From Takakia lepidozioides (lineage: Eukaryota; Plantae; Bryophyta): a stretch of 64,000 nt of DNA. Below the pieces are notes generated by a model. That model was not told the DNA's origin. It made no database searches and was given only the letters and a program-made list of their open reading frames with translations. The first letter of the stretch is position 1. Each line of letters begins with the position of its first letter. Positions 1 through 64,000 of this stretch are shown piece after piece. The translations under genes were made by a program, and so were the position numbers. The stretch spans positions 46,996,001 through 47,060,000 of the forward strand of contig CM060734.1 of the NCBI GenBank assembly GCA_030704615.1, written 5' to 3'.

Positions 1-175
1 GCTTTCCAAGTTTGTGATTTAGATTCTTCATAATTGTTGTGGGTGGTTTCCCGATTTTCTTTCAAAATACTGAACTAAATTGTCCCCACCAAAAAATCTT
101 AGTTGGAGATGCTCCCGGAGGTGATTGGGCAATATCTTATGTATATGCTGTCACACACAAAAAACAGAGAGAATG

Positions 176-300
176 TACTCATAAGACGTTGTTTGCCGTA
201 GCTTTGTGGTTGTAGAACCCGCGCCCAGTTTGGGCAACAAAATGGAACAAATACTGCCTTTGTGAGGGACTCATTCTAGTACTGTGATTACCTTGATAGA
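176..300 (-). mobile_element. Degenerate 3' end of non-LTR retrotransposon family A
   Basis: Encodes ...QTGRGFYNHKATANNVL* followed by GTACA, matching the 3' ends of the copies at 4330-5034 and 19807-20826. Confidence 0.8.
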
Positions 301-315
301 GACAAGCACACATAC

Positions 316-345
<30 letters not shown>

Positions 346-351
<6 letters not shown>

Positions 352-470
352 AATGGCACTTTATATCGTCCGTAGAAACTTGCTCAAAGAGCTTATGGGA
401 CAAAGGGAAAAAACAAGAGACAATAATGAAATGAAATGGTACTTTATAACGTCCGCGGAAAGCTCAAATG
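346..470 (-). mobile_element. 3' end remnants of LINE family B, (CATTT)n tail
   Basis: Reverse complement GCTTTCCGCGGACGTTATAAAGTACCATTTCATTTC resembles the 3' end at 21160-21207; two tandem remnants. Confidence 0.55.
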
Positions 471-3400
471 AGTAAGACAACCACAAAAAAAAAAAGCCAA
501 AAGCAGCCCAAAAGCAACTACGTACCATTCTGAACGCAGGATTTTGGGACTTCTGTGTTGTTAACCCTTGTGCTAACTTAGACTAGATTCATAACGTTGG
601 AAGCTCTACCTCCAAGTTGGTATCTTCATTCCCCTGCATCTACGTGATTAGCAGGTTAAAGGTTAACAACGATCATGGTTGCAACTTGCACTGATGGAAA
701 GAGAACAAAGGAATGAAGTTTTTTCCCCCACCCCTTTTCTAGATGTTCAAAGGAATATCAGGGACATGGAATACAAAAGGAACAGAGCCCTGGTCCCTTA
801 CGACCCTCAGCATAAACATATTACAAGTCCAGTTTGAATGATTCTTTAGATTAGAAGTTCTCGTGCACATGACCTCTGAAATGGGACATTTGTGTGTCTA
901 TAGCGCTGTCTAACAATATTATTTATCTAGAGTACATTATCAAAGAGAGAATGTACGCATAAAAATCATATGAGTTGAGATATCAATTGGATCTTATAAT
1001 GTTCCTGGAATGTGCAACTAGTCATCTAGAGAATAAAGAGGAAGAGATAGATTGCAAAGAGTAGAGACATTGGCAGAAATAAATTGATTGCGTCCGTGGA
1101 TCCTAGAGCAAAGATAAAGTTATTTTACATGGTTACTGTGGGAAGATTGTAGGTCTTTGGTACCATTGTAACTATGTTGACATAGCCATTTATCCTCTGA
1201 CCCTCATTTCCCGTATACGTTTTTCTTCCCCGCCATGTTGCTCAAGCCTCACAATCAATACATGACTCCCCGCTTCAATTTGACAAGCACTGTCAAACAA
1301 ATGAGCTTTGCAAATCCTTCCACAACTTGGGTTCATGAGAACTCTGCAACCCAGTGATGTAATCTTCCTACAATCACGTTAGGCTCTGGAAGTTCTCTAC
1401 CACCACACATAAGCGACCAACAGGTGCCTAGCCACTATCATCTAAAGATTTGTCTTGCCACTGCACATCCAATCAAACAAATCATGTTATACACTGTTCT
1501 ACAGAATCAAACGCATTACTTACTAATATGTCAAGGCGAAGCGGATTGTGAAGCTCACCTGAAATGAGATGAAGAGTATGGAGAAGGAGATAGTTGAGAG
1601 AGAGTGCGTTCAGTTGAAACTACACGTTCAACTGACCCTCCTGACCGCGCCGCCTCGTTGGGACCTTCCAAACACCACGCTGCCCTTTCGTCACCCTGCC
1701 CACAGTGGCCCTTTCTGTTTGTTTTTTGTTTTTTTTAAATTAATGAAAGGGCCCTTTCTGTTATTTTCTTTAAGTGGAAAGAATAACCACTTAGGGATTT
1801 TTATTTTCTTCTAAAGGGAAACACTAATTTTAACATTTAAAAAAAAACACTATCTTCTTTCTCTGATTCTTTCCTTTGATTGGCTAATCCCTCTCTTTGT
1901 TTTTGGCTGTCTATAGTATAGTCAGCTCTTGGCCTCATAAATAGTGGTTCTCCTAGGAGGTTCCTTGTTCCTTCTTGGTTCTTCTTTGGACATTGGTTGT
2001 ATGTGAGCCTTGTTCTGTTTGTTTGTTCGTTGCCAATTGCAGCCGTTTCTGGGAGGTTCCCCACAATTATATCGCCTTATGGCCGTGGTGAGGTTATTTT
2101 TTCCTCGTTCTCTTTTTCAATTTGACTAACAAGGCCTCCGTCCCCCTTTAATTGGCCCTGCCTTCCTAAGGCAGGACTACGCAAAGGGTTTCAGCACCGA
2201 TACTTTCGATTAAACTTCCAATTCGATCGAGACAGTTGTCAAGAGTATATTCTGGTTTTTTAATGAATGACATCCGTTCAACTGCCATAAATGAAAGTCT
2301 ATCGGATATTACTGTGCGTGCCACCTGAGTGATTGAGGGCTCAAATCCTGTTACCTTGATATTTATTGATAGACTAATTATGTGATCTTCCAGATTTTTA
2401 CTACCTATTCATAATTACTATACGGCAAGGCTTGCATGAATTCCATGCATTTATTTATTATTAAAATTTATTTATTTAATTTATTAAAAACAATGCTCAC
2501 ACTTAATCTGGCCCTTTAATTACAGTGAAAGGAAAAAACAAGGGGCTCACCTCGGAATGGCTTAGTTGATGAGATATGTTGGTAGCAAAAAATACAATTA
2601 GATAATTTAAAAGTAATAAAATGAAAAATATACAAAATATATAAAATTAATATATATGTATGTATGTATGTATGTATCATAATATTATTGTTAGAAAATA
2701 ATAAAGATGAAATTGATTTAGTTTTTGAAAAAAACCTTGGAATTGAACTTTAAAACATGAAATTATAACAGGAAAAACTAATGTCGGTAATTAATTTTAG
2801 TGTCGGAGGTCTATAGTCTATTGATTATAATAATATTAATTTGTTTTCCTTGAATTCAAGCTATATTTGAATTCAATATTTACATATAAAATTTATAGAT
2901 GATATCATTTAAAATCTATGATACATATAGGTAAGAACTTCAATACTATCCAATAAATTATTTTTCTCTTCAAGTGTAAAACATTAACAAGGAGATACCA
3001 CCCTATAACGAAGTTAAAATAACCAAAAGAAAACGAACTAGGAGCGAAAAAATAATAATAACACCAGCACCGGCCGAGAAAATACTAGAGCTTGCAATAC
3101 CGCAAAGCATTGAAAAGAACATACCGAAAAACAAAAGGAGCGGACTATTTAGGAGGACTAAAATGTAGGTGTGTGTTGATTTTTGTAACTTTTCTTGTGT
3201 CACCAATTAATTATTAACCTCATTATTGTCACTTTCCATGTGGGGACGAGTGTTTTGCAGATATTTAATTCAGCCTCAAACCCCTAACCAGCATGACTGG
3301 ATCTCCAAACAACATTCAGTTCAACCAGCAAGGCATGGAAGGCAGTAGCCCTTGTGGTGAAGTGACACCACAAGTTATGTTCCCTATTATTTTTATTATT

Positions 3401-4329
3401 TCATATGATGCTTCTTGTCACAGTTCAAATGCCCACAGAGTCTATTCACATTCCAAGTGTGCACAGTCCTTGATATTCACAATCATTTATATAGAATCTA
3501 CATTCTATCTAATCTTTGTACAAGCTCTACTTCTGCATCTCTTGCTTTGCATGAATGCACCGTATTGGAAATCTCATCCAATCTGCCCATCCACCACACC
3601 GTGGAAGCATCTGCTTCTCACTATCTGGTATCTCATCTTTTTGTCTTAGATAGCTCTCGAGCTTCCTCTGGGTTATAACAAGTTTTTCAAGAAGAGATAA
3701 ATACAATTGTGTAGATATTCCTGAGGGGTACTACCTTATCGAGGTCAACGAAGTTTACATTACAAATTGTGCCTTATCTTTTCCAAACGATAATAAAGAT
3801 CCACCGCAAAAACAATTGGGAGCGTGAAAGGACTTACAAAATGTAAAGTGTTTTTGGCAAAATAAATGTTGAACTTTGGAGGTAGAAGAGAGTGGAAGCC
3901 AAATATATCTTACCTACTTTGCATAATGCTTGCCTTGGATCACCTCAAGGTACTTGTGTATACATATCTTGGATCGGTAATGTGGCAAGATGTTCTTATA
4001 TGCCCATGATATCTTGTATGGTGCATATCTTATGGATAACTATGGATGATGTAATCTGAGGCTGCAATCTGACTTATATTGTGCAAGAGGGTCACTTGGG
4101 TACATGACATGAATCTGATTATGAACATACCCCGCCCTCCCACCCTGTTTTATCATGACTGAATGGGTAACGTCACTTGGTGTGTTATGACAAGACTGGA
4201 AATGTTAGATGGTGCCCTGTCATGGGGCTGTTTATGTCTTTAATTGACAAGGACCTAGTTGGTCTTGTCCATGTCTTGACATGACATGAATATCTTCCCT
4301 CTCCCTCTCTCTTTTTAACTTTTTCTGCA

Positions 4330-5034
4330 GAGGGGTCAACTCTGAGGTTAAGAAAACCATGCTTTGTCGCATTATTAGACCTGCCTTGGAGTACGGATCT
4401 GCAATATGGGTTGATAAATCTGACTTAGAGGCTGTAGTGTCCAAAGCCATGTCTGTTGCCATGAGATTGTCTGATGAAAATGAAGTTAGGCAGAAAACTT
4501 CCCTGAACTTGTTTCCAGTCAGTGACATGGGGGGAGGACATCTTGGATGACCTCAAGGGTCTACCCACTCTCGGCACTAGACTGAAATTTAAACTCAGGG
4601 CAGGAAGCCTACCTTTGAAGCAGAGAGGAAAGGGAGAGTGCAATTGCCCGCTGTATGGGCAATCTGAAGACAGTATTCATTTTCTGATACACTGTCCGGG
4701 GTTCTCTCACCAAAGAGATGCTCTCTTCAAATCTATCAAGGGAATTGTGCCTGTACCTCTGTTTACTAACTTTGAAAGTCTCAAGGCTGAGCCAAAAGCC
4801 CAGGCCCTCCTGAGGCCTAGTTATTGGGCAAATCACACACAGCAGATTGATACTTGTGTGAAGGGATTTCTAGAGGATATCTGGAAAACCCAGATTAATT
4901 CTATATATGAAGGTAAGTCTTACTACCAACATCAGCCCCTGACAGAGGCAGGTTTTGTCCCTTTGGTTTCCGCTCAAACTGGGCGCGGGGTCAATGGCCA
5001 CAAGGCTACGGCAAACAACGTCTTATGAGTACAA
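4330..5034 (+). mobile_element. 5'-truncated non-LTR retrotransposon family A (RTE-X-like; RT thumb plus C-terminal Zn finger), internally deleted
   Basis: IRPALEYGSAIW thumb motif and CPLY..EDSIHFLIHCP. TSD TCTTTTTAACTTTT(T)CTGCA at 4310-4329 and 5035-5053. Confidence 0.85.
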
Positions 5035-5110
5035 TCTTTTTAACTTTTCTGCACCCTCTCTCCCTTGTGGTTTGTTTATTTTTGTGAGCAGCAAAAAAAA
5101 GAGGGAGAAA

Positions 5111-5112
<2 letters not shown>

Positions 5113-5176
<64 letters not shown>

Positions 5177-5252
5177 GGGAGAGGGAGAGATCAGGAAACC
5201 AAAAAAAAAGAAAATGGGGGGGGGGGGAGTGACTGAGCCCGTGGTGCTCAGC

Positions 5253-5285
<33 letters not shown>
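5113..5285. repeat. (GA)n microsatellite plus poly-G and poly-C tracts
   Basis: Directly visible; another (GA)n lies at about 318-347. Confidence 0.95.
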
Positions 5286-5399
5286 ACCTTTTTCTTTTCT
5301 CTTTGTTGCCCCCTCTCGAGACCCCGAGCACTTGCTGCTCTCAGCCCCCGACATGCTTGGTTTTTTTTGTTTTTGATCTGGAATGTAGAGGTTGTTTCC

Positions 5400-8300
5400 T
5401 AATGAGTCCAACTTGTGGGTTTGCATAACAGGTGCCAACTTATGGGGAAAGAGAAAAAGTCCCCTGCCCCAAAGAAAGGGGCGGACAATCCGTTTGCTCT
5501 GCTGGCACGTGTGATGCGCCAGGGCGTCTCACGGTTAACCAGCCCCGTCAACAGCCGCAGCCGGAGGGCTCGTCTGCCCCCCAAGGCCAATACCCCCCCT
5601 CTTGTCCACATCTTGGATGCGCCAGGCCGGCTCAACCAACTCTCCTATTTGGGAGGTTGGTGCTGAGCCGGATGCTCAGTTGAGCAGACCCCCGGCCACC
5701 AAGATGGGTGAAATGTACCTTGGCAAGCACATCACCCGTTCGGGGGCCCGGTATAGGCAACTTTTGGATGTCACCCCCATAGCGACCCATTCCTCCGCAG
5801 CAAAGGCTACACTTGCCAAGGCCCAACGTCAGGTTCAAGGGCCTTTGAAAGCCTCCATTGCCAGCCCATTGTTGTCAATGAGGGAAGAGGAGACGAGGAG
5901 GGCCAATGAAGTGGCCAAGATAGCGAAGCGCCTCGAAGAAGTCAAGCCGGGTGAGGGCTTCTACCTTGATATACATTTGGGGGGGGGAGAGGAGGAGGTA
6001 TGGGCCGGTTCAGAGCAGCCTAGCCGATCAACGACACCGCCCCCTGAGCCTGAGCGGTCAGCAAAGAAGGGTCTGGACTACGGGGCGCCGCCGCCAGCTA
6101 TGCTCCACATCTGAAATCTACTTCCAGTGGCGTTCAGGGAGGGGATAGAGCGGGCGCATCCGGCAACGGGGACTCCTGCCACATCGGGTGACACCGGGGC
6201 GAGTCGGACAAGCTTGCAAAGGTACAACTGTCGCACCTTGTTCCATGATTTATCCTTTCCTTTGCATGCATGATTTCCTTTGTTGTTTGTTTCTTTTTTT
6301 GAATTTGAAGGGGTTATTTGTCTTCAGGAGGCAGCAACATGGCTGGCCTCATTGGTCCAGTCCAGTGGGGTTGCCAATGAGGGAGAGTATGTGGTGTTCA
6401 TGAAGGACCCGAACACCAAAGGTAAGAAGAAGAGGCCTCGATCTCCGGAGATCCCTTTTACCATCAATGAAGGGGCTGCCGATGAGAGAGAGAGAGAAGG
6501 GAGAGGGAGAAGGAGAGAGAGGAAGTAGCGGGGAAGGGGAATGAGATGGTTGTGGAGAAGGGGAAGGAAAAGAAGAAGAGAAAGAAGTCCCATGGAGAGG
6601 AAGGGGTGAGTGTGCATGCGAGGGAGGGCAGTGGGGTAACAAAGGAGCAGGGGAAGGAGGCTACAAAGAAGGGAGAGGGTGGGAAGAAGAACATGCCCTT
6701 GGCGATACATGACGTGGAGTTGGCAAAGATCGTGGTGCCACCGGTGGAGGTGAATCGCCATGGTGACCCCTGCGGAGCGTTCTGGGAGGCTATGAAGAAG
6801 CCAGCCTTCGAACTCGCATTGAGGTGGTTCCCTTTGCACATCGAATGGGCTGATCAGCACTTTGGCGCGAAGCGGGCGTATGCTCGTGAGTTAGACCGCC
6901 GGTTTCCGGGCAATTGGAGTGACACAAGGGTGATGGAGATGGTGGGGCGAAACTTGAAGGACAGGAGGTACCGTGCCAGACAGATCATTCGGAGGGCAAT
7001 GGAAAAGGGGGCCATACCCAAACCACCTTATGGAATTACACAGGTTGGTAAATCCTGAATCATGTCACCTTCCATTTGTCGCATGTGCATTAATGAGGTG
7101 GATTCGATGCAATGTATGTGTGTAATTCACTAATTGTTGGGGGGGGGAGGGTGTATAGGTATCGTGGGATGCACTCATTGCGGGAGAGACTGATGCCGCA
7201 AACAAGGCCAAATTTGACTGGGCACGCAAAGCAACAACAGTCCGCCTTGACAAGCACGAATCCACACACAAGTGGGGCGCCGGCGGATCCAAGGGTTTTC
7301 GATGATGGAGCCAGAAAGAAGACATAACAAAATCCATAGGGAAATACGACTTACAAATCGCAAGCGCGAAAAATTGACTTTAATTTGTGGCATGTGTAGC
7401 AACGCGCGCTTGAGAGGAAGCCATCTCCGGTAGAGTAAACTACGCCAAGGAGCATGGTTGATAATCCCTCATGAAGAACATGGCCAACACGGAGGGAATG
7501 AGTGCACTATATGGCATTAGTATGGCTGAGGTCGGGGGTCATGGCCAGGGATTGGATGAGAGCTCTGTGGGACTTAGGGGAACGCCGCCTCATTTAGGTG
7601 CTCTGGCAAAGGGCGCGGAGTCATCAGGCTCATCGAATAGCTTTGAGTCATCCACTGAGGATGAGGATAAGGATGACTAATCCTAGTCCATGTAGGTCCC
7701 AGGGTCAGCCTACTGAACCCTTGTGAGCTTTTCAGCTCAGTTCCTGTAAATATATTTCCATCTTTTCATCTTCCATCTTATTCATGTGTCGCACCGTCCT
7801 CACCCTCGATTCATGCTTGCTCAATTGTGTACCTGCTAAATCAGATATATGGAACTGTAAGGTCTCCCATTCCCAAAAAAAAAAAAAAGGCAAAAACAAA
7901 AAACCACCCCCAATTCACCCCAAAATCAACCCTCAACCCCCCCCACCAGGCTGCCCTCGCGACTGCAGGACGTCGCCAATGGCAACGTGCTTTTTTTGCC
8001 ACGCCCAATAGTCGCTTGGCGTACCACCCGGCTTACGCCACGAGTTTTTGGGTTTTAGGATGGGACTCCCGGGCAGGTTAGAAAAAAAAGGGGATGTGAC
8101 GCTGCGCCGGTGCCCCTACCAACGCCGTCGGCTGGAGGGCCGCGATGGCGAGACGTCGCTCGACGGAGGCCCCTGCCATCGGCACGAACGGCCTGAAAAG
8201 CGACGTCCGGCAGTCGCGGGAGTTGGGGCGGGGGCTTGCGACCCCCATACGTTGCATTTTTGTGACGTCATTTTGGCGACGCCCATGCGACTGCCGGGCA

Positions 8301-8416
8301 ACGGTCGGGCGTCGCAAATTCTGCGCCTGCCGCGTGCCCGAAAAGGGCGTTTTTCCGACGCTGCAGCGTGGCCGCGGCGTGGCTTGGGCGTCGCAAAGGC
8401 CCCCTTTCCTGTAGTG
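5400..8416 (+). mobile_element. Right part of a CACTA (En/Spm) transposon; left end not found
   Basis: Ends ...CCTTTCCTGTAGTG at 8416 (reverse complement CACTACAGGAAAGG). GC-rich subterminal CGTCGC/GCGACG repeats at about 7950-8400. Internal TnpA-like gene. Left boundary is approximate. Confidence 0.75.
6328..7305 (+). pseudogene. CACTA TnpA-like (Transposase_24/Ptta-like) gene, spliced and degenerate
   Basis: ORF 6546-7043 (GDPCG...W...F...RRYR...PPYGITQ) joins in frame across GT-AG intron 7044-7158 to VSWDALIAGETDAANKAKFDWARKA..HKWGAGG, resembling the W..L....K...H..G.GG motif. Probable upstream intron 6222-6327; internal stops. Confidence 0.6.
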
Positions 8417-11400
8417 AATAAACTACTCTTGGCCTATTTGGGATGATGGGGAAAGCAAACACTCAACGCATCACTAAGTGAATCTACACATTGTCGTCCT
8501 CATCAGTAATTTCATCCAAAGATCTACCGTTCTCTTCCACCTTTGTTGTCTTCCACCTATTGTTTAATTTGGTCCGACCACAATCCCATGACACTCTGAA
8601 ATACTGAGCCATATTTTTATGTTTTGTCATTTGTTTTGATGTTACAATATATTTGTTAATATTCATATAAGTCTCAGTCTCTTAAGCACAATAAACCCCA
8701 ACTACCCAGACCCCACTGATATAAAATATTTTTAACATATATACAGAAAGCAGACCCATCTTATTTGTAAAAAATATCGGTTTTGATAATCATATTTGTT
8801 AGTAAACACCATCTCCTCTTGTAGGAGCAAGTAACACTTTTTCTATCATAGTTTCAATTCATGTGTCATAAAGAGGTCAACACAATTCTTGAAAATATGT
8901 CATAGCATTAATGCTGCCCGAGATATGGAATTTTTCACGAAACACGTGTTTTTCACAAGCTCTTCAAAGTTCAACCGAAGGTCGATTGAAAAATCGCGAT
9001 CATATTTGCACAGAGATAAAATCTCGTTTGCGGTGAATATCATCTTTGCACTAAAAAATAGTACAAAGGGTCTCCATTGACAAATCTTTATTGAGTTCCG
9101 TGTCTTTTATTTTTTTCAATGAAACGGGTTCAACTTGGTTCTCAATTTTTCTTAAACTGTGGATGGCAGCCAAAAACCCTTCATTCAACGATTCAATAGT
9201 GACTAGGTATTTTTCAAATATGAGGTATTGCACAACATTCATATATATGTTTGCCTTCATAAAATGAGGTATAAGAACCTTGACAATTATCGTCCACCTT
9301 CATTTTCATGTTGAACATTGCAATATCTTCAAAACAAAAACTTCAAAAAAATCTCCTTACAAGATATTTGTTCGACATTTGATTAATTCTTAAACTTCTT
9401 GAAATATAGAGAATGGTTGGCAACTCACACCTTCACATCTCTTTTACACCATATTAGAACTTTAGTTCATGGTACAATATTCTAATTTTGGAAGGTCTCC
9501 AAGTACATCACCAAAATGGCAAATGTGAAATCATAGGAACTTGTTTTTTGTAGGCAATAATCATCAATAGAAGAAAGCCAAAGAATGCAATATCACTTTT
9601 CATTTCTTTTGAAAGAACTTAAGAGTCATTTAGATGATTTGCTACACGTGGGGGGATCGGAGGCCAAACACATAATGAAGGTATTGTGCACATGATACCA
9701 CAATTTAGATTGTCAATACAAAATCAAATTTTGAAAAAAGAAACACTAGCAGCACAAGTATATAACATCACATTTAGCTATGTTTGAATGCTAAATGGAA
9801 AGAGAAAAAAATCAAAGTAGTATTATAAAGCTATGTCAACTCCACCCTTACAAAGCTTGCAAAGCTCTCCTTGTTCCACTCTTGGTGTTGCAAATGTTAT
9901 GTTGCATTATTATTCGGGAGAAGGAAGCTTCTGAGGTGCAGCTTGGGCTCTTACGCTTTGTTTTGCTTACATGTAAGCGAGGTTGAGGAAACGACTTGAT
10001 GTTCATGCAATATCTTTGGTGCTGGTGCGGACAGCTTACAAGGAAGCGGTGAGGTGAGTGGAGGGAGGTCCCTCACTCATTGTATAGGAGGCGCTTCTGT
10101 TATAAAGTGGGTAGGACCACCAACATCATCTTCAAGAATAAACATTCAACTCACTAACTTGATATGGATTGGACGGATGCATATACTCTGCTCGTAGTGT
10201 TCATCAAAGAACGTCCATGATGCAACAATTCAAATGTGCCCTAGGCTGCACAAACGATCATTCAGAACTAAATCAATAATTATATCATTTGCTGTTATAT
10301 ATGATTCTTCAAACTACGTGAACTATATATCTTTTGTCTCCTAATAATATAACTTCAGTAGGAGATTTTTTAAGAAAGAAAGACTTTGATATCAAATTTA
10401 AAAAAAAAATGTGACATTACCTATTGAGTCCTATGAGCACTGGAGATGCCAAATAACTATGAGTCGAGATTTAAGACATAATTAACTAAAGAAGCTTTAT
10501 ATATTATAATATCTAAGAGCAAAGTATAATTTATCTATAGTTCATGCGAGGACAATTGCATTAGACTGCATGTGCAATTCATCATCAAATATTTCAAATA
10601 GTGATGGACTTGGGCCTCATATGCATCTGAATACTCTTTCATCGTTTGTTGTAATTCCACAGCCAATACAGTCAACCCTACTACTTCGCCGTTTGGATCG
10701 GTCATACTATAGTTAGACAAATGTGTCATAACGTTCTTGCAAGCATCCAATCGACTTGTCATGATTTCCAATATAAAGAGACTAAGATAACAATGTGGCA
10801 TACCCATTACTTGGTTCCAAATACCATCTAAACTCATCTAAACTCCTTTGTTGAGCCTAAATGATTTTTTCACCCTATAATCAATATAGTGTAGATAGAT
10901 TCCTTGTTGGGGTTAAAGTCGGTGATATTGCCACATACAACATTTGTTTCTTGAAGGTATGTGAAGAATGTCTCCTACTTCTTGAATTTCTTTGCATCAA
11001 ACATTGGCTCAACAATTATTATATCCACAGCTGCTTTCTTGGAACTCATGCAATCTAACGCTTGCTCTCTTGAAAGTACGCTGTAATCCATTCATGACAT
11101 CGTTGTAATCATTGGTGAATTTCAACCTATGTTTTTTGCCAGTCAAACTATATATTATCAAAAGAGATTTTTCGTCTGCAAACACATTTAAATGTATGTC
11201 ACAAAGATCGATAACCTGATCCGGTTGTCTCATCGGTGTGGATGCGGATGATGAGCGTGTGTGAATAAGAATAGGAGAGATTCAACTGGGAAAATAGGAT
11301 GGAGAAGGAAAATTGGTGCCCAGTACAAGTTTGAAATTGAAGAAGTATTGGTTAAATTATTCCCTGATGCTAACGATTGTTCTTTACCACAAACACCTTT

Positions 11401-13879
11401 CGCTGAAGAAGTTTGTCCTTTGTCAATTAACTCTGATGTTGATATGTGATATCTGCCAGGAACATTTGCTGCTCCTTGTATTGGCCTCTCACTAACTATG
11501 GGAGGCGTAACTATGGGAAAGGTTCGTGTCCATGTCACAATGCTGTGTTCGGCTGAAATTAGAGGCAATGAGATTTTGCCACCAACGTCGTACTCCTCTT
11601 TATCAAAATCTAATCCTGCAATTTTTTCGTCCACTATTAATGATTTTTGTTTGAGCAACTCATTTGATATAACTATGAACTTGAGAAGCTAGCAATATTG
11701 TGCTTGGATCGGGTATGTAGATAAATTGTAATTCAACCTAGCAAAAAATATTTTTAAAGTTTAGTATATTTGGATAAGTTACATCCAAAAAGAAACAATA
11801 GCCTAAAGGTGAAGTGGCTCTTAGTTGGCTCACAGCTATTCTACCTTTCGCTAAAATCCTTTATTTTACATAAGTTTTGTTTTCGAAGATAATACAAAGT
11901 TCGATATTTTATCCACATGTCATTGTCAAATACTATACATCATCATATATATGAATTATATAAATAAAATATATATAGACTCTTTGTCAAGTGTTAAACA
12001 ACATCTCTATATTTCAAGAACACACCTTTAGATTAATGGCACAACCACAATGCTCCACAATATACTACTCTTCAAACATAGTATATCAAACTGCTCTCTT
12101 AGTAATTATTACTACTTCATATGTAACGAGGCTCTAACGTCATTACATAATATAAATAATGTAAGTTTTTTTTTTGAAAATAGGGGACAGAGGCCCTGAT
12201 GAGAACTTTCTTTTGGATTATTTGGGGAAAAAAATTAAAAACCCTGATACATGAGGCACACACATTGTAATCAGTGAAAAATGTGAACCAACCCATCATA
12301 GAGGGATGAACCCCAGACTCAGCCCAAGGCCGAAAAACGAATACTGCCAAACTAAACAAGGTCAAACATCTATTCGACCTTTGAAGGCGTGGCCTCTAAG
12401 AGAACCACCAGCCCAAGATTACTCAATTAGGAACCTAATGAAGTCATTGACTTTGCTTCTATCTATTAAGTCATCGATAAAAAGGTGATAGGAGGTCGGC
12501 AGAATGTCAATCCCTGCAGGCTTAAATTAGCATGCCAGTATGCTGATCGTGAAATTAACGGAGTTGGATAGGAAGGGAAGAGTAAAAATTGTGACTGAGG
12601 TGAGAGAAGGGATAGAGAAACGGAATAATCGGCCTTTGTCTTGCTATCCTTTGCAGCTTTCGTTGCCGGTTGAACCTATATTAAAACCCATGTCCCCAAG
12701 CCCCACAGTTCAAACTATACAATCAGTGGGTTTTGTAAACCATATAAGCATAAACTACTCAATTCCCAAGGCTGTAAATAATGTTTAAATACCATAAGAG
12801 CACCACAAAAAATTCATATTGACTTGACATGCAAACTCAGGGAAGATGGGAACAAGTTCCCACATTATTTTTGGGGGATATTTTGATTCCACTTTCCATT
12901 TTGCTCTCCTTCTAGTGCCCACCTGGGTCTTTTTATGAAACTATGCGGATATTGTATTGTAAAGTGGCTGCTCTTCCAGAGAGGTCAGTTCCTTTTTGAG
13001 CTAACAAATTAAAATGATAATTTAACATGGAGACTCTGAAAAAGTAAAATTCATCTTGTTAAGGAAAATCCATATTGCACGATATTTAGTTTTATGGGTT
13101 TTGATCCACTTAACTTAGTACACCTTACCGTGATACAAAAAGTTTCCTTCCACGTAATTATCATTCTGGTTAACTAGCATTTGTTTGAGCAGAATCGCAG
13201 ATTGATCTGATTATTGCCTCAAAGTCAACATGGATGGTAGAATCCAACAACAATTTGACTCTTCAACTCCCTGATGTGGAGATGAACATCAGCACCAGAA
13301 ATTCAACTCATTGAGTTGGAAGGCCAAATTTCCTTGAAAAGCTTATGTGAATAATTTGGAAAAGTGAAAATTAAGTATGTTTTGCTCCATTGAAAAAAGT
13401 TGAAGTTTGTATATTAACGTCCAGCGTCTACTGTTCAATGCAAAGCCCATTGAGGGGGACAATGGGCGGTTGAAGGCACACATTGAACCCCTCCTCATGC
13501 ACTTGCTCAAGTGCAAATAACCGAATAGAACTGATTGAATAACTATTAATGCAGGCAATACTTAAACAGATCATATTAGCCTGGCTTATATGTACTTGAT
13601 TTAATACATTATAGAAAGTATTATATTAGTTTATATTGAGAAAAAAAGTACGAGTTTTATATTTTTTATATTCTATTGGGTTCACCCGTGCCTTCTATGG
13701 TGTGTTTTCCTCTTCAGGTTTAATTATTTTCCCCTCTTATAAATAAATTTACGAGGGCCTCCATTGGCCCAATTATTAAACAAACGGCTAGTGGTATATG
13801 GCTCCTCCTTCTGAATAGTGGAATCTACTTCCCTCCATAGTTAACTTGGAGACTCTTTGTTCAATAACATAGTCGGAAC

Positions 13880-15025
13880 CAGTGTTGGGCGGGTATATGA
13901 ATTACCCTGATATCCCGCCGGGTATATCAGGGTATATTGATATATATATATATACCCTGGTGTGGCAAGTTTAGGTACCCGGATGTATACCCTTATATCA
14001 GGGTATATTTTTATGATATACCCTTATCCTTATGTTTACCCTGCATCAAGACGCTCAATATACCCTACTTTCCTGAAGGGTATATGTTAAAATGAAGGGT
14101 ATATCTAATCAGGGTATATAAGGGCCTATGTGCCTTCATAACCTTTATGTGCTAGGTCTTTTCTCTTTTTGTTGTGTTGTTAGGGAGCCTTGAGCTATAA
14201 GAAAGCTCCAATTACAGCTAAAACAAATGTTACATATATATCATTCCTTAAATGTCATATAACCCAAACAATACCTCCTCAGATCTCCCATATATATATA
14301 TATATAAAAGGAAACCTGACAGCCCACAATTTAGGTCCCAAGGGGTTTTTATTTATTTATTTATTTAAGGAAATCTGGGAGCGACAGCTCACAATTCAGG
14401 CCCTTGAGGAGGGGGAAAGATTAAACTCCTTTCATTTATGGGCCACGAGACCTACAGGACGATCAACGCCCAAATGTACCATCACACCAACAATCCCACA
14501 CACGGGGCAGGGCAGCGGGTTCGAACCCCGAACCACCTGAGTGACACACACTGTGCACTAACCAGCTGAGCTACCAGCCCATGTGCTTTAAAAAAAATCT
14601 CAAACCTCCTACATCTTGCATTGGAAATTAACACCAAAATATTATGCAATATCTTATCAATTTTCTCTTTTACCATAGTTTTGTTTTGTTTTGTTTTGTT
14701 TTTTGTTTTTTTTTGTACATATTGAAGAACATCTTGTGAGCATAGCTCCCAGGTTTCCTTTTTGAAAATAAAATAAAAAATCATATTATATATTAATGGA
14801 AAGAACTATCCATACCCGGAAACTATTCATACCCTCAGGGTATATTTTGGCATATATATCCATACCCGGGGGTTATATAGAAATCTGAAAAGTTAATTTA
14901 CCCATACCCGGAGGGTAAATAATTTTTTTAGATTTCAATTTATCCATACCCGGAGGGTAAATGATTTGACAAAAATAATTTACTTATACCCTATATATTG
15001 AAATCAATATACCCGCACAACACTG
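13880..15025. mobile_element. hAT-type non-autonomous element (MITE)
   Basis: TIRs CAGTGTTGGGCGGGTATAT and ATATACCCGCACAACACTG. 8-bp TSD GTCGGAAC/GTCTGAAC (7/8). Many subterminal ATACCC/GGGTAT repeats. Confidence 0.88.
14346..14580 (-). mobile_element. tRNA-derived SINE nested in the MITE
   Basis: A box TAGCTCAGCTGG, B box GGTTCGAACCC, unrelated body and (TAAA)n tail. Confidence 0.8.
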
Positions 15026-15829
15026 GTCTGAACCTGAATCTGGAGAAGGCAAACCATAGGAGAGGAGGCCGTGAAAGCACAACAGGGGCTTAGCGGTTGA
15101 CGAAGCGGTTTTTAACACAGATGGGTAGTTGTAGTTTTTTCTTCATTCTAAAAAGGGCCAGTAAAATAAAGTAGAAGTCAATACATTAATACATTAATCT
15201 AGTCACCAAAAGTCGACATTATCCTTAATGTATGTTAAAACTGTTTGAAGTTGTTTCCTGGCACTTATTCCTTCTCAATCAGGGATGAATTAATATTGTC
15301 AATCATGGAATGTTAGGATTCTATGGGAGAACCTATGCGTTTGTTCCAGAGAGTGTTATTGTACCTTAGACAGAGCGTGATGAGTGGGAGAGGACCTTAT
15401 AGAGAGGCTTACAAATTAGTAGAACTCTACTAGATTAATAAGATCCACTGATTTTTTAAATTTGATAATTATTTAACTAGAATTTTCTCAGGGGCGGAGT
15501 AGTGTTAGTTTGTTTTAATTTTTCATATGCCGAAAATAACAAGCTAGCCCATTTCTTCCACCATTTGCACATTATGGTGAATTTTCCGGATTTTATCCCC
15601 TTTGTACAAGTAGCTGAGCCCAAATTTTCCCTAAATCAAAAACCAAATCGACAAAAGAAAAGCAAAACAGAAAACATATTGAACTATATATTAATATGAA
15701 TAACACGATAAACATTATAATGTATCATGTATCATAATCCAAATTTTTTTTAAATAAAAAATAATAAAAAATGCATAAGCCAACTTGAACTTACAGCGGC
15801 TATCTGGTTGTGTATTTGAGCTTTTTACA

Positions 15830-18800
15830 GTTATTTACCATTACCCAATCAGTGGGATTCGGTATTTGGGGGCGTGTCTCTTGAGATTTGTTTTAAGTCT
15901 AAGCTAAGAAAATAAGAGAAAAAGCCCTACCCGTGTGATCTCTTCCAGTGATCCGTATAAATCAAGGAAAATCACGGATTTACGATCGGTCCATTCAACA
16001 AACTCGAACCAAAGCTGCAATCTGGCATGGCTGCGAGACTGAGAGTTCTGGATCTCTTTCCTGATGACTGTATCCCTACCGCGATGTGCAGGGGCGACAC
16101 GAGAGCAGTGGTGAAAGTGACAGCCTAAGCCTTTCCCTCCAAACGCGTGTACTCTGCCTCAGTCCGCCAGCAATGGTTGGAGACATGACAGTACGGCCGA
16201 TGTGCACTGCGTTGTCGATGCTCAGTTGGAGCAATTGTAATTTCTCACAGTGAGTTGCACTGTCTTACTCATACTCAATTTGGTGCAATGGTCGGTGGCA
16301 CAGTTGGATCAGAAACGCTGATCTCCCCTGAGCATGCTCTTGGTCGGTGCAAGCCCATTGAAGCAATGTGCACAAAGCATATGTGAAGATGACAGCATCT
16401 CCGTCTTGATCGTTCAACGACCTGATGCACTTGGTCGGTGCTCCGATGTGCGCATAGTGAGGAGTATTAATTTAGGTTGGGCTTGATGTCCAGTATGTGA
16501 CTGGAAGCATCTTGAGCAATTTTCGAAATTGTGATGGACTCGGGTTACAACATGTGCAAAGAGTTGCGCTTATCCCAAACGGCTTAAGTTGACCTGGATA
16601 TCGACTATGCGATTGAGCTGGCTAAGTTGTGAAGATGACTTATAATTTCTGAGCCTTTCATCTGTCCAAACGCAAGAAGTTGCATACAGACTGCTCACTG
16701 GTTGCAGTACTACCTCCAGTCCCTGCACTTTGATATTGACACATCTAAGCAAAGATTGAACCCACAGCAGAGTCGGTGAAGATGAACCAGGCCAGCTCCA
16801 ACTTGCCACGATTATACTTATCCGTGATATTAGCACGTCTGTGTTCAAAGACCAATCGCAGGAGGATCTGCCACGTATGGCTGAACAGATTAATCTAGAC
16901 ATGTCTGGCAACAACGGCTTGCAGGGCCGGCGGCTAAGGAAAACAAAAACAAAAAAAAAACAAAAATACAGAAAAGCGGCTACTGTGTGCAGATTTGAAG
17001 AAATTGTGAGGATTTGTTTTTGAAGGCGGATGTGACCCTCAACCTTCCGAGCCTTTTGCTCCAAACATGTGTCTCGCTTGTGGAGCCAATGCGACTATTT
17101 TATCCTCAGATACTTACACGACTTGCAGGAGATGCCCGCAATGAGAACAATGAGCTAGGAAGTACACTGATGTCGGTGCATCTATGCAAAGCGTACCAGT
17201 TACCAGTGGCTAGTTATCGTTAATTCCTAATAACCTGTGCAACTGCAATGAGAACAATGAGCTAGGGAGTACACTGATGTCGGTGCATCTATGCAAAGCG
17301 TACCAGTTACCAGGTACCAGTTGCTAGTTATCGTTAATTACCTGTGCAACGAGATGCAATGTTCAGCTATAAAAGAGCTCACTTGTTGCAGGATCCCTCG
17401 AACACTTGCGGCTCGCCCACCTGTGGGCAAGCGACGACGAACTTCTACACTTCTAGCTCCAAACTGTTGTGCCCGGAACATTTGCTCAGTCTCTGTATCC
17501 TCTCAAGGGTCAGAGGATCCCTCAATTAAACTGTTCAGTGACCATACGCAAAGCACGACTAATTGTGATTATGGAAAGGAGTCTACAGCGGATATAGGTT
17601 GGGGAGCATTCTTGACAGTTCATGAGGAACAGGACTGTCAGGACTGGCATTTGCACAAGGTCGGATACGTCACAAACCACCCTCTTCTGGTCAGGGCGAT
17701 ATAGCGGATTGCGCTGTTAATTGCGGGGGGCCTTTCTTATCTCCACCACCATGACTTGAGGTACATAATTCACAAGTGTAAGCTCTACAAACTTGATCTG
17801 TGACTTAATTGTTGTCAACTGTCAAGCTGGAGCATTGGTTTACACATAGAGTTCAACATTTTGGTGGAGCCCTTTGCTTGCATTTTCCATGTGCATTGAC
17901 CCCTCATTGACCCTTGGTGTTAGAACATGTTGCTCAAAGGTAATTTTAAAATGCATGCATATCCGTGCGAATTGGGCCTTTGGTGCTGAATGAAAGGAAT
18001 GGGGGTTGTGACATGAGTGTGCCATGTGGAGGTGACTGTGGATGCACCAGTTTTGCGAAAGAAGGGAGTAGGCTCTATCTAGGTTAATTGCCTTTGGCCA
18101 ACTTAAGAATGGTGAAATTCAAATCTTTTAGTCTTGTAGCACAGTTGGATGATTTCTGCATAGGAAGGTCTACTGGTGGCATTTTTTATTTTGAAGTTCA
18201 ACAGTGTTCAGTTCTAGTATATTCTGCAAGGAAACCAGGAAGCACAAAGTGGTTGAAGAAATTGCAGCCAATCCTCCACCCACAGCAACCTAACCTACGC
18301 GTTGGAGTTGGACAAGAGTGCAGGAAGGTGCAATTGAGGTGCAATTGCTCGATAAGTATAGCGGAAGAATCGACAACAACTGTTAAAAAGAGGTTGTTGG
18401 TGGCAGCCAAAATTTAGAAACCTATCGATGTCTACGGTAAACACATTTATCGATGCTTATGACATAGACTAGAGATTGGATAAACTGCAAAAATTGTAGG
18501 GTAGTGGTCAAGCATGACATGTAACGATTGAATGCCCTAGCTTTTGCGTAGCCTTCGACGCTGGATGGAAGCAATTTTCCACTGATAACGACTTGAAGAT
18601 GGAAGATGTGACACCTCTACTTCGACTTTCTCCCTTGCGGCATGGGGCATCAAAAATTCCAGTGAGGGCACTCATCTTTTGCACACCAGTTATTATGTCA
18701 AACAGCTTGACTGAAAACTGTGACTTTCTAATCGGCGTGAACTCATGAAGACTATCTTCCATCTCCATGTGGTTGTCAGCAACAAGTCCCCTCCATCCCT

Positions 18801-19470
18801 CTTTGAAGGCTACACAATGTGTCAGGGTGTTCAGTTACAAGGTCCACTTGCACCACAAGGCATTTCCAGTTTTGTTGAACGCCCTAGCTTTTGCGTAGCC
18901 TTCAAAGTTGGATGGAAGCAATTTGCCACTGATAACGACTTGAAGATGGAAGATGTGACAGTGACTTCGACTTTCCCCCGGGGACATAAAAAATTCCAGT
19001 ATTGTTGAGTTGTGAGAGCGCTCATCTTTTGCCCACCAGTTTTTATGTCATACAGCTTGACTGAAAGCTCCGACTTTCTAATCGGCGGGAACACTTGAAG
19101 ACTATCTTCCATCTCCATGTGGTTGTCAGCAGCAAGTCCCCTCCAGCCCTCTTTGAAGGCTACACAATGTGTCAGGGTGTCCAGTTACAACGTCCACTTG
19201 CACCACTATGCCCTTCCAGTTTTGACGTTTGCCCAATTTCTTTGTCATAAGCCTGGATAAATGTGTATGTCGTAGCCTTGTGGCCACAGGCCCCGTGCCT
19301 AGGTTTGGGCAGTACAAGAGCGAACAGAGCTAACAGACACTATGAGGGGTTCACTCCAGTAGGTGGACCTACCTTGGTATAAACAATTGTTTCTGGCCGC
19401 TTTCCTGATTTTCTCTAAAAATCCCTTAACACAAGCATTTTGTTGTGTGTGAGTTGCCCAACAAAAGCTG
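15830..19470 (+). repeat. Backbone repeat copy A (degenerate gene-like unit)
   Basis: Homologous to 21740-27071 (inverted) and 51300-54520 (direct). Head has CCAATCAG, GGGGGCGTGT, TATAAAT, then ATGGCTGCGAGA. Confidence 0.85.
18480..19210 (+). pseudogene. Tandem ~350-bp units encoding degenerate B3-like (REM-type) DNA-binding domain remnants
   Basis: VQLQGPL...GWKQFATDNDLKMEDV resembles the B3 pattern V.L.GP.G...GW..F..DN.L..GD; frameshifts and stops present. Confidence 0.55.
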
Positions 19471-21207
19471 CAGGTTTGAGGAACTCCTGGTATGCTCGGG
19501 TGGACAGTTTATTTCAACGCAACGGATTCTCTACTGCTTCCCTATTACCAATGAATCCAGATGAGGTGGACATCACATCCAGACATGACCGCAACAGACT
19601 CATTAGGAGAGAGCTTATCGAATTACATGTCAAGAGAACTTGGAAGCTCCCAATCTCACGACAAAGCTCCACTTCTATCGAGAGGCATTCTTGGTGCTTC
19701 GAGATGATAGAATCTTGAGGCCAAATTACCTCTCAGCATTCTTATCTCCTTCCCTCTTGAGCGCATTGGGGCGGTTCAAGGTGGGTTCCCACAACCTACG
19801 GATAGATTGTACTCATAAGACGTTGTTTGCCGTAGCCTTCTGGCCATTGACCCCGCTCCCAGTTTGAGCGGGAACAAAAGGGACAGAACCTACTTCTGTC
19901 AGGGGCTGACATTGGTAGTAAGACTTACCTCCATATAAAGAATTAATCCGGGTTTTCCAGATATCCTCTAGAAATCCCTTCACACAAGCATCAATCTGTT
20001 GTGTGTGATTTGCCCAAAAACTAGGCCTCAGGAGGGCCTGGGCTTTTGGCTCAGCCTCTAGAGTTTCAAAGTTGGTAAACAGGGGTACAGGCACAATTCC
20101 CTTAATAGATTTGAAGAGAGCGTCTCTTTGGTGAGAGAACCCCGGACAGTGTATCCGAAAATGAATACTATCTTTAGATTGCCCACACAACGGGCAATTG
20201 CACTCTCCCTTTCCTCTCTGCTTCTGTTTGCTGTTCAAAGGTAGGCTTCCTGCCCTAAGTTTAAATTTCAGTCTAGTGCCGAGAGTGGGTAGATCCTTGA
20301 GGTCATCCAAGATATCCTCCCCCATATCACAGACTGGAAACAAGTTCAGGGAAGTATTCTGCCTAACTTCATTTTCATCAGACATGGCTGAGGACACTAC
20401 AGCCTCTAAGTCAGATTTATCCAGCAGGGTCAAGACTTGCGGATCCAGGTCCAGGTCCTTGAGGATCTCTTCTACTCTCTTCTGCCAGGACTTAGCCTGT
20501 TTGACAGGGTGGTCCTGTTTCCAAGATATAGAGTCGATTAACTTAGGATATCTGGTGTTGGGCATATGTTGCAGCTGACCCCACCGTCTGACATCTCGTC
20601 GGGAGCTTAAGGACGGAATGCCAAACTCACCCCGAACAGCCACATTGGCTGTTTTGGAGCATGCTGACATACACTCCTTAACCACCCCCACTTGAATGGA
20701 TTCTAGAGACTTAGCCTGGTTGGAGTTATCAACCCATATAGCAGATCCGTACTCCGAGACAGGTCTAATAACGCGACAAAGCATGGTTTTCTTAACCTCA
20801 GAGTTGACCCCTCTGCAGTGGAAAAACTACGGATAGAGACTGGTAGATGGGAAAACCTGCAACGGGAGGACTGCCTATGTCCAGCTTGCATAGGGCGCAG
20901 CCAGGAAATTGAAACTGAAGAACACTTTTCTTCTACTGCCCTCTATACTACGAGATCCGTGGGAGATTCCACTATTTATTCAGTGGAACCCAATCTCTCA
21001 CTGAAGTCTTCCACTATGAGGAATCAGAAATGCTTGGCAACCTACCTGCACGAGGCCTTCACCCTAAGACAATCACTAGAACATTAGTTCTTATTCTTGG
21101 GTTCTGGTTTTGTTCCTCTCGAGATCATGTTTTCTTCCATTTTGTCCCATAAGCTCTATCAGCTTTCCGCGGGCGTTATAAAGCAGCATTTCATTTCATT
21201 TCATTTC
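19470..21207 (+). mobile_element. 3' fragment of LINE family B (RTE-X-like), interrupted by a family A copy
   Basis: RFKVGSHNLRI|ETGRW..REDCLCPAC..ETEEHF reconstitutes across the insertion; ends in (CATTT)n. Confidence 0.8.
19807..20826 (-). mobile_element. 5'-truncated LINE family A copy with open 323-aa C-terminal frame
   Basis: ORF 19813-20784 (IRPVSEYGSAIW; VRGEFG; CPLC..DSIHF.IHCP). 11-bp TSD CTACGGATAGA at 19796-19806 and 20827-20837. Confidence 0.9.
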
Positions 21208-21739
21208 TCCTTGGGCCTTTACAAATGAGGATCTGAAGTGTGTATAAGGCACCAAATGAGAGCTCTAGTGAGAAAGAAGAACAAAAAAAACTTTATAATG
21301 TCCAGCCTGGGAGCCAAAGCGCTTATGGAACACCAGAAAAAAAAAAGATAGAAAACGAAAAGTGGGGACCCCAACAACCTTGTCAAGAAACAACATTTCA
21401 AGGTTCTTTAAGAGATTGTTGAACAGAGGCCCAGGGGACACTAGCTAGTGCAACAAGATAGAAGCACATACACCAAAGAGCAATATAAAGCTCAATTGTT
21501 GTATGACAAAGGCATAAGACTTCCATGAACTTGTTTCAAGTTTGAACAATGAATGTCTCCTCAGTCCTTTGAACAATGAACAGATGCAAAGAGAAGAGGG
21601 AGATTGTCAATGCCCAATGCACAAAGACAATATCTATTTTTGATGTCTAGGGTTTCTCATCAGAAAGCGACCAAGTAGACCATTGTTTATAGTCTTAAGG
21701 CTGAGCCTAATGCCCTGACGCCCTGGCCCTGTTGGGGTC

Positions 21740-24700
21740 TAATTGTTGGGCAGCTCACACACAACAAACTGATGCTTGTGTGAAGGGGTTTTCGGAGAAA
21801 ATCAGGAAAGCGGCCAGGAATTGTTTATACCACTTGAGGTAGGTCCACCTAGTGGAGTCTCGTAGTGTCTGTCGCTCTTTTTGCCCAAACTCGACACGGG
21901 GCCTATGGCCACAAGGCTACGACAAACATATTCATCAATTCTTACGGCATAGAAATTGGGCAGATTATGAAACTGGAAGGGACTAAGCTTAGTGGTGCAA
22001 GTGGACCTTATAATTGGACACCCTTACACACACTGTGTAGCCTTCAGAGATGGGTGGAGGGGACTTGCTGCTGACAACCACATGGAGATGGAAGATAGTC
22101 TTCAAGTGTTCCCGCCGATTAGAAAGTCGGAGCTTTCAGTCAAGCTGTATGACATAAAAACTAGTGTGCAAAAGATGAGCGCTCTCACAACTCAACAATA
22201 CTGGAATTTTTGATGCCCCGGGGAAAAAGTCGAAGTCGAGGTGTCACATCTTCCATCTTCAAGTCGTTGTCAGTGGCAAATTGCTGCCATCCACCTTTAA
22301 AGGCTTCGCAAATGCTAGGGCGTTCAATCGCTACGTGCCATGCTTGACCACTAGACTCCTACAATTTTGCAGGTTACCCAATCTCTAGTCTTTGTCGTAA
22401 GCATTGATAAACGTGTTTACCGAAGCCTAAGCATTGAACGTGTTTACCGAAGACCTCGGTACGTTTTCTTAATTCGAGCTTCCACCAGCAACCTTCTTTT
22501 CAATGCGAGTTCACTCGTTGTCGATCCTTCCACTAAACTTGTCGAGCAATTGCGCCTTCCCGCACTCTTGTTGAACGACAAAGCTATTTCAGGTCAGAAT
22601 CCCCTCATAGTGTCTGTTTGCTCTTGTTCTGCCCAAACCTCAGGGGCCTATGGCCACAAGGCTACAACAAACACATTAATCAAGGCTTAAAGAAATTGGG
22701 TAGACTGCAAAACTACAAGGACCTAGTGGCCACAAGGCTACGTTTCTTCATTCGGGCTTCCACCAGCAACCTTTTTTTACGAGTTGAATGGTCGATTCTT
22801 CCGCTACACTTGTCGAGCAATTGCACCTTCCTGCACTCTTGTCCAACTCCAAAGCTATTCTGGGTCTGAATGGAGATCTGCAAAAAGGTTGCTGGTGGAA
22901 GCCCAAATGAAGAAACGTAACGTAATTATAATATTATTATTACGTTTCTTCATTCGGGCTTCCACCAGCAACCTTTTTTTACGAGTTGAGTGGTCGATCC
23001 TCTGCTATACTTGTCGAGCAATTGCACCTTCCTACACTCTTGTCCAACTCCAAGCTATTTTAGGTCTGAATGGAGAGAAACAATTTCTTCAGTATCTGTG
23101 TGCAAGCTTCTGCTTTCCCTTGTAGCATTAGAGAAACTTGACAAGCAACAACTCATTCCTTCAGTCACAAATCTTCACGTAGGTAATCACTACCTATAAC
23201 CTCCTATAACATGCCCGAGAGAATTTGCCAAATATGAAGCTTGCCTAACGTAGAGCATACTAACAAACATGCTAGGTACATTCTTAGAGCCTTTGGCATG
23301 CTGATTATTCAGTCTAAAGTCACCACTCTCAGATATTCCAAACTTGAATCTCCTAGGGCCGTTCTCAAAAGTCAGCAGCCATGGTGAGAGAGAAGATGGA
23401 GACCAAATTCATAAGGGAAACATAGTTGACAGACAACACATATTAGAACATCTGTATCGAAAGTTTTACTGATTCATCACTGGTAAGAGCATGAGGCTAC
23501 TGCACGCACACCTGAGCCATACCAGATCAACACTCAACCACCATATGATCCAGCTACCCGAGCCCTCTTGAAGGAGCTACAGGTGTTACTGCCCTCATCA
23601 GCTCCTCATCTGTACTACAACACAACATCCTGTTACCAAGTACTCGACATTAGCTCAACCCTTCAGACACGTTACTCTAAAAGTAATCACCTTACAAGAA
23701 AGAGGATATACAGGTGTTGACCTATACTTGGTGTGACCTTGCCTCAATAGCCCTTCCTATGCAGAAATCATCCAAATTTGCTTTCTTAAGTTGGCCAAAG
23801 GCAATTAACCTATAGAGCCTAATTCCTTCTGTTGCAAAACTTGTGCATCCACATTCACCTCCACATGGCACACTCATGTCACAACCCCCATTCCTTTCAT
23901 TCACACTTATGTTCCTCTGTTCCTCCCTCAAATGTTTGCAAATTGCTCTAGATAATACCAAGATATAAATGGTTCAGGTCTCTGGACAAAGGAAGTACCT
24001 CCTTTACACCCCGCCCCCTCACCACCCGCTCTCTCTCATATAAAGCACCATTCATTTATCTCTCTCTTATAGCTCAAAGATTGTCGGAGCAATTTAACAA
24101 AGAACTAGGCACAAAACTTCTCAAAAATTGTTTCCAGTCTATATCCACTTTTCTGTATCCACAATCTCTAGGGTACTCTCATTAGAGAGTGGTGGGTACA
24201 TGAAGAACATGTACTCCTGGCACCTCTATTCAAAAACTTTCAAAATCTTGATCACTGAGATGACCCTAAAGCCTGCCCTAGTGTTGCAATCTACAAGTTT
24301 GCTGGGCCTTCTAGAGGAAATGTCGAAAGCCAGAACAAATTGTTCATATTGCCTAAGTCCTCCTACTAGAGTGAGCCCCTCACAAAGGTATTGTCTCTTC
24401 CCTTAATTTGTTCTGCCCAAGCTAGGTGTGGGTCTATGGCCACATAGCTATGGCAGCCAAAGTCTTCTGAGTACATTCTCCCCTCTCCCTCTCTCAGGTC
24501 GCCCTTCCACAATAGGAACCAATTAAGAGTGGGACATTAAAGTTTTACCTTGACTAGATCATTCAGAAGAATTCCAATGTGGAGACCAATGGAAATTTTC
24601 AGCAGCTGTGCCAAAAGTGTTGTCTGTACCCTCCCTTGTACCTTCCACTTTCCACACCACTATTTTATTAGTCCGCACATATGTACATTTTTCAAGAGTA

Positions 24701-27071
24701 TGCGCACACATAGTTGAATACTTACACAACTGCATGCTTGCTATTGGGCTTGTGTGGGGCAGTCGCATACCACAACAAAGGGAGCAGGGTGGAGAGACAC
24801 AGATGCATGTGGTATACATCAGAATGCCAATCCACCTCCAGCAGCAAAGGCCCAATTGGCACGGATATATGAAAGGCCCCCTGCAATTAACAGCGCAATC
24901 CGCTATATCGCCCTGACCAGAAGAGGGTGGTTTGTGACGTATCCGACCTTGTCCAAATGCCAGTCCTGACAGTCCCGTTCCTCATGAACTGGCAAGAATG
25001 ATCCAACCTATATCCGCTGTAGACTCCTTTCCATACTCACAATTAGTAGTGCTCTGCGTATGATCACTCATGAACAGTTTTGAGGGATCCTCTTTGAGGA
25101 TACAGCCCAATGTTAACTTTTCCCAGGTTCATGATGTCATGCAGATGTAGGCAGGACACATAGAGAGATTACAGAAGATCCTAGTTGCTCACCCTCTGCT
25201 TTGAGACAGAGAAATGTTCCCCACAATTGTTTGGAGCTAGAGACTGCTTTGAGACAGAGCAAATGTCTCGGGCACAAGAGTTTGGAGCGAGGTTTGGAGC
25301 TAGAGGTGTAGAAGTTCATCGTCGCTTGCCCACAAGCGGGCAAGCCCTAAGTGTTTGAGGGATCCTGCAACAAGTGAGCTCTTTTATAGCTTAATATTGC
25401 ATCTCGTTGCACAGGTAATTAACGATAACTAGCAGCTGGTACCTGGTAACTGGTACGCTCTGCATAGATGCACCGACATCAGTGTACTCATCCCTAGCTA
25501 CATAGATGCACTGACACAGTGTACTGATCCCTTATCTCCTGCAAGTCGTGCAAGTATCTGAGGATAAGATAATCGCATTGGCTCCACCAGCGAGACACAT
25601 GTTTGGAGGAAAAGGCTATGAAGGTTCAGGGTCACATCCACCTGCAGAAACAAATCCAGCTCACAATTTCTTCAAATCTGCAAACAGTACACACTGGGCA
25701 TAATTTAGCTGCTCACCTCAAGATCTTTTCCAATCTGCATTGACAGGCGTTTGGAGGCAAAGGCTTGGACTCTCAGATTCAGAGCTACTGTGAAATCGAT
25801 GCTGCTTGCGAGGCGCTTTTCTGTTTTTCTGTTTTTTGTCTTTGTTTTCCTATAGCCGCCCCCTGCAAGCCGTTGTTTCCCGACGTGTCTACATTAATTT
25901 GTTCAGCCATAAGTGGCACATCCATCATGTTTTTAGCCTGAGTGTAGGTCATATTTACCGACCAACAGCTGGTGGCCGGACTGCAATTAGTCTGTGGACA
26001 TAGACGTGCCACGATTGGTGTTTGAACACAGACGTGCTAATATCACGGATAAGTACAATCGTGGCAAGTTGGGAGCTGGCCTGGGTCATCTTCACCGACT
26101 CTACTGTGGAATCGATCTTTGTTAATTAGATGTGTCAATATCAAAGTGCAGGGACTGGTAGTACTGCAACCAGTGAGCAGTCTGTCCACATGCAACTTCT
26201 GAAGTGAGACACGCGTTTGGACAGATGAAAGGCTCAAAAATTAGTCATCTTCACAACTTAGAAAATCTAGCTCAATCACAGAGTGGATATCCAGCTCAAC
26301 TTAAGCAGTTTGGGATAAGCGCAACTTTTTGCACGTGTTGCAACCTAAGTCCATCAACTTCACAATTTTGAAAATCCCTCAAGATGCACATACTGGACAT
26401 CAAGCCCAGCCTAAATTAATATACTCTCCACTATGCACACGTCGGAGCACCGACCAAGTGCATCAGGTTGTTGAACGACCAAGACATTTGGAGAGAAACG
26501 CTCATGCTGTCATCTTCACGTTTGCTTTGTGCACGTTGCTCCAATGGGCCTGCACCGACCTGCAAGAGCATGCTCAGGGTGTAGATCAGCGTTTCTGATC
26601 CAACTGTGCCACCGACCATGACACCAAATTGAGTATGAGTAAGGCAGCTAGAATTGCTCCAACTGAGCATCGACAACGCAGTTCACTGTCAAGTCTCCAA
26701 CCATCGTTGGCGGACCGAGGCAGAGTACACGCGTTTGGAGGGAAAGGCTTAGGTTGTCACCTTCACCACTGCTCGCATGCCGCCCCTGCACATCGCGGTA
26801 GGGATACAGTCATCAGGAAAGAGATCCCAGAACTCTCAGTCTCGCAGCCATGCCAGACTGCAGCTTTGGTTCGAGTTTGTTGAATGGATCGATCGTAAAT
26901 CCGTGATTTTCCTTGATTTATACGGATCACTGGAAGAGATCACACGGGTAGGGCTTTTTCTCTTATTTTCTTAGCTTAGACTTAAAAAAGATCTCAAGAG
27001 ACACGCCCCCAAATACCGAATCCCACTGATTGGGTAATGGTAAATAACTGTCGATGGCAAAAAGTTCAAAT
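21740..27071 (-). repeat. Backbone repeat copy B (inverted)
   Basis: Reverse complement of copy A. Closest to copy C: 23400-27071 corresponds to about 51303-61760 minus insertions. B3-like remnant at about 21990-22390. Confidence 0.85.
22882..22978. repeat. 39-bp-stem fold-back hairpin
   Basis: 22882-22920 pairs with 22940-22978 (one mismatch); 19-nt AT-rich loop. Confidence 0.9.
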
Positions 27072-28537
27072 GTAGAGCAGTTTCATTCGGTTCTGATTCT
27101 AGAGTGGTCCAGGAGTTACTGTGGTCCAGGAGTTAAAAGAGGGGGCCAATGTAGGAAGGCCACCTGTATTAATTAATGAAATGACTGGTCCAAAAATTAA
27201 GGATTGACTTTCTAGCGTGGGCTTTCTAGATAGTTCTAGTTTTAGCTGACTTTCTAGATAGTTCTAGTTCTAGTTGACTTTCCAGTTTCTAGATACTTCC
27301 ACTAATATGTCGGTCCTGTGAGAAGCAACTGACTAGTTGCTTGTAACTTGTGTCTTCAACATACTGGCACAGGCACTAGTAGCGTGTGTCACTAGTGGTT
27401 TGAGAGCCAGAGCCAGCGTGAGTAGTTCTTTGCTATGTTGGGGGTCGGGCCAAGTATGGCAGGTAGGATCAAAGTGGTTGCAAGAGGGAAAGGCAAAGTG
27501 GCGGAGGGTGCAGAGAAGTTCATAGAGGCAAGTGTTACTATCGGCGTGGGTGGAGCAGATATCGACGTCACATCCTTACAGAAAATGGAAGAGTTTATTT
27601 CTACCCGCTGCATTTATGGTTTATGTGCGCTTGAAAGAGGTGACAGTTTGTTCCATTTGCATTTGCAAATGGTCTGTAGGTTGTATGTATCAAGTTTAAT
27701 TATGTTAAACAAGCTTATCAAAAAGTCTCTTGGGTGGGATATCCCGAGGCTTACACCCACCGGACATCTTGTCCACTGTAAAGCACTTCGTGGTAAAGGG
27801 CTTTATACTTTTATGGGCATGGTTGGTTATTGTCTGAAAAATGCCGATAAACCAGGTTTCACAATTGTGCACAGAAATGTAAGTGCCGACCAGATGCAGG
27901 AAGGTCTAGATTTGTATATCAGATACGGTGCGTCCTCGACGAAGAACCGTGTATGCCTCACACACCAAAATGTATTGGAGCGGGCACAAATGTGGAACAA
28001 ATACAAAATGCGCAAGCAGCTCGCCAATAATTTGCCATCTGTGTTACTGAGCATGCTAAAATCCGGTCAGTTTTACCCTTCAGCTGCATGGGTGGTGCCC
28101 TACAAAAATAGTGGAATGGATTTCCATAGAGCTGGTTCTATCTGGAAGGCAATGGTGCAGCCGCAAGAATTGGAGATGGTCGACATTGCTCGAATTTTCT
28201 ACAAGTGCTCCACCGGTTTTTCACGACTTCGAGACCTCTTCTCTACGGAAGTTGCTGATAATTTTGCCGCTTTACCCATGCAATCTAACTTTGCCGGTTC
28301 AGAAAGGACCATTCTTACGCCAATGGATCAAGTCATAGCTACCCAGGTCCCTTTTATCCCGCTTGTTCACAAATTTAGTGACATTCACCATGCATTTTAG
28401 TGACCGGTGGCTTCCTATATAGCAACCTGGAGTAGGTTGACTCTCGGTTCTCATTTCCGCAACTCTTGTGTTACGCACTTATTAATAAAGTTTGACACTT
28501 GACCATCCAACGATTAAAAGAAATCTCAATATGTAGA
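27070..28537 (+). mobile_element. Replitron-like HUH (Y1 Rep) DNA transposon
   Basis: Homology to the paralogous copy breaks at 27071 and resumes at about 28552. Direct repeat ATGTAGA at 27070-27076 and 28531-28537. Single HUH ORF, no helicase. Confidence 0.82.
27435..28400 (+). CDS. Replitron HUH endonuclease/transposase (321 aa; alternative start at 27456)
   Basis: Rolling-circle Rep motifs in order: motif I SVTIG, motif II ERG..FHLHLQ (HUH), motif III GYCLK (single Tyr, YxxK). Uninterrupted frame, no SF1/SF3 helicase. Confidence 0.85.
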   Translation: MLGVGPSMAGRIKVVARGKGKVAEGAEKFIEASVTIGVGGADIDVTSLQKMEEFISTRCIYGLCALERGDSLFHLHLQMVCRLYVSSLIMLNKLIKKSLGWDIPRLTPTGHLVHCKALRGKGLYTFMGMVGYCLKNADKPGFTIVHRNVSADQMQEGLDLYIRYGASSTKNRVCLTHQNVLERAQMWNKYKMRKQLANNLPSVLLSMLKSGQFYPSAAWVVPYKNSGMDFHRAGSIWKAMVQPQELEMVDIARIFYKCSTGFSRLRDLFSTEVADNFAALPMQSNFAGSERTILTPMDQVIATQVPFIPLVHKFSDIHHAF

Positions 28538-29699
28538 CAGAGACAGAGTGTCTATGCGATTGAGCTGGAGTTTCTTAGTTTGAAGATGACTAATTTCTGG
28601 ACCTTTCATCTGTCCAAACGCATGTGATCTCACTAGAGAAGTTGCACACAGACTGCTCACTTGCTGTAGTACGAGTCCCTTTTTATATTTGACACATCGA
28701 AGACAAAGCTTGACTCCACAGCAGAGTTAGTTAATTAAGATGAACCGCTCAGAAACAAATTGGTGCCAACTTGACCCGATTGCACTCACTAGTACAGATT
28801 ATCGTTTTTATGACTGTAAATATCACTACATTTGCAGTGATAAGTGCAATTATGACTACATCACTCTGCAGTGACAAACAAGAAGTCAGTTCTACCATCA
28901 CTGCGGAGTGATAAGTGCGAAGTGATGGTCGTCACTGCAGACGTGGCACCTGCCAACGACTCAGAGTGACGTGGGGTGTAGTGTTGTAGTCATATTTATA
29001 CGACTACAAGGCTACGTGTCATGACTACACTTACGACTATGTCACTACAGATGAGCGCCAACATGGAGAGGTCTCTCCATGACACGCATGACTCCCCGAA
29101 TGTATATGACTACACGACTGTACCTTATGACTACACTTATGACTATATCACTACTCACTACATCATTGAGGGTAGCATGTGGTATATTTCATGACTACAA
29201 ATATGACTCCATCACTATAGGTTTGTACTAGTTCTGGTAGGTCATCTAACACGTGTCCTTATTCAATTAGTTTATAAAACCATTAATGTTATTTTATTTA
29301 TTAATTTCATGTAAATTTTATTTATCGTTTTGATATTCAGATATGTTTTAATATACAGAGCAATATATTTAATTGAATGAAAGAATTTCACACAAATACA
29401 CAGATTGTTGAATGTCGATCATACAACAAAAAACCAATGGGAAAAATGTTCTCATGGATGCCGCAAAGGCTCTACAATGAGCATTCAAGAAGCATGAAAG
29501 GCCACATGGATAAATAACCAAGCCTCAAAGGCTACAAGTCCCAAAACCCAAGCCCACACCGGGGCAGCAGTCCACTAGTACTCCTACAATTGAAGAGCTC
29601 TATTTACAAATCACCATTGTGGCATATTTTCAACTACATTGCATCACATAGTCCCACCATTGACTGGGATCAGAAAAATAATCATTCCACAACTTCTCA

Positions 29700-30970
29700 T
29701 CATTTGCCCCTAGGTCTCCAAAGCCTCTATCCCGCGCCCTTACTGTACATACCCTGCAATCATCACACTCCACAACACCACATGTCGTTCAGCCATACTA
29801 TCGAACACTCCCTTTGCATCCTCATTGCACCCACATTTGGCATACATATCCACCAAGGCAGTGTTCAGAATGACAGGTGCAATTCCAGATTTGATGATGC
29901 CACCATGCATCTTTTTGCCCTTTTCCAGGGCTGCCAGGCTTGCACGAGCATTGCAAACACACAAACGTGATCTGGTTACACTTCACCCCTTCCCCCATCA
30001 TTTGCTCATAGGTCTCCAAGGCCTCCATCTCGTGCCCCTGCTGTGCATATCCTGCAAGCATGGCATTCCATGCTTGTTCAGCCATACTATCGAACACTCC
30101 CTTTGCATCCTCGATGCACCCACATTTTGCATACATGTCCACTAGCCTCCAGGGTATTGTTCAGAATGACATCGGGTACAATCCAGCTCTGACAATGTCA
30201 CCATGGACCTCTTTGCCCTTTTCTAGGGCTGCCAGGCTTGCACATGCATTGCAAATGCACACAAACGTGATGTGGTTGGGCTTCACCCCTTCCCCCATCA
30301 TTTGATCATAGATCTCCAAAGCCTCCGTACCAAGTCACTGCTGTGCATACCCTGCAAGCATCGCGTTCCATGACACCACATCTCGTTCAGCCATAGACTT
30401 GTTGAAAACTCCCTTCGCATCCTTAATGCACCCACATTTCGCATACATGTCCACCAGGGCAAGGTTCAGAATAACATCTGGTACAATTCCAGCTTTGACG
30501 ATGTCACCATGGATCTCTTTCCCCTTTTCCAGAGCTCCCCTGCTTGCACACATTGCAAACACAAACAAATGTGATGTGGTTGGGCTTCACCCTTTTGCGC
30601 AGCATTTGCTCATAGGTCTCCAAAAGCATTCCTACCACACCCATGCTTGGTAAATCCTGCCAACATTATATTCCACGTGATCAAAGATCGACGTTGAGGC
30701 ATTCTGTTGAACACTTGGTGAGCATCCATGATGCTCCCACACTTAACATACATGTTGACAAGGGTGTTGAGTATGAAAACATTTGGTGTGAATCCACTGT
30801 AGATAATGTGAGTGTGCACCTACTTTCCAGCTTCTAGACCTTGAATCATCTTGATGCACTTAAGCAAGAGACCGACATACGTACCTGAATCTACTGAAAT
30901 TCCTCCTTGGTTTAAAGTCTGTAGAGCCTCTGTCAGTCTGCCTACCTCACCAAGCATCTTCACATGCCCA
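29700..30970 (-). pseudogene. PLS-class pentatricopeptide repeat array, frameshifted; no E/DYW domain seen
   Basis: Repeated P-L-S motifs: DVVSWNAMLAGYAQQG, ITFVC..NACASLAALEKGKEIH, NTALVDMYAKCGCIEDAKGVFDSM. Confidence 0.93.
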
Positions 30971-31079
30971 GAAGTGCCAGAAGAGCATTGTGGACTCCCT
31001 CTCTTGATCCTCTTTCAGACGATGTGGTCATGGTTGAGGTGCCTGATTTACCAACTGTGCCGCAGCAGCAGCTGCCTTT

Positions 31080-32560
31080 AGTTGACCATCTACCCATGTA
31101 GGTTTCTTGTGGCTATTGATCCACAGGGAATCATAGGTAATCTTGAGCTTGAAATCTGGCCATGTTTGCTGAATCTAGACCCACACTCTATCCCTGCACC
31201 TTCAGCTATCCTGCCTCTCCACAAATAGTGCATTCATCCTTGCGTTGCTGCTAGCAGCTAACAATGACAGCCTAGATTTGTTCTAGGAAACACCCAACTC
31301 AGCTTATCACACTAGTTCCTATGCTCAATTGCATTTGCTATTCTCTGTAATCCCACATGCATTCACCTTTTTGCCTCGATTGTCCCACCATTGATGACAG
31401 CTTCTCCTCGATTCTGTTACCTGTTTCTGGATACTTTCCTGTTGTCACATTGGCCGTATCATGTCAGTCACTTCAAACTATAAAAGGTTCATTCAACCAG
31501 CTAACTTGCAAAATTCAACTTGAAAATTTAAGGACGACTTTGATAATAGGGAAAAATAGGCTGAAATGTGTTGAAGGTGCCTTCATTAGCAGTGCCTTGT
31601 TCTATCAATTGTACTGCTGCCGCTTCTATTTCCAGTTGACCATCTACCCATGCAGATTTCTTGTAGCTATTGATCCACAGGGAATCAAAAGTAATCTTAT
31701 GTTTGAAACCCGGTCCTCTTGGATGAATCTAGACCTCTGTCCCTAGTCCTTCAGCTATCCTTGCCTGTGTAGAAAATCATGAATACATCTCAGCCTTGCT
31801 GCTGGCAGCTGACTGACGGCGTGACCTTCTTCCAGCAAACCCCAACCCTAATGATGAAAAGGCAAAACAAACTGCCAAAAGTTTGAAGAAGAAGGTGCTC
31901 ACCACATTGTTCTTGACCTTATGTCATGACACATGGAGGATTTAACCGACCATCAACCCAAAATGACCTCGTGTGTGTTGCTTGTGTCTGTAGTCAGGTA
32001 ATGTCGGATTGGTCAGACTGGACAAGTGTTCATTCCACCGCTTCTCCTCATTCTGTTATCTGTTTTTAGATACTTTCCTGCTACCACATCAGCAAAAACT
32101 TGTCAAGTCACCCCAAACCACCCACAGATCCACCTAATGAGCTAACTTACAGCATTCAACATGCATCTCAAGGCCGAGTCTGATGAGAGGGCAAAACAGG
32201 CTGAAATAGGTGGAAGAAGAAGGTGCCCTCACTACATTTCCTCGACCTTGTGTCATGACCCATGGAGGATTTGACTTACCATGAACCCAAGAGGACCTCT
32301 TGTGTGTACTTCTTGTGTCTGAGTCAGGTAATGTCGAATTGGTCTGTGAGAACCGCCACGGTGCAGCTGAGCGGGCAGAGATTGAAACATGGCCTGCTAA
32401 GACCAAGCTAACTCTCCCAAGAACCTTGTAAACATCAGGAAGAATACCAAATCATGGTAGTAACAGGAGCCAAGAGCGTACCTTTGCAGGATGGACAACA
32501 CACCTTGTGATTGCGGTTGTCCCACCATCGTGAAGGATCTTTATAAAACTCATGCCAGCT
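31080..32560 (-). pseudogene. Tandem OSB/PTAC9-type PDF ssDNA-binding motifs upstream of the PPR array
   Basis: SWHEFYKDPSRWWDNRNHK, intron 32344-32503, TNSTLPD..WVHGKSNPPWV; TNPTLPDYRHK..WVDGRLNPP; IHPRGPGFKHKITFDSLWINSYKKSAWVDGQL; QWWDNRGKK, intron 31175-31366, IQQTWPDFKLKITYDSLWINSHKKPTWVDGQL. Confidence 0.82.
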
Positions 32561-33659
32561 CACATCACGAATGAGCTAACTTGCAGAACTCTACATGAAA
32601 TTTTAGGGACGACTCTGATAACAGGGCAAAACAGGGTGAAATGTGCTGAAGAAGATACCTTCATTAGCAGCAAATTGTTCTATCAATTGTGCTGCTGCCA
32701 CTTCTGTTTCCAGGATGACATCTGGTACAATTCCAGCTTTGACAATGTCACTATGGACCTCTTTCCTCTTTTCCAGAGCTCCCAGCTATGCATAAGGAAG
32801 GCTGACAAGGAGTGGTCAACGAGGACATCTCAATAACTGCTTGTTGGTCTGAAACCCCAGGATGGGATCAGCAGGGTTTGTACCCACCCCTTCTCTCTTA
32901 TCCTACACAGTACAGAGAACAATGCTTGTTTCTGTGATTAATTCAGGCCTGGCACTCACAAAAACTATTGTGAATTGGGGAGTCATACAACCATGACACC
33001 GCTAATCAGATGAAGGACACTTCAACACTGGATTCGGCAGACCAAAACAGTCATGGGCACATATAACACAACACAGTTACATGAGGGAATGAATTCATAT
33101 ATGTGACTGCTCCGCACAGTACGCAGCCCTGCCAGGCAGGGCCCAGACCTGCACAGATACATTCACTCGATAACCGTTACACATCCTAAAAAAAAAACTA
33201 AACTCCTAAACATACAAAACTGTTTGAGAGGCCAAATTAGCAAACACCCAGACATGACATGGGCAGACATGGTCAATACAAGAGAGGGCCAAACATTTCA
33301 GCCCACTATACAATCCATCACTCATTCCAGGCAGGTAACACATATGAAAGAAAACACACACAAGGATCATTAAGGACCAATTTCGAAAGGGAAGGATTAA
33401 TATACATACCTGAGTCGGGAATATGCAGACATGTATAGCAGCAACATGTGCAACAAGTGTTTGGAAGCCATGACCATGCTGCATAAATCTGACTTAGTGA
33501 GTAGCCTCAGTTAACCCACTGGATGTCACCAAAGGCAAGATTGGACTTTCAGAAATAAGGCATGCTGCGAGTTTGAAGTTCCAAGCTATGCAGACCAATT
33601 TCAACTCCCCTAAAAACACCAAAGTACCCTATGTCTAATCATGGAAAACCTGGCTCCAC

Positions 33660-34170
33660 TCCACGAGATGTGGTGTCGTGGAGTGCGATGACTGCAGGAT
33701 ATACATAGCAAGGGCGCGAGATGGAGGCTTTGGAGACCTATGAGCACCTTCTTCAACACATTTCAGCCTGTTTTCCCTGTTATCAGAGTCGTCCCTAAAT
33801 TTTTAGGTTGAATTCTGCAAGTTAGCTCGTTGGTGCAAAAAAAGTGAATGCCTGTTGGAAGTGCAAGTCAGTATAGGAACTTGTGTGATAAGTAGGGTTA
33901 GGGTGTTTGTTGGAACAGATCTAGGCTGTCATTGTCAACTGCTAGCTGCAAGACAAAGATGTGTGCATGATTTGTGTAGAGGCAGAGATAGCTGAAAGAG
34001 CAGGGATAGAGAGTGGGTCCACATTCATCCAAGAGGGCCAAGATTACTTATGATTCCTTGGATCAATAGCTACAAGAAACCTGCGTGGAAGGTCTGGAAG
34101 CTGGAAAGCAGGTGCACACTCATATTATCCAAAGTGGATTCACGCCAAAAAAATTTCTACTCAACACCCA
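33660..34170 (+). pseudogene. Scrambled inverted mosaic of PPR and PDF gene pieces
   Basis: Consecutive pieces are reverse complements of a PPR P motif, 31500-31575, 31100-31360 and 30760-30840. Confidence 0.75.
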
Positions 34171-35054
34171 CCTGTGCTGTTTTCACCCACCCAGGCTCTC
34201 CACAGAATTGAAATTTTGCTTTGGAGTTTGTAGTTTTCACCAGTGTTTCTCTCTGGTGCCCTAAGTGATGATCTCTATGGCACTGTTGCAACTACAAACA
34301 GTATCACAGGTACCCACTGAATAGTGAGTGCTAGTTTTTTGGAGGTTTGCAAAGCATCATCAGCAGGTAGCTATTCAGGCCGGAAATCTGTTGTTGTGAA
34401 TCTTACTTGTGCAAGTAGACTGCTCCCCAGTCTATTGATTTTGCTGTTCAATTCTCCAGACTTAGTGTTTTAGGGGGTACCTTTTTTCTTTTTTTGGTTG
34501 CCATGGAATTAGCATGCGGCTATCGAAGACTCAACAGCAGTGTAGGATTAATGTTGAGAGGACTGCAAGGTAAATCTTCCTCAGGCCTCGAGGTTTTATA
34601 AGAAGGAGGAGGAAGCGTGAGCCTCTTTGCATCCGTTGCAGCCAAGCTGTGTCGTCTGAGGCTGCTGCGCATAGTAATGGAGATGAAGAGGGAGAGAATG
34701 ATGGAGCTATGGGCTTAGCCACGTTAGAACAGTATATTCAACTCAATGTTGGCTCTTGGAGTGGCACGTTCACAGTATGTATCCAGTAGCATTCTCGCTG
34801 TCTAGACCGGCAAAATCCTTGAAACTAGGACTGATTTCCAGAAATGTGATGCGCCTTTTGGGTCTCTACCTATTTAAGGAATTTTCCACATCCACATTTT
34901 TTCCTGGGTTGATTGAGTCCTAGAATTCTGCAGGATACTGACATTGATAAATTAACCCTTATGAAACACCTCCATTCCCTTCACCTTCGAAATGTAGAGG
35001 AAGTATCATGGTGGACAACTTATGCCTTCATTTTTAGCCATCATAAATCTGTGG

Positions 35055-35630
35055 TACGACACTCCCTTTGCACCCTCGATGCACCCACATTTTGCATACA
35101 TGTCCACGAGTACTGTTCAGAATGACATCGGGTACAATTCCAGCTCTGACAATGTTACCATGGATCTCTTTGCCCTTTTCCAGGGCTGCCAGGCTTACGC
35201 ATGCATTGCAAATGCAATCAAACGTTATGTGGTCGGGCTTCACCCCTTCCGCCATCATTTGATCGTAGGTCTCCAAAGCCTCCTTCCCGCGGCCTTGCTG
35301 TGCATACCTTGTAAGCATCGTTCAGCCACACTGTTTCAAACTCCCTTCACATCCTCGATGTACCCACATTTCGCATACATGTCCACGAGGGTGATATTGC
35401 AAACTTAACGAATGTGACCCGGTCCGGCTTCACCCCTTCCCGCATTATTTGCTCATACGTCTCCGAAGCCTCTATACCATGCCCCCACTGTGCATATCCT
35501 CGCCCTTCCTACATCATTTGCTTAAGAATAAGCTCAAGAAAACTGCATCAGTGCTCAAGAATAGGTCGCAAAGCCTCAACCCCACCCCCCTGCATTGCAT
35601 ATCCTGCGATCGTCTCGTTCCATGATATAA
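35055..35630 (-). pseudogene. Second PLS-PPR fragment cluster
   Basis: YAQQGRGKEALETYDQMMAEGVKPDHITF..CNACVSLAALEKGKEIH. Confidence 0.88.
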
Positions 35631-37508
35631 GTTCTCCCTGCTTCGGCTCGATACTACGAAAACATATGGTAGCGTGGGAGACAAAAAGAGGCTAAGTCCC
35701 AGCCCTGTGTGTTCACGGCTGAACGTGGGCAACCTTAAAGCAATTTTTTGAATTTTTTAACTTTTTGCACTTTGTGTCATTCCATCGACACAAGTCCTTT
35801 GTTAAAGATAGATGGATGAGGTCATCCAATGGATGAACCCATTCATGTATATGCCTTAAGATGCCATGTGTAGTGATGTAGTCATATAAACATAGTTGTG
35901 AAACCTACTGTAGTCATGTAGTCATAAGCTTCTATGGCATGTCATCAATGTGTAGTACTGGTGTAGTCATTTAGTCATAAGCTTATATGGCACATGTCTG
36001 ACGTGTAATATTGCGTATGACAACTAGTTATATAAACCAAGCATGTGTTCTTGGTCAACAATGTTTGACCACAGCTCCTAGTCATGTAGTAACATATATG
36101 ACTTCATTAGATTAAAATATATTAAAATGCGCCCAACAATGGGTTTCATCACTATGTAGTCACATATATAGTCATGGTTACCAAGGTTTATATTACCCGT
36201 AGTCATAAAAACGACAATCTGTACTAGTGACTTATCATTCATATTGTTTTGAAAGAACAATTGCAGGGTGGCAGTACATCTAAGTCCACAAACTGCACAG
36301 CATCCCACCAGTCGGTGGGTGAACATGACCTATACTCATGCTAAAATTATTATGACTGCACGTATGGCTGAATAGACTATCGATCTACAACAAAAATCGT
36401 AGCACTGAATTGCTGGGAGCTGATCATGTGCATCTATGCAAAGCGTCATCCGTTAAGTACTTGCAATGATTAATACGGCTTTATGGGTAAGCATGCTGAA
36501 CTTACTCTACACTTCTAGCTCCAAACACATGTGGGGAATAACTTCGACAATCTCTCTACAGTGTCCGGCCTTCATCATGACTTCATGAACCAGCAAGTCA
36601 GGGTTGTATCCTCAAGTGTCAGAGGATCCCTCAAAATTGTTACGCATGACCATAGGCAAAAGCACTACGAATTGTGAGTATGGAAAGCAAATCTACAGTT
36701 GATAATGCAGCCGGATCAGCAATCCTTGCCGGTTCATGAAGTTATGTCGGTGTTCTGGCACTTGCACAGGGCCCAATACGTCACAAACTTACAGTTCCCT
36801 CTTCTGGTCACTAGCGGATTGTTAATTGAGGGGACCTTGCTTATCTCCACCGCCATAACTTGAGGTAAATAATTCAAAGGTGTAAACTCTTAAAACTTAA
36901 TCTGTGACTTCATTGTCATTGTCAAATTATATCCAAGCTAGTTCCGGTGCATTTAATAGGCTGTGTTTGGCAACTAGATATATTACATGACCAATGACTT
37001 CGCTTGCAGACAAGATCCATATGGTGTTAGAAACATGAGAGTTTTATTTCATGAGGGGTGAGAGGGGGTGCCAAGTTTGTGATCATCATTGTTCATAACA
37101 ATGTCAACTCACTATCTCCCTGGTCTGCATGATATGCCTCCAATAAGTATTTGTCCAGGCTCCAAACCTCATATTATCAAGCATGCCTTGTGCGACCATC
37201 TCTGTCCGGCATACCTAGCACCTGCCCAAGAATGGCGCAAGCCCAAGAATGAGGATATTGCCATTGAGGTTGAAGAGCAGTGCCAGGATGAAGCAATGCC
37301 CCCGTCGTGTTTGGTTTCAGGGTCGTCCTAGACTCTAGTCGATTGCGTGTGGGAGAGACCGGGGAGGGGCCTAGTTTGGATTATCTAGGTGGAGGACTAC
37401 ATGACCTCGAGGACGGTCCATGTACTCTGCATGCACTGTTGCATTCCCGAGCCACTTCGTTGATATTGTCACCATTTTGAACCCACTGTCTGTTTTGCAG
37501 AACCCGAT

Positions 37509-40500
37509 TACAACAACCCTGGGTTCTGACAGGAATCACTCTGAAAAATCCTTTTACAGTTCAGGTCTTGATGGAACCATAATCACATGGTCTACATAGT
37601 CCTTTTGTAAAAAAGGTAAACCATAGTCCCTGTCCTACAAAAGCCAGTGACTATTTCTAGATTAACCAATTCTAATATGCACAGCACCGGTTATCACATC
37701 CGGTCCACCCAGCCACCACGCCGTGCCTATCTCCTGCATCAGTTCTATCGGATCCTAGTGTCCTCCAGGCCATCATCCTCAGTCCTCTTCTCCTCCCTTC
37801 GTGTCTGCCAGAACCGCCGCTCTTTCTTCGTGTACAGGTGACCTTCACCACCTGTTGACCTCCTTGGCAGGTGATCAGTACTCAAAACTGGCAGTTGTCT
37901 CTCCAAACCTTCACGTGATGCATCATGGATACAACCACAAACATTTCCCTTTCCCAACTTTCAACATATCTTCCCTCTCCGCCAAAACTTAAAGGGAAAG
38001 CTAGGTTAGTCAAGGTAGTGCTATATAGCTGACTTAGCCAGTGACTATCAACTAATCAAACACATGTGAACTCCTGTAAGAGGACTGCCTAGAGGGCCAT
38101 AACAAACTCCCCCACTAAAGATTCATCATTGTCCGCAATGATAGTGAAATGGGGAAAATCCAATTGCAGGTCACTCTCTTTTTCCCAAGTAGCTTCAGAT
38201 TCTGGATAGTGATACCAGTTGACAAGATGTTCACGATATGAACGATTTCGAAGGTGTTTCGTTCTTGTCTCCAGAATAGATTCAGGTTCAGCCAATAACT
38301 GACCTTCATTCATAACTTTGGGTAGTTCGGGTAGAATATGACTGGGGTCTGCCAGGTATTTCCTTAGGAGGCTGACATGAAAGACGTCATGGATTTTCCA
38401 AGTAGTTGGCAGATCTAGCTGGTATGCCACAGATCCATAACGCTTTAAGATCACAAAAGGTCCACAGATTTTGGGGACAGCTCAGGACACTTACCCAATT
38501 TCAACTGGCTTCTTTTGGGAGCAACTTTCAAGAAGACCTTGTCGCCTACCTCAAATTCACCTTAGACAATGGCGTGGAAAGAGAAGCTGGGGTCAAACAA
38601 TCGCGTCCATAGAGTGCTTGAAATGGGCTCATCCCGATGGCACTATGGAAATTCTTGTTATAGGCGAACTCTGTCAAATACAAGTACTGCTCCCAGGAAG
38701 TCTGTCTCTGACCAACATACATTCTCAGCATATCCTCAATGGTTCGGTTGGTCCGTTCTGTTTGGGGATCTGTTTTAGGATGATATGCAGTACTAAGTCT
38801 TAACTTGGTTCCCAAAAGTTTAAACAAAGCATTCCAAAAGTGACTTGTGAACTTCATGTCCTTGTCACAAATGATCTCACGAGGTATCCCGTGGATCCGA
38901 AAGATTTCTTTCATGAACAGTGAAGCCACCTCAAGGGCAGTGACTGTCATTTTTGTGGGAATCAAGTGTGCTGTCTTTGACAGTCTATCAGCAACCACCA
39001 TTATGCTATTATGTCCATTTCTGGTCCGTGGCAGTGCTACTATAAAATCCATACTTATCGATTCCCAGTTTCCACTGGGAATACTTAGTGGTTGTAATAA
39101 TCTTGGAGGACGTATCCTTTCTAATTTCGAGACTTGACATGGAAAGCATCTATCCACATACTCTTTGATCTGTCTCTTCATTCCTGGCCAGAAATATTGT
39201 TTTCTAACGACCACATAGGTTCTCTGAAAGCCCGGATGTCTAGCTATGGGAATATTATGACAGTCATAAATGATACGGAGTCGCAAATCCTGTAAAGAGG
39301 GAATGCACATACGTATGTGATAATATAATATCCCATCACGCAACAAGTATGGACGGTACTTGTCAATCTCATCAGAGGTCCGACGGTCATGCAAGAGGCT
39401 TTCATATGGTGCTTTAAAAAACACATCATCAGCATAATGATTCTTCACATCATCAATCATAGAGACACAACATTGACCATCGGCCTTCTAGAGAGTGCAT
39501 CTGCCAGTACATTCTCCTTTCCCTTCACATACCAGATCATAATGAAACTGTTGAAGGAATTCAACCCATCGAATCTGACGACGACTCAAATTGGATTGTA
39601 GACTGAGATATTTTAAACTCTCATGATCCATTTCAATTGTAAAGTCCACAGGAAGCAAGTAGTGCCTCCATATCTTCAGTGCGTGAATCATAGCCAAAAG
39701 TTCTTTTTCATGAACAGGATAATTCTATGCAGCTAGACTCATGAGCTTTCTGGACTCATAGGCAATAACCTGACCACTTTGCATCAATACTGCTCCAATA
39801 GCGAGGTCACTCGCATCAGTGCAAAGCACTATCTCATTCCTGGTAGGATCAATTAGCTTCAAGACTGGAGCATGAGTCAATGCAAACTTTAGCTTGTCAA
39901 AGCTAACATCACAATGTGGAGTCCAAGCTTCATTCCAATCCTTAGAAGTAGAGTTCTTTAGTAGATCAGTCATCGGGGCTGCAATGCGAGAGAATGATTT
40001 GATAAACTTTCGCAGAAAGCTAGCAAACCCAACAAAGCTTCTGACTTCTGTTTTATCTTTGGGTTTGGGCCATTCGGCCACAGCCTGAATCTTCTTTGAA
40101 TCAATGGACACTCTATCCTTTGAGATATGAAATCCCAAATAGTCCATATGATCTACAAAGAACTCACATTTACTCTTCTTTGCAAACAGACGATTCTGCC
40201 TTAAGATATCCAAGACCATTCTCAAATGTTGTTCATGCTCTTCTTCTGTTTTAGAAAATTTCAGGATGTCATCCATGAAGACAAGAACCATCTTGCCAAG
40301 GTATTTTCGAAACAGAGAGTTCATCAAGTGCATGAACGTAGCCAGAGCATTGGTAAGTCCAAATGGCATTTCCGTATATTCATAATGGCCAAAGCGTGAT
40401 CGAAATCCAGTCTTAGGAATATCTGCATCCTTAATTCGTATCTGGTGGTAACCTGATCGCAGATCAAGTTTGGAAAAGACCTTACTCGCATATAGGTGAT

Positions 40501-43266
40501 CGAAGATATCATCAATGCGTGGAAGTGGATATTTATTCGTGATTGTCATTTTGTTCATCCACCTATAGTCCACACAGAGTCTTAACCCACCATCTTTTTT
40601 CTTTCTGAACATGACTGGAGCGCCCTAAGGGGATTTGCTAGCCCGAATATACCCCTTCTCAAGTAAGTCACTCAATTGTTTTTCAAGTTCTTCAGTTTCG
40701 GGATACTTTCTTGTTGTCACATTGGCAGTATCAATCCCACACGCATGCTGTGCATATCCTGCAATCATAGCACTCCATGATACCACATTTCGTTCAGCCA
40801 TCTTGACAAACACAATTGAGTGCCGATAGGGTACTCGTGCAAATGGTACTGAATCAGCCACCAACTCGATGGCATGATCAATATCACGTACAGGAGGCAT
40901 TCCAGGGATTTCCTCGGGAAACATATCCCGATAATCATTGAGAACTGCTTCTGTTCTGACATGTACTCCTGTACTTTTAATACCTGATCCAAACAGACTT
41001 TCATGCACACTCAGGGCAAAAACCTGACTATTTCCCTTACGTGCACATCTTTTCATCTGAACAGCAGACATCAAAGGAACATTGGGGAGGGCTCGAGTAC
41101 CTTTTAATTCAAAGGTTTTGCCAGAGGGTAAGGTACCGCTCACCAACCCACACTTGCAAGCCACCACCGCATCCACAGTGTCAAGCCATTGCATCCCCAG
41201 AATGCAGTTGTAGCAAGCGCCGTTCCAGACTTGATCAAAATTTGCCTTCGTGTGCACCCCTTGCATGACGACTGGCATAGCCGAAAGATGTTGTTGTGTG
41301 GTCTCCACCCCACCATTTGCATAATCTGAGATGGCTGCACCTCCACCTGAGACAATCCCAACTTGTCTACAAAGGACTTTGATAGCATGTTGTGGGTGCT
41401 GCCAGTGTCAATCAACAACATTGTTGGTTTCCCCGCCACCTGTCCCTGAACTCGAATAACATTGTGGTTGTAGGCCACTCCACCATCGACAACTGCAGCT
41501 GACACCCTCATATTGGGACCCTTTCCAGTGGCCAATCCTAAACAATTTCCGAGGTCTGTAATGGTTATGGGCTCTACCGGTTCTTCCACTACCAAGGCTG
41601 CAGTCTGTCGGAATTAGCGTTCAGGACAATCTGCTGACCGATGGCCGGGCTTATGACACTTGAAACAGAGCCCCTTCCTAAGATGTTCTTCCTGTTCCCT
41701 GGGACTTAGGCGCGGTGGATTTCCAACAATTGGTTTCTGCCGTCCCTGATTGTCGTTGTTCTTATAGGGTTTGAACCTCTTCCAATTTCCCTTCCTTACT
41801 GGGGTGATCTTGGGAGAAAATGTCATCTTCTTCTTATTTTCCCCTGCACGAGCCGAGTATGCCACTCGCTGCGCCTTGATTTCACATTCAAAGTTGCAAG
41901 CCAATCTATAGGCTTCAACCTCAGTGTGGGGATTGTGGGCTTTGACCTTATATTTCAAAGAGTCATTTAGGCCATCCACAAAAAAGTCCACCCTGTCATC
42001 TTCACTGAGAGTTGGAAAATAGCTGGCATGCATTTCGAATTTGGTCTTGAACTCAACCACATTAGAACTTTCCTGTTTCAAGGTGAAGAGTTCAACCTTC
42101 ATCTTATGAGCGTAATCTCCAGGGAGATAGTGGGCCAGAAACACTGATCGAAACTTCTCCCAAGTATCAATTGGGGGTTTCCCATGTTCACGGTGTTCTT
42201 TTTTCTAACGAGACCACCACAATTTTGCTGCATCCCGAAGTTGTAGGGTTGCCGTTCTAATTTTTGCTTCTTCAGGGTAATCTTCTTCAAAGAATTCCTC
42301 GAGTGTTTCTAGGAACGACAAAATCTCTTCTGGCTTGACAGAAGTCTTACCCACAAATTCCGGCAGCTTCACCATTCGTTTAATCTCGTGAGTTACATCT
42401 TTGTTTCTCTTGGCCCTGAACTCCAAGGAGCTAGCGTCGGATTGTGATTCGGCCTGGCTTCGCAATTCGTCATGTGAAGTCCCTATGGTTCTTTTCGCAC
42501 TCGATTTCTCTTTTGCAGGTTGAAGTTTCTGGACTTCAGATCGAATGAGTGCACCTAGGGCTTCCATCTGTGCATTAGAGAAAAGCTAACCCTGGCAATC
42601 TTCCTTACGTCGAGAGGTACGAGCATCTGAAGGTTCCATCTCTTCTGAGTTATCGTACGAGCTGCGCCGCACGTTACTCTCCGATCCTGGCAACGAGAGC
42701 TTGCTCATAAATCTAAACGTACTTTTTTCTACCCTTATCGTACACAGGCTCTGATACCACTTACAACAACCCTGGGTTCTGACAAGAATCACTCTGAAAA
42801 ATCCTTTTATAGTTCAGGTCTTGATGGAACCATAATCACAAGATCTACACAGTCATTTTGTAAAAAAGGTGAACCATAGTCCCTGTCCTACAAAAGGCAG
42901 TGACTATTTCTAGATTAATCAATTCTAATATGCACAACACCGGTTATCACATCCGGTCCACCCAGCCACCACGCCGTGCCTATCTCCTGCATCAGTTCTA
43001 TCGGATCCTAGTGTCCTCCAGGCCATCATCCTCAGTCCTCTTCTCCTCCCTTCGTGTCTGCCAGAACCGCCGCACTTTCTTCGTGTATAGGTGACCTTCA
43101 CCACCTGTTGACCTCCTTGGCAAGTGATCAGTACTCAAAGCTGGCAGTTGTCTCTCCAAACCTTCACGTGACACTGCTCCAGCTTTCCCCCACCTGTCAT
43201 TCACACCACCCCATGGCCTTTTCCACCCAGAAGTCATTCAGACTTGTTGCCTAGAGGGCCATAACA
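37509..43266 (-). mobile_element. Full-length degenerate Ty3/gypsy chromovirus (element 1)
   Basis: LTRs 42762-43266 and 37509-38104; TSD CCGAT. PBS TGGTATCAGAGC (tRNA-iMet) at 42748-42759; PPT next to 38105. Gag CCHC, protease LLIDTGS, RT FMDD, RNase H, integrase and chromodomain. Confidence 0.96.
38089..42640 (-). pseudogene. gag-pol of gypsy element 1 (several stops, frameshifts, deletion near 38545)
   Basis: ORF fragments 42205-42567, 41614-42144, 41140-41595, 40625-41308, 39725-40612, 39488-39697, 38546-39460, 38089-38454. Confidence 0.93.
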
Positions 43267-43382
43267 CCGATGAACACGAGGACCTGCATGAATTAGGTCT
43301 TGGTGGTACTGTTGTTACGAGGCATGATATTGAGAAAGGATTGACAACCAGTGTCTCGGGCATCAGTGTGAGAGAATGTAAT

Positions 43383-44370
43383 CTCGGGGAGGTCACTCCC
43401 TATCTAGTTTCCTAGACACGTGAGGCAAATAGGCATTTTCTATGGGGGTATTAATTTTATTTTCTGAATTTTTGGCCACCCTATTATTACATAATTTTGT
43501 AATATGACATATTTTCTTGTAGGCTATATTATTTATATTTTATAGCAGATAACAAATATTGGACACCCTATATTAACCTGAAAATAAAATAAAAACAACG
43601 GGGGTAATGAATTTTTTATTTGCTGGAAACAAATTTATCCAAAGTAGATGCATCAGCATAATTTAAAGTATAAAGGTTCTGAGCAAAATCAAATCTCATA
43701 GTAACTGAACTAATAATCGAATTTATGTCTATACACTTGCTGTCAGTTACATCATATTTGAATTTCAGATGCCCTCTAGATTTTGAGAAGTAGTTGAGAA
43801 GCATCATGATTGTTGTGGCTGGCTTGTTAAAGAGATCAACTGGTTGTCGAGAGACCTCCCACCTGCTCCCTACCTTTCTTCTCATTTTTTGTATTCTGCC
43901 TATCCACCAAAACTATGGGCCGCCATGCTTGTGTTGCCATCCTTCCCCCTCAATCTACGCTTCTCCATTGTCACGCCCTGCAAGCTTCAAAACCTGTGGG
44001 CCACAATGCTTTGCACCACTGAGCGCACAACCCTTTCTCTTTGTCTGTCTAGCATAATGTCACCACGAGTTGCAGCCGACAGGAGAGAGAGAAGCCTAGG
44101 GTTGTTGTGCACATGCGCCTACGCCCTCTCCGCTGCGTGTCACTGATCGACATGTGTCCATTTAATTTATCTCCACCCTATATTAGTTTTATTTTTTTTG
44201 AAGAATCCATCTTCATTTTGGACCCTATTTTAATTTAAATGTGGTGCCACCAACATATTAGTACCCTATAGTATTTCTAAATATATTCTAAATTTTATTT
44301 TCTCATAATTTTTGGCGCCCTATATTTTTTTGCGCGTCAAGTGATAATATTTGGAAGTGACTTCCCCTTG
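43383..44370. mobile_element. Non-autonomous DNA transposon, 8-bp TSD, superfamily unresolved, with protein C-terminal remnant (43616-43800, minus strand)
   Basis: Degenerate TIRs CTCGGGGAGGTCAC and GTGACTTCCCCTTG. TSD AATGTAAT/AATGTAAC. Empty site at about 49010-49040. Repeated CCCTAT motifs. Confidence 0.72.
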
Positions 44371-45027
44371 AATGTAACATTGGGAGCTATATGTTAATTA
44401 CCTAGGAGCGCATATCTACCTAGGAGCGCATATCTGTAAGTTTGGACACCACTTACTGACGATTGCTTGTGCATAAGAGGTGGGCGAGTGACGTGGGTGG
44501 ATGGCGGCAGGAACCGATGCTGGATGTGGGGAATGATGAAGCAGAGACAGTGGTGCTACCGCTACCCACTTAGAAGGGTCCTTCGATCGTCGAAGCTGAG
44601 ATGAAGCGATGTGGGCCTCCAAATGGCTTTCCTTACTTGGTGCTTAAAAACTTGAATTTTGTGATAGTCATTGAAAATGCACAAGAAATTAGGTGTTGGA
44701 ACTTCATAAAGCAAGGTATCTCCAAACAAAGATCATTTCATGTCCATGCATGGAGGCCTCCCCTCAAAGCAGGGCTTTTCTGCTGATTTCTCCGGTCATG
44801 GAAAATGGTATACTCTATGACATAATCCAGATAGCCATTCACCAGTCAGAGAATGAGCATTGTTAGACCAATGTGCTAACTTCGTGCGCACATACTAACC
44901 TTCAGGGTGGCTCCACGGTTGCCAAACCTGAGCTAGACGCCTTTGTTTTTTTAATAACAAAATGCTCAGTCTGGGATTAGGGCGGGCACACGGGCAACGC
45001 AATGTTCCTTCCTTCCTGCGTCCATCC

Positions 45028-46482
45028 TGTTGAGTATGTATGCATACGATTGCAGTTCGCCAGTGAGCATTAGTTACTTACTGATTACTAAGGTGGTTTA
45101 GTTAGTGCCACGTTGGATTAGTTAATTAGATTCTTCTACTAGTTATCTTCATGCAGCACACGGTGTTTAGGTAGTGCTCTTGAATTTTGCCGCTCATTCC
45201 TTATGTAGTTGCAGGCTGTAGTTGCAGTGTACAGTAGCAGCAATGTGCTGATTGTTGCAGTATAATGGAATCACGAAGCATACGTAGGTTAATGACTAAG
45301 AAGGTTATCATACGATGCTCAGAGGTTGGTGGATGCAAATCTATCTATAGGAGTTGATGTAGCATAGTCAACAACAATCAACAGCAATTATTAACAAAAG
45401 GTTATGGGCCCACACAGCGTGGTGTTGCGCAGAGAGATTATCAAGTTTAGAAAGCTACTGTGAGCAAGAGCAAGAACGATGGAGAGAGACCTAGGAAACA
45501 TTGAGCGGTTTTCGGGAGAGAACTTTCACCTTTGGAAGTTTCAAATGCAGGCAGTGTTGAGAGGAAGAGATCTGATGACAGTTGTTGATGGAACTGAGAC
45601 AAGAGATAACACCATCTTGAGAGAAGTTGAGTGGATAAAGAAGGACAACATAGCAGTGAGCTTGTTGTGCCAAGCAATAGGCTGGAAGTTGTTGAATCAT
45701 TTGCTAAGTTGTGAGAAGGGCTTATTACAATACACGAACAGAGGGCTACAGAGAATGTTCATCACTTACAGAAGAAATTTTATGAGTGCAGAATGACAAA
45801 CGGAAAGGATGTAGCTACTTACATTGGAGAGATAGAGCTAATTATTAGTCAGTTACGTGATCTTGGTGATAATGCTTTTAACGATGGATCTATAATGACT
45901 AAGATGATGAGCAATCTACCTGATGACTACGATCAACTTATGACCGCACGGGACAGCGTTCCCGAGGAGAGCAAGACATTGGAGCAATTGACCCTGAGAT
46001 TGCTCAAAGAGGAAGCAAAGATCAAGAAGCGTCAAAATCAGGAAGAGGCTGCAAATACTAAATTATTTTTTGTGAACAAAGGCAAGAATCAGTATCCAAG
46101 TCGAGGCACACACACTGGGAGTTCCGTATACCATGGTGGAGGTGCTAACAGTGGGAGTACTTCAACCAGACCGCCATTAACATATGAGCAGCGGCAAGAG
46201 CAGCTAAGAGAACTAAAGAAACGAACTCACTGCCACAACTGTGGTAGACCCGGGCATTGGGAGAGGGAATGTCCTGAAAAAGTGCCAAACAAGCCACCTA
46301 ATGCTCCGGATCAAGGAAGAAAGGTTTTCATTGCAGACGTGCAAGATCGTGAGTCGGCTTTAGTCACCCGGGCATTCATGGCAAGTTTCACAAAGATTGC
46401 AGCTTCAAGCGGAAACGTGGTGGCCGACGATGATACATTGTGGTATGCAGATGGCGGAGCATCTCAACACATGACCGACAAC
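45028..46482 (+). mobile_element. 3'-truncated Ty1/copia: 5' LTR, PBS, gag, start of protease
   Basis: LTR TGTTGA...TTAACA (45028-45396). PBS GGTTATGGGCCCA (45400-45412). Gag N-terminus FSGENFHLWKFQM, knuckle CHNCGRPGHWEREC, protease WYADGGASQHMT. Confidence 0.9.
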
Positions 46483-46860
46483 AGACAAGATAGAAGCACA
46501 GCCACCAAAGAGCAATGTAAAGCTCAATTGTTGTATGACAAAGCCATAAGACTTCCATGAACTTGTTGCAAGTTTGTGACATGGGTGAGGTCATTAAGGA
46601 TGATCTGAAAGGCCTATCTACTATCTAACCCAGGCACTTAACTAAAATTTTAACTCGGGGTGGGAGTCTACCTTTGAACAATAAACAATAAACAGATGCA
46701 AAGAGAAAAGGGAGATTGTCAATGTCCAATGTTTGGACATCACAAAGACAACATCCATTTTTGATACAATGTCTTAGGGTTTCTCATCAGAGAGCGACCA
46801 TTGTTTACAATCTTGAGGCTGAGCCTAAAGCCCTCACCTTGTTGGGGTCCAATTGCAGGA
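46483..46860 (+). mobile_element. Old LINE family A relic (paralog of about 21453-21760)
   Basis: MGEVIKDDLKGL..GSLPLN matches family A; nucleotide match to 21453-21540. Confidence 0.65.
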
Positions 46861-47059
46861 AACTCATTCCGTCCATCTCTTGCAGGCCAGCCAATGAACA
46901 AGCACCATACATCTTCCTTCCATGGAACGACCAACAGACCCCCTCCTTTTCGGTCCTTCCTTCTATTCAACATATTATCCAGTGGAGTAGAGGGATCATT
47001 GTCTCTACTGATCACATCAATCTGAGTCAGTTTACACCATGTCTGGCAGGCTTTGCGCC

Positions 47060-47520
47060 GACGCTTCTAACTATTGGTGTCTTTTTAGAGCTGCCAGGCC
47101 ACCCTGAAGCACATATGGACAAAATCCCTGCTTTACAAAGACAGAAGGGTTAAATTTCATTCTGAACACATCAGGCCTATTGGCCCCACTGAGGGTCCCC
47201 ATGGATTTTATAAAGTCCATTTCTTTTTCTTTCTTTCTCTGTGCATATTTCTTTGTCTCCGGCTGGTGTCCCTGTCTCCTGGTGGGAAAAGAATCTGGAA
47301 CCATTGCAGTCATCTTTTCTCCAAGCAATGCTTGGCGCCAGAAGCACAACTCCATCTCATATCCTAGGTGCAGAGTTCGCATGTATACCATTGCAAACTG
47401 AGGTCCTCTTCCGGCTTACAATCTTTCTCCATAGATTACAGGCCCTTCCACCCAAGGGGCTCGTGGCAAGGGCCCTCGCAACATCTATGAGGCTTACTTC
47501 CAGGGAGAGAGATGGGATTT
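47060..47520 (+). mobile_element. LINE RT-thumb fragment (RTE-X-like)
   Basis: LEPLQSSFLQAMLGARSTTPSHILGAEF..PLQ resembles post-RT LINE motifs. Confidence 0.6.
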
Positions 47521-47929
47521 CCTGCGGAGAAGACGACGCTTACATGGATCTCTGGCAGACTTAGAGAAAATAAAGCCAAGGGATACATAACTTACTGATG
47601 AAGCCCACCTCCTTCGCAGCGATGAAGACTGCAGAGGCGGCTCTTGAGGGCAAGGGGGAATGCTCTCGCTTAATTGAGGCAGATGGCCCCATCTATTCAC
47701 GCACATACTTCATTCTTACAGTTTCATCCAGTCCATCTACACAGCATCCATCCAAATGATACGACGACATCCATCTGAAGTCTATCTACTTTCGTTGAAG
47801 CCATTCAAGTGTTTCCCGCGCTCGCTGTTGGTTCCCGGGAAAAAAACAGGCAACAGCCTGTCGAGTGTGGGGCAGATGACTGGCTAATGCCGGTGGTAGG
47901 AAGGGTTCCTTGATGCGTAGTGCGGGCGA

Positions 47930-49110
47930 AGACGAGGATGGACGCAGGAAGGAAGAAACAGACGAGTGTGGATCGTACAGAGGGTGCCAGGAGGCAGGGT
48001 TGCGTTGCCCGTGTGCCCGCCCTAATCCCAGCGGAAGACTGAGCATTTTGCTTTAGAAAACAAAGGTGTCTAGCTCAAGTTTGGCAACGATGGAGGAGCG
48101 ATGGAGGCCACCCTGAAGGTTAGTATGTGCGCACGAAGTTAGCACATTGGTGTAAACAATGCTGATTCTGTGACTGATGAATGGCTATCTGGATTATGTC
48201 ATAGAGTATACCATTTTCCATGACCGGAGAAATCAGCAGAAAAGCCCTGCTTTGAGGGGAGCCCTGCATGCATGGAGATGAAATCTTTGTTTTGAGATAC
48301 CTTGCTTTCTGAAGTTCCAACACCTAATTTCCTGAAATTTTTCAATGACTATCACAAAATTCAAGTTCTTAAGCACCAAGTAAGGAAAACCATTTGGAGG
48401 CTCACATCGCTTCATCTGAGCTCGTCTAGCACGACGATCGAAGGACCCTTCTAAGTGGGTAGCACCATTCTGCTTCATCATTCCCCACATCCAGGACTTG
48501 CATCGGTATCGGCCGCCATCCTCCGACGTCTCTGTTGAAAATGAAATTGCTGATTATAATACTCACCCCAAATCTGCAGAGTTACAGTAAGCTATCAAGA
48601 ATCTCTCAAGTACTGAGAAGTACACATGCTAGCTTTCAGACAATTCACGATGCTCACATTCCTGTAGACAGAGCGATCTCCACGCTCTGGACACAACTAC
48701 AACTAGCATACGTGAAAAACAACGCACTCAGAATTAGTGCTCAAGAAAACTAAGTAACTATAAGCGGGAAATGTAAGGTTCAAACTGCAGTCGTGGAAAG
48801 TGATGCAAGGATTGATAGATGTCACTGTAACATCCTAGTTGGCATAGATAGCTAAACTAAAATAACCGGCAATGGTCCAGATGGCAATAACGGACTGGAT
48901 CTTCAAATTCAACAGTCTCGCCCACCTCTTATGCACAAGCAATGGTCGACTGCTCAGTAAGTTGTGTCCAAAGGTACAGATATTCAATGCACTCCTAGCT
49001 AATTAACATATAGCTCCCACCATTACATTCTCTCACACTGATGCCCTAGACAATCCTTTCTCAATATTAGACCTAATTCATGCAGGTCCTAGTGTTTATC
49101 TGAGCGGTTC
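47930..49110 (-). repeat. Inverted duplicate of 43270-45027 (minus insertions)
   Basis: For example 48115-48470 is the reverse complement of about 44560-44910. Confidence 0.85.
48533..48914. mobile_element. Solo LTR (382 bp)
   Basis: TGTTGAA...TTCAACA termini, TSD GTCTC; absent from the paralog at about 44480-44510. Confidence 0.88.
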
Positions 49111-50040
49111 ATCCTAACCAACTCTGCTGTGGAATCAAGCTTTGTCTTCGATGTGTCAAATATAAAGAGGGACTCGTACTACAGCAAGTGAGCAGTTGTG
49201 TGAAACTTCTCTAGTGAGATCACATGCGATTGGACAGATGAAAGGTCCAGAAATTAGTCATTTTCAAACCTAAGAAACTCCAGTTATATCGCATAGTCAA
49301 TATCCAGCTCAACTTCAGCAATTTGGGATAAGCGTAACTCGTTGTAACCAGGAGTAACTTCACAATTTCGAAAAATCCTAGTGATCCTTCCAGTCATATA
49401 ATGGACATCAAGCTCAAGTAAATTAATAATCGGATAAGCTCAACTCACTATGCACATTGGAGCACCGACCTCACGCCCACGACGTTTGGAGAGAAACGCT
49501 CATTCTGTCACCTTCACATTTTCCTTGCGGTTGATCAGCTTGTTGAGCGCGCTCCAGAGGTCTCCGGTGGAGCCAAAGGCTTAAGCTGTCACCTTCACAT
49601 CATTTGCTTTGCGGACATTGCCCCAACTGGGCCAGGTATATATGATCAGGGCATGATCACATTGCTGATCCAACTGTGCCACCAAATTCATTATCAGTCA
49701 AACAACTCAACTCACTGCGAAAATTGCTCCAACCAAGCATCGACAACGCAGTGCACATCGGCCGTTCAATCATCTCTCAAATCATCGCTCGAGGACGCAA
49801 ACTTGTCTCGGTAGTTATAGAGTCATCAGCATCCACGATCGATCGAAATCGAATCCCAGAACTCTCAGTCTCGCAGCCATGCCAGACTCAGTTTTGGTTT
49901 GAGTTTGTTAATGGGCTGGGTGAATGGATCGATCGTGAATCCTTGATTTATATGGATCACTAGAGAGATCACATGGGTAGGGATTTTTCTCTATTTTCTT
50001 AGCAGACTTCAAAAAGATCTCAAGTGACACGCTGCAAATA
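49100..50040 (-). repeat. Backbone repeat copy D (head-to-head with copy C)
   Basis: Reverse complement of the unit head (CAGTCTCGCAGCCATGCCAGA at about 49866-49887). Confidence 0.8.
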
Positions 50041-51434
50041 ATCGACCCAGTGAAAATTATACCCTAACCAGTGACCACTGTCCCAGTGTGAGGCCAGCTC
50101 CTTTTTGAGCCAACAAGTTAAAATGATAATAACAGGGAGACTCTGGAAAAGTAAAAATTCAACCTGTTAAGGAAAATCCATATTGCACGATATTCAGTTT
50201 TATGGGTTTCGATCCACTTAACTTAGTTACACCTTACCATCATACAAAAAGTTTCCTTCCACGTAATTATCATTCTGCTTAACTAGCATTTGTATGTAGC
50301 AGATCGCAGATTGATCTGATTATTGCCTCGGAGTCAACATGGATGGTAGAATCCAACAACAGTTTGACTCTTCAAGTCCCTGATGTGGAGATGAACTTCA
50401 ATTCCAGCAATTCTACTTATTGAGTTGGAAGGCCAAGTTCCCTCAAAGCTTACGTCAATATTCTGGAAAAATGAGAAAGTATGTTTTGCTCCATTGAAAA
50501 AAAGTTAAAGTTTGTTTATTGAACGTCCAAGAATTTTACAGAGTCTACTGACAATGGGCGGTTGAAGGCACACATTGAACCCCTCCTCATGCACCTGCTC
50601 AAGTGCAAATAACCGAACAGAACTGAGTGAATACCTGTTGATGGCAATAACAAGCTGGCCCATATTTCAAAGGTGGCAATAGGACAGGTGGCACATTTTG
50701 ACGAGCCCATCCTGGGGGATAGGCACCTGATATTCCACCACTGGCAGATTATGGTGAATTTCCGGATTTTATCCCCTTTGTACAACTAGCTCAGCCCGAA
50801 CTTTCCCTAAATCTAACACCAAGTGGACAAAAGAAAAAGCAAAACAGAAAACATATTGAACTATGAGTATTTGAACTTGCTATTTTTACCATTACCCAAT
50901 CAGTGGGATTCGGTATTTGGGGGCGTGTCTCTTGAAAGGCTAAGTTTAAACAAAGAGAAAAAAAGTCGGTTCAGTCCACTCTATGTATTCTACCAGGCCA
51001 ACACCCATATGCCGAAAATAACAAGCTGGCCCATTTTTTAAAGGTGCCAATAGGACAGGTGGCACATTTTGACGGGCCCATCCTGGGGGATAGGCACCTG
51101 ATATTCCACCACTGGCAGATTATGGTGAATTTTCCGGATTTTATCCCCTTTGTACAACTAGCTCAGCCCGAACTTTCCCTCAATCGAACACCAAGTGGAC
51201 AAAAGAAAAAGCAAAACAGAAAATTGTAGAACTATATATTAAGGAATAGCACGATAAACATTATAATGCATCATGTAAGCCAAAAGCCGCTATCTGTTGT
51301 GTATTTGAACTTTTTGCCATCCACAGTTATTAACATTAGGTACCCAATCAGTGGGATTCGGTATTTGGGGGCGTGTCTCTTGAGATCTTTCTAAAGTCTA
51401 AGTTATAAAGAATAGATAAAGATAAAGATAGAAG

Positions 51435-51720
51435 GCAACCAGCATGTAACCCAGTGGTAATGGGCACATACCACGTTGGATGTGGTTGTGGGTTCAAACC
51501 ACCGTCTGGTGTCATGAAGGTGTCCACCTTCCTCTTATAAGAGATTAAAAAATAGAAAAATAAAAAAATTCTTTAACGTCCAATGAATTTACAGAGCCTA
51601 CCGCTCACCACACAGGCCATCGAGGGCCCAATGGACGGTCTGAAGGCACATGTTGAAGGATTGAACCCAGGATCACCTAGGTTATGCACAGGCAAGACAC
51701 AAACACCCGACCACCTGCTC
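51435..51720. mobile_element. Two tRNA-derived SINE-like insertions, tail to tail
   Basis: Plus strand: TAACCCAGTGG and GGTTCAAACC boxes with A-rich tail. Minus strand: GGTTCAATCC box. Absent from copies A and B. Confidence 0.6.
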
Positions 51721-53156
51721 GAGAAAAAGCCCTACCCGTGTGATCTCTTCCCGTGATCCCTATGAATCAAGGAAAATCACGGATTCACGATCGATCCATT
51801 CAACAAACTCGAACCAAAGCTGCAGTCTGGCATGGCTGCGAGACTGAGAGTTATGGGATCTCTTTCCTGATGACTGTATCCCTACCGCGACGTGCAGGGG
51901 CGGCATGCGAGCAGTGGTGAAGGTGACAGCCTAAGCCTTTCCCTCCAAACGCGTGTACTCTGCCTCGGTCCGCCAGCGATGGTTGGAGACTTGACAGTAC
52001 GGCGATGTGCACTGCGTTGTCGATGCTCAGTTGGAACAATTCTAGCTGCCTTACTCATACTCAATTTGGTGTCATGGTCGGTGGCACAATTGGATCAGAA
52101 ACGCTGATCTACACCCTGAGCATGCTCTTGCAGGTCGGTGCAGGCCCATTGGAGCAACGTGCACAAAGCAAACGTGAAGATGACAGCATGAGCGTTTCTC
52201 TCCAAATGTCTTGGTCGTTCAACAACCTGATGCACTTGGTCGGTGCTCCGACGTTTGCATAGTGGAGAGTATATTAATTTAGGCTGGGCTTGATGTCCAG
52301 TATGTGACTGGAACATCTTGAGGAATTTTCGAAATTGTGAAGTTGATGGACTTGGGTTGCAAAATGTGCAAAGAGTTGCGTTTATCCCAAACTGCTTAAG
52401 TTGAGCTGGATATCCACTCTGCAATTGAGCTGGATTTTCTAAGTTGTGAAGATGACTAATTTCTGAGCCTTTCATCTGTCCAAACGTGTGTCTCACTAAA
52501 GAAGTTGCACACAGACTGCTCACTGGTTGCAGTACTACCAGTCCCTGCACTTTGAAAATGACACATCTAAACAAAGATTGATTCCACAGCAGACTAGTGG
52601 GTGACGATGAACCAGGTCCAAATTGCCACGATTGTACTTAATTGCAGTCCGGCCACCAGCTGTTGGTCGGTGAATATGACCTACACTCAGGCTCAAAACA
52701 TGATGGATGTGCCACGTATGGCTGAACAAATTAATCCAGACATGTCTGGCGACAACGGCTTGCAGGGGGCGGCTAAAGGAAACCAAAAAATTCAGAAAAA
52801 CAGGAAAGCGGCGCGCAGGCAACATCGATTTCACAGCAGCTCTGAATATGAGAGTCCAAGCCTTTACCTCCAAACGCGTGTCAATGCAGATTGGAAAAGA
52901 TCTTGAGGTGAGCAGCTAACTTATGCCCAGTAAGTTATGTACTGTGTGCAGATTTGAAGAAATTGTGAGGATTGGTTTCAATGGCGGATGTGACCCTGAA
53001 CCTTCAGAGCCTTTGCTCCAAACATGTGTCTAGCTGGTGGAGCCAATACGATTATTTTATCCTCAGATACTTGCACGAACTTGCAGGAGATGCCTGCAAT
53101 GAGAACAACGAGCTAGGGAGTACACTGATGTCGGTGCATCTATGCAGCTAGGTATC

Positions 53157-53869
53157 TGAAAAGAATCTGACTCTCTTTCCTCAGTCCAACTACAAAACAA
53201 TTTCAGGCGCTTTGCTTATCTTGCCGTTCATAGGGAATCTATCAGGATCCCAAGAAATCTGCTTGCTTGAATCAACAACAATATGGACTCATGTGACCAT
53301 CTTCTTTTATTCCAGTCACCATTCATTGACTCAGATCGTAACAGAGACCACACCAGTCCAACGATCGTTCACCCCTATTCTCCACGGAAGTGTATTCACA
53401 AGCCTTAAAGCAGATCTTTCTTGTCCCAAATAGTAACTAGAATCAAATCTGAATTGTCACTCTTCAAATCAACACCTGATGAAACTTAAGTCATAGGATT
53501 TACACCTTCGCTCTGTACAAAGGAGAAATCACAGTCCCTGCCGCTGCAAGGCACCAAAGGCCAGTGACATCTATTCCAACATCAACCTACACTCTAAAAG
53601 CACAGCACCGGCTACAGCATCCGGTCCACCCAGCCACCACGCCGTGCTACAACAGATTTCCTGTCCATGCAGATCCGCCCAAGACGCCTGTACGCCATCA
53701 GCATTTCTTCCACCACCTTGCCATCTCCCCGCATCAAAATCCCTAGCCCTGGATATCTTGCAAGTCTGCTCCATTTTACCTGCAACTGTCAGTTCGGCGA
53801 TATTCTAGCAGTCTCTTGTCGTTTCAAACTGGTGCTTGACAGGTCGATCTTCGTTCCTGGCACCTAACA
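53157..53869 (-). mobile_element. Solo LTR (713 bp) related to gypsy element 1 LTRs
   Basis: TG...CA termini, TSD GTATC; shares CATCCGGTCCACCCAGCCACCACGCCGTGC with about 37697-37726. Confidence 0.88.
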
Positions 53870-55006
53870 GTATCAGTGTACACCGTATCGATGCATGTAT
53901 GCAGCTAGGGATCAGTACACTGATGTCGGTGCATCTATGCAAAGCGTACCAGTTACCAGGTACCAGTTGCTAGTTATCGTTAATTACCTGTGCAACAAGA
54001 TGCAATGTTCAGCTATAAAAGAGCTCACTTGTTGCAGGATCCCTCAAACACTTGGGGCTTGCCCACAAGCGACGATGAACTCCTACACCTCTAGCTCCAA
54101 AATCTTGTGACCGGAACATTTGCTCTGTCTCAAAGCAGTCTCTAGCTCTAAAAAATTGTGGGGAACATTCCTCTGTCTCAAAGCAGTGGGTGAGCAACTA
54201 CGATCTTCTGTAATCTCTCTATGGTGTCCTGCCTACGTCATCTGCATGACTTCATGAACCTGCGATAAGTTAACCTTGGGCTGTATCCTTAGAGGATCCC
54301 TCAATCCTCAAAACTGTTCAGTGACCATATGCAAAGCACGACTAATTGTGAGTATGGAAAAGAGTCTACAGCGGATATAGGTTGGAGCATTCTTGCCAGT
54401 TCATGAGGAACGGGACTATGTCAGGACTGGCGCTTGCACAAGGTCGAATACGGTCACAAACCACCCTCTTCTGGTCACGGCGATATAGCTGATTGCTTCG
54501 CTTGTTAATTGCAGGGGGCCTTTCGTATATCCGTGCCAATTGGGCCTTTGCTGCTGGAGGTGGATTGGCATTCTGATATATACCGCATGCATCTGTGTCT
54601 CTCCACCATGTTCCCTTTGTTGTGGTATGAGACTCCCCACACAAGCCCAATAGCAAGCATGCAGTTGTGTAAGTAGTGAACTATGTGTGCGCATACTCTT
54701 GAAAAATGTATGTGCGGACTAATGAAAGGGTGGTGTGGAAAGTGGAAGGTACAGGGGAGGTACAGACAACACTTTTGGCACAGCTGCTGAAAATTGCCAT
54801 TGGTCTCCACATTGGAATTCTTGTGAATAATCTAGCCAAGGTAAAAATTTAGTGTCCTACTCTTACTTGGTTCCTATTGTGGAAGGGCGACCTGAGAGAG
54901 GGAGAGGGGAGAATGTACTCAGAAGACTTTTTTTGCCATATCTATGTGGCCATAGACCCACACCTAGCTTGGGCAGAACAAATTAAGGGAAGAGACACTA
55001 CCTTTG

Positions 55007-58000
55007 TATAACGTCCCTGTGAACTCGAACCTGCGACAGGCTTGGCAGGATGTTGAACGGTTCAGCAATCGTCGACGGCTGTATGGGGGAGGTGATGGGG
55101 AAGTCACGTGGAACAGCAGGTGGTGGCGATGTGGTGGCAAGCTTCCGTTGATCGAGACTAAAAGCTCAAATGACGATGGCTGAGAAGTGTACAGGGAGGA
55201 GATTAGGGACTCTCTTCTCCTGGTTTTTTTTCTTCTTAGAAGAGAGAGCTCGTAGATGTTGGCTGTATAGAGTGGGAAGATCTACGGCCATGGTGAACAG
55301 TGTCTACGAGTAGGGAAGAGAGACGATACAGAAGTGATGCATGGTGTGGCGGTTGGGAGGACTGGGTGTGTCCCGGTACCATGTGCAAATTCTAGAATTG
55401 GTTTATAGTTCCTGTTGAGTCAAGAATCATTGTGACTTGAAGGATCTGTACATAAAGTGAATGGCGGTGTTTGGCCATTCTTGGAATAAGACAAGAGGAA
55501 CGTAAGATCTTGGTATCAGAGCAGATTTCGACCTTTTTGGGATTTGTGGTTTATGAGCCAATTGACATTCGGCTCTGGAAGCTCGTTGCTTCAGTGGAAT
55601 ATTATCTCCAAAGGTAGCTGTAGCACATCTCAAGAGTCGATGAAAAGAGAGACAAGCCATACACAGGCTGCAGTTGAGAAAACACAAGAAATTGTTGTAC
55701 CAGAAGAACTTATCACTATGAAAGCGGGAGATCTAGCTCAGGTCATTCGCGAGGCGGTGGCTAGTGGAGTGAAGGAGGGCATAGCCGCTGTTGGCAAGAG
55801 ACCTACAGCAAATCCAACTCCACCGGTGGTGCCACCCGACCAGCAAGCAGTAGACCAACCAATAAGTGCTCCCCATAATGATCTGCATGCAAGAACTAGG
55901 ACAAAAAGAAAAGAGGCTAGAGGTGGTTCTGCCTCAGGTGCATCCTCACAGGATAGCCGCTCCATGATGGCAAGGGATTCTAGGAGAAAAACGGTTGACA
56001 AGGAAATTAGGAAGATGACACATCTTCCTGAATTCCACGGTCGCCCAAATGTACCTTGCACTGAGGTGCTGTCTTTTCTGGAGACTCTGGAAGAGTTCTT
56101 CAGTGAGGACTATACGGATGCAGATAAGATCTGCACAGCCTCATTGCAAATGAGAGGAAAATCTAAAGAATGGTGGATTAGAATGAAAGAGAAGCCGGGT
56201 CTAGAAGGGAGAGTGGACCTGATTACCACATGGGCTAAGTTCAAACGGGTCTTCAAAGAACAGTACCTGCCAGAGGATTATGCGCACAGGATGAAAATGG
56301 GTTTGATAGAACTTAGCCAGGGAAGAATGAGTGTGGCAGACTACAAGGTGAAGTTTGACGAACACGCTTCATACTTCTATTCCTTGAAGGAGTCTGACAG
56401 GGTGGATTTCTTCCTGACTGGGCTCGACAAAGCAATCAGATTTTTGGTTCAGGCATATGAGCCAAAGACAGAGGCTGATGCATATAGACTAGCTATCAAT
56501 TTTGAGAGCCAGCACAGAGCACATCTGGGTGCAAGTGCACCTACTGATAGGGATTTCAAGCCAAAGTCATTCCCTTTTGGTGGAGGTCAGAAAAGAAAGA
56601 ACTGGAAAAGGTTCAATAAGAAGACAACAAAGACTGAGCCTAGGGGTAATCAGAAGTTTGGAGCCTTAGCGACCAAACGCCTATCAGAGAAGGAACAGGA
56701 AGAACACCAATGGTTGGGTCAGTGTTTTATCTGTCATGAGAAAGGCCATCGGGCATTCGAGTGTCCCAAACGCGTACAACGCGCAACTGCAGCTGTGGTT
56801 ATGCAAGAGGTTGAGGATAAAATGGATGTGGATGCACCTGGGACGAGCAAAGGTAAACAACTGAGGATCTCAACGGCTGTGATGGGTAAAGAGATAGACC
56901 ATAATCCCACAGTCATACGATTAAATGGTCAGGTGGGAAGAGAAACCACGACTGTTTTGATTGACCCAAGAAGCAGCCATAACTTCTTGTCTCAAAATTT
57001 TGCAAACAAGTGCAAGCTGCAGTTGAAGGAGGTTGGCACCAGTACCATTCTGTTGCCCAATGGAGATGCAGGATCTACCAACAACATAAGCTTGGAGGTC
57101 CCTGTCACAATGCAAGGGATCACCACAGAGGTAGATTTTGAGGTCTGGGATGGCGCAAGGTACGACATCATCTTGGGAATGCAGTGGCTGGCAGCTGTGG
57201 ACACTCAAGTGGCATGCCGAAATTGTTCAGTGGAGGGGGTGTTGTCTGGTGGTAAGCGATTCAAGCTTACAGGTACGAGAGCCCTACCCAATGTTCCTTT
57301 GTTTCAGCCCTTCAAATGAAACGATGCATACGGAAGACAGCCGGTCAGCTGTTCTTTGTAAGCATTCAAAAGAATGAAGACGAAGGCATTGAAGTGGAGT
57401 TGAACAATCTCAATAGAGCAGATAAGGTCTTGTCTGAATTTTCAGATGTGTTTCCCAGTGATCTGCCTGGACTACCTCCTGGAAGGGATGTAGATCATGC
57501 CATTGAGTTGGTTCCTGAAGCAGTTCCTGCCTCTAGGATTCCTTATAGGCATTCTTTGGTGGAGAATGAAGAATTGGAGAGACAGCTGGCTGATTTGCTA
57601 GAGAAAGGTTATATCAAGCCTAGCAAGTCTCCCTGGGGAGCACCAGTGTTGTTCAAGAAAAAGAAAGATGAGACTTTAAGGTTGTGTGCGGACTACAGAT
57701 GGTTGAATAAACTAACCGTAAAGAACAAGTTTCCACTTCCTAGGATAGATGACTTATTTGATTACTTGCATGGTGCGCAAGTATTTTCAAAGATAGACCT
57801 ACGAAGTGGATACCATCAGATCCGTGTCAAAGACTCGGACACGTTTAAGACGGCCTTCAGAACTAGATTTGGCCACTATGAATATACAGTGATGTCTTTT
57901 GGACTCACAAATGCACCAGCCACTTTCATGTGCTTAATGAATACCTTATTCAGAAAGTATCTGGGGAAATTTGTGTTAGTCTTCATGGATGACATTTTAA

Positions 58001-60774
58001 TCTATTCCAAGTCTGAAGAAGAACACATAGAACACTTGAAAAGTGTCCTTGAGATTTTGAGAGAGAATAAACTCTATGCTAAGAAGAGCAAGTGTGAGTT
58101 TTTTGTTTCCCAGATGGAATATTTGGGATTTATAGTGTCAAAAGATGGCATTTTAGTTGATCCCAAGAAGGTAAAGACTGTGGCAGAATGGCCAGTCCCG
58201 ACGGATAGAACAGATGTGAGAGCATTCTTAGGACTTGCAAGCTTTTATAGAAGGTTTATAAAGGCATTCTCCAAGATTGCAGCCCCTCTCACTAGCCTGC
58301 TGAAAGGCTTAGGAGCGATTACCTGGACCGAGGATTGTAATGAGAGCTTTGAAAAACTTAAAGATATGTTAACACATGCTCCTGTCTTGAAATTAATGGA
58401 TTACAAGACAGGTGGTCTAGTACTTTGCACAGATGCGAGTGACCTGGCCATAGGAGCTGTGTTAATGCAACACGAACAGGTAATAGCTTATGAGTCTAGA
58501 AAACTAAGCCCAGCAGAGCTGAACTACCCAGTGCATGAAAAAGAATTGCTAGCCATCATACATGCCTTAAAGGTTTGGCGGCATTATATGCTGGGAATGG
58601 AATTTAAGATTGAGACAGACCATGAAAGCCTAAAGTATCTAGCTACACAACCCAACCTCAGTTGCAGACAATGTCGTTGGGTAGAGTTCCTCCAGCAGTT
58701 CTTCTTTGAATTGCATTATGTGAAAGGGAAAGAGAACGTGGTGGCAGATGCATTGTCCAGAAGAAAGTGGGCAACTGCTATTTCAGTGATAAGAAGCACT
58801 GTGATAGAAGAGATAAGGGGTCAGTATGCTAAAGACGCATATTTTGCTGGCCCATTTGAAAGCCTGTCTCGTGGGATTAAGACTCCTGATGAAATTGGCA
58901 AGTATCTTGCTTATCTGTTGAATGATGGGTTATTGTACTGTGATGGGCGTCTATGCATCCCTCAGGTTGCAGACTATAGACTAAAGATCATGTACGACTG
59001 TCATAACATACCCATTGCAGGCCATCCTGGCTTTCAGAAAACATATCTTGCAATTAGGAAACAATTTTTCTGGCCTGGGATGAAGAAGAACATATGAGAA
59101 TATGTTGAAAGGTGTTACCCTTGTCAGGTAACCAAGACAGAACAGATCAAGACTCTTGGACATTTGCAACCTCTGAATGTGCCCATGGCAAAGTGGGAGT
59201 CTATAAGTATGGATTTCATTGTCTCATTGCCTAAGACAAGAAATGGACATGATGCCATCTTTGTGGTAGTTGATCGCTTGTCAAAACAAGTGCATTTCAT
59301 ACCCACAAAGATGAGTGCAACTGCTATAGACACAGCTAATCTCTTTGTAAAAGAGATATACAAACTGCATGGATTGCCAAGAGAAATTGTGTCTGACAGG
59401 GATTCGAAGTTTACGAGTGGATTTTGGACTGCTTTGTTCAAAGCTTTGAATACCAGATTATGTTTTAGCAGTGCTTACCACCCAGAATCTGATGCTCAGA
59501 CAGATAGGACAAATAGAACCTTAGAAGACATGCTCCGAATGTATGTGGGGCAAAGGCAAAGCTCTTGGGAACAATATTTGCATTTTTGTGAGTTTGCCTA
59601 TAATAAGAACATGCATACAGCTATTGGGGTAAGCCCATTTGAAGCTGTTTACGGGCAAGATTGCTTGACACCAGCATCTTGGCATGTTTCAAATACTAAG
59701 GTCGAAAGTGTCAATCAAATGATAGCAAGGATGCAACAAGAGATGGACTTAATGAAAGATAACATGAGGAGAGCTCAAGAAAGGGCAAAGACCTATGCTG
59801 ATCAGAAAAGGTCTTTTAGAGAATTTGAGATTGGAGATCAAGTATTTTTTAAAGTGATCCCTAAGAAGAGCCAGTTGAGCCTAGGAAAGTGTTATAAGCT
59901 TTCCCCAAGGTACTGTGGACCTTTCAAGATTATCAAAAAGATTGGCAAAGTCGCCTACCAGCTGGAACTGCCTGTTAGGTGGAAGATACATGACGTATTT
60001 CATGTGAGCCTCTTAAGGAAATATGTTTCAGATCCCAGCCATGTTCTCCCAGACTTGCCGAAGGTCACAACTGAAGGAGAAATTGTGACAGAACCAGAAG
60101 AGATTCTTAAGGTAGAGGTGAAAACCTTGAGATCTCGTTCTTGGAACGAGTTCTTGATCAAGTGGAAGAATTACCCTGTAGAAGAATCTACATGGGAGAG
60201 AGAAGATGATCTTCGCAAGAATTTTCCCCAGTTCAGTATTGAGGACAATACTCCCTTATAGGAGGGGAGGTAATATAACATCCCTGCGAACTCGAACCTG
60301 CGACAGGCTTGGCAGGATGTTGAACGGTTCAGCAATCGTCGACGGCTGTCTGGGGGAGGTGATGGGGAAGTCACGTGGAACAGCAGGTGGTGGCAATGTG
60401 GTGGCAAGCTTCCGTTGATCAAGACTAAAAGCTCAAATGACGATGGCTGAGAAGTGTATAGGGAGGAGATTAGGGACTCTCTTCTCCTGGTTTTTTTTCT
60501 TCTTAGAAGAGAGAGCTCGTAGATGTTGGCTATATAGAGTGGGAAGATCTACGGCCATGGTGAACAGTGTCTACGAGTAGGGAAGAGAGACGATACAGAA
60601 GTGATGCATGGTGTGGCGGTTGGGAGGACTGGGTGTGTCCCGGTACCATGTGCAAATTCTAGAATTGGTTTATAGTTCCTGTTGAGTCAAGAATCATTGT
60701 GACTTGAAGGATCTGTACATAAAGTAAATGGCGGTGTTTGGCCATTCTTGGAATAAGACAAGAGGAACGTAAGA
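55007..60774 (+). mobile_element. Full-length, recent Ty3/gypsy chromovirus (element 2)
   Basis: 501-bp LTRs 55007-55507 and 60274-60774, about 8 differences counted by eye. TSD CTTTG. PBS TGGTATCAGAGC at 55511; PPT GGAGGGGAGG. Empty site in copy B at about 24370-24400. Confidence 0.97.
55640..60261 (+). pseudogene. gag-PR-RT-RNaseH-IN-chromodomain of gypsy element 2 (frameshift near 57300, stop at 59095-59097)
   Basis: CFICHEKGHRAFEC; VFMDDIL; TDASD; H-H-C-C integrase zinc finger; RYCGPF; FLIKWKNYPVEESTWE. Confidence 0.95.
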
Positions 60775-62339
60775 CTTTGTGAGGGGCTCACTCTAGTCTC
60801 ACTCTAGTAGGAGGACTTAGGCAATATGAACAATTTGTTTTGGCTTTCCACATTTCTCTAGAAAGCCCAGAAAGCCCTTCACACAAGCATCAATCAGTTT
60901 GTGATTTGCCCAGCAAGTAGATTGCAACACTAGCGCAGGCTTTAGGGTCACCTTGATCAAGATTTTGAAAGTTGCTGAATAGAGGTGCCAGGAATACATG
61001 TTCTTGATGTACCCAGGAACTGCAGGGTCGCGCTCTCTGATGAGAATACCCTAGAGATTGTGGATACAGAAGTGGATGTAGACTGGAAACAGTTTTTGCA
61101 AAGTTCTAGTTCTGTTTTGCTCCGACAATCTTTGAGCTATGAGAGAGAGAGAAATGAAATGAAATGGTGATTTATATGAGAGAGAGCGGGTGGTGAGGGA
61201 GCAAGGGTGTAAAGGAGGTACTTCCTTTGTCCAGAGACCTGAACCGTTTATATCTTGGTATTATAGAGATTTGAGGGAGGAACAGAGGAACATAAGTGTG
61301 AATGAAAGGAATGGGGGTTGTGACACGAGTGTGCCATGTGGAGGTGAATGTGGATGCATAACTTGCACAAGTTATGCAACAGAAGGGAGTAGGCTCTCAA
61401 TAGGTTAATTGCCACAATAGAAGGTCTATTCTCGGTCTATTGTGGCAAGGTCACACCACGTACAGGTCAACACCTTTGTATATCCTCTTTCTTGTAAGGT
61501 GCTTAGTTTTACAGTAATGTGTTTGAAGGGTTGAGCTAATGTCGAGTACTTGGTAACAGGATGTTGTGTTGTAGTACATATGAGGAGCTGATGAGGGCAG
61601 TAACACCTGCTTCTTCAAGAGGGAGGGTAGCTAGATCATATGCTGGTTTGAGTGTTGATCTAGTATGGCTCATGATCAGCTGTGCAATAGCCTTATGATC
61701 TCAATGATGAATCAGTAAGAGGTTTTAATATGTGTTGTCTGTCAACTATGTTTCCCTGCTTATGCATTTGGTCTTCAGAAATCAGAAATGCTTGGCAGCT
61801 TACCTACACGAGGTACTCACCCTTAGACAATCACTCGAACAATAGTTCTTATTGCCTTGCATGCTTACTCCCCTCCCCCACTCCCCCCACAACTCCCCCC
61901 CCCCTCCCTTCTCCACTGTCTCTCCAATCCTTTTCTTTGTGCCCCAGGCCTCAGACCAAAAAAGGTGTGGACCCTGGTCCTTGACTGCCACGCCAGTCAA
62001 CACAAGCTACTCCCAGGCTGGTGGGACACCCAAAACCCCCCATCCTCCCCTTCCTCCGTCCTCTCCCTCTCTTGCACTTTGTCTTGGGAACTCTCCAGGG
62101 CAGGGCTCTCACTTCACAAGGGTAAAATAAACCAATTTGTTCACCTGGGATGCAGCAGCAAACGAAAGAGATCTCAGTTAGTTTACCTTTGGCAACTGCC
62201 AACTCTCCTCCCCTCACCATCAGGCTTCAAGTGGGTCTCCACGCTTCCTCCCTCGGATAGGCACACCAAGTACACCTTCACGACAGCTTGGCCATCAAAT
62301 CATGGAGTACCCATGGGCCTTCCACCAACCCCCCCATGA

Positions 62340-64000
62340 ATCTATCTTTTTGCAAATGTAAGAGGCATGGGCTCTGAACATTCGGCTCCAAAAAGAGCTA
62401 GAATCAGACTGTGGGCAAGAGACTTCTTCAATAAAAATTCCATTATCCTGCTTCAGGAACACAAGCTCGATCAAGTGAAAATTGCCTCTCTAGGGGGTTT
62501 AGTTTGGCCTTTGGCTTCGGCATTCTGGAACCCTACAGTCGAACACTCAAGGGGGGGGACAACCTTTCTAATTTCTCCTTCTTTGAATCACTTGGTTCTG
62601 GCCACTGATATCTGGGTCCAAGGTCGGGTGCAATTTGTCTCCCTCAACGTAGGGCAATCGCTGGGTAAGCTGGGTCTTGAACATCTATGCACCAAATGAC
62701 ATTGATGAAAGGGTGGCTTTGTGGGATCTCATAAGAAATAAACTTTTGCAATTAAACGATATTTAGCATTGGCTCATAGGGGGGGATTTCAACATGGTGG
62801 AGGATGAAGATGACCGCCTCGGCCCTTCTGCTCATGCCTTGTCTGCTCTGAAAAAAAACTCCTGGGATTCCCTTTGTTTCACTATTGGATTGCTTGATGC
62901 TTCTGGCCCCAGTCAAGGTGAACTAAAATTCACCTGGTCTAACAATAGGAATCCTCCTAACTTGTGTCAAGCCAGACTAGACATGTTTTATTGCACTGCC
63001 TCTCTCTTGCAGTGGACGAAAAGGGCTCCCATTGACCCCATACAACCTGGCTTTGATCACTCTGCAATCTTAATGCTGCTCAGTACCCCAGGCGCCAGGG
63101 TCAAAAGGCAGGGGTTACTTCAAACTCAACCCAACAATCTTGAATGACCCGTTGGTAATTCAGTCTCTGGAAAATGCCTGGCGAACTACTTCCCTCCCCT
63201 ATTCCTCTCCGACACTGATCTACCTATCTAAGCTCAAACTAGTCAGGAAGTGTTGTCAGGAAATATCCAGGGAGCAGGCTGAGGAGAGATCCAGAAGACA
63301 AAAAGCTCTCACCAAATGTTTGCGAGTGTGTCAATATCAACTTTAGGCAAGCCGTGAAGGGCCTCAGACGCTGATCTCCTACAACACAGCTAAAAGAAAC
63401 TTGTCGCTGCTACTACATGCCAAAGAAAGCTTCATCAGAATCAAAGCAGGTGTTAATTGGTCGCTGAAAGGTGAAAAGATGAACAATTACTTCTTCGCCA
63501 AAGCTGCGCAAAGGAGAGCTGCCACTGCAGTGCCTGCACTAAAAGACCCGGTTACATGACTGCCAACAAACAACCCTAGGAATATGGCAATGCTGGCAGT
63601 AAGGTTCTTTGGGCAGCTATTTCAATGCCAGCCCCCCTCGGCCTCCAGAGATCAGGCGAGAGCTTTACTCATTCAAATGATCCCAGAGGCTCTTGGCGAC
63701 ACGGACAGGAACACACTCGTAGCCCCATTTACAGAGAGAGAATTGGGAGAGGCAGTGGAAAGCATGGCTTCAAACAAATCACCTGGGCTGGACGGTCTGC
63801 CAATTGAGTTCTGAAGGCCATGTGGGGAACAATAAGTGATGATTGCCAATGACATCTTCATTAAAAAGGTGATGCCATCCCAGATCTCGGAAGGGCTCAT
63901 TACTCTGATTTTCAAGAAAGGAGACAGGGATACCATGGCCAACTACCGCCCCATTACGCTTCTCAACTCCACCTACAAGATAATTGCAAAGGCTTTGGCT
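62340..64000 (+). mobile_element. Degenerate L1/Tx1-type LINE ORF2 (APE endonuclease plus start of RT), runs off the window
   Basis: NVRG, LLQEHK, IYAPND, GGDFN, DH, KSPGLDGLPIEF, NYRPITLLNSTYKIIAKALA. The Pro/Ser-rich stretch 61860-62339 may be an ORF1 tail. Confidence 0.92.

Follow-up and report, generated by a model that had tools for sequence, protein, structure and literature searches.

A probable compact Replitron carrying a single Rep gene in a transposon nest of Takakia lepidozioides

Replitrons are eukaryotic copy-and-paste DNA transposons of plants and algae, built around a single-tyrosine HUH nuclease, and were described only in 2023 (Craig, 2023, PNAS, PMC10288648). What is known of their termini, target choice and mechanism comes from de novo insertions in a single alga, and the ends of land-plant Replitrons have only been inferred (Craig, 2023, PMC10288648). 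The Replitron Rep consists of two domains (Pfam PF21859 and PF21860) with a SUTU motif, a glutamate, an HUQ motif and a GYxxK motif, and lacks a helicase; the second domain, of ~90 amino acids and four helices, directly follows the first. Short direct repeats lie at or near the ends of the elements, and in families other than those of Chlamydomonas a target-site duplication is not obvious. Helitrons, IS91/ISCR and IS200/IS605 are transposons that likewise depend on an HUH nuclease; they move by copy-and-paste or single-strand mechanisms and lack classical TIRs. Helitrons differ in possessing a Y2 Rep, with two catalytic tyrosines, fused to a Pif1-like helicase, and the IS families in being prokaryotic and carrying terminal hairpins. 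Rep proteins from CRESS-DNA viruses and the RepB of pMV158 combine an HUH nuclease fold with a single catalytic tyrosine and, following the nuclease, a helical domain; circovirus Rep also has the HUQ form of the motif. In CRESS-DNA viruses, Rep is fused to a superfamily 3 (S3) helicase, and a capsid gene shares the small circular genome.

In this study, we analysed a stretch of 64 kb from Takakia lepidozioides (assembly GCA_030704615.1, contig CM060734.1, positions 46,996,001–47,060,000), hereafter the window, in which a segment of about 1.47 kb encodes a Rep with all of the Replitron signatures listed above and has short direct repeats at or near its presumed ends, with no obvious target-site duplication. 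It departs from described Replitrons in several respects: its protein is at most 50% identical to anything retrievable, autonomous families measure about 2–4 kb (Craig, 2023, PMC10288648), Replitron-1 has two introns whereas the gene described here has none, and a histidine that is near-invariant in the relatives (His124) is replaced by tyrosine. The Rep of 321 amino acids is similar in size to that of a Diphasiastrum Replitron (325 amino acids, single exon). We conclude that the segment is very probably one inserted Replitron copy, with Rep as its only gene, lying in an older repeat that is itself part of a transposon nest.

The Rep protein, its predicted fold and its relatives

The preliminary description of this DNA reported an uninterrupted ORF of 321 amino acids with Rep motifs I, II and III and no helicase, and proposed a profile and structure search of its product. 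Each of these observations is borne out. The ORF contains no internal stop, is preceded by an in-frame TAG four codons 5′ of the ATG, and carries the three motifs as SVTI, the HLQ of FHLHLQ and GYCLK (Table 1). Judged against the curated gathering cut-offs of Pfam, both Replitron domains exceed the threshold: PF21859 is matched with an E-value of 4.2e-14 and 53.4 bits (cut-off 28.5) over profile positions 2–127 of 128, and PF21860 with 5.9e-9 and 36.6 bits (cut-off 27). No other Pfam family matches the protein even at E <= 10, and a helicase P-loop is absent from all six frames between 24 and 32 kb. Alignment of 803 homologues places the conserved core of the family at residues 28–258, and the ORF stops 63 residues beyond it. 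The columns of SUTU, Glu, HUQ and GYxxK are each 93–99% conserved among up to 147 relatives, and in 15 of the 16 columns conserved to at least 90% the protein retains the family residue, all of the catalytic ones included. At position 124, histidine is found in 137 of 143 relatives, a column as conserved as the catalytic residues; because tyrosine replaces this histidine here, the enzymatic activity of the present copy must be considered uncertain.

The 321-residue protein is predicted to adopt the HUH fold. In the AlphaFold (AF2) model the core has a pLDDT above 90 and the expected order of strands (E) and helices (H): E28–38, H46–58, E59–68, E75–85, H88–99, E111–117, H126–133 and E143–147. 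It is followed by a second domain of four helices (residues 180–191, 200–209, 230–241 and 248–255), mostly with pLDDT >90. Foldseek searches of the PDB with this model returned, among others, circovirus and vientovirus Rep, SIRV1 ORF119 and pMV158 RepB, with a TM-score of 0.68 over the target for circovirus Rep and weak E-values of 0.01–0.07; a viral library gave 75 matches at E <= 0.001, the named ones being mostly CRESS-type Reps. Identity to the viral Reps among these structural matches is 8–18%, and neither single-sequence nor profile searches linked the protein to solved Reps at the sequence level.

The assignment to Replitrons made in the preliminary description stands, with a single-tyrosine (Y1) HUH Rep of the HUQ form, a Replitron_C domain and no helicase. 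In a quick IQ-TREE phylogeny of 33 rows, which left out unnamed relatives and those without a complete core, the protein groups with the Replitrons of Adiantum and Diphasiastrum (a fern and a lycophyte lineage, respectively), a clade with an SH-aLRT support of 96, and in all likelihood the element belongs to this Replitron clade of vascular non-seed plants. The possibility of a grouping with viral Reps that carry helicase or capsid genes, raised beforehand as a potential refutation, was not seen.

Close copies are absent from the collections searched. An exact look-up of the 321-residue product gave no match, a large protein index returned only four matches, all at <=50% identity, and a scan of metagenome contigs yielded one relative that is 26% identical; a scan of viral contigs, which picks up close relatives only, yielded none. 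No second copy of the segment was found in the window by blastn (word size 7) or tblastn. The best retrievable relative with genomic DNA is L005 (contig ctg131969 of ENA assembly ERZ25073694), a Replitron pseudogene with an in-frame stop in its Rep, which aligns to the Takakia core in one HSP at 49.8% identity. The family P0302, represented by several contigs, was considered for defining termini and rejected, since all of its contigs are one locus assembled from sibling samples; the divergent tip of L016 looks like an assembly artefact. The sister contigs L006 and L007 bear no signature of circular assembly.

Ends of the element and the interrupted repeat

Table 1. Positions of the features of the Takakia element and its flanks, numbered from the first base of the window.
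Feature	Position	Strand	Remarks
Left flank	26012–27071	+	Host repeat truncated by the insertion
Left direct repeat ATGTAGAGCAG	27070–27080	+	First two bases (AT) common to the host repeat
Replitron body, best estimate	27072–28536	+	1,465 bp; starts GTAGAG, finishes ATGTAG; outer bracket 27070–28551
Tandem GTGGTCCAGGAGTTA x2	27104–27135	+	Period of 17 nt; 33 nt inward of the left end
28-nt tandem repeat	27204–27299	+	2.2 to 3 copies; 5′ non-coding region
Rep transposase ORF	27435–28400	+	321 aa, intronless; family core aligned unbroken to aa 28–258
Motif I (SUTU)	27531–27542	+	SVTI, aa 33–36: S33-V-T35-I
Replitron_HUH domain	27534–27917	+	aa 34–161; Pfam PF21859
Glu67 codon	27633–27635	+	Glu upstream of HUQ
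HUQ	27660–27668	+	H76-L-Q78 inside FHLHLQ
Codon 124	27804–27806	+	TAT (Tyr); column is His in 96% of relatives
GYxxK motif	27825–27839	+	G131-Y132-C-L-K135 (GYCLK), then N; single Tyr
Replitron_C domain	28038–28202	+	aa 202–256; PF21860; putative oligomerisation domain
AATAAA	28484–28489	+	84 nt past the stop codon; pattern match only
Right direct repeat ATGTAGACAG	28531–28540	+	Near the right breakpoint
ACAGAGACAGAG	28537–28548	+	12 nt possibly left over from the interrupted host repeat
Right flank	28549–28753	-	First ~205 bp of the left-flank repeat family, inverted

The element had been proposed to have definable ends, bounded by two short repeats and absent from a paralogous copy. Both repeats lie where they had been placed, with ATGTAGAGCAG beginning at 27070 and ATGTAGACAG at 28531, and blastn and tblastn delimit a segment, at about 27072–28548, that is unique in the window. 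Only the left end can be fixed: three paralogues of the host repeat that run past the junction set it exactly at 27071|27072, whereas the right end is bracketed to 28536–28551, by the beginning of flank homology at 28549 and by the possible 12-nt remnant of the host repeat. Copies of the left-flank repeat at 16858->15814 and 52640->51303 run 200–260 bp past the break with the sequence ACACAAC(C)AGATAGC... At the left junction the host repeat reads ...GTTCAAAT, and its uninterrupted form would then continue with ACACAAC... This continuation never resumes downstream of the element. Because there is no clean return to the host repeat at the right, the window contains no colinear empty site, and the proposed absence from a paralogous copy holds for the unique segment and its clean left junction but not for a matching empty site. 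Comparison of ACAGAGACAGAG with the continuation of the paralogues in an anchored alignment gave P = 0.004 and 0.010 in a post hoc test. The unique sequence reaches 8–11 nt beyond the right repeat; for Replitron-1_aNel a similar 11 nt is reported (Craig, 2023).

The two boundary repeats have in common an exact 7-nt direct repeat, ATGTAGA, near both breakpoints (P = 0.046 when positions with this spacing are drawn at random); taken alone, this pair is only slightly unusual. Its reading as an end repeat gains outside support from L005, in which Rep is flanked by ATGTAGAAGAGCAG and TGTAGAAGAC, a 9-nt repeat with a TGTAGA core (P about 0.004), and in which the motif on the left side reads ATGTAGA..GCAG, with the same GCAG continuation as in the Takakia element. 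Apart from the TGTAGA core and this GCAG there is no DNA similarity between the two, and the repeat-bounded unit of L005 differs in measuring about 2.05 kb, with a 5′ region of ~1 kb. TGTAGA is found 3′ of Rep in L005, L006 and L018. Against the end-repeat reading, neither the upstream region of the sister family nor the Diphasiastrum locus has the TGTAGA pair.

Inside these limits, the non-coding parts comprise a 5′ region of 363 nt with tandem repeats and a 3′ region of 136 nt. One may imagine the GTGGTCCAGGAGTTA tandem as a Rep-binding site, although this is only an idea; a tandem-repeat architecture of the 5′ region common to the relatives was not convincing. The AATAAA downstream of the ORF is a possible polyadenylation signal. 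Terminal hairpins are not significant at either end on either strand (lowest z-score -1.8, the others near zero or positive), and an IS200/IS605-like element was rejected on the lack of significant subterminal hairpins and of a Pfam match.

The surroundings are those of a transposon nest. No host genes are present among the ORFs of the window, and Rfam and tRNA scans were empty. A Ty3/gypsy element at 55544–60261 has ORFs of 591, 593 and 365 amino acids, so the earlier claim that the Rep ORF is the only long intact one holds in that it is the sole complete single-ORF gene, but not as regards length. The reverse transcriptase (RT) of this Ty3/gypsy element, used as a query, gave matches of at most 66% identity. 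Two further ideas about the flanking repeat were rejected: its termini are unlike the ends of the element, which dismisses it as a non-autonomous Replitron partner, and an apparent homology of the 3′ part of the element to it, hinted at by MAFFT, was no better than that of shuffled sequences.

Origin of the segment and proposed mechanism

The most serious competitor to the insertion of one complete copy is that the segment is a Replitron fragment, whose true termini lie elsewhere or were lost to rearrangements and in which the ATGTAGA pair is coincidental. The lack of a colinear empty site would fit such a history, as would the truncated pieces of one repeat family that form the two flanks in opposite orientations, the marginal P-value of the direct repeat (0.046), a length below the published 2–4 kb of autonomous families, and the missing repeat pair in the sister family and in Diphasiastrum. 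We nevertheless regard it as unlikely: the break on the left falls precisely at the left repeat, the Rep of L005 is surrounded by a 9-nt repeat of the same core with P about 0.004, a possible remnant of the host repeat follows directly after ATGTAG, and the transcription unit looks complete. Less probable still is that the Rep gene has been domesticated, or is a solitary relic, and has ceased to belong to a mobile element. The segment is present once in the window and has no identical or close copy in the collections searched, and its ORF has stayed open despite the tyrosine at the near-invariant His124. The collections searched exclude the source genome, so that absent copies there weigh little; moreover, the site lies within a repeat in a transposon nest, in 64 kb without host genes, and the gene is intronless, is accompanied by terminal direct repeats and keeps all catalytic residues.

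The remaining two alternatives invoke other HUH systems. An endogenous viral element, that is, an integrated Rep from a CRESS-DNA virus or plasmid, would account for a fold matching CRESS-type Reps, yet we consider it very improbable. Identity to the viral Reps is just 8–18%, no viral Rep family of Pfam is matched at E <= 10, Replitron_C is present and the neighbourhood lacks an S3 helicase, a P-loop and a capsid ORF, viral contigs gave no relative (in a scan able to detect only close ones), and the protein is nested in a plant Replitron clade; in contrast to CRESS-DNA viruses and pMV158, the Takakia element is chromosomal and bounded by repeats. A Helitron or a fragment of one is hardly credible: both are eukaryotic HUH transposons, but the single tyrosine (in GYCLKN), the HUQ in place of HUH, the lack of a helicase and the failure of any Helitron family of Pfam to match all speak against it.

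If the segment is a Replitron copy inserted into the older repeat, its movement may be pictured after known elements. By analogy with HUH elements in general, Replitrons included (Craig, 2023, PMC10288648), Rep would bind the terminal repeats and nick one strand through Tyr132. As in known HUH elements, a metal ion would be co-ordinated by His76, Gln78 and Glu67, Rep may act as a multimer formed through its second domain, which would make two tyrosines available, and single-stranded DNA may be supplied by host replication or by a host helicase. The element would then be copied into another site, with no target-site duplication, as known Replitrons suggest. After the insertion, a rearrangement about 12 bp past the right end probably exchanged the remainder of the host repeat for an inverted piece from the same family.

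As it stands, this result is ordinary annotation: one more Replitron, from a lineage absent from public protein sets. It is conceivable, although we hold it as a tentative and rather doubtful proposal, that the segment is the smallest autonomous Replitron so far, a minimal unit of ~1.47 kb whose (A)TGTAGA terminal repeat is conserved in a lineage of just 50% protein identity. If this were true, the repeat would be the first candidate for a conserved Rep recognition or nick motif in the vascular-plant Replitron clade. For questions about Y1 Reps that work without a helicase, a compact single-exon copy with one exact junction would offer a handy minimal substrate, and a terminal motif common to a diverged relative would likewise be useful for asking how Rep recognizes and moves its element.

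Family identity and predicted fold

The Rep protein of the element is encoded by an uninterrupted 321-codon open reading frame at 27435–28400 on the forward strand, with no internal stop, as the preliminary description had claimed; an in-frame stop four codons 5′ of the ATG means that the frame is not extendable without splicing. The Rep peptides named there are also present, namely SVTI (aa 33–36), FHLHLQ with H76-L-Q78, and GYCLK (aa 131–135), and the absence of a helicase was borne out: no helicase domain was detected, and no P-loop occurs in any frame of 24–32 kb. Pfam assigns Replitron_HUH (E 4e-14, 53 bits against a cut-off of 28.5, nearly the full profile) and Replitron_C (E 6e-9, 36.6 bits against a cut-off of 27), and no other Pfam domain was found in the protein even at E ≤ 10. 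When 1.84 billion representatives were searched exhaustively with phmmer, 803 relatives were returned at E ≤ 0.001; the aligned region is always approximately aa 28–258, which is the conserved core of ~230 aa published for Replitron transposases (PMC10288648). Replitron signatures comprise S-U-T-U (motif I), a Glu upstream of motif II, H-U-Q and the single-Tyr G-Y-x-x-K (PMC10288648), and the window Rep has all of these residues when aligned in sets of 48 and of 151 sequences.

In a maximum-likelihood tree of 33 core sequences (the named relatives and the closest unnamed ones, with fragmentary and other unnamed representatives omitted), the window Rep falls in a clade with Replitrons of Adiantum (fern) and Diphasiastrum (lycophyte), with an SH-aLRT of 96. 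Its sisters are two JGI metagenome proteins, and liverwort, green-algal and pelagophyte sequences lie outside the clade. This placement is suggestive of a vascular non-seed plant as host. The original assignment to the Replitrons is therefore correct, given both Pfam domains, the full signature set and the tree placement. Identity to any retrievable sequence is at most 50%. Neither a record of the protein itself nor a close DNA copy of the element was found in the collections searched, among which the source genome is not included, and blastn and tblastn detected no second copy of the ~1.47–1.48-kb segment or its protein in the 64-kb window. One of the two closest sisters, P0285, reads IGRGG and LRLQ at the sites of the metal-ligand Glu and the motif II His, both of which are gone, and is a decayed copy despite being called as a 377-aa gene. 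Nine contigs from sibling JGI samples (3300056810–3300056833; L008–L016) carry one Replitron locus, 99.9–100% identical end to end; these samples evidently all took in one plant genome, and this series of samples also yielded two contigs of a sister family (L006 and L017).

An AlphaFold2 model computed from a 48-row alignment has a core with pLDDT > 90 and disordered ends (the first ~27 and last ~60 residues). The structure search proposed earlier, run with Foldseek against the PDB, places HUH and origin-binding folds at the top with weak E values (0.01–0.07): papillomavirus E1 DBD, SIRV1 ORF119, duck circovirus Rep (TM 0.68 over the target), vientovirus Rep and pMV158 RepB. Predicted viral structures gave 75 Foldseek matches at E ≤ 0.001, of which those named are mostly CRESS-type Reps with 8–18% identity. 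No sequence-only link to any solved structure was obtained with the single sequence or a profile, consistent with the original report, where the connection between Replitrons and CRESS Reps was seen only by profile–profile methods (PMC10288648).

Junctions and terminal repeats

The left flank (26012–27071) is host repeat, the family that borders the element on both sides; long paralogues run 16858→15814 and 52640→51303, with further fragments in the window. Host-repeat copies are concordant up to ...AAAAAGTTCAAAT. Past this break the paralogues run on as ACACAAC(C)AGATAGC... for another 200–260 bp and the focal copy turns to GTAGAGCAG..., an abrupt switch that makes the left junction exact, between 27071 and 27072. 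On the right, homology restarts at 28549, where the initial ~205 bp of the host-repeat family follow in inverted orientation, and the paralogues' continuation was not found downstream of the element. The earlier statements that the segment is absent from the paralogous copy and has definable ends thus stand for the left junction, but there is no simple empty site, the right flank being an inverted host-repeat piece, and the right end is only bracketed, at 28536–28551. A MAFFT alignment pairing the last 26 nt of the element with the flanking repeat was rejected as noise.

Between the right ATGTAG and 28549 lie 12 nt, ACAGAGACAGAG, which, when anchored at the first base, fit the expected host-repeat continuation better than 99.0–99.6% of random 12-mers, in a post hoc comparison. 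If this match is real, the element is 27072–28536, and insertion would have occurred between ...AAAT and ACAC... with no target-site duplication, a later rearrangement 12 bp downstream having deleted the remaining host repeat. No significant hairpin was found at either end.

The repeats reported near both ends lie where they had been placed, ATGTAGAGCAG from 27070 and ATGTAGACAG from 28531; of random placements, 4.6% have an exact repeat of 7 nt close to both breakpoints. Whether ATGTAGA is a target-site duplication or part of the element had been left for checking: it is not a duplication, because host sequence covers only its first two bases. Among relatives with fetched DNA, the most similar Rep (49.8%) is a pseudogene with an in-frame stop on a 343-kb genomic contig (L005; ERZ25073694 ctg131969). 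It is flanked on the upstream side by ATGTAGAAGAGCAG, 1.1 kb from the core, and on the downstream side by TGTAGAAGAC, at 0.2 kb. The two form a direct repeat of 9 nt that shares the TGTAGA core, and its left copy also continues GCAG; the probability that such windows hold a repeat of 9 nt or more with the pre-specified TGTAGA motif is ~0.004. In the lineage of the window Rep and in its nearest relative, the motif is thus probably encoded by the element. In the sister family (L006, L017 and L018; 90–93% mutual identity), the two copies that extend far enough 3′ of Rep both have TGTAGA there, with no upstream partner within 2.3 kb, and no pair was found at the Diphasiastrum locus (L019; 37% identity). 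The motif is not clade-wide, and apart from it the element has no non-coding similarity to any relative. With this partial outside support, ATGTAGA is a plausible terminal motif of the element. The TGTAGA hexamer also occurs in coding DNA just after HUQ (peptide MVCR) at L005:6006 and L019:4268, as ATGGTATGTAGA, the matching site at window 27671–27682 being ATGGTCTGTAGG; its presence in those coding sequences is probably coincidence.

Preservation and genomic surroundings

Judged from its sequence, the transcription unit looks complete, with a 363-nt 5′ region containing two short tandem arrays (2 × 17 nt and ~2.2 × 28 nt), a single-exon Rep gene and AATAAA 84 nt 3′ of the stop. A Rep of ~320 aa is usual in the clade (Diphasiastrum 325 aa, single-exon; Adiantum 255–324 aa). 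The alignment has 16 columns with conservation of 90% or more. At 15 of them the window Rep carries the family residue; at the remaining one, position 124, it has Tyr where 137 of 143 relatives (96%) have His, and this column is as conserved as His76 and Tyr132. As 62 of 100 covering relatives show no deviation at these columns, 18 one and 20 two or more, the copy is in better condition than many, P0285 (Glu67 and His76 lost) among them, but by its coding sequence it is not pristine.

The window contains only transposons and repeats: two Ty3/gypsy elements, a copia gag fragment, large repeats and a 298-bp tandem repeat that looks like a satellite. No host gene, tRNA or Rfam match was found in the 64 kb, and several 170-aa ORFs on both strands of the GC-rich island lack a Pfam match. 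The best matches of the window retrotransposon protein are 64–66% identical. The near-intact chromovirus sits within a paralogue of the host repeat and carries ORFs for gag-protease (591 aa), RT-RNase H (593 aa) and integrase-chromodomain (365 aa), the latter two in the same frame with a stop between. The host-repeat family is non-coding and at least 4 kb long, with three long copies at 79–93% identity block by block; a sub-unit of ~1.25 kb, starting ...TCTGAGCGGTTCATC and ending ...CAGTGGTGGAA, is also present by itself, in many cases as inverted pairs.

Features surrounding the element in the window
Feature	Position	Strand	Description
Ty3/gypsy chromovirus, near-intact	55007–60774	+	501-bp LTRs (55007–55507, 60274–60774), 98.4% identical
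Second Ty3/gypsy element	37508–43171	-	411-bp LTRs, 96.6% identical; gag, protease, RT and integrase ORFs fragmented
Host-repeat family	23000–27071; 18336–15556; 61777–51104; 49099–50032; 28753–28549	+; -; -; +; -	
298-bp tandem repeat	29698–30624; related copy 35059–35391		3.1 copies, ~80% matching
323-aa ORF	19813–20784	-	No Pfam match; partly in a repeat also at 4413–5037 (+), 89.6% identity
Copia-type gag fragment	45793–46560	+	Zinc knuckle
GC-rich island	4000–8000		GC 0.50–0.52 against 0.34–0.47 elsewhere in first 24 kb

Alternatives and proposed transposition

Two other origins fail on their defining features: an endogenous CRESS-like virus (no helicase or P-loop, no close relative among viral contigs, and a position in a plant Replitron clade) and a Helitron (no helicase, and only Replitron Pfam domains). 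At ~1.47 kb the element is under the ~2–4 kb reported for autonomous Replitron families (PMC10288648); a truncated Replitron that has lost its true ends is nevertheless an unlikely reading. That the window Rep is a domesticated or relic gene is less probable still, since its surroundings are a transposon nest.

On the model of Replitron-1 and of other Y1 HUH systems, the Rep of a mobile Replitron of this kind would attach to the terminal repeat regions, and Tyr132 would cut one strand with a metal held by His76, Gln78 and Glu67. The second domain would join Reps as a multimer, making two tyrosines available, and host replication or a host helicase would expose single-stranded DNA; the copy would insert in a fixed orientation, without excision of the donor. 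The element is a divergent addition to a known transposon group, the Replitrons.
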